A DNA stretch of 32,000 nucleotides from Acaryochloris marina MBIC11017 (GCF_000018105.1 NC_009925.1:3540001-3572000), one strand, 5' to 3'. Shown: positions 1-32,000, counted from the first letter of the stretch. Translations and numbers: made by a program. Notes: generated by a model not told the origin, from the sequence alone.

Positions 1-204
1 AACGAAACTTCCCCACCACTCAAACTGTCTTCCTTGCAGTTGCCCCCAGAAACGGACGTAGCTTGGATGATGCCCAAAGACTATCGAGAGACGGGGTTAG
101 TGGTGAGACTTGATGGGGCCAACGTCAAAATTGCCGTCAATTCCCTGGTGACGATTCATGCCGACCACAGCATTGAAGTATCGCCTTATCATCCCTTGAC
201 TTAA
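1..204 (+). CDS. 3' end of a CDS that starts upstream of the window; product not recognised
   Basis: Frame 1 is open from nt 1 to the TAA at 202-204 (..LQLPPETDVAWMMPKDYRETGLVVRLDGANVKIAVNSLVTIHADHSIEVSPYHPLT*). I recognise no family motif. Confidence 0.4.
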   Translation, partial: NETSPPLKLSSLQLPPETDVAWMMPKDYRETGLVVRLDGANVKIAVNSLVTIHADHSIEVSPYHPLT

Positions 205-608
205 TGTTTCGGCCCGGCTTCATTCAGCCCAGACTCAACCTCTCATTTCTCCCTCATCAAACTTTTAAGTCAGGCTAATAGCGGCTTTATCAGTCATTTC
301 TACAATCAGAGTTGAACTACAGCCAAGCCCAATGTTATGCGCATGTACTACATTTGTATTACAGGCTCAGGATGCCACTTACCTTGGTCATCAATTCATC
401 CCCGCACTCAGGGACTGAGGGTTTGCCTTCTTTGGCTAATTTTGAACTTTCAATGCGGTCAGACCTAGCGGGAACTGCTAAACAAGGCCCTTGAGTCGGT
501 TTACCTGAAGCATTGTTAACTGATCTTTAGTAACGATTACTCTATGTATCAGTCCACCATGGCCGCTTGGCCAACCTTACCCATCCCAAGGCCATCTCCT
601 CACAATTC

Positions 609-657
609 ATGGCATCTAATTCCCAGCATATTTAGAGATCTGGGAATTAGATGCCAT
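609..657. repeat. Perfect 18-bp inverted repeat (hairpin or operator candidate) upstream of phoD
   Basis: ATGGCATCTAATTCCCAG (609-626) and its exact reverse complement CTGGGAATTAGATGCCAT (640-657) are separated by a 13-nt loop. No T-tract follows. The repeat lies 47 nt upstream of the phoD ATG. Confidence 0.8.
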
Positions 658-703
658 AGCCCTTGGCCCCAGTTCTGTAGCGCTTAACCCAACCAAATAT
701 TTA

Positions 704-2269
704 ATGCTCAATCGACGACAGTTTTTGTTGACGGTGGGGGCAGTTATGGGTCTTGTCGTTCTCAGGGATCAGTCGCCCCCGATCTTGGCTCAGCCCCAAT
801 TTTCTGCCTATCCCTTTAGCCTAGGCGTTGCCTCCGGCGATCCTCGACCCGATAGCGTTGTCCTCTGGACACGGTTAGCCCCTAACCCTTTATCGGGGCA
901 ACCTATGCCTGCGGTTGCTATTCCTGTTCAGTGGCAGATTGCAACGGATGCCCAGATGACCGAGGTGATTCAACAGGGAACGACCCAGGCTACGCCACAA
1001 TGGGGACATTCCGTTCATGTGGTGGCAGACAATTTGTCTCCAAGCCAGTGGTATTGGTATCAATTCCAAGTGGGGTCAGAAACAAGCCCGATTGGTCGAA
1101 CTCGAACCCTGCCGGCCTTGGACACAGACCCTGAGCAGTTAAAGTTTGCGTTTGTGTCTTGCCAGCATTACGAAAAGGGATACTTCACGGCCTATCAACA
1201 TCTCGTTCAAGAAGATTTAGATCTGGTCTTTCACTTGGGGGACTATATCTATGAAGGCGGTCCTCACAAAGGGCGGCCCAGACAACATATAGGGCCTAAC
1301 CCCATCGATCTAGAGACGTATCGTCTACGTTATGCCCTGTACAAAAACGACCCCCAATTGCAGGCCGCCCATGCAGCATTTCCCTTTATCTGCATTTGGG
1401 ATGACCATGAAGTCGATGAAGACTATGCCCAAGACCAGTCCCAAAACTATGATGACCCTAATGTCTTTCGCAAACGTCGATGGGCAGCCTATCAAGCCTA
1501 TTATGAGCATCTGCCGTTACGGCCCACTGCTCAGCCTCAAAACGGCCAAGTCCAACTGTTTCGTCGCTTCCAGTTTGGCCAATTAGCTGAGTTTCATTGC
1601 TTAGATAACCGCCAGTATCGGGACGATCAACCTTGCGCCACTGAGGGAATAGGAGGAGGCGCGATAGTCTCAGCCTGCCAAGACCGTTTAGCGGCTGACC
1701 ATTCCATGCTGGGTAAACCACAAGAGGCTTGGCTGATCCAGGGGCTACAAAACTCTTCCGCTCATTGGCAGGTGATTGCCCAACAACAGCTGATGGCAGA
1801 ACTGAAGTTTGGTCTGGAAACAGTATCTGGGTATTGGACAGATGGCTGGGATGGCTATGCCGCCTCACGCCAACGCATCTTGGATGTTGTTGAGCAACGC
1901 CCCCTGAAAAATGTGGTTGTGATTGGGGGAGACATTCATGCTTTTGGGGTTGCAGATCTAAAGACAAATTTTCAGGATCCTCAGTCCCCTATCATTGGGA
2001 CTGAATTTGTGGGTACCTCCATTAGTTCTACGGGGCTACCGCAGGCGCTCTATTCCCTCAGTCAAAAAATAAATCCTCACATCAAATTTTTGGATACCCG
2101 CCATCGAGGCTATGTCCTTTGTCAGATCACGCGGGAGGTTTGGACTGCCCATTTACGCATCGTTAATTCCGTCGAACAGTCTGAGTCCACTATTCGAACC
2201 CTGGCTTCTTTTCAAGTCAAAAATGGCCAACCTGGAGCCATTCCCATAGAAGCCATGGCAAACCCTTGA
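704..2269 (+). CDS. phoD: PhoD-family alkaline phosphatase/phosphodiesterase, Tat-exported
   Basis: 521-aa ORF. The N-terminus has a twin-arginine signal (MLNRRQFLLTVGAV). It carries the PhoD hallmark FSLGVASGDPRPDSVVLWTRL and the metallophosphatase motifs LGDYIYE and IWDDHEVDED. Confidence 0.9.
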   Translation: MLNRRQFLLTVGAVMGLVVLRDQSPPILAQPQFSAYPFSLGVASGDPRPDSVVLWTRLAPNPLSGQPMPAVAIPVQWQIATDAQMTEVIQQGTTQATPQWGHSVHVVADNLSPSQWYWYQFQVGSETSPIGRTRTLPALDTDPEQLKFAFVSCQHYEKGYFTAYQHLVQEDLDLVFHLGDYIYEGGPHKGRPRQHIGPNPIDLETYRLRYALYKNDPQLQAAHAAFPFICIWDDHEVDEDYAQDQSQNYDDPNVFRKRRWAAYQAYYEHLPLRPTAQPQNGQVQLFRRFQFGQLAEFHCLDNRQYRDDQPCATEGIGGGAIVSACQDRLAADHSMLGKPQEAWLIQGLQNSSAHWQVIAQQQLMAELKFGLETVSGYWTDGWDGYAASRQRILDVVEQRPLKNVVVIGGDIHAFGVADLKTNFQDPQSPIIGTEFVGTSISSTGLPQALYSLSQKINPHIKFLDTRHRGYVLCQITREVWTAHLRIVNSVEQSESTIRTLASFQVKNGQPGAIPIEAMANP

Positions 2270-2281
2270 TATGCGGCTCAC

Positions 2282-2587
2282 TTAAAGCTCAATCTGGCCG
2301 GTTAGCATATCCTTCATCATGGCAAAATCGCCTCGTAGGCTCCACAACGGATAATTGAAGGTGGCTGGCTTGTTCTTCTCAAAAAAGAAATGACCGATCC
2401 AGGCACACCCATAGCCCAGCACGAGAGGCAGGGGCAGATAAATCCAGTTTCTAAGGCTGATCACCGTCAGCAAGGATAGCAGTCCCAGGGTGATCCCTAG
2501 GAGGTGTAACCGCCGACAGATCAGATTTTGGTGTTGAGATAGATAAAAAGGGTAAAACCCTTGAAAGTCACAAAATTCTGGTTGCAT
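2282..2587 (-). CDS. DUF962 / Mpo1-like small membrane protein
   Basis: 101-aa ORF with two hydrophobic segments and the conserved stretch GYGCAWIGHFFFEKNKPATFNYPLWSLRGDFAMM, typical of the DUF962 (YGL010w/Mpo1-like) family. Confidence 0.7.
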   Translation of the reverse strand: MQPEFCDFQGFYPFYLSQHQNLICRRLHLLGITLGLLSLLTVISLRNWIYLPLPLVLGYGCAWIGHFFFEKNKPATFNYPLWSLRGDFAMMKDMLTGQIEL

Positions 2588-2691
2588 GATTGATGTCTAT
2601 CCTCAAGTGAATTGAGAAAAGGAAGTCCCATGGGTCCGGCAGTAAAAGACTGCCTGAAGAGACCTCTCCATAACTGGTTGCAAAAAGTGCC

Positions 2692-2722
2692 TTGACTTAG
2701 AGCATACTCTAACTTTTAAGGT
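2692..2722 (+). promoter_or_regulatory. MerR-type promoter: -35 TTGACT, 19-bp spacer containing a dyad operator, -10 TAAGGT
   Basis: TTGACT (2692-2697), a 19-nt spacer (2698-2716) and TAAGGT (2717-2722). The dyad TTAGAG-CATA-CTCTAA (2697-2712) starts at the last T of the -35 element. This is the geometry and the hexamers of the classical Tn501 merT promoter. The ATG at 2729 lies 7 nt after the -10, which would make the transcript leaderless. Confidence 0.6.
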
Positions 2723-2728
2723 ACAGAT

Positions 2729-3050
2729 ATGGAGCAATCACTCACCATTCAGCAAGTAGCTTCAGCAACGGGACTGAGCACTCACGATGGAAAGTGAGGC
2801 AACTGTGCCCCTCCAACTCTCTGCATAGGGCCAGTAGAACGTATTGACCATCGGATGCTCTCCCGTCCCAGACCTTCGCTCAAGCGTCGATAGCCGACTG
2901 GGTTTGCATAGGTTAAGTTTGGAACACAGATATCTAGTCAGAAGTCTGTATGAAGAGTGGTTCCTCAACAAGCTCAAAAAGAGGCAGATAGGTGATTCGA
3001 TCGCTGATAGCTTGGGCTGGTTAAGTGTTGTTGGAATTTTGAGGATTAGG
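2729..3050 (+). pseudogene. Decayed MerR-family transcriptional regulator (premature stop plus frameshifts)
   Basis: The ATG at 2729 opens MEQSLTIQQVASATGLSTH, a MerR-type HTH N-terminus, and reaches a TGA at 2795-2797 after 22 codons. Other frames downstream hold MerR-like pieces: GPVERIDHRMLS (about 2828-2863) and SPVPDLRSSVDSRLGLHRLSLEH (about 2856-2924), followed by a coiled-coil-like tail. No single frame is intact. Confidence 0.5.
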
Positions 3051-3051
3051 G

Positions 3052-3960
3052 ATGAGCTTACTAGGTAAAAGAGGGTTGTCTGGCATTGTCGCAGGCAGCA
3101 TTTTGAGTGGGCTATGCATTCAACCTGTATGGGCAGGGACGAATTTAACCCGTGCCAAAGTTTATGAATTTGACTCCCAAGTTCAACTTCAGAAAGTAAA
3201 ACAAAAGCCACGCCTTGCCAAAGTCGGTGACGTGATGGTGCCGATGGATATTCTCAAAACGGGGTCGAGTGCTTGGGCCAAGCTGCTGTTTAATGAAGGC
3301 ACCTTGTTTCGGGTTCATTCTAATGCCAAGTTCTTTTTTACCCCCAATACTCGGAGCTTTCAGCTCAAGCATGGATTAGTTTTATCGATGATTCAGCCGG
3401 GGCAGGGAATTACGACGGTGATTACGCCGACGGCCAAAATTGTCGCCTTTGGTACAGCCCTAACGGTTCGCCATGACTCCACCCAAAACTCAACCATCGT
3501 GAGTGCGTTAACTGAAAAAACCGGTCGGCCTATCTTTGTCTCCAATGATGATGGTGCAGGACAGATCAGATTGAAAGCAGGTGAGCAAGTAGAAATTAAA
3601 GATAACGTCGTGGGGCCTGTCCAAACCTTTAGTCTGCCAGCGTTCTATCAAGCCTGTCCGATCAGTTCGGTGTTAGCACCTGACCAAGAACAACTCGTTG
3701 CCCTAGAACCCACGGATGTGCAAACGCCTTTGTTAGTGATTCGAGAGGAAACAGCAGAGGCTGTGGCAAGACAATCTGCATCGCCTGCCGTTTCTACGGC
3801 TGAGTTGGCAGAACTGTGCGCTCCTGTTCCAGAGTTGCCAGAAGAAGAAAAACAGCGACCGAATGGTGGTCCTAGGATTGGTATTGGCGGTTGTATTCCT
3901 TTCCTCACCTGTGGAACCGGTAGACCTAACCCGGTCCGAGTCCCTGGACAAAGACCCTAA
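3052..3960 (+). CDS. Secreted FecR-domain-like protein with a Pro-rich C-terminus
   Basis: 302-aa ORF. It has a signal peptide (..SILSGLCIQPVWAG) and a FecR-like core (VGDVMVPMDILKTGSSAWAKLLFNEGTLFRVHSNAKFFF..GLVLSMI). The family call is tentative. Confidence 0.55.
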   Translation: MSLLGKRGLSGIVAGSILSGLCIQPVWAGTNLTRAKVYEFDSQVQLQKVKQKPRLAKVGDVMVPMDILKTGSSAWAKLLFNEGTLFRVHSNAKFFFTPNTRSFQLKHGLVLSMIQPGQGITTVITPTAKIVAFGTALTVRHDSTQNSTIVSALTEKTGRPIFVSNDDGAGQIRLKAGEQVEIKDNVVGPVQTFSLPAFYQACPISSVLAPDQEQLVALEPTDVQTPLLVIREETAEAVARQSASPAVSTAELAELCAPVPELPEEEKQRPNGGPRIGIGGCIPFLTCGTGRPNPVRVPGQRP

Positions 3961-5210
3961 TTGGGAATCGCGGCTGGTTTGGCTTTGGGTTTGGACTTAA
4001 GGCTATCGATTAATCCGCTATATAGAGCCGTAAACTTTGCTTCCTCCAAGGGTTGGTTGTTGTTCCAGGTGGCAGACACACAATAGGTTTTGCCGTCCTT
4101 GCTTTGCAGTTGAGTGGTGAAATTGAGAACTCCCGGTTCGGATCCACCTTTAAAGGAAATGGTCTGCCAATCTTGAGGACGAGCTAACCCTGGATTAATT
4201 TGGGTCACGGGTAAGTCAGCAACGTTTGCCATCAATTGACAGAGTTCTGTTGTGGTATAAAACCATTCAATTTCTGGAGAAAGGACGCCTGATTCAAAAT
4301 CGGTCACAGAGGAGAGTGGTGCTGACTCACTAAGCAGGGCTTGGCGTTGTTTGGCCTCGGTAGCCAGGAAGCGATCGCGCAATGATACATTTTTCGGATT
4401 CTTGAGTACAAACGCTTCTCGCGTCATCAGAAACGGTGTATTGCGAGGGGAAAGCTTTTCTAAAGCGGGTTTACCCACGAGCTGGATCAGATGGTCCGTG
4501 GCCGTGTTATCACTTTGGGAAATCATCAACGCCGCCAAACTATAGACCGTTAAAGAGGACTTGGCAGGCCAGGTGTGCAAGAACCCAGACGGTAAGCTTT
4601 TTAACTGCGGCTGTAGCTTCACTACCGCATCCCAAGACTGTTGCTTGGCAGCAATCTGGGTCTTCAGTACATTTAGGACGGCCAGCTTAAAGGCAGAACC
4701 AACAGCCAAAGGCTGATCGGGGTTGTGGGACAGCTTGGGGGTTCCATTCTCAAGCACCAATACGCTGACTTTACCGGGTAAGGCTTTAAACGCAGAGGTC
4801 AGATCCTGAGAAGGTTTAGGATGCGCGCGCGGGGCTTGAAACAGTAACCCAGAAATCAACCCTTGCTGGTTAAGCACCAAACGGGTGGGGACAATGCCTT
4901 TTTCAAACACCACCACAAAGCCAGTGCCGTCTTCTCGTACCCCTTGATAAGGGCCGAGTTGCTGCTTCATATTGCTAATAATGGTTTGCACCTGGGGTGC
5001 AGCTACCTGGGACAAAAATGAGGGGGTAAACCAATTGGCTAGAACTACTGAACTGGTAAATAAGCGGGTGAGCATTCGCCCTTGAGGAGTTTGGGGAGCA
5101 GCCTGGGAAGCAGGGACTTGGGGATTGGCATATCCCCTGGGATTGGTTAAAGTTCCTGATGTCGTGATGAACAGACTCAGCAATACAACCAATCGAGTGT
5201 GACGTTTCAT
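3957..5210 (-). CDS. Secreted serine hydrolase with a class A beta-lactamase-like fold
   Basis: 417-aa ORF with a signal peptide. It carries SxxK (GSAFKL), SDN (SQSDNTATDHL) and a KTG-like KGGSEPG motif in the canonical order. An extra N-terminal domain of about 130 aa is present. Confidence 0.7.
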   Translation of the reverse strand: MKRHTRLVVLLSLFITTSGTLTNPRGYANPQVPASQAAPQTPQGRMLTRLFTSSVVLANWFTPSFLSQVAAPQVQTIISNMKQQLGPYQGVREDGTGFVVVFEKGIVPTRLVLNQQGLISGLLFQAPRAHPKPSQDLTSAFKALPGKVSVLVLENGTPKLSHNPDQPLAVGSAFKLAVLNVLKTQIAAKQQSWDAVVKLQPQLKSLPSGFLHTWPAKSSLTVYSLAALMISQSDNTATDHLIQLVGKPALEKLSPRNTPFLMTREAFVLKNPKNVSLRDRFLATEAKQRQALLSESAPLSSVTDFESGVLSPEIEWFYTTTELCQLMANVADLPVTQINPGLARPQDWQTISFKGGSEPGVLNFTTQLQSKDGKTYCVSATWNNNQPLEEAKFTALYSGLIDSLKSKPKAKPAAIPN

Positions 5211-5312
5211 GGATTAAACCTCTGGGTGCCGAACAAATTTCTAATGACAGCAACGGATTCCAACTCCTGAAGTATAATCTTGCCCAACGAGTTGCTGAGA
5301 GTATCAAGGGTT

Positions 5313-6110
5313 ATGGGTGTTGGAATTATTCTGGTGTGTGCTCTCTTCCTGTTGGTGATCTGGCTGGCCTTTCAGCCCAAGCAGGGAGAAACGGCAGCGA
5401 ACTCGCCAGACAAAGACGACCCACCCTATATCCCCCCTCCACCCTCGAAAAAGACTGCTAATTTCTCTGATGATGACTCCAATTTGTCCCCAGATGTACC
5501 GAATGTGGAGCATCTATCTGATTCGCAGGTAGAAAAGTCTTACTTTGATGATGAATCCTCACCTCTTATAGCTGATCCTTCTCTTTTAAATCTCGACGGG
5601 ATAGGCGACGACGGAGACGATGCCTCTAGGCAAGGTCCCATTGTCATTAGTGATGATCTCCGACAGCAGGTTCAACAACTCGTGGCGGCAGGACGTGAGA
5701 TTACCGCAGTTAAAAAGTTGCGGCAACAGGGCATGGAGCTGAATGAAGCTCGACAATACCTGGATGCTTTGCCCACCCCTCCTCCTACCGATGTATTGGG
5801 ACCCTCATCGAGACAGCAAAATTATGAGCAGGTTGAAGCTGAAGTTCGGCGACTCCTGACCCAGGACCAAAAAATTCAGGCCATTAAATATGTTCGTGAG
5901 CAATGGGGCTATGGTCTCAAGGCGGCAAAAGCCTATGTTGAATCCTTGGAGGGAACAAGCAGTCCATCCCAAAATTCAGACGATGTTGATGCAGAGGTTC
6001 GGCTGCTGCTCTCGCAAAACCGCAAAATCGAAGCCATTAAATTGGTGCGTCTGCGATGGGGGTATGACCTCAAGGACGCCAAGAACTATGTGGAGTCTTT
6101 AGGAAGATAA
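5313..6110 (+). CDS. Membrane-anchored protein with three ribosomal L7/L12 C-terminal-domain-like repeats
   Basis: The ORF track starts at a TTG at 5280. The ATG at 5313 (MGVGIILVCALFLLVIWLAF, a TM helix) is the more likely start. An acidic, Pro-rich linker follows. Three roughly 40-aa repeats sit at 5652-5771, 5826-5948 and 5979-6101. Example: KIEAIKLVRLRWGYDLKDAKNYVESL against E. coli L7/L12 [26 protein letters not shown]. Confidence 0.7.
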   Translation: MGVGIILVCALFLLVIWLAFQPKQGETAANSPDKDDPPYIPPPPSKKTANFSDDDSNLSPDVPNVEHLSDSQVEKSYFDDESSPLIADPSLLNLDGIGDDGDDASRQGPIVISDDLRQQVQQLVAAGREITAVKKLRQQGMELNEARQYLDALPTPPPTDVLGPSSRQQNYEQVEAEVRRLLTQDQKIQAIKYVREQWGYGLKAAKAYVESLEGTSSPSQNSDDVDAEVRLLLSQNRKIEAIKLVRLRWGYDLKDAKNYVESLGR

Positions 6111-6131
6111 ATCAGGTTGACTAGCAATCGA

Positions 6132-6806
6132 CTAATCCAGAATTAACTCTCTTTGCTCAATCCGTTGACTGAGCAGTTGCTTATTCCCTTGGGTCACCAC
6201 TAAACGGGCATCCCGCAAGGCTTGAGGATTCGTCTCAATCTTATAGGTCACGTCTCCATTTACGGCTTTATAGGACAAGGCATAGTATTCACCGGTGGTC
6301 TGAGCAGGTAAGACAATCTTCGACCCGGTCTTTTTCTCAATGCCTACGTAGCGATAGTTTCGGTCCGTTTGGCTGGATTGATTCAAACAGATGAAAATCT
6401 GATAGTCGGGGGTATTCATGCTCTCAAATAGATGATCGTTGCCACAGAACTGGCGTGGATTTTGGGAGTTTGCGGCAATGGTCGGTGCTGGAGCAACTAC
6501 ACTGTCTTCCGGGTCGAGATTAGGTGGGGGCTGACTCGAAGGATTGGCGACGGGGGGCAATTGTGCGGGTAAGGGCTGGCTCGGGTTTGTGGCCAAAGGT
6601 TGTTGATCAGGGCTTGTCGTAGGCGCGTTGGCAGGCGGATTCTCGTCTAGTTCTGAAAGTCCGGGAGGTGCAGGGGTGGGGCTGCCTTGGCTCACGGATT
6701 CACTCGGTGTTTCCGGGGGTGGATCGCTCTCTTCTGCAGGTTGAGTACAGGCCGTGATCAGTCCCAAGCTGATGATATAAACCCAGGACAGCCAAAACTT
6801 TTTCAT
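6132..6806 (-). CDS. Lipoprotein with a Pro/Ser/Thr-rich linker; function unknown
   Basis: 224-aa ORF. It has a lipobox signal (MKKFWLSWVYIISLGLITAC), a long proline-rich low-complexity region and a globular C-terminal domain of about 100 aa. Confidence 0.6.
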   Translation of the reverse strand: MKKFWLSWVYIISLGLITACTQPAEESDPPPETPSESVSQGSPTPAPPGLSELDENPPANAPTTSPDQQPLATNPSQPLPAQLPPVANPSSQPPPNLDPEDSVVAPAPTIAANSQNPRQFCGNDHLFESMNTPDYQIFICLNQSSQTDRNYRYVGIEKKTGSKIVLPAQTTGEYYALSYKAVNGDVTYKIETNPQALRDARLVVTQGNKQLLSQRIEQRELILD

Positions 6807-7264
6807 ATTTCATCCAGTGCGCAACCTATCTCTAACCTAGCCTAATCGTAGGGGGATGTAACACAGGCCTTGATGGGTTGAATGCGAATTTGGACTCGAT
6901 TTTGGATTGGCCTTTGCTGTCTAAGTTTTAAACAAAAGATTTAGTGGGCGGGGCGTTTGCTAGTGCTATTAATGAGAGACTTTGTGACTAGCAAAGCGGG
7001 AAACAATGCGTGGGAAGTGACTTTAGCCTGGCGTGAGGTGTTGCAGCTTAATGCTTGAACGGTTAGATGATTCTCTGAGGTCTTGCACACGGTATTTTTA
7101 AGCGTGGATTCACGTATCTAGCACCGATTTACGCTCTCGTTTATGCTAAAAAAGCATTTAAGGTGATATTTGCAGAAATCGAGTTTCAAGGGCTGAGCTG
7201 GCTACCATTTATTTCTCAGCGGCAGAATCAATCATGGGCATAGTAGCTATCATCTGGGAGAAGC

Positions 7265-7804
7265 ATGGGAATGGAAGGCTTTTACTTTATTAGCTATTCC
7301 AAGGTTGATAGCACAGACCTAGCGCGCAAACTGGCTAACGATCTGCAGAGAATACCTCCCTCTATCCCAGTGTGGCTAGAAGAGCGTGAGTGCCAGGGTG
7401 GCATTGACTGGGATGAGCAACTGGTGGAAGCGCTGCGAACCTGTAGTGGCGTTCTGTTTCTGATGACAGCGGACAGCGTTCACCCCAGATCAGAATGCAA
7501 GCGGGAATGGACAAGGGCTTTGCGGTATAAGAAACCCATTATCCCGCTGCTCGTGGAACCCAATGTGGAGATGCCACTCGACAGTATATTGATTTTTCGG
7601 GCGACTATGACCAGGCATTGGCAGCACTGCGTAGCCATCTACAATGGCGCTTGTCGCCTAAAGGGATATTATCTAGTCTTCAAGAACGTCTCTACGATGC
7701 TGAACGGGACTTGCCCAGGGCACCAGATGAAAAGGAACAGGCCCGAATTCAAGATGAGATGGACTCGCTTAGGAAAGAGATTGCTGCGCAGCAGGAGACG
7801 ATAG
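7265..7804 (+). CDS. TIR-domain portion of a frame-broken TIR-NB-ARC-TPR gene
   Basis: An SD-like GGGAGAAG precedes the ATG. The ORF opens with FYFISYSKVDSTDLARKL, contains GVLFLMTADSVHPRSECKREW (candidate catalytic Glu81 at 7505-7507) and then KKPIIPLLVEPNVEMPL. TIR-like sequence ends near 7580. The remainder of this frame up to the stop at 7802-7804 looks like out-of-frame junk. Confidence 0.75.
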   Translation: MGMEGFYFISYSKVDSTDLARKLANDLQRIPPSIPVWLEERECQGGIDWDEQLVEALRTCSGVLFLMTADSVHPRSECKREWTRALRYKKPIIPLLVEPNVEMPLDSILIFRATMTRHWQHCVAIYNGACRLKGYYLVFKNVSTMLNGTCPGHQMKRNRPEFKMRWTRLGKRLLRSRRR

Positions 7805-10206
7805 CCAATCCACAAAAGGCCGAGCAGAAAACCCAGGATCGGGTTGAAAGCAGTATTGAGCGGGAACGTCAGCCGATCCAGCCAGTTCAGGCACAGACCT
7901 CGACCAAGTTTATTAACCCACCGCCAACCACTGCACCCACATGGTTCCAAAATCGCTTTGTGGAAACTCAATTCCTGGGCAACTTTCTGCAAGATCCAGG
8001 GTTGCGGATGATGACGGTGGTGGGTCGGGGCGGGGTCGGCAAAACGGCGATGGTTTGTCGTCTCCTGAAAGCCTTGGAAAATGGATATCTGCCCGATGAC
8101 TTGGGACCGTTGCCTGTGGATGGCATTGTTTACCTCAGTCCAAAGGGCTTAAGGCAAGTTAATTTTCCTCATCTTTATGCAGACCTTTGTCGGCTATTGC
8201 CCCCTGCGATTGGGGAACATCTGAGTGAGATTTATCGCACTCCCCAAGCCTCTGCTTATGCCAAAATGCAAGCCCTGCTCAATGCATTTCCACAAGGTCG
8301 CGTCGTTGTTCTGCTGGACAATTTCGAGGAAGTGTTGGAGTCAGAGACTGGCAACTTGCAGGATCAGGAGTTTCAGGAGGCTTTGCAAGCTTTATTGGAA
8401 TTACCCCAGCATGGGGTCAAGGTGATTATTACGACTCGTGTTTCACCGCAACCCTTGCTGCTCACTGAGTCAGCACGCCAAGAGGTTCTGAGAGTAGATC
8501 AAGGGCTAGAATCCCCCCACGCTGAAAATCTGCTACAGCAGATGGATGCGAATGGCAGTCTTGGACTAAGGGATGCTTCCTCTGAATTACTCGATTTAGC
8601 CCGCCAAAGGACGCTGGGTTACCCACGAGCGTTGGAGGCTTTAGTCGCTATTCTGAAGGTTGATCGCAGCAGAACTCTAGCGGAGCTGCTTGATGATGCC
8701 AAGCAAACGCTACCTGAAAATGTGGTTGAAGTGCTGGTGGGTGAAGCCTTTAGCAGCCTTGATCCCTTGTCTCAACAGGTGATGCAGGCCCTGGCGATTT
8801 TAGGCAATTCAGTCACGGCAGGTGCGGTGGACTTTTTACTGCAACCCTATTTGCCGACAGTTGATAGTGCTCCTGTACTGGGCAGGTTAGTGAATATGTT
8901 TTTCGCCCGCCGAGAAGCAGGGCGATTTTATCTCCACCCAGTAGATCGCAGCTATGCTCTTAGTCGCATCCTGGAGGGGCAGCCAGAGGATCGTGATGCT
9001 GCTTCCTTGCCCTTTACCCGCTTTGCCCTTCTCAATCGGGCTGCTGACTATTACCAGACGATTCGAACGCCCAGAGAAAATTGGAAGATCCTTGAAGACC
9101 TGTCACCACATCTGGCAGAAATTGAGGTCCGAATTGCGGGGGAGAATTACGACACTGCAGCTTCAGTGCTGCTAGATATCGACTATGATTACCTGCTGCT
9201 TTGGGGGCATGCTCGGCTATCCGTTGATCTCTATGTACGACTAATAGGCTACCTCACAGATCGCGATCTAAAACGTTCATGTCTTATAAGCCTAGGCAAC
9301 TGCTATTACAGACTGGGCGACTATCCAAAAGCCATCGACTACTATCAACAGTATCTTGCGATCGCACGCGAGATTGGATACCGAAAAGGCGAGGGAATCT
9401 CCCTTGGCAACCTGGGCAACTGCTATGACAGCCTGGGCGACTATCCAAAAGCCATCGACTACCACCAACAGTCTCTTGCGATCAAGCGAGAGATAGGATA
9501 CCGACAAGGCGAGGGAAACTCCCTAGGCAACCTGGGACTTTGCTATGACAGCCTGGGAGACTATCCAAAAGCGATTGACTACCACCAACAGTCTCTTGCG
9601 ATTTCTCAAAAGATTGGAGATCAATATCTTGAAAGCTATGAATTCTGTTCCCTAGGTGACACATATATTGCAATTCGAGAACTTACTCAAGCATGTAAGT
9701 TTTATCGGGAGGCTAGCGATATTGCGTGCAAAACTAGTAACCGAGAGAACCAACATCTAGCATATTTCGGTTATGCCTTGGCCAACTTACTCAAAAATGA
9801 ACTAGAGATTGCCCAAAATGCAATCGATCTCACTCAAACCAATGATTACCCTCAGAATAATGCCGCAGCATTAACACTAGCGGGCATCATCCACCTACGC
9901 ACAGCTAAAGCCAATAAGGCCAAAGAGGCCTTTGTGCAAGGTGTAGAAGAAGCCGATAAGTTGCTCAAGATGTGCGATCAAAACCTGTTGATGTTGGAAA
10001 CTAAAGCCCTCGCTCACTGTGGTCTAGCACTTTGTGAAAAGACAAATCATCTAGCTGCCGCTCATCAAGCCTTCCAGGTCGCTCGTCAGATTACAACCGC
10101 CAAAGGCGTCATCGCACATCTACTCCAGTTATTCGATGCTCTCGCCATTACAGATACCGACAACATCCTCGTAACCACCCGACCAATCGCAGCAGGTCAG
10201 AACTGA
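7618..10206 (+). CDS. STAND NTPase (NB-ARC-like P-loop) plus TPR array; likely the continuation of the TIR ORF
   Basis: This frame is open from 7531 and reads RQYIDFSGDYDQALAALRSHL from 7579, a TIR C-terminal motif. A charged coiled-coil linker follows. Walker A is GRGGVGKT (8023-8046) and Walker B is VVVLLDNFEEV. A helical/winged-helix region and at least 8 TPR motifs (GDYPKAIDYHQQSLAI...) complete the ORF. The listed start at 7618 is a TTG and may not be a real initiation site. Confidence 0.8.
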   Translation: MAALRSHLQWRLSPKGILSSLQERLYDAERDLPRAPDEKEQARIQDEMDSLRKEIAAQQETIANPQKAEQKTQDRVESSIERERQPIQPVQAQTSTKFINPPPTTAPTWFQNRFVETQFLGNFLQDPGLRMMTVVGRGGVGKTAMVCRLLKALENGYLPDDLGPLPVDGIVYLSPKGLRQVNFPHLYADLCRLLPPAIGEHLSEIYRTPQASAYAKMQALLNAFPQGRVVVLLDNFEEVLESETGNLQDQEFQEALQALLELPQHGVKVIITTRVSPQPLLLTESARQEVLRVDQGLESPHAENLLQQMDANGSLGLRDASSELLDLARQRTLGYPRALEALVAILKVDRSRTLAELLDDAKQTLPENVVEVLVGEAFSSLDPLSQQVMQALAILGNSVTAGAVDFLLQPYLPTVDSAPVLGRLVNMFFARREAGRFYLHPVDRSYALSRILEGQPEDRDAASLPFTRFALLNRAADYYQTIRTPRENWKILEDLSPHLAEIEVRIAGENYDTAASVLLDIDYDYLLLWGHARLSVDLYVRLIGYLTDRDLKRSCLISLGNCYYRLGDYPKAIDYYQQYLAIAREIGYRKGEGISLGNLGNCYDSLGDYPKAIDYHQQSLAIKREIGYRQGEGNSLGNLGLCYDSLGDYPKAIDYHQQSLAISQKIGDQYLESYEFCSLGDTYIAIRELTQACKFYREASDIACKTSNRENQHLAYFGYALANLLKNELEIAQNAIDLTQTNDYPQNNAAALTLAGIIHLRTAKANKAKEAFVQGVEEADKLLKMCDQNLLMLETKALAHCGLALCEKTNHLAAAHQAFQVARQITTAKGVIAHLLQLFDALAITDTDNILVTTRPIAAGQN
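9295..9654 (+). repeat. Three tandem 120-bp units, each encoding a 40-aa TPR pair, inside the STAND gene
   Basis: The units start at 9295, 9415 and 9535, an exact 120-nt period. Units 1 and 2 are similar along their whole length (roughly 85-90% by eye). Unit 3 matches for its first 70 nt or so and then diverges. Confidence 0.85.
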
Positions 10207-10227
10207 GCAATCTTTTATCCACTAACA

Positions 10228-10842
10228 TCAATTAGCAGCTGCAAACACTGCATCTACAGTCAAATTCAACTGCGGGAAGATCCCAGAAACCAACATTTCT
10301 CCCGCTACAAAACGTCGAATTTGATACTCTTCACCGTCCAGCTGGCAGATTGTAATCGTCGGCTGCTTCGGTTTGCCAATGTGGCGCACAGCCCCTAACG
10401 CCCGAAAATCAACCAGCCAATATTCGGCAACGCCCATGGCCTCATACTCTACAAACTTGTGACCATAATCATCCCGCCAGTTTGTACTCACCACCTCAAC
10501 AATCAGTGGAGCCGTTTGACCCAACTGAATCACTGAAGCAGTGGGCCAAAGTGATTCTTGTGGCAATAACTCACGATTGAGAACCACAACATCTGGTATG
10601 TAGCCCGATCCTTCCGACTGAGGTTTAACTAGGCAAGTGCGAGGAATGGAATAGGGTAGCTGTTGTCTCCGAATTTCAAAATTGAACTCCGCGCTTAAAA
10701 AGCCACTGACATCCTCATGGGGACCGGTTGGTAGCCTCTCAACCCCAACTCCCTCAATTAATTCATACCGGCGGCCATCATCGGGATACCACTCAAGAAA
10801 AGCTCCAAAACTCATCGGGTGTTCTACCCGCGCTTGAACCAT
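10228..10842 (-). CDS. Uma2-family (DUF820) PD-(D/E)xK putative endonuclease
   Basis: 204-aa ORF with GGAGGA 7 nt upstream of the ATG. Family hallmarks are FLEWYPDDGRRYELIEGV, IPDVVVL, PLIVEVVS and YEAMGVAEYWLVD. Confidence 0.8.
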   Translation of the reverse strand: MVQARVEHPMSFGAFLEWYPDDGRRYELIEGVGVERLPTGPHEDVSGFLSAEFNFEIRRQQLPYSIPRTCLVKPQSEGSGYIPDVVVLNRELLPQESLWPTASVIQLGQTAPLIVEVVSTNWRDDYGHKFVEYEAMGVAEYWLVDFRALGAVRHIGKPKQPTITICQLDGEEYQIRRFVAGEMLVSGIFPQLNLTVDAVFAAAN

Positions 10843-11186
10843 GAGGAATCCTCCACAATGTCAATGCCCCATCCGTATTTACGAGCCCAAACGGATATCT
10901 GAAAGCCAAGCTTCACCTAAACCTACCATAGGCAAAATATACCGAAGCCAAGGTCAGCCCTGTCTACCCATCCTCACACTTGTGATTGCTCCTGGAGGAT
11001 TGGCATACCTCTCATTTTTTGCAGATCGGGCATACCACTAGCTCAGTTTCCACGAGGCTCAACACTTCAATAAGACATCGTCTTTTTGAATCAGTGCCTG
11101 GATGTTTACGACCAACAGTTGCGATATGTTTCTATCTCCTGCTTGGTCGACCAAATCCAGTTAAAAAAAGACCACGGTACCCGATA

Positions 11187-12251
11187 ATGTTTGAGGTTGT
11201 TATGGATAGTCTGACAGGCGAGGTAAAGCACGTGACCAATTTAGCCAATCCACTGCAAACATCAAACCAGCCGATTCCCGTTGGTGTGCTAGGGTTTGGC
11301 GGACTTGGACAAGCCGCAGCTAGAGTTCTAGCTCCCAAACAGCAAATGAAGCTGGTCGCCGCTGCAGACCAAAAAGGCTTTGCCCTCAACCCCGAAGGCT
11401 TGGATTTGCAAAGTGCGATCGCAGCCTACAAAACTCAAGGCTCCCTCGGTTACCTCGACCCAGGCGGTACCCTCAGCACCCAAAGCATTGCCGATCTGAT
11501 TCAGCAGAGCCAGAACGTTGCCGGTTTTTTCCTGGCGTTGCCTAACCTGCCCAATACCTTTATGGCCTCCGTCGCTAAACAGTTTATCGATCTAGGCTGG
11601 AAAGGCGTTTTAATCGATGCCATCAAACGGACCAGCGCCGTTGAGCAGCTTGTAGACCTCCGGGCTGAACTGGCAGCAGCAGGTATTACCTACGTCACAG
11701 GCTGTGGCGCTACCCCTGGCTTATTGACCGCGGCGGCTGCCTTAGCGGCCCAGAGCTACGCCGAAATTCATCAAGTCAAAATCACCTTTGGGGTCGGTAT
11801 TGCTAACTGGGAAGCCTACCGCGCCACCATCCGTGAAGACATTGCCCATTTACCCGGTTACACCGTCGAAACGGCTAAAGCCATGACCGATGCTGAGGTG
11901 GAAGCCTTATTAGACAAAACTAACGGCATCCTTAGCTTGGAAGATATGGAACATGCCGATGACATCATTCTAGAGATGGCCGGGATTTGTGGTCGCGATC
12001 ACGTCACCGTTGGCGGGGTCGTCGATACTCGCAATCCTAAGAAACCCCTGAGCACCAACGTGCAGCTTACGGGGCGAACCTTTGAAGGTAAAATCTCCAC
12101 CCATACCTTCACATTGGGTGATGAAACTAGCATGGCCGCCAATGTTTGTGGGCCTGCTTTTGGTTACCTCAAAGCAGGCATTGCCCTCCATCAACAAGGG
12201 CTTTGTGGACTCCTGACTTCTGCTCAGGTCATGCCCCATTTTGTGTCTTAA
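11187..12251 (+). CDS. NAD(P)-binding oxidoreductase, saccharopine-dehydrogenase-like
   Basis: It has a Rossmann motif ([17 protein letters not shown]) and [14 protein letters not shown], typical of the saccharopine dehydrogenase-like family. I moved the start from the track's 10986 to the ATG at 11187 because the upstream 67 codons look non-coding. The specific substrate is unknown. Confidence 0.55.
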
Positions 12252-12851
12252 CGGGCTTCTACAAAATTCATCCTTGTCTGAGAACTTTGCCCTAAACCGG
12301 ATAGGTTGTGGCTTTACTTTCTTAAGGAAGCAGATGGTGAGGGATGCCCTAGAGGTGATCGCGAAAAGGTCGCCACATTCTAGGTCAGCCATCGCTTTTT
12401 GATGGGTTCTATTCACGATCAAAAATGTTCTCAAAACGTTTTGTAGGCTGCTTTTAGAACTCTCTGAGCAGCCATGATTCGCTGTGGTTATGGCCCATCA
12501 TGAACACCGGTGAGCAATGAATGCAATGCTCAGGATCAAACCCTTTTGGCTAATAGGTTGTAGCGACTCAATCCCTCGTATTCTGAATTACTTGCGTGCT
12601 GTAGAAAATCACTTCTAGAAATATTGTCAAAATCTATAGATGTGTTTACAAATACCGTTTTGATATTCAGAATATGTTAGCGAGGATTGGTTTATTGATA
12701 ACCATTCGGAATTGTTGATGCTCTTTCTTATCTCTCACCCGAGATTCACTAACCTTTGCTCATAAAACAAATACGTGAACCTGAAAAGAGTTGCCGAGCC
12801 GAGGGGGGTATGAAGTTTATGTTCCTCATGTTTTGAAGATGGAGTTCATCT

Positions 12852-13652
12852 ATGTCGATTACAAAAAAAGTTTTTGCTGAGTTTTTTGGCACGTTCTGGC
12901 TGACCTTTGGGGGCTGTGGTAGTGCTGTATTTGCTGCTGTATACGCCACAAGCTTAGAAGTCGGTGAAGCCAAAGAAGCCTTTCCTTTTTCTTTGGGCAT
13001 TGGCTTTACAGGGGTGTCCCTGGCCTTTGGTTTAACGGTTCTGACCATGGCCTATGCGGTAGGCCATATTTCTGGCGGACATTTCAACCCAGCGGTCTCC
13101 TTTGGACTATGGGCAGGCAAGCGATTTTCTGGATCTGAACTCTTGCCTTACATCGTTGCTCAAGTGGTGGGTGCGATTGCTGCAGCGGGTCTTTTGTATC
13201 TCATCGCCAGTGGTGCGGGTCCCATTGATGTTTCCGGTGCGAACCCACTTGCGACCAATGGATTTGGTGCTCACTCACCCGGTGGCTACAATCTGGTTGC
13301 TTGTTTGATCGCAGAAGTCTTGCTCACCATGATGTTCCTCTTGATCATCTTGGGTGCCACAGACAGCCGTGCCCCTCAAGGGTTTGCTCCTGTTGCCATT
13401 GGTCTAGGCTTAACCCTGATTCACTTGATCAGCATTCCCATTACCAATACTTCCGTCAACCCTGCTCGTAGTACTGGCCCTGCCTTGATTGTTGGTTTGG
13501 CTGGCAACATGGAGTTATTTGCTCAAGTTTGGCTATTTTGGGTGGCACCGATTGCAGGTGCGATCGCAGCCGGTTTCATCTATAACGCTCTATTCGAAGC
13601 AGATACCACTGCCCCCACTGCAGGTGATCGGAGTTTCGCTGAGCGATCATAA
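12852..13652 (+). CDS. aqpZ: Aquaporin Z
   Basis: 266-aa ORF with six hydrophobic segments and both NPA boxes (GGHFNPAVS and TSVNPARS). The [19 protein letters not shown]-terminus is typical of AqpZ. Confidence 0.9.
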
Positions 13653-13701
13653 GAGAGTCTCTCTCAGTTATTAACGCTCTCTAACATTTGCGAATCGATC
13701 A

Positions 13702-13932
13702 ATGTCCTTTTTGCGAGGCTATCTCGCGGCTTTAATAGATCCCACCTATCGGACCAATGCTTTAAAAGTGGCGGCCATAGTGGGGTCTATTTTATTGGCG
13801 ATTAATCATGGCGCGGCCCTAACCCAAAACAAAATGACCCGCGCACGCTGGATCTCAGCAGTCCTCACCTATTGCGTTCCCTATATGGTGAGTGTTCATG
13901 GCCAATATGTTAGTCGCACTAAACAACCGTAG
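13702..13932 (+). CDS. Small membrane protein resembling the NrtS nitrate/nitrite transporter family
   Basis: 76-aa ORF containing LKVAAIVGSILLAINHGAAL..MTRARWISAVLTYCVPYMVSVHGQ. From memory this matches the roughly 70-aa NrtS family pattern. It lies 49 nt downstream of aqpZ on the same strand. Confidence 0.5.
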   Translation: MSFLRGYLAALIDPTYRTNALKVAAIVGSILLAINHGAALTQNKMTRARWISAVLTYCVPYMVSVHGQYVSRTKQP

Positions 13933-13937
13933 TGGCG

Positions 13938-14795
13938 TTACTCCAAGTCGAGGGTGAGCTGGTAAATTTGACGACGAGACATGGCATGTTTCTCTGCCAA
14001 TTGCCGACTCGCCCGTGATTTAGACCATCCCTGAGCCAATAACGCTTGCAATTCTGTGCGTAGCTCTAGGTCTGTAGGCAAGGTCTTACTCACCACTGCT
14101 CCTGCCAAGACCACTGTAAATTCCCCTTTGGGTTCATGGCTTTGATAGTGGGTGATGGCAGCTTGCACCGATCCGCGCCAAAACTCCTCGAACCGTTTAG
14201 TTAATTCCCTTGCCAAGACAATCTGTCGCTCAGCACTGACCTGCTCTGCTAAATCTTTTAAGGTCTGGCGTAACCGATGGGGTGCCTCATACAAAACAAC
14301 GGTGCGGGATTCTGTCGCGATGTCCTGCAATCGCTGTTGACGCGCTTTTCCCTTTGCAGGCAGAAACCCCTCAAAACAGAAGCGATCGCAGGGTAACCCC
14401 GAGGCTACCAATGCTGCGATCGCAGCATTGGCACCAGGAATCGGTATCACTTCTATCCCAACCTCAACACAAGCTTGCACCAGTTCCACTCCCGGATCAG
14501 AAATTCCTGGCATGCCTGCATCACTAACGAGAGCTAAATCCTGCCCGGATTCTAATCGCTGAATTAGTTCCTGTGTGCGGGTTTGAGTGTTGTGCTGGTG
14601 ATAGCTAATTTGCGGGGTTTTGATCTGAAAGTGATGGAGCAGTTTACCCGTATGGCGCGTATCCTCGGCTGCGATCGCAGCCACCGTTTGCAAAATCCGT
14701 ACCGCCCGAAAGCTCATATCTTCTAAATTCCCAATCGGCGTTGCCACAATATACAAGCTGCCGTTTTGGGATGTATTGGTTTCAGAAGATGTCAT
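13938..14795 (-). CDS. rsmI: 16S rRNA (cytidine1402-2'-O)-methyltransferase
   Basis: It has LYIVATPIGNLEDMSFRAVRILQ, AEDTRHTGKLL, SDAGMPGISDPG and the C-terminal LTKRFEE region. I placed the start at the ATG at 14795. The track's 14801 is a TTG. Confidence 0.9.
   Translation of the reverse strand: MTSSETNTSQNGSLYIVATPIGNLEDMSFRAVRILQTVAAIAAEDTRHTGKLLHHFQIKTPQISYHQHNTQTRTQELIQRLESGQDLALVSDAGMPGISDPGVELVQACVEVGIEVIPIPGANAAIAALVASGLPCDRFCFEGFLPAKGKARQQRLQDIATESRTVVLYEAPHRLRQTLKDLAEQVSAERQIVLARELTKRFEEFWRGSVQAAITHYQSHEPKGEFTVVLAGAVVSKTLPTDLELRTELQALLAQGWSKSRASRQLAEKHAMSRRQIYQLTLDLE
14416..14423. repeat. HIP1 (highly iterated palindrome GCGATCGC), one representative copy
   Basis: Exact GCGATCGC. 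Further copies are at 4371, 9358, 11415, 13560, 14382 and 14671, and others at about 17895, 24125, 24335, 24548, 27345 and 31240. This density is characteristic of many cyanobacterial genomes. Confidence 0.85.
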
Positions 14796-14959
14796 AAACA
14801 ACTGAACAATCTAGAGCATATGCAGAGTATCGCCGATAAAGTGCTAAACAGACTATTTCGGGCAGACAGCCGCATATTTATAGATTCGCCAATACGATGG
14901 TTCACGGGAAATGAGCGAAACGGATGATTAGTTTAACACCATTCCAATTCAGTGATGTG

Positions 14960-15421
14960 CTATCCCACGATTTTGAATGGAGTGGCATTGTCCACCTCTT
15001 CAGAACCGCCCAAATAGACGTCGAACCATAGTTCTAAATTAAGTTCAGCAAGCCGCCGAGACTGTTGCGGTGAAATAGTCGGCCCACCATGTCCAGATAA
15101 GGATTGCCAAAAACAACTAATATCTGCTTTGCAACCAGCCTGACGCAGGGCAAAAAATCTATCCGTAATGGGTTCAACTTGGTCGAGGAGCCAATCAATG
15201 TGTCGGCGAGAATCGAGCGAATCAATCAAATGCTCAGTCTTTAAAAACCAACCGTTAATTCTTGCCTGCCGACGGGAGGACAGAGGATCACCCAAACGTT
15301 GGGTGAATGTGGGTTGGATGCCAAGCAGCTTGGTTACAGCATGAGGATCTTTAGTGCCGGGATATAACCGTAGCGTTGCGTAGGTCTTTTCACATATTGC
15401 GTAATCGTCGTTGTATTCCAT
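14960..15421 (-). CDS. DUF4279-domain protein
   Basis: YATLRLYPGTKDPHAVTKLLGIQPTFTQRLGD matches the DUF4279 N-terminal signature. The ATG at 15421 (MEYNDDY) is preferred over the GTG at 15433. Confidence 0.6.
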   Translation of the reverse strand: MEYNDDYAICEKTYATLRLYPGTKDPHAVTKLLGIQPTFTQRLGDPLSSRRQARINGWFLKTEHLIDSLDSRRHIDWLLDQVEPITDRFFALRQAGCKADISCFWQSLSGHGGPTISPQQSRRLAELNLELWFDVYLGGSEEVDNATPFKIVG

Positions 15422-15626
15422 ATCGCAAAGCACGATCGCTGTGGTTATACGTATAAAATCCCTGGGTAAAGATACATGAGGTCGATAATTTATAGCCTCG
15501 TCCGGTTACTTCTGTAGCTCTAACATCTGCTTCAAGGATATTACGATGTCAAATGTTGGCTACATCCTCCCTACCCGGTATAACGCTCAAACTCTCGTGT
15601 CTAAGCTGTCCTTATGTGTCTGAACC

Positions 15627-16292
15627 ATGAAACGAGCAAAATTCCTCACTCCCCGTATGAGCATCTTGCTCCTAACTGTGGTGTGTGTAGTGGCAACAGG
15701 CATCGCTCTACTGGCGTTGGGTAAGCTGGATACTACTCAAATTGAGGACATGGTTAGCCGTGTAGGGATTTGGGGACCCATTTATTACATCTTGGCTTAT
15801 GTCATCGCCACCCTCTTGGTTCTTCCTTCAACAGCCCTAAATCTCATGGGAGGGGGATTGTTCGGCCCTTGGTTAGGAACCCTTTGGACAAGCCTTGCCG
15901 CCATTATTGCCGCAGTTGTGGCTTTTTACTTGAGCCGCACTATTGGCCGCGAGCCGATTGCGAAACGATTAGCGGGACGCTGGCAAAAAATGGATGCTGA
16001 GGTCAAGCGTGGTGGTCTCTTCTACATGTTTGCGATTCGTTTAGTGCCGATTATGCCCTATGGCCTGGTGAACTTTGCAGCGGGTCTCACCTCTATCCGC
16101 TTTCGTGATTTTCTAATTGGGACAATCTTGGGCACCATTCCCAGTGTCTTGCCCTTTGTCCTCATCGGTAGTTCCAGCGTGCAAGCCCTCAACTCTGGTA
16201 ATGTTGCCCCTTTAATCGGTGCCTTGGCATTAACCGGAATCCTGGTAGCAGGATCAACCTATTGGCGACAAAAACGGTACAAGCGGAGTTGA
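15627..16292 (+). CDS. TVP38/TMEM64 (DedA-related) family membrane protein
   Basis: 221-aa polytopic ORF with the family motif RLVPIMPYGLVNFAAGLTSIRFRDFLIGT. Confidence 0.8.
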   Translation: MKRAKFLTPRMSILLLTVVCVVATGIALLALGKLDTTQIEDMVSRVGIWGPIYYILAYVIATLLVLPSTALNLMGGGLFGPWLGTLWTSLAAIIAAVVAFYLSRTIGREPIAKRLAGRWQKMDAEVKRGGLFYMFAIRLVPIMPYGLVNFAAGLTSIRFRDFLIGTILGTIPSVLPFVLIGSSSVQALNSGNVAPLIGALALTGILVAGSTYWRQKRYKRS

Positions 16293-16369
16293 TACCCGCG
16301 AAAAAGTGTTATGAACGCTACCGTTCAGTGCAAAACTGGTAGGTGGAGCTGACGCAATAATCTAAAAGT

Positions 16370-17251
16370 ATGACCAAAACAGCATGGGTATTTCCTGGGC
16401 AAGGGTCCCAGGCCATAGGTATGGGCCTCGACCTCCTTGACACCGAAATCGGCAAACAGCGGTTTGAAGCTGCAGCCAGCATCTTGGGATGGTCCGTCCC
16501 CGAAGTGTGCGGGGAGGATGAAACCCGCCTCTCCCAAACGAATTACACCCAGCCTTGCTTATACGTGGTGTCTGCTATTTTTTCCGACCTATTAACCGAG
16601 AAAGGACTAAAACCCGATTTGGTTGCGGGTCATAGTTTGGGAGAATACGTCGCCTTATACTCTGCCCAAGTCTTCGACTTTGAATCCGGTTTAAAGCTCG
16701 TACAAAAGCGATCAACTCTGATGTCTCAAGCTTCGGATGGCAAAATGGCTGCTTTGATGGGGTTTGATCGCGATCAGCTCAGTCAAACTGTTGATAGTAA
16801 AGATGGCGTGGTCTTGGCCAATGATAACCATGCAGGCCAAGTCGTCATTTCCGGCACACCCGCTGCTGTGGATAGCGTCTTAGGCAGTATTAAAGTTAAG
16901 CGGGCAGTGGAGCTGAATGTCAGCGGTGCCTTCCATTCACCTCTGATGGCGGATGCGGCGGCTGAATATGAATCAGTCCTCAATTCTATCGACTTTAAAC
17001 CTGCCCAAGTGCCCGTTGTCTCCAATGTAGAGCCAACGCCTTCAACCGATCCGGCTATCCTGCAAACTCGACTCATTCAGCAAATGACGGGGCCTGTGCG
17101 TTGGCGAGAAACGGCCCTCGTCTTTGCCGATCAAGGGATTGAAGCTGTTATGGAAGTCGGACCGGGCAAAGTCTTAACGGGGTTGGTCAAGCGGACCTGT
17201 AAAGAGATGGCTCTAACGAATATCAATAGTTTGGAGAGCCTACCTATGTGA
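16370..17251 (+). CDS. fabD: Malonyl-CoA:ACP transacylase
   Basis: It has FPGQGSQAIGMG, the active-site GHSLGEY, and VSGAFHSPLM. Confidence 0.92.
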   Translation: MTKTAWVFPGQGSQAIGMGLDLLDTEIGKQRFEAAASILGWSVPEVCGEDETRLSQTNYTQPCLYVVSAIFSDLLTEKGLKPDLVAGHSLGEYVALYSAQVFDFESGLKLVQKRSTLMSQASDGKMAALMGFDRDQLSQTVDSKDGVVLANDNHAGQVVISGTPAAVDSVLGSIKVKRAVELNVSGAFHSPLMADAAAEYESVLNSIDFKPAQVPVVSNVEPTPSTDPAILQTRLIQQMTGPVRWRETALVFADQGIEAVMEVGPGKVLTGLVKRTCKEMALTNINSLESLPM

Positions 17252-17293
17252 ATTTAGATAGGGTTTAACCGACCGGCCCAACCCCAATTTGAT

Positions 17294-17971
17294 ATGGTCA
17301 GTCTTATTGAGTTCTTTGCCGAGGTTCGCCCCATGCCACAACAGCGTGAGCCCACAATTAGCTTAGCCCTCTACCACCTGTTCAAATGGACGGTGGTCAG
17401 CCCCTCTTTACATGTTTATTTTCGGGGGCGTATTCACAATGCCGAACGGGTGCCCCAGCAAGGTCCACTCGTGGTGGTGAGTAACCATGCGAGTGACTTT
17501 GATCCACCGCTTGTATCCAACTGCATGCGTCGGCCTGTGGCATTTATGGCCAAACAGGAACTCTTTGAGGTGCCGGTTTTATCCACTTTGATTCGGTGGT
17601 ATGGTGCCTATCCTGTGAATCGCGGATCGGCAGATCGCAGTGCGATTCGGGCGGCCTTAGCCTCCTTAGACCAAGGGTGGGCTGTGGGCCTATTTTTGCA
17701 GGGCACTCGTACAGCAGATGGGCGAATTTCTAACCCCAAGCAGGGAGCCGCTTTAATTGCTAGCAAGATTCAGGCCCCTTTACTGCCGGTTTGCCTATGG
17801 GGGACTGAAAAAATTATTCCCAAAGGTCAGAAATTCCCGCGTAGTGTACCGTTAACCATCCGCATTGGAGAGCCTATTCCCCCGCCGCCTAGTCGCGATC
17901 GCACGGCACTGGCCGATGTGACTCAACACTGTGCCGATGTGATTAATGCCATGCATGATTTAGGTCGTTAA
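17294..17971 (+). CDS. plsC: 1-acyl-sn-glycerol-3-phosphate acyltransferase
   Basis: It has the HX4D motif (NHASDFDPP), FMAKQELF and LFLQGTR acyltransferase blocks. The start could alternatively be the ATG at 17333. Confidence 0.85.
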   Translation: MVSLIEFFAEVRPMPQQREPTISLALYHLFKWTVVSPSLHVYFRGRIHNAERVPQQGPLVVVSNHASDFDPPLVSNCMRRPVAFMAKQELFEVPVLSTLIRWYGAYPVNRGSADRSAIRAALASLDQGWAVGLFLQGTRTADGRISNPKQGAALIASKIQAPLLPVCLWGTEKIIPKGQKFPRSVPLTIRIGEPIPPPPSRDRTALADVTQHCADVINAMHDLGR

Positions 17972-17975
17972 CGCC

Positions 17976-18383
17976 ATGGAAAAGTGCTTTAAATCGATTC
18001 AATGGGGATTACTGTTAGGGATAACCCTCGCCATGGGTGCCTGTGGGTTGCCAGAAGCCTTCAATCAGTTTTCGCAAGAAGCCGATAATCAGTTTGGTGA
18101 TCAACATTTCAAAACAGCGATTACTTTGATTGAACTGCATAAAGTGCGGTATGGCGACTATCCCCAATCCTTGGCAGATTTGAAATATACCGGGGATTGG
18201 GATAAGCTCGCGACCCAATCTGTGAGCTATCAAAAGGTGGATGACGGTTATATCCTCAATTTAGAAAGAGGTTGGGTTGGCAAAGCAGATCTGGAATATC
18301 CGCCTGATTTTTGGCAAAACTTAGGCATTGTCGAGTCCAATGTTAAGGGGTTGCCGTCTCCTGAGCAGACACTGAAATCGTAA
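17976..18383 (+). CDS. Lipoprotein of unknown function
   Basis: 135-aa ORF with a lipobox (LLLGITLAMGAC). It starts 4 nt after the plsC stop, so it is likely co-transcribed. Confidence 0.55.
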   Translation: MEKCFKSIQWGLLLGITLAMGACGLPEAFNQFSQEADNQFGDQHFKTAITLIELHKVRYGDYPQSLADLKYTGDWDKLATQSVSYQKVDDGYILNLERGWVGKADLEYPPDFWQNLGIVESNVKGLPSPEQTLKS

Positions 18384-18467
18384 TATTCACGCTTATGTTT
18401 GGATACGACAGTCCGGGTTAAGCAAAGTTAAAATTGAACCACTTTTAAGCAGAAGGGAGAGTCCGTC

Positions 18468-18998
18468 ATGTCAGCGATGCAACGAGAAGTTCTCCAACTT
18501 GGTAATCCTAAACTGCGTCAGACAGCCTGTCCTGTGCAAAATCCCACCGATTTAGAGATTCAGTCTCTAATTGATGACTTAATTGGAACCATGGAGGAGT
18601 CCAATGGCGTTGGCATTGCTGCTCCTCAAGTAGGCATTGATTTGCAAGTAGTCATTGTGGCCTCCCGCCCCACTCTCAGATATCCTCATGCGCCTCACAT
18701 GGATCCGATTGCCATGATTAATCCCCACATCACCCCTATCGGTGCAGAGCGGGTGAAGGACTGGGAAGGCTGTTTGAGTGTACCGGGTATTCGAGGATTA
18801 GTTCCTCGTGCTTCTACCATTTCTGTTGAGTACCAAGATCGCAACGGTCAGGCCCAAACAGAAATCTTTCAGGACTTTGTGGCACGCATTATTCAGCATG
18901 AATGCGACCATTTACAGGGCTATGTGTTTATTGACAGAGTTGAATCCACTCGGGAACTTATTACCGAAAATGAGTATCACAAGCTAGTACTTTCCTAG
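18468..18998 (+). CDS. def: Peptide deformylase
   Basis: All three deformylase motifs are present: GIAAPQVG, EGCLSVPG and QHECDHLQG. An SD-like AAGGGAGAG lies upstream. Confidence 0.92.
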   Translation: MSAMQREVLQLGNPKLRQTACPVQNPTDLEIQSLIDDLIGTMEESNGVGIAAPQVGIDLQVVIVASRPTLRYPHAPHMDPIAMINPHITPIGAERVKDWEGCLSVPGIRGLVPRASTISVEYQDRNGQAQTEIFQDFVARIIQHECDHLQGYVFIDRVESTRELITENEYHKLVLS

Positions 18999-19330
18999 TT
19001 TTGGAGGCTCAAAGGTCATAAATAGTGTGCAATTTTATTCCAAAGTATAATTTTTGACGGTCATACGTTATACTCATCCAAACTTAGTTTTTCATTGAAT
19101 TCTTTTTAATTTTGAGGAATAGCGCTGCTAGCTTCAGTGCTGTGATTGAGTGATTTGTAACTCGTAATACCTAGGGTGATCACTATCACTTCTCTTTTGT
19201 CAGGAAAAATCAACAATGAAGTTGACAAAGCTACAAATGTAGTTTTGATAGCAGCATTCATCGTTCTGAGCTTTTAGAATTAGGCCATATTTGGCCAAGT
19301 TAACAAGTTTTGTTCTCCCCAAGATGATTT

Positions 19331-20728
19331 ATGAGCCATAACTCCCACTGGACACTCCGAGCCAATACGTCAATCGTGACCTTGGTGCAGCGCCTTCTGG
19401 ATCCAACATTGGCAATTTTGTTACTGGTGGTTTTGGCCCATTTTTATGCCATTGCATTTACCACTAGCCTGCAGCTCTTTGCCCTGACGGCATTTTTGCT
19501 GATTCTGCCGGTCTTTAAGTCAACAGGGATGTATCGTCCCTACCGTAGTTTGGCTGCAAGATTGCTCGCTATTCGATTGGTCCTGGGATGGTCCATTGTG
19601 ATGGGGCTGATGCTTTTCATTGGCTTTGCCACTAAGACCTCCATGATTTTTTCAAGGGCATTGATCTTGACTTGGTCTTGCAGTGTGCCAGTGGTGTTGC
19701 TCGTGGTTCACTTCTTGGTTTGGGCGATGCTCCGCCAACTGCGCATGTCTGGGCGAAATTCTAAGTCTGCGGTGATTGCTGGAGTGAATCAAGTCAGCTT
19801 GGATTTAGCCGAACAGATTCGCGAATGTAAGGATTTAGGGATTCGGCTCAGTGGTTTCTTTGATGATCAGCCGCCAGCGGAGTTACCGGATGTGCCGGTG
19901 GTGGGGAAATTATCCGAAGTTCCCGATTATGTTCGTCGACATCATATTGATGTGGTCTATCTTGCCTGTGCTGCGGATGATGAGCCGCGCTTTGCAGAAC
20001 TGATCGAGGCCCTACAAGATACGACGGCCTGTGTCTATTTCGTGCCTAGTCTGTTGATGTACAGCCTGATGCATGGTCGTTCCTACGAAATTAATGGTGT
20101 CCCTTTGATTTCGATTTGGGAGATTCCTTTCTCAGATTTGCAGTATGTCTTTAAGCGGGCGATTGATGTGGTGTTGTCTGGCTTAGCTCTGGTGGTGCTG
20201 TCTCCAGTAATGACGGTGATTGCCTTAGCTGTGAAGTTATCCTCGCCTGGCCCGATTTTGTTTAAGCAGCGTCGGTACGGCTTAAATGGCCAAGAAATCA
20301 TTGTGTATAAGTTCCGCTCCATGACGGTGATGGAAGATGGTGGTGCTGTGGTTCAGGCGACTCGTGGTGATCGTCGTATTACCCCAGTGGGTGGCTTCCT
20401 ACGCAAAACGTCTTTGGATGAACTCCCTCAATTTTTGAATGTGTGGCAAGGTCGCATGAGCCTGGTGGGACCTCGTCCCCATGCGGTGGCTCACAATGAG
20501 ATGTATCGGAAGCTCATTAGTGGTTATATGCTGCGCCATAAGGTCAAGCCTGGTATTACCGGGTGGGCTCAGGTGAATGGTTGTCGGGGTGAAACGGAAA
20601 CCTTAGACAAGATGAAGCGACGCATTGATTATGACTTGGAATACCTGAAGAACTGGTCTCTAAGCCTAGATATTCAAATTCTGTTGAAGACAGCATTTGT
20701 GTTCCTGAGAGACCAAAATGCCTACTAA
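19331..20728 (+). CDS. Polyprenyl-phosphate hexose-1-phosphate transferase (WcaJ/EpsB-type bacterial sugar transferase)
   Basis: 465-aa ORF with N-terminal TM helices and a central Rossmann-like domain. The C-terminal sugar-transferase domain has KRAIDVVLS, KFRSM, LDELPQFLNVWQGRMSLVGPRP and GITGWAQV. Confidence 0.88.
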   Translation: MSHNSHWTLRANTSIVTLVQRLLDPTLAILLLVVLAHFYAIAFTTSLQLFALTAFLLILPVFKSTGMYRPYRSLAARLLAIRLVLGWSIVMGLMLFIGFATKTSMIFSRALILTWSCSVPVVLLVVHFLVWAMLRQLRMSGRNSKSAVIAGVNQVSLDLAEQIRECKDLGIRLSGFFDDQPPAELPDVPVVGKLSEVPDYVRRHHIDVVYLACAADDEPRFAELIEALQDTTACVYFVPSLLMYSLMHGRSYEINGVPLISIWEIPFSDLQYVFKRAIDVVLSGLALVVLSPVMTVIALAVKLSSPGPILFKQRRYGLNGQEIIVYKFRSMTVMEDGGAVVQATRGDRRITPVGGFLRKTSLDELPQFLNVWQGRMSLVGPRPHAVAHNEMYRKLISGYMLRHKVKPGITGWAQVNGCRGETETLDKMKRRIDYDLEYLKNWSLSLDIQILLKTAFVFLRDQNAY

Positions 20729-20884
20729 GAATAGTCTGGTTCTATAGATTGGCCTACGGGCAGGAAACTCCTACGGTCATTCAGCGTCATAATTAGCACA
20801 TAGGAATTGTGTATCTCTTTGCTCAATACGCTCAAGCGGGCAGAGAGTTACGCCTATGATGCTGTCTCATCGTCTGGTGACTTT

Positions 20885-21745
20885 ATGAAAGATGCAGTTT
20901 CCCAGCCGCCCATTTCTAAGCGTGTTGTTGCTGCTACTACTTTAGCAACGAGTCTTGCGATCGCAACTCCAAATCCAGCCCAAGCAATTCCTCTGAGAGA
21001 TTTGATCTTCCGGGGAATTCAAGTGATTCAGCTGTCTAATCTTTCCAATCAGCAGGAACGGGAGCTAGGCGAGCAGATTCACCGTAACCTGCAAAGCCAA
21101 GGGATGCGCTTACACCAAGGGCGGACCCTAAACCGCTATGTCAATCGTATTGGCCAGCGTTTGGTGGAAGCGGGTGCCAGACGACGGAAAGTGGCCTATC
21201 GGTTTCAGGTCGTCGACGATAAACGGGTGAATGCCTTTGCCACCATGGGAGGCCGCGTTTATGTCACCACGGGCCTGATTAATACCGCAGATAATGAAGC
21301 CCAGCTGGCTAGTGTGATTGGTCATGAAATTGGCCATATTGACCGGAAGCACTTGGTCAAGCAAATTCGCAAAACCATGGTTGCTCAAGGATTAACCACA
21401 GCCATCACGGGTTCCAACCGGAGTCAAGTTGCCAATATTGGGGTTAATTTATTGGTCAGTCGCCCCCAAAGCCGGAGTGACGAATATGATGCAGATCGGG
21501 AAGGGCTGCGTATTCTGAGAGCAGCAGATTATGCTACCTCAGCCATGCCAGCATTTATGCGCAAACTAGTGTCTAGCCGATCGACTCCTACGTTCTTAAG
21601 TACACACCCCGCAGTCCCCGATCGCGTCGTGCGTCTGGAACAAGATATTCAGTCCGGTCCTAAAAATGTGTGCGATAGCAACCCCGATCTTAGAAGTTGT
21701 GGTCTCAGTGAAAGCCGCTATCGGCAACTCGTGGGCAGCCGTTAA
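20885..21745 (+). CDS. M48-family zinc metallopeptidase (secreted or periplasmic)
   Basis: It has the HExxH motif in VIGHEIGHIDRKH and the preceding NAFATMGGRVYVTTGL block. A signal-like N-terminus is present. I placed the start at the ATG at 20885. The track's 20807 is a TTG. Confidence 0.8.
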   Translation: MKDAVSQPPISKRVVAATTLATSLAIATPNPAQAIPLRDLIFRGIQVIQLSNLSNQQERELGEQIHRNLQSQGMRLHQGRTLNRYVNRIGQRLVEAGARRRKVAYRFQVVDDKRVNAFATMGGRVYVTTGLINTADNEAQLASVIGHEIGHIDRKHLVKQIRKTMVAQGLTTAITGSNRSQVANIGVNLLVSRPQSRSDEYDADREGLRILRAADYATSAMPAFMRKLVSSRSTPTFLSTHPAVPDRVVRLEQDIQSGPKNVCDSNPDLRSCGLSESRYRQLVGSR

Positions 21746-21784
21746 GGGGGACAACTATCTCTATGCCTTCAGCTTGTGACGGTC

Positions 21785-22210
21785 TTACAAAGGCTGGGTA
21801 ATCAGATCCACTCTTTGAATTTTGTTTTGATAGACTTCGGACACGAAGGCCTTGGAGCGATTCTCGTCTAGGGTTAGCTGAATCGTTTGAATCCTCAGGG
21901 ATTGAAATAAGTTCTCGTAGCTATCAATAATAGTGCTGGGTTGAAGAGAGATGCCTGCGGCTGCTATTTCTTCCGCCATTTCCTCATAAATTTCGGCTTC
22001 CTCCTCAAAGTCTTCGGTGGTTTGGTAGCGGGTTTTGAGGTTTCCTGGCGAATAGAGTTGGCAGTCTACTGCGCCTGAAGTATCTTCCCCTGCAAAGACG
22101 AGCACCTGGGCATTCAGGTTTTGGGAGAAGTCGGATACTGAGTCTAGCGGTATATATCTGCCGACATGATGGAAGATAATCACCCAGTCACTATCAATAA
22201 CTTGGACCAC
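21785..22210 (-). CDS. Hypothetical protein; the downstream part of a reading frame split by an in-frame TAA
   Basis: 141 codons with only a GTG start, no SD and no internal ATG for about 78 codons. The same frame continues upstream across a single TAA at 22238-22240. Confidence 0.45.
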   Translation of the reverse strand: MVQVIDSDWVIIFHHVGRYIPLDSVSDFSQNLNAQVLVFAGEDTSGAVDCQLYSPGNLKTRYQTTEDFEEEAEIYEEMAEEIAAAGISLQPSTIIDSYENLFQSLRIQTIQLTLDENRSKAFVSEVYQNKIQRVDLITQPL

Positions 22211-22240
22211 TGCACCAGTGGGGTCATATTGATCCGCTTA

Positions 22241-22405
22241 TTTGGTTGTGGAGGCCGTGATCGGTAAATTGTGAACCATCTCACGCTGTAACGTCTCAGC
22301 ATAGTGGTTTGAAACAGCATCCATGGGAGCGTTCACAAATAAGACAACCCATGAATAATTGCCAAAATCGCTTACATAGCCTTGAAATGTTTCGGGTCTA
22401 TCCAT
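22241..22405 (-). CDS. 55-codon ORF; the upstream part of the same split reading frame
   Basis: The ATG at 22405 lies 6 nt downstream of the stop of the 2H phosphoesterase gene. It reads MDRPETFQGYVSDFGNYSWVVLFVNAPMDAVSNHYAETLQREMVHNLPITASTTK*. It is in frame with 21785-22210: 22405 minus 22210 is 195 nt, or 65 codons. Confidence 0.4.
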
Positions 22406-22411
22406 AAAGGT

Positions 22412-22954
22412 TTAGGGCAAGGGGTTCACTTCAGCAGAATGATGATCTAAATTCCAGCAATCTAGGGTTTGCCAAGTTTCTACAGCAGTCCATTCTCCTG
22501 GTTGTTGTGGACTGACTACTGCTAGGGTATCGAAAATAAACGTTTCTTTGATCTTCAGGGCTTGAATGATGAGCTGGCGTTCGGAGGAAGTCAATTCTTT
22601 ATAGATCAAACTGATATGGGGCATAAAAGGTTTGACGGCATTCTCAGGCCACAGTTCGTAAACCTGTTCTCGTAAGGTCACCAGAGAATCGGCGAGAGAA
22701 GTGCGGATATACACGGTTCGAAATAACGTTGCACTATGGTCTAAGCCTTGATTATGCAGCTGCAAGATCGGTGTAGCCGCTGCCAGCTCCGATAGTGATG
22801 ATTGATATTGCTCAGAGACTTGGAGGCGTCCGGCAAGGGTGACATGGGGGCTAAATCTAGGGGCTTGATATTTTTCGGCCAGCTGATCGATTATGCCTTG
22901 CAAATAAGCGGCATCCTCGGGTTGAGGAACGAGCCAGAGTGAAACTTCTTGCAT
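22412..22954 (-). CDS. 2H phosphoesterase superfamily protein (cyclic phosphodiesterase / LigT-like)
   Basis: 180-aa ORF with the two diagnostic HxT/S motifs at the expected spacing: SPHVTLAG (N-terminal lobe) and MPHISLIY (C-terminal lobe). Confidence 0.7.
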   Translation of the reverse strand: MQEVSLWLVPQPEDAAYLQGIIDQLAEKYQAPRFSPHVTLAGRLQVSEQYQSSLSELAAATPILQLHNQGLDHSATLFRTVYIRTSLADSLVTLREQVYELWPENAVKPFMPHISLIYKELTSSERQLIIQALKIKETFIFDTLAVVSPQQPGEWTAVETWQTLDCWNLDHHSAEVNPLP

Positions 22955-23057
22955 GGGGGGTGTTGCTTCTTGTATGGCGTCCCCTTTTTAATGGTGAAGT
23001 CTCAGCAGAGAACAGGATATCTCTAGGGGAGGCAGAACCTTATGCGCTGGAGTTGCC

Positions 23058-24755
23058 ATGACCCATCATACTCGTCTGGTAGAGCAGTTACAGCAACTGG
23101 ATGGCAAAGGCTACAAAGCCTATAAAATCATTCGAGGCGCGTATAACTTTCCTCGATTTACCCTAAAAATTGATCGGGTACAGGGCGATCCGTTTGCTAA
23201 GCCTAGCCAATGCCGGGTCCTGATCCCCCAGAACATCGCGGGTTTTCCTGCAGCGTTATACGCCAATCATAGTCGAGCAGTGGGACTCAGGGATTTCTTA
23301 ACTCGACAGTTTCACCAGTTGGCACAACAGAGGCAGCGCCGTTCGGGCACTGGCAATAGTGGCTTGATTGCGATTACCCAGCCGGGTCCGGAAATCTTAG
23401 AGCGGACTGCAGCTTTTATTGATGACGAGCAGGTCGAGCTGCGATTTTGGGTTGGCTTGCCCGCTCGGGGCCGCCGCATCGATGGGTGGCAGGCGGCTGA
23501 TTTGCTGTGTGAACAGATTCCTCAGTTGGTGGAGGGCCTACTATATGCTCAATTGTCCACGCAACAGCTCCAGCACCATATTGATACCCACGAAGATGCT
23601 GACTGGCTGAGACAGCAACTGTCTCATCAAGGACTAGTAGCCTTTGTCGCTGATGGAGCCATCTTGCCCCGTCGAAGTGGCATTGATAGACGTCCTTTAG
23701 ATGCTGCCACCCCCTTTCAATCACCGGCATCCTTACGGGTTGAATTTCACTGTCCCCATCGTGGTGCGATTACGGGCATGGGAATTCCTGAAGGCATTAC
23801 GTTGATTGTTGGCGGTGGCTATCACGGCAAATCGACGCTGCTGAAGGCTCTAGAGCTAGGAATTTACAACCATATTCCGGTAGATGGTCGTGAGTATGTA
23901 GTCACTAACGGAGATGCGGTCAAAATTCGGGCTGAAGAAGGGCGCCCGGTGACGGGCTTAGACCTTTCTCCATTTATTAACCATCTGCCCCATCAACAGA
24001 ATACGACCCAGTTTTATACGACGAATGCTAGCGGCAGTACCTCACAAGCGGCCAATATGATCGAAGCTTTAGAGCTGGATGCAAAAGTCTTACTGATTGA
24101 CGAAGATACCACCGCCACCAATTTGATGATTCGCGATCGCAGAATGCAATCTCTAATTGCCAAAGACCAGGAACCAATCACTCCGTTCATCGATCAAATT
24201 TGCCCTCTGTATGAAGAACACGGTGTTTCCAGTATTTTGGTGATGGGCGGCAGCGGGGATTATTTTGAAGTCGCTGATACGGTGATTGCTCTAACGGCGT
24301 ATCGCCCTGAAAACGTGACAGGGCAAGCCCATGCGATCGCAGGGCAGTATCCGAGCGATCGCACCTGCGAAGCGGGACAACCCATCGGCACCCACCAACC
24401 TCGAACCCTCCATCTCAATCCATCAGCGTTGGAATGGAAAGGCCGGCCTGCCAAGGTTAAAGTCCATGAGTTACGGGAAATTATTTTAGGTCGTGAAGCC
24501 ATTGATCTAAGCTACGTCGAGCAGCTTGTGGAGTCTGGGCAACTGCGTGCGATCGCAGCCGCCATCCTTTACCTCCATCAATCTCCACCCACTGATCTGA
24601 ATTTTGCCCAAGCGATCCGAGCTATTCTGTATCAACTGTCTACAGATGGACTATCGGCCCTCAGTTCTTTCCCCGAGGGAAATTTTGTCGCGTTTCGTAG
24701 ATTTGAACTAGCCGCTGCCCTCAATCGTTGGCGTGACCTTAACCTAGAAGATTAG
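23058..24755 (+). CDS. ABC_ATPase-family protein (predicted ATPase of the ABC class, uncharacterised family)
   Basis: 565-aa ORF. The N-terminal L..LDGKGYKAYKIIRGAYNFPRFTLKIDRVQGDPFA is typical of this family. Walker A is GGGYHGKSTLL and Walker B is VLLIDEDT. Confidence 0.75.
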   Translation: MTHHTRLVEQLQQLDGKGYKAYKIIRGAYNFPRFTLKIDRVQGDPFAKPSQCRVLIPQNIAGFPAALYANHSRAVGLRDFLTRQFHQLAQQRQRRSGTGNSGLIAITQPGPEILERTAAFIDDEQVELRFWVGLPARGRRIDGWQAADLLCEQIPQLVEGLLYAQLSTQQLQHHIDTHEDADWLRQQLSHQGLVAFVADGAILPRRSGIDRRPLDAATPFQSPASLRVEFHCPHRGAITGMGIPEGITLIVGGGYHGKSTLLKALELGIYNHIPVDGREYVVTNGDAVKIRAEEGRPVTGLDLSPFINHLPHQQNTTQFYTTNASGSTSQAANMIEALELDAKVLLIDEDTTATNLMIRDRRMQSLIAKDQEPITPFIDQICPLYEEHGVSSILVMGGSGDYFEVADTVIALTAYRPENVTGQAHAIAGQYPSDRTCEAGQPIGTHQPRTLHLNPSALEWKGRPAKVKVHELREIILGREAIDLSYVEQLVESGQLRAIAAAILYLHQSPPTDLNFAQAIRAILYQLSTDGLSALSSFPEGNFVAFRRFELAAALNRWRDLNLED

Positions 24756-25129
24756 AATTGGAACCCAATTACTTTGTCTCAGCCAAAATCTGTCTCCGCT
24801 TCATGACAAAATAGAACAGGATTTTGAACATCAGCACATTACTTGGGGCAACCTCACGGCAACGCATCAGCGCTGATTGGTTGAACCCCACCGCAGATTG
24901 GGAGGCGCTAAATCCAGTGATACAAATATCAAACCATTTTTGTTCAGGATTTAATTGAAGACAACATGGGCATACTTTGAGCACTACGATTTCTCAAGCT
25001 TGCCCTTCGCAAAAGCCTGCCCCCAGATAGTTAACTCAGTGATCTTGATGGGACATACCTGCCCAGATCAGGAAGCGGGAGCTTATCTGCACTGCGACCC
25101 AAATATTCTCTCCACTCTCTTCAAAACCT

Positions 25130-26428
25130 ATGAATTCACTTGGAAGACATATCTTAGTTGAGTTTTATGGCGGTTCTGCCGAAGTCCTAAACGATGTTCT
25201 CCTAATTGAGACCAATATGTTGAGAGCAGCGAAGGAATCAGGCGCGACCATCATCACTTCCCAATTTCATCGGTTTCCACCCATCGGCGTCTCCGGCTTT
25301 ATCGTGCTCCAGGAAAGCCATTTTGCCATTCATACTTGGCCTGAGTACGGCTATGCGGCCTTGGACTTATTTACCTGTGGCATGTCCGTTAACCCCTGGA
25401 TTGCCTATGAAATCCTCAAGGAAGCCTTTCAAGCCGATCATGGCTCTGCTCTGGAGTTAAACCGAGGCCAACTCCATTTGCTGGAAACAGAAAATGTTGA
25501 CTTCAAGCGTCCCGAAGAGGTCGCTGCCTACGAATATTCGGATCCTCAGGAAAAACGCACCGTCTGGTTTACGGATCGCAATGACAATATTGCCTTATCC
25601 ATTCGACATCGAGGCGGCTGGATTTTCCGGGAAAAGTCGCCCTACCAAACCGTCGAAGTGCTCGATACCTTTGAATACGGCAAGATGCTGGTGATCGACA
25701 ATATGGTCATGTGCAGTGAAGGGGATGAAAAAGCCTATCACGAGATGATTGTCCATGTGCCCATGCTCACTTATTCCGCTCGAAAAGTGCTGGTGATTGG
25801 TGGTGGTGATGGCGGTAGCGTTCGGGAAATTTTGCGTTATCCTCAAGTTGAAGAGGTCACCCTAGTCGAAATTGATGAGGTGGTGATCAAGGCTGCTAGA
25901 GAACATCTACCCACCTTGTCTTCAGCCCTAGACCACCCCAAACTGAATCTACTGATTGGCGATGGTATCGAGTATTTAGCAGCAGCTGCCGATGAGTCCT
26001 ATGACCTGATTATTATTGATTCCTCTGACCCCGTTGGATGTTCTGCGCCCCTGTTTACCAAGGAATTTTATCTCCAGGTACACCGAGTTTTAAGCTCAGG
26101 TGGAGTTCTGGTGGCCCAAAGCGAGTCTCCCCGGTTTAATCAACCCAAATTTGTGGAACTTTATCAGGACTTAGGCGCGATTTTTGGGGCTTCTCAAATT
26201 CACTGTTATCTAGCTTTTATTTCTACTTACCCCACTGGGATGTGGAGCTTTGCCTACTGCTCCAAGAATGGTCCACATCCCCTCCAAGACTTCGACTTCC
26301 AAAAAGCCGAGCAGTTTTCCCAAGACCATCAATTGGCCTATTACAATCCTGGGATTCACCAAGCCGCTTTCTGTTTACCCACCTTTGTGAAAGACATGAT
26401 TACGGTGGAGCAGCCTGTGCTGGTCTAG
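25130..26428 (+). CDS. Fusion protein: pyruvoyl S-adenosylmethionine decarboxylase (SpeD/SpeH type) plus aminopropyltransferase (spermidine synthase type)
   Basis: Residues 1 to about 125 read [43 protein letters not shown], with the self-processing Glu-Ser site at about 25313-25318. Residues from about 140 to 432 read [33 protein letters not shown] and [17 protein letters not shown]. Confidence 0.85.
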
Positions 26429-26432
26429 ACCA

Positions 26433-27452
26433 ATGACGGCCTTTGATCCTAATGGCGTGGGCCTAGAAAATGGCAATCTGTTTGGCCTGCCCTTCGACTT
26501 TGACAGTGCCCAGATTATCGTTTGGGGCATTCCCTGGGAAGTGACGGTTTCCTACGGTTCTGGGACAGCTCAAGGACCAGCAGCGATTCTGCGAGAGTCC
26601 CCACAGTTGGATTTATACGATTTTGATCATCCAGGTGGCTGGCAGCAAGGTATTTATCTGGCGGGCATTCCCGACTTTATCCTGGCTAAAAATGATGAGA
26701 TAAAAGCCAAGGCTCAAGCCGTGATTGAGCATACCAGTCAAGGCCATACGGTTGCCGATTCATCCACCTTGATGACCGCGCTAACGGAAGTGAATCAGGA
26801 ATGTCGCCACCTTAATCAGTGGATTTATCAGCAAGCCCAAACTGTTCTGGCTCAGGGGAAAAAGCTGGCACTTTTAGGCGGAGACCACAGCATTCCCTTG
26901 GGCTACTTGCAGGCATTGGCTGAGCAGTATGACGAATTTGGTATTCTTCAAATCGATGCCCATTCCGATTTACGTCAAGCCTATCAAGGGTTTGAATTTT
27001 CCCATGCATCGATTATGGCTAATGTCTTGAAACTGCCCCAGGTCAGGAAGCTTGTTCAGGTGGGGGTGCGGGATGTCTGTGCGGCTGAAGTTGAAACCGT
27101 CGCTCAATCCCAGGGACGAATTGTGACCTACTATGATCCAGACCTGAAGACGCAGCTTTATCAAGGGACGACTTGGCACTCCCTTTGCCAAGAGATGGTG
27201 ACGCATCTTCCTCAGCAGGTCTACATTAGTTTTGATGTGGATGGGTTAGACCCCAAGTTATGCCCCCACACGGGTACTCCGGTTCCGGGTGGATTGGAGT
27301 TGGAAGCAGCTTTTTATCTGTGTCGAAGGATTGTTCACAGTGGGCGATCGCTCATTGGCTGTGATATCTGTGAAGTGGGGAATGGGGTGTGGGACGGCAA
27401 TGTGGGTGCTCGAATTCTCTACAAACTCTGTAATTTGATGGGGCTATCTTAG
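26433..27452 (+). CDS. speB: Agmatinase-family ureohydrolase (arginase fold)
   Basis: The Mn-binding motifs GGDHSI, QIDAHSDL and SFDVDGLDP are present. It starts 4 nt after the fusion gene's stop. The substrate (agmatine or N1-aminopropylagmatine) cannot be decided from sequence. Confidence 0.8.
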   Translation: MTAFDPNGVGLENGNLFGLPFDFDSAQIIVWGIPWEVTVSYGSGTAQGPAAILRESPQLDLYDFDHPGGWQQGIYLAGIPDFILAKNDEIKAKAQAVIEHTSQGHTVADSSTLMTALTEVNQECRHLNQWIYQQAQTVLAQGKKLALLGGDHSIPLGYLQALAEQYDEFGILQIDAHSDLRQAYQGFEFSHASIMANVLKLPQVRKLVQVGVRDVCAAEVETVAQSQGRIVTYYDPDLKTQLYQGTTWHSLCQEMVTHLPQQVYISFDVDGLDPKLCPHTGTPVPGGLELEAAFYLCRRIVHSGRSLIGCDICEVGNGVWDGNVGARILYKLCNLMGLS

Positions 27453-27560
27453 TCCTAGATATAACCTAACCTGTAAACGGCACTAGCACCTGAAGTCAAA
27501 TGACGCTTGTTGATTTGGAGTCAGAGTTTAACGCTAGTGAGAGCGCACCTGCAATGCTGG

Positions 27561-27761
27561 TCAAACTTGCTGACGTTGCCAAAAGTGATCGGATTGAAGT
27601 GCTTCTGAGAATTCCTGTGCGCTATAGCATCGAGTCGGCTTGCGCTGTCTGAGTTCCTGGCAAGCGGACTGTACTTCAAGATCTTTTACAAACAAACGTC
27701 CTCTTTGACGTTGTTCAATTAACTCTAAAAGTTCAGTGACAGAGTAATGCGAAAATTGCAT
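27561..27761 (-). CDS. Small hypothetical protein (66 aa)
   Basis: A near-perfect SD (TAAGGAGGT) lies 4 nt upstream of the ATG at 27761. No family is recognised. The local region is A+T-richer. Confidence 0.5.
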   Translation of the reverse strand: MQFSHYSVTELLELIEQRQRGRLFVKDLEVQSACQELRQRKPTRCYSAQEFSEALQSDHFWQRQQV

Positions 27762-28024
27762 GCTTACCTCCTTATGGCCAAGTCTCTTCTACAGTGCCAA
27801 AGGGATGAATACAATAGTAACCAAGTCTACGGTTTTGATGATTAACACTTCCCACGTAGTAGTATGCATCTGTTCTCCCAGGAATAGCTTTAAGTCAAGT
27901 TCTGACTGACCAACCCTGCGGACAATTTTCTTCAATTTGACTCGCTAACTCAATCTGGATTTTAGTGAGAATAGGCATAATTCTGTTGGGTCAATAACCT
28001 CCATCATCTATATGAGTAAATGCG

Positions 28025-28639
28025 ATGTCTCAGATCCACACGAATCGTGATTTATGCCCTGAGATTAATAACTTATTGCAACAGCAGATCCAGAACCAGC
28101 GCACACTTGAAATATATCTGAGAGCTTTATTAGCAGGTGTTAATTGTTATGCAGATGCTGTTTCCATCCGGGCTAATGAATTTTATGAGCTCTTAGAAAG
28201 AGGATTTGTTGGTGTTCCATTACCTTTTAGTACCGAATGGAATGAACAGTATGATGATCTTCCGAACAATTTCGCAAGCTTTCATAGTGTTCAGTTAACC
28301 TTAATTAGACAAATCGTTGATCTGCATGAAATGGCTGATCACGGCATGCTTGCCAACAAACTACGATATTTTGGAATCCATTCCCCCCGGAAATCAATTT
28401 GGTATAACTTTGAGCCAGTAAGCTATCTTGAATGTGCTGTGGCTGGTTCCTTGGACGTCGAGGATTCACGAAATGATACCCTGCAGCAATTTGTTCCAGG
28501 TTTAATCGAAGCCTTAGACGATAGTGCTCAACAGGGAACCAAAAATTCAGACGATATGCCTTCTCCTCAGAACGATTTAGAAAGGGTTACTTGGCAACAA
28601 TTTCAAGTGTTTCTTGACTGCGGGCAAATGTACGAATGA
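28025..28639 (+). CDS. Hypothetical protein (204 aa), no recognisable family
   Basis: The ORF is clean but has no obvious SD. Its G+C is noticeably lower than its neighbours. Its stop is separated by only 2 nt from the convergent gatA stop. Confidence 0.5.
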   Translation: MSQIHTNRDLCPEINNLLQQQIQNQRTLEIYLRALLAGVNCYADAVSIRANEFYELLERGFVGVPLPFSTEWNEQYDDLPNNFASFHSVQLTLIRQIVDLHEMADHGMLANKLRYFGIHSPRKSIWYNFEPVSYLECAVAGSLDVEDSRNDTLQQFVPGLIEALDDSAQQGTKNSDDMPSPQNDLERVTWQQFQVFLDCGQMYE

Positions 28640-28641
28640 GA

Positions 28642-30090
28642 TTATAGTTTGGGAGATGCCTTGTGCCATTCTGTAGATTGCTCATAGGCATAGGCCGCTT
28701 GTAGCACCTGATCTTCCCGTAAGACATTACCAATCATCTGCAAACCAATCGGTAATCCTTGATCATCAAAGCCACAGGGTAGGCTCAAACCCGGTAATCC
28801 AGCTAAATTCACAGGAATCGTCATTAAGTCAGAGAGATACATGCTTAAGGGATCAGCTGTTTTCTCCCCGGCCTTAAATGCGGTTGTTGGCGTGGTGGGA
28901 CAGACCAACACATCTACACTCTCAAACGCCTTCTCAAAGTCTTCTTTGATTAACGTGCGGACTTTTTGGGCTTTTAGATAGTAAGCATCGTAATAGCCCG
29001 CAGACAGGGCATAGGTGCCAATCATAATTCGGCGTTTCACTTCAGCCCCGAACCCCTCAGCCCGAGTATTCGTGTACATAGACATCAGATCGTCGGGGTC
29101 ATCGGTGCGGTAGCCATACTTGACGCCATCGTAGCGGGCTAGGTTGGCAGAGGCTTCCGACGGGGCAATCACATAATACGTGGGCAACCCATAGCGGAAG
29201 CGTGGACAAGAAATCTCTTGGACCTCAGCGCCTAGTTCAGCTAATTGATCGATCGCCTTGCGAACGACCTTTTCTACGACCTCATCTAAACCTTCCCCAA
29301 AGGTTTCGGTGATCACTCCTACCTTTTTCCCTTTAAGGTCAGGAATCAGAGACTTGGAATAATCAGGAATTTCGACTTTGAGGCTAGTAGAGTCTTGGGG
29401 GTCGTAACCTGCGATTTCTTGTAATAGGATGGCTGCATCTTCGACGGTGCGACCAAAAGGACCAATTTGATCCAAGGAAGAGGCATAAGCCACCAGACCA
29501 AAGCGAGATACTAATCCGTAGGTAGGCTTGAGACCAACCACACCACAGAGGGCTGCTGGCTGCCGAATAGAGCCACCTGTATCCGAGCCAATGGATACCA
29601 CACATTCATCAGCCGCTACCGCTGCAGCCGAGCCCCCCGAGGAACCGCCCGGCACGCGGGAGACATCCCAGGGATTGCCCGTGACTTGATAGGCAGAGTT
29701 TTCTGTGGAGCTGCCCATGGCAAATTCATCTAGGTTGGTTTTACCCACCATAACTGCCCCCGCTGCCGCTAATTTTTGGGTTACGGTAGACTCGTAAGGG
29801 GGAATAAAGTTTTGAAGGATTTTTGACCCACAGGTTGTAGCAATTCCTTTGGTACACATATTATCTTTGATACCAATGGGAATCCCCGCTAGTAAACCAA
29901 TCTCTTCCCCCGCAGCTAACTGAGCATCGACCTGTTTAGCTTGGGCGAGTGCTTGGTCAGCAGTAATGGCCAAAAAACTATGGAGTTTGGGTTCTAATTG
30001 ATGAATGGTTTCCAGGGCTGCTTCGGTAATTTCTTGGGCTGAGCGCTCTTTAGTGATCAGCTCTTGATGCAACGCTTGGATGGATGCCAT
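28642..30090 (-). CDS. gatA: Glutamyl-tRNA(Gln)/aspartyl-tRNA(Asn) amidotransferase subunit A
   Basis: It has the amidase signature [12 protein letters not shown] and [12 protein letters not shown]. The start is set at the ATG at 30090 ([12 protein letters not shown]..). The 51 extra codons in the track ORF overlap the divergent GH57 gene. Confidence 0.92.
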
Positions 30091-30141
30091 GCAGCAAATC
30101 CTTCTGTTCAAAATGTGCCAATCCTCAGTATACGGTGACCT

Positions 30142-32000
30142 ATGACTCACCCGCTTTATATCGCCTTTATTTGGCATCAGCATCAGCCTCTTTATAAAAG
30201 CCGAGTCACCGGCCAATACCGACTTCCTTGGGTTCGGTTGCACGGTACAAAGGATTATTTAGATCTCGTCTTGTTGCTGAGTCGCTACCCCAAGTTGCAT
30301 CAAACCGTCAACTTGGTGCCATCCCTGCTCATGCAGATCGAGGACTATGTAGCGAGGACTGCCATTGACCCTTATTTGGAAGTGGCGACTCTGCCTACAG
30401 AAAAGCTGACGCCAGAACAACATCAATTTATTGCCCAGCATTTCTTTGATGCCCATCACCAAACTTTGGTTGATCCCCATCCTCGCTATGCAGAACTGTT
30501 TTGCCAGAAGCAGGAAAAAGGGGAAGCCTGGTGCCTAGAAAACTGGACGGCCCAAGACTATGGCGATTTATTGGCCTGGCACAATCTCGCCTGGATTGAT
30601 CCCCTGTTTTGGGATGATCCGGATATTGCTCGCTGGCTCAAACAGGACCGCGATTTTAGTCTTCAGGACCGCAAAGATATTATCGAAAAGCAGCGCCAGA
30701 TCCTCAGTCGCATTGTGCCTCAACATCGACAGATGCAGGATGACGGTCAGCTAGAGGTGATGACAACTCCCTATACTCACCCCATTTTGCCCCTGTTAGC
30801 GGATACCGATGCGGGACGGGTTGCGGTGCCCCATATGGATTTACCGGAAGCCCAGTTCCAATGGCCAGAAGATATCCCTCGCCACTTGCAAAAAGGGTGG
30901 GAGATGTACGAAGAACGATTTGGACGTGCTCCCCGCGGATTATGGCCATCTGAGCAGTCGGTGAGTCCTAGTATTTTGCCCTATGTGGCCAAGCAGGGGT
31001 TTGACTGGCTATGCTCCGATGAGGCGGTTTTAGGGTGGACCACCCATCATTTCTTCCATCGAGATGAATATGGCAATGTCTTTGAACCGGAGATTCTCTA
31101 CCAGCCCTATCGCTTAAGTACCTATGAAGGTGATCTGTCGATTGTCTTTCGAGATCACCGATTGTCGGATCTCGTAGGCTTTACCTATAGCGCTATGCAG
31201 CCAAAAGAAGCCGCCTCTGATTTAGTGGGGCATCTGCATGCGATCGCAAACACCCTCATCGACCGCCAACCTGAAGAAGGCACCGCTTTGGCGAAGCCCT
31301 GGCTGGTGACGATTGCCCTCGATGGCGAAAACTGTTGGGAATACTATGAACGGGATGGCATTCCTTTCCTAGAAAGCCTCTATCAAAGGCTGAGTGAGAT
31401 TGATGACCTCAAACTCGTCACCGTCTCTGAATATCTGGAACAGTTCCCACCCCAAGCAACTCTGCCGACGACTAAACTCCATAGCGGATCTTGGGTGGAT
31501 GGTAGCTTCACCACTTGGATTGGCGATCCCGTTAAGAATCGAGCTTGGGATTTATTGACCGAGGCGAGAAAGACTTTAGAGAAGCATCCTGAAGCCACAG
31601 AAGAACAGAACCCAGATGCCTGGGAAGCCTTATACGCTGCAGAAGGATCTGACTGGTTTTGGTGGTTTGGTGAAGGACATTCTTCCAATCAAGATGAAAT
31701 TTTTGATCAGCTTTTCCGGGAGCATTTAGTCGCTCTCTATCAATCCTTAGACGAGCCAGTCCCCGAAGTACTTCAGTATCCTTTAGAAGAACATCAGTCC
31801 ACAGCAGATCATCGTCCCCAAAGCTTTATCCACCCTGTGATCAATGGCGTTGTGGATGAACAAGATTGGGATCATGCAGGTCGGATAACCATCGCTGGCT
31901 CCAGAGGTACGATGCATCGCAGTAGTACCATCCAGCGTCTCTGGTATGGCTTAGACCATCTGAATTTTTACATGCGATTCGATTTTCAGGTGGGTAAAAA
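30142..32000 (+). CDS. Glycoside hydrolase family 57 protein (5' part; continues beyond the window)
   Basis: This ORF is absent from the track because it has no stop in the window. The ATG at 30142 opens [63 protein letters not shown]. Further on come [26 protein letters not shown] and [11 protein letters not shown], all GH57 hallmarks. I spot-translated the frame rather than translating every codon. Confidence 0.85.

Follow-up and report, generated by a model that had tools for sequence, protein, structure and literature searches.

STAND receptors that carry TPR sensors have been shown experimentally to bind phage proteins and to oligomerise; in Avs proteins, the sensor binds one phage protein, which drives oligomerisation (PMC13581612). 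TIR and TPR domains can also occur in bNACHT proteins, of which cyanobacteria have many (10.1101/2022.07.19.500537). TIR domains fused to AP-ATPase/STAND and TPR modules are known from cyanobacteria, actinobacteria and deltaproteobacteria through the work of Kaur, Burroughs, Iyer and Aravind on NTP-dependent conflict systems of multicellular bacteria (eLife 2020/2021; PMC7159879, PMC8195603). Plant TNPs (TIR-NBARC-TPR) have the same domain order as the locus described here; their cell death needs the Glu and the P-loop, with the TIR catalytic Glu being needed for both NADase activity and cell death (PMC9806590). Because TNP TIRs group apart from bacterial TIRs (PMC9806590), the shared overall architecture need not reflect a single origin.

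We analysed a window of 32,000 nucleotides from Acaryochloris marina MBIC11017 (GCF_000018105.1, NC_009925.1:3540001-3572000). A sequence-only reading of this window had assigned positions 7265-10206 to one NLR-like STAND protein and had stated that no cyanobacterial TIR-NB-ARC-TPR protein is known to have a demonstrated trigger or output. We likewise found no experimentally tested family member in a literature search that was not exhaustive, nor any mention of AM1_3506, the annotated gene at this locus. However, the architecture itself had already been described (PMC7159879, PMC8195603), and we did not find the clade of AM1_3506 named or tested in these two studies. Based on our analysis, the locus probably represents a strain-specific copy, inactivated only recently, of an NLR-like receptor that is encoded by a single gene and belongs to a large bacterial TIR-linker-STAND-TPR family.

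The family resembles Avs receptors in that a single gene encodes an effector at the N-terminus, a STAND NTPase in the middle and an alpha-helical repeat sensor at the C-terminus, with swappable effectors, and Avs3 was among the fold matches of the frame-repaired protein. It differs in its sensor, a ca. 350-aa canonical TPR_12 array with near-identical 40-aa units, whereas Avs sensors are large and bilobed, and in its effector, a TIR that is connected to the NTPase by a helical linker of 90 aa. Further, the Acaryochloris copy is frameshifted and matched no PADLOC Avs model.

A frameshift lesion inside the TIR domain

Two ORFs in different frames span 7265-10206 (ORF A, 7265-7804; ORF B, 7618-10206), and translation indicates that a continuous reading of the family requires a frame switch at 7574-7584. 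The features of the proposed single protein do lie where they had been placed, but a full-length "protein" is obtained only after frame repair, and even the repaired version lacks ca. four conserved residues. The features of this part of the locus are:

7265-7579, plus strand: N-terminal part of the TIR (betaA-betaD, residues 1-105), frame 0, with FYFISYS and the candidate catalytic Glu81 at 7505-7507
7574-7584, plus strand: lesion, CCACTCGACAG, frame 0 to +2
7579-7653, plus strand: C-terminal part of the TIR (betaE "YIDF" and alphaE, residues 106-130), frame +2
7580-7804, plus strand: out-of-frame tail of ORF A, 75 nonsense codons, then a stop
7618-10206, plus strand: ORF B, AM1_3506 / WP_012163892.1, 862 aa, annotated as "tetratricopeptide repeat protein"
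7654-7878, plus strand: charged helical linker (residues 131-205), with AlphaFold2 helices at 132-152, 156-181 and 183-202 (pLDDT 81-90)

The proposed TIR domain, including E81 and QYIDF (7582-7596 by translation), was borne out. Pfam TIR_2 matched residues 8-122 of the repaired protein with 72.9 bits (cut-off 28, E=4e-20) and was also recorded for native ORF A. Conservation was assessed in 64 relatives with 49-69% identity, in which S10, Y11, D70, S71, V72, E81 and W82 are invariant; R106, Q107, D110 and F111 are invariant in relatives as well. E81, present in 64/64 relatives, aligned with the "WCKYE" Glu of TLR2. It occupies the canonical Glu position in the profile matches to TLR2, the SPARTA TIR-APAZ protein, AbTIR and SARM1, with E77 offset by one residue in the SPARTA alignment. 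Among NCBIfam models, neither Thoeris ThsB nor any other named TIR defence protein scored above cut-off (ThcB4, 16.8 bits vs 220), and FxsC_Nterm reached 15.5 bits against a cut-off of 130.

The lesion is located in the betaD-betaE loop of the TIR. Relatives read EMP(L/Y/F)RLEPRQYIDF at this point while in the window EMPL is joined directly to RQYIDF, with ca. four conserved residues, (L)RLEP, being lost. This is best accounted for by a single 13-nt deletion, CCA CT(N CGN CTC GAA CCN) CGA CAG, where brackets enclose the bases presumed lost. An independent short-read assembly built from other read sets (L079; Logan SRR29694088) has exactly the same DNA at the lesion junction, the split products are also found in a second NCBI record (BDM77497.1), and the 177/179-aa ORF A product was called on 14 Logan contigs from independent assemblies. 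Because independent assemblies show the identical lesion, we do not regard it as a sequencing error. The two overlapping ORFs jointly encode a complete family member minus ca. four residues, as would be expected if an error in sequencing or assembly, or programmed frameshifting by the ribosome, concealed a full-length receptor. This reading is already largely refuted and in our view highly improbable: in addition to the recurring junction, the change is not a homopolymer slip, with ca. 13 nt encoding conserved residues gone, and no slippery heptamer can be read in CCA CTC GAC.

No single polypeptide contains a complete betaA-betaE/alphaA-alphaE TIR fold, since native betaE and alphaE lie in the other frame. 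The deletion would split the gene into a truncated TIR, consisting of 105 native residues and a nonsense tail, and an effector-less STAND-TPR ORF. Sensing would be uncoupled from TIR output, so that the copy is most likely non-functional. With its TIR broken by the presumed 13-base deletion, the Acaryochloris copy is therefore most likely a recent pseudogene and a poor candidate for a working immune system, contrary to its earlier ranking as the best candidate.

ORF B, with candidate starts at TTG 7618 or ATG 7762, represents the STAND-TPR remainder of the gene, the TIR domain missing. Lesion aside, it is fully open over 2.6 kb (862 codons) and keeps every family-invariant residue, and residual function of the STAND-TPR part of AM1_3506 is therefore conceivable; it may persist. 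This would fit a working two-part system in which the fragments cooperate, or a TIR-less STAND-TPR protein with its own role as a regulator or dominant-negative guard, as would the occurrence of the split allele in several near-identical assemblies and a promoter-like match (10/12 positions) at 7618-7645, directly 3' of the lesion. We nevertheless consider such a system distinctly unlikely. ORF A lacks betaE and alphaE and ends in out-of-frame codons, and a stable, active TIR is therefore unlikely; no split case was seen among the intact relatives examined; and promoter-like sites are not enriched (4 observed vs 5.1 expected from shuffled sequence). Strains with the same lesion differ by only ca. 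0.06% across 4350-20206, and their sharing of the lesion therefore reflects recent common ancestry, not retention by selection. The two available alleles differ at 3 nucleotides, with 1 change being synonymous and 2 non-synonymous, a number that does not allow selection to be assessed, and no intact allele of the Acaryochloris gene was found among the homology-search matches. Lineage-unique changes at conserved sites number 15 in this copy compared with 1-13 in its four nearest relatives, a difference that is not decisive.

The STAND NTPase module and the TPR sensor

The part of the locus shared by ORF B and the repaired protein contains the following features:

7906-7965, plus strand: conserved pre-P-loop motif KFINPPP...FQNRFVE, its second half similar to the STAND "hhGRExE" motif
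7993-8508, plus strand: nucleotide-binding domain with Walker A, Walker B and sensor-1 (Pfam, conservation, translation)
8023-8046, plus strand: Walker A, GRGGVGKT (translation)
8299-8331, plus strand: Walker B, RVVVLLDNFEE (translation)
8431-8439, plus strand: sensor-1 motif TTR, T390-R392 (translation)
8509-9090, plus strand: helical domain, winged-helix domain and helical arm toward the repeats (conservation, AlphaFold2, Foldseek)
8617-8634, plus strand: GYPRAL in the helical domain (translation)
8932-8946, plus strand: LHPVD in the winged-helix domain (translation)
9091-10146, plus strand: TPR sensor array of ca. nine hairpins (TPR_12; model pLDDT >90)
9291-9650, plus strand: three tandem 120-nt units encoding near-identical 40-aa repeats (tandem repeat calls)

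The effector-switch-sensor architecture that had been proposed was confirmed by profile matches, by motif conservation and by a structure model of high confidence. Translation confirmed the P-loop with both Walker motifs, AlphaFold2 placed helices across residues 115-202 where a linker of about 90 aa had been suggested, and the long TPR array was recovered by TPR_12 (Pfam, 139 bits in three stretches). In the model of the repaired protein (pLDDT 86.4; NTPase module, 85.3), the helices are followed by nucleotide-binding, helical and winged-helix domains and ca. nine TPR hairpins, with pLDDT being low across residues 206-229.

The module shows the features of a STAND NTPase: both Walker motifs with their conserved acidic residues, the Arg of sensor-1, the upstream hhGRExE-like FQNRFVE, and nucleotide-binding, helical and winged-helix domains arranged in this order before the repeat sensor (AlphaFold2, Foldseek). 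Across the 64 relatives, F216, N218, P220, P225, R231 and E234 of the pre-P-loop motif are invariant. Walker A (G254-K260), D352/E355 and TTR (T390-R392) are invariant or at least 90% conserved, with G254, R255, G257, G259, K260, D352, E355 and T390 being invariant in relatives. Further downstream, conservation is complete at G452, P454 and D561 and reaches at least 90% at H558.

The description of the P-loop as NB-ARC-like was not borne out by the Pfam profile. Pfam NB-ARC aligned at the P-loop only (model positions 12-40) with 18.1-20.9 bits, below its cut-off of 23.5, and weak matches were found in 14/16 relatives. NACHT, in contrast, scored 28.2 bits against a cut-off of 26.7, covered model positions 1-148 of 167 and matched 16/16 relatives; AAA_22 (29.3 bits) was also above cut-off. 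NACHT is the sole clade-specific NTPase model above cut-off, a likeness to bNACHT proteins, and the Walker B sequence D-N-F-E-E resembles the NACHT "DGhDE" pattern. However, no PADLOC bNACHT model matched, and in the fold search NACHT structures came long after those of the AP-ATPase and MalT types (NLRP2 at rank 45). TTR, GxP and MHD-like motifs are the defining marks of the NB-ARC/AP-ATPase clade, and an RNBS-B-type TTR, a GLPL-like GxP (GYPRAL) and the MHD-like LHPVD are all present and conserved here. Apaf-1, Roq1, NRC2 and RPP1 ranked high in Foldseek, yet with TM-scores of only 0.23-0.41, and no PDB NTPase module was matched significantly at the sequence level. The module may belong to the NACHT or to the NB-ARC clade.

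PH0952 (PDB 6mfv), an archaeal STAND-TPR protein, was the best structural match of the whole protein, with 715 columns aligned at E=4e-13, and also of the NTPase module (E=3e-10). The match runs from the nucleotide-binding domain through the helical domain, the winged-helix domain and the arm into the TPR sensor. The whole protein also matched the plant TIR-NLRs RPP1 and Roq1 as well as Avs3, the NTPase module matched Apaf-1, Roq1, MalT, WRR4A and NRC2, and E-values of about 1e-10 to 1e-6 were obtained for PH0952, Apaf-1, Roq1, MalT, RPP1 and Avs3. The TPR region matched LGN/Pins TPR domains. PH0952 and MalT differ in being regulators without a TIR effector, at an identity of ca. 15%. Plant TIR-NLRs (RPP1, ROQ1, WRR4A) share the order of TIR, nucleotide-binding module and repeat sensor and a Glu at the catalytic position; RPP1 aligned over ca. 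635 columns covering the TIR and the NTPase module, and Roq1 and WRR4A were among the top matches of the module. Here, identity is only 13-17%, Pfam NB-ARC remains below cut-off, and the repeats are TPR, not LRR, with an extra helical linker.

A strain-specific locus and its family

The surroundings of the gene were compared with those in a relative (L081) that is ca. 90% identical in DNA:

6836-11100, no strand: strain-specific segment of 4,265 bp (blastn of the window vs L081, and L081 gene order)
10228-10842, minus strand: Uma2-family gene, putatively restriction-endonuclease-like (Pfam Uma2, 102.5 bits)

In L081, 73 bp replace 6836-11100 between the lipoprotein gene and bioU, with the Uma2 and TIR-STAND genes missing together. 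The sequence-only reading had suggested examining phyletic patchiness, and the gene is indeed patchy: it is missing at this locus in L081, and nowhere did our searches recover an orthologue with more than 69% identity. The accessory patch it had drawn at 5.3-10.8 kb exists as a variable segment, but its extent is 6836-11100, and the L12-repeat and lipoprotein genes are kept in L081 and lie outside of it. No terminal repeats, target-site duplication or mobile-element signature were found at the borders of the segment, no known defence genes in the neighbourhood within the window, and no homologue in phage records. A PADLOC search, which had also been suggested, returned no specific defence-family match. 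PADLOC-DB 2.0, a library without the newer Avs7-21 families (PMC13581612), gave no Avs or bNACHT model match and yielded only generic TPR, a weak Aga_TIR (E=1.5e-5) and mad8 (E=0.002). The missing PADLOC and NCBIfam defence matches, defence neighbours and phage homologues, together with the open ORF B, were weighed against the explanation given at the outset.

Matches to the NTPase module at E <= 1e-30 come from at least 1,099 clusters, formed at 50% identity. Some relatives carry Peptidase_C14 (caspase), CHAT, Metallophos, EAD1 or bDLD1 (death-like) domains upstream of the TIR, on Streptomyces plasmids a trypsin-like peptidase is fused to a module ca. 29% identical, and a relative on a Deinococcus plasmid, ca. 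30% identical, is fused to a BTAD transcriptional-regulator domain. One relative locus has two paralogues adjoining a SLATT_3 gene, and some loci adjoin SLATT and toxin-antitoxin genes. Across the family loci examined, we found neither a conserved operon or gene partner nor, for any of them, a defence island. Caspase, CHAT, EAD1, death-like, calcineurin-like phosphoesterase and SLATT components are shared with the described conflict systems (PMC7159879, PMC8195603); many of these are multi-gene and centred on vWA-MoxR or GTPases, whereas the family here is apparently a stand-alone gene.

These observations bear on whether the family could instead comprise signalling or regulatory STAND proteins of the MalT, AfsR or PH0952 type, in which the TIR is a protein-interaction or NAD-sensing module and the ligand is endogenous. 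The regulators PH0952 and MalT among the best structural neighbours, the BTAD fusion and the position of the examined loci outside defence islands are consistent with such a role, as is a sensor that is only moderately variable (48-56% mean pairwise identity) and in this respect resembles the remainder of the protein. We judge it rather unlikely, as the TIR has an invariant Glu at its catalytic position, the gene shows presence/absence polymorphism between close relatives, SLATT and toxin-antitoxin genes are neighbours at some loci, and the domains fused to some relatives (caspase, CHAT, EAD1, death-like, phosphoesterase) are typical of bacterial conflict systems (PMC7159879, PMC8195603).

Proposed function and meaning

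In our preferred explanation, the intact relatives are probably ligand-triggered, NAD+-consuming TIR receptors. We infer that their C-terminal TPR array would bind a trigger, for which a protein of an invader or phage is the most plausible candidate. Binding would free the autoinhibited NTPase module, which would form a nucleotide-bound oligomer, and this oligomer would gather TIRs into composite active sites around the invariant Glu. The output may be NAD+ hydrolysis, resulting in abortive infection, or an ADP-ribose-derived signal.

More tentatively, and with a chance that we rate as rather small, the intact family may form a class of single-gene TIR pattern-recognition receptors that extends across phyla, has so far gone unrecognised and has a trigger outside the mapped Avs/bNACHT set. 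Its layout may consist of the TIR, the 90-aa helical linker, the KFINPPP motif, the NTPase module and a TPR array evolving in concert. The near-uniform conservation of the sensor would fit an invader protein that is itself highly conserved or, equally, a "guarded" endogenous molecule of the host. More speculative still is retention of the split Acaryochloris allele through a function of its own of the TIR-less STAND-TPR protein.

In conclusion, a domain string that spans a frameshift should not be scored like a working protein. The locus carries little weight for the biology of Acaryochloris, being a recently broken accessory gene that is missing from a close relative. Its interest rests more on the family, which is very large, highly conserved and missed by current defence-system profile libraries, and in which TIR, nucleotide-binding module and TPR follow one another as in plant TNPs.

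The split gene and its lesion

The interval 7265-10206, which a sequence-only reading had taken for one TIR-STAND-TPR protein, was resolved by ORF calling into two overlapping ORFs in separate frames rather than a single ORF:

7265-7804 (+), ORF A, 179 aa
7618-10206 (+), ORF B, 862 aa

Three-frame translation showed that the TIR-like reading in frame 0 ends in ...NVEMPL and that downstream sense begins in frame +2 with RQYIDFSGDYDQALAAL..., the frame switch being located at CCACTCGACAG (7574-7584). Joining both readings yielded a 980-aa protein, referred to here as the repaired protein and used for residue numbering. ORF B is identical to AM1_3506 of A. marina MBIC11017 (ABW28496.1 / WP_012163892.1, also BDM77497.1), which is annotated as 'tetratricopeptide repeat protein' only. 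No mention of the locus tag AM1_3506 was found in a literature search. A promoter-like match (TTGGCA-16-TACAAT, 7618-7645 (+), 10/12 positions) lies just 3' of the lesion and 5' of ORF B's first in-frame ATG (7762); the count of such sites in the region was not above that of shuffled sequence.

The nearest intact homologues were P0034 (69% identity, Leptolyngbyaceae), P0010 (61-64%), P0005 and P0006. At the junction, intact homologues read EMP(Y/L)RLEPRQ(Y/H)(I/L)DF, whereas in the window EMPL is joined directly to RQYIDF. From this comparison we infer that one 13-nt deletion, CCA CT[N CGN CTC GAA CCN] CGA CAG (bracketed bases lost), would account for CCACTCGACAG. About four residues are lost at the lesion, among them a leucine kept in at least 90% of relatives in an alignment of 64 full-length homologues. 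The same junction DNA occurs in locus L079, assembled independently from public reads (Logan SRR29694088); beyond position 4350 this assembly shows only 10 differences from the window in about 15.8 kb. A second NCBI record and 14 further contigs likewise carry calls of the split products, and the homology search found no intact allele among the homologues. In the structure model the lesion maps to the betaD-betaE loop of the TIR domain; ORF A is left without alphaE or betaE (YIDF), and its final 75 codons are out of frame.

Programmed frameshifting was considered and rejected, because the sequence of the lesion site holds no slippery heptamer and because coding sequence has been lost. We conclude that the frameshift is a genuine mutational lesion by which the effector loses its coupling to switch and sensor. 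ORF B has no other defects and retains every invariant residue of the 64-relative alignment, so the event was recent. The MBIC11017 copy is most likely a recent pseudogene. The two alleles differ at three sites in the gene (one synonymous, two non-synonymous), too few for a selection test, and deviations at conserved sites, though somewhat numerous (15 vs 1-13 in the nearest relatives), are confounded by phylogeny; neither comparison is evidence of relaxed selection.

The identity between L079 and the window is a mosaic, with 10 differences in 4350-20206 vs 102 in 2853-4349, and window positions 4-2719 are only 90% identical to the otherwise near-clonal L079. This pattern suggests a recombination boundary within or beside the Beta-lactamase2 gene (3957-5210).

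Domains and fold of the repaired protein

A Pfam profile scan of the joined 980-aa protein found TIR_2 at residues 8-122 (72.9 bits, cut-off 28, E=4e-20), a strong TPR_12 array (139 bits, three stretches) and, at about 244-411, a P-loop NTPase. The earlier domain reading was correct. Translation likewise confirmed the positions proposed for its key residues, with E81 at 7505-7507, Walker A GRGGVGKT at 8023-8046 and Walker B inside 8299-8331. The 64 aligned relatives are 49-69% identical to the query. Invariant or nearly invariant positions among them include S10, Y11, D70, S71, V72, E81 and W82 in the TIR domain and G254, R255, G257, G259 and K260 in Walker A. Further conserved are Walker B LLDNFEE (D352, E355), a sensor-1 TTR (390-392), GYPRAL (G452, P454), LHPVD (H558, D561) and a motif preceding the P-loop, KFINPPP...FQ(N/D)R.VE (F216, N218, P220, R231, E234). 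We take the latter half of this motif to be shaped like the STAND 'hhGRExE' motif. KFINPPP itself (window 7906-7926; F216, N218 and P220 invariant) lies between helical linker and P-loop domain in a stretch modelled at low confidence (pLDDT below 50 for 206-214 and 222-229), and may be a hinge or autoinhibitory contact.

The AlphaFold2 model of the repaired protein was confident (pLDDT 86.4, pTM 0.71) and showed, in order, a TIR fold, four helices over 115-202, nucleotide-binding, helical and winged-helix domains, and about nine TPR hairpins. In a Foldseek search with the whole protein, the top PDB match was the archaeal STAND-TPR protein PH0952 (6mfv, E=4e-13), followed by LGN/Pins TPR domains and then by the plant TIR-NLR RPP1 (about 635 columns), Avs3 and Roq1. 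A TIR-only profile matched TLR2, the SPARTA TIR-APAZ protein, AbTIR and SARM1, placing E81 at the canonical Glu position. TPR proteins swamped the search of PDB sequences with a whole-protein profile, and Foldseek against viral structures returned only generic TPR/Sel1 proteins of giant viruses. The TPR region also contains near-identical repeats:

9291-9650, tandem TPR units, three 120-nt units encoding 40-aa repeats

Copies two and three are 88% and 65% identical to copy one. Family proteins range from about 940 to 1,300 aa in length, and TPR repeat number may vary among members. Internally conserved repeats are known in fungal NLRs.

For the STAND clade, sequence profiles favour NACHT slightly; predicted fold neighbours point to AP-ATPase/NB-ARC and MalT-type modules. 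In the Pfam scan, NACHT (28.2 vs 26.7 bits) and AAA_22 (29.3 vs 27) exceeded their cut-offs, and nSTAND1 (24 vs 27.1) fell below its own. Of 16 relatives tested, all had NTPase segments matching NACHT, AAA_16 and AAA_22, with a weak NB-ARC match in 14 and an nSTAND1 match in 10. An NTPase-only profile gave no significant match among PDB sequences (best E=0.046, P-loop only). Modelled separately (pLDDT 85.3), the NTPase module matched PH0952, Apaf-1, Roq1, MalT, a wheat resistosome, WRR4A, NRC2 and RPP1 in Foldseek, the first NACHT protein, NLRP2, appearing at rank 45. A relative on a Deinococcus plasmid, about 30% identical, is fused to a BTAD domain, an arrangement resembling AfsR. Given these fold neighbours, the earlier description 'NB-ARC-like' is reasonable as a statement of resemblance, but membership is undemonstrated at an NB-ARC score of 18.1 vs 23.5 bits with the P-loop alone aligned.

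A variable segment beside bioU

Synteny was traced through the flanking BioU protein:

11202-12251, BioU, biotin-synthesis enzyme, right flank

Locus L081 (Logan SRR29950796), about 90% identical to the window at the DNA level, has the gene order Beta-lactamase2, L12-repeat protein, lipoprotein-like gene, bioU, MIP. There, window positions 6836-11100 are replaced by 73 bp, defining a variable segment of 4,265 bp that contains exactly the TIR-STAND-TPR and Uma2 genes. An accessory patch had been proposed and a variable segment does exist, but it is narrower than that, as the genes for the L12-repeat protein and the lipoprotein persist in L081 and lie outside it. Insertion and deletion cannot be polarised, since left neighbours differ in the more distant relatives L083 and L085 (A. 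thomasi). A search of the segment borders for terminal repeats and a target-site duplication revealed neither, only imperfect inverted repeats and 7-mers at a chance level. Elsewhere in the region the genes are ordinary ones, none of them a known defence gene, and Rfam gave no match over the whole window.

The Uma2 gene (DUF820, restriction-endonuclease-like; 10228-10842 (-)) shares the presence/absence segment with the TIR-STAND gene. Uma2 was absent beside the receptor in all five other family loci examined, making a functional link unlikely. The L12-repeat gene (5280-6110 (+)), adjoining the lipoprotein-like gene in L081 as well, encodes a protein of 276 aa that combines a transmembrane helix at its N terminus, a spacer rich in Pro and Asp, and three copies of a motif similar to the C-terminal domain of ribosomal L7/L12 (Pfam Ribosomal_L12, 53.8 bits, 2 stretches).

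A family of TIR-STAND-TPR proteins

A first homology search recovered 1,477 homologues at E<=1e-10 among 8,000 candidates scored, from cyanobacteria and from MAGs of Deltaproteobacteria and Chloroflexota. Most are about 1,000-1,100 aa long, combine TIR_2, NTPase and TPR repeats and are labelled 'TPR repeat protein'. An exhaustive search with an NTPase-module profile extended this to 4,563 representatives (50% identity) at E<=1e-3, 1,099 of them at E<=1e-30. In most representatives the module begins near residue 208, so that a TIR domain and linker stand ahead of it. Representatives extended at the N terminus have further modules before the TIR domain, namely Peptidase_C14 (caspase), CHAT, Metallophos, EAD1, bacterial death-like domain 1 and DUF7363. 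Among them, P0250, P0339, P0318, P0367, P0273 and P0284 are double-effector or adaptor-bearing variants, in which the TIR domain is preceded by a caspase, CHAT, bacterial death-like domain 1, EAD1 or calcineurin-like phosphoesterase module. On Streptomyces plasmids, a module with about 29% identity is joined to a trypsin-like peptidase. Modules of these kinds have been described as effectors and adaptors of NTP-dependent conflict systems in multicellular bacteria, and TIR fused to AP-ATPase with TPR repeats has been reported from cyanobacteria, actinobacteria and deltaproteobacteria (PMC7159879, PMC8195603). The TIR-STAND-TPR architecture is thus already described in the comparative-genomic literature.

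PADLOC and NCBIfam contained no family-specific model, and no homologue was found in a phage collection. Scanning the back-translated repaired protein against genome contigs gave 78 loci, matching in the TPR region only and none from Acaryochloris, with the TPR motif KAIDYYQQ dominating the patterns. No partner gene is common to the neighbourhoods of five relatives; one locus lies near an MNT/HepT toxin-antitoxin pair, and in another a SLATT_3/DUF4231 gene comes after two paralogues. In the latter, metagenome contig locus L089 (8001-16825), paralogous TIR-STAND-TPR genes of 1,020 and 1,002 aa are separated by a TPR-S/MAP3K_TRAF_bd protein, and the SLATT_3/DUF4231 gene is 180 aa long. At L089 a TIR-derived signal may act on a membrane effector.

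TIR enzymes need self-association and a catalytic Glu. The TPR-like sensors of Avs proteins bind a single phage protein, driving oligomerisation (PMC13581612), and cell death caused by a plant TIR-NBARC-TPR protein needs the Glu and the P-loop (PMC9806590). The NLR-like logic proposed earlier is the most reasonable reading, and by analogy the best-supported model for intact members would be a three-step receptor. A trigger would be captured by the TPR array, the NTPase module would open and oligomerise in its nucleotide-bound form, and the clustered TIR domains would then hydrolyse NAD+ or make a nucleotide signal. Some members may engage in signalling, as hinted by the SLATT neighbour at one locus. 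In the copy carried by the window, effector and switch are no longer joined, and this allele is therefore most likely without function.

In conclusion, the AM1_3506 locus is a degraded member of the already described TIR-AP-ATPase/STAND-TPR architecture, and the value of the finding lies in the large family rather than in the MBIC11017 locus.
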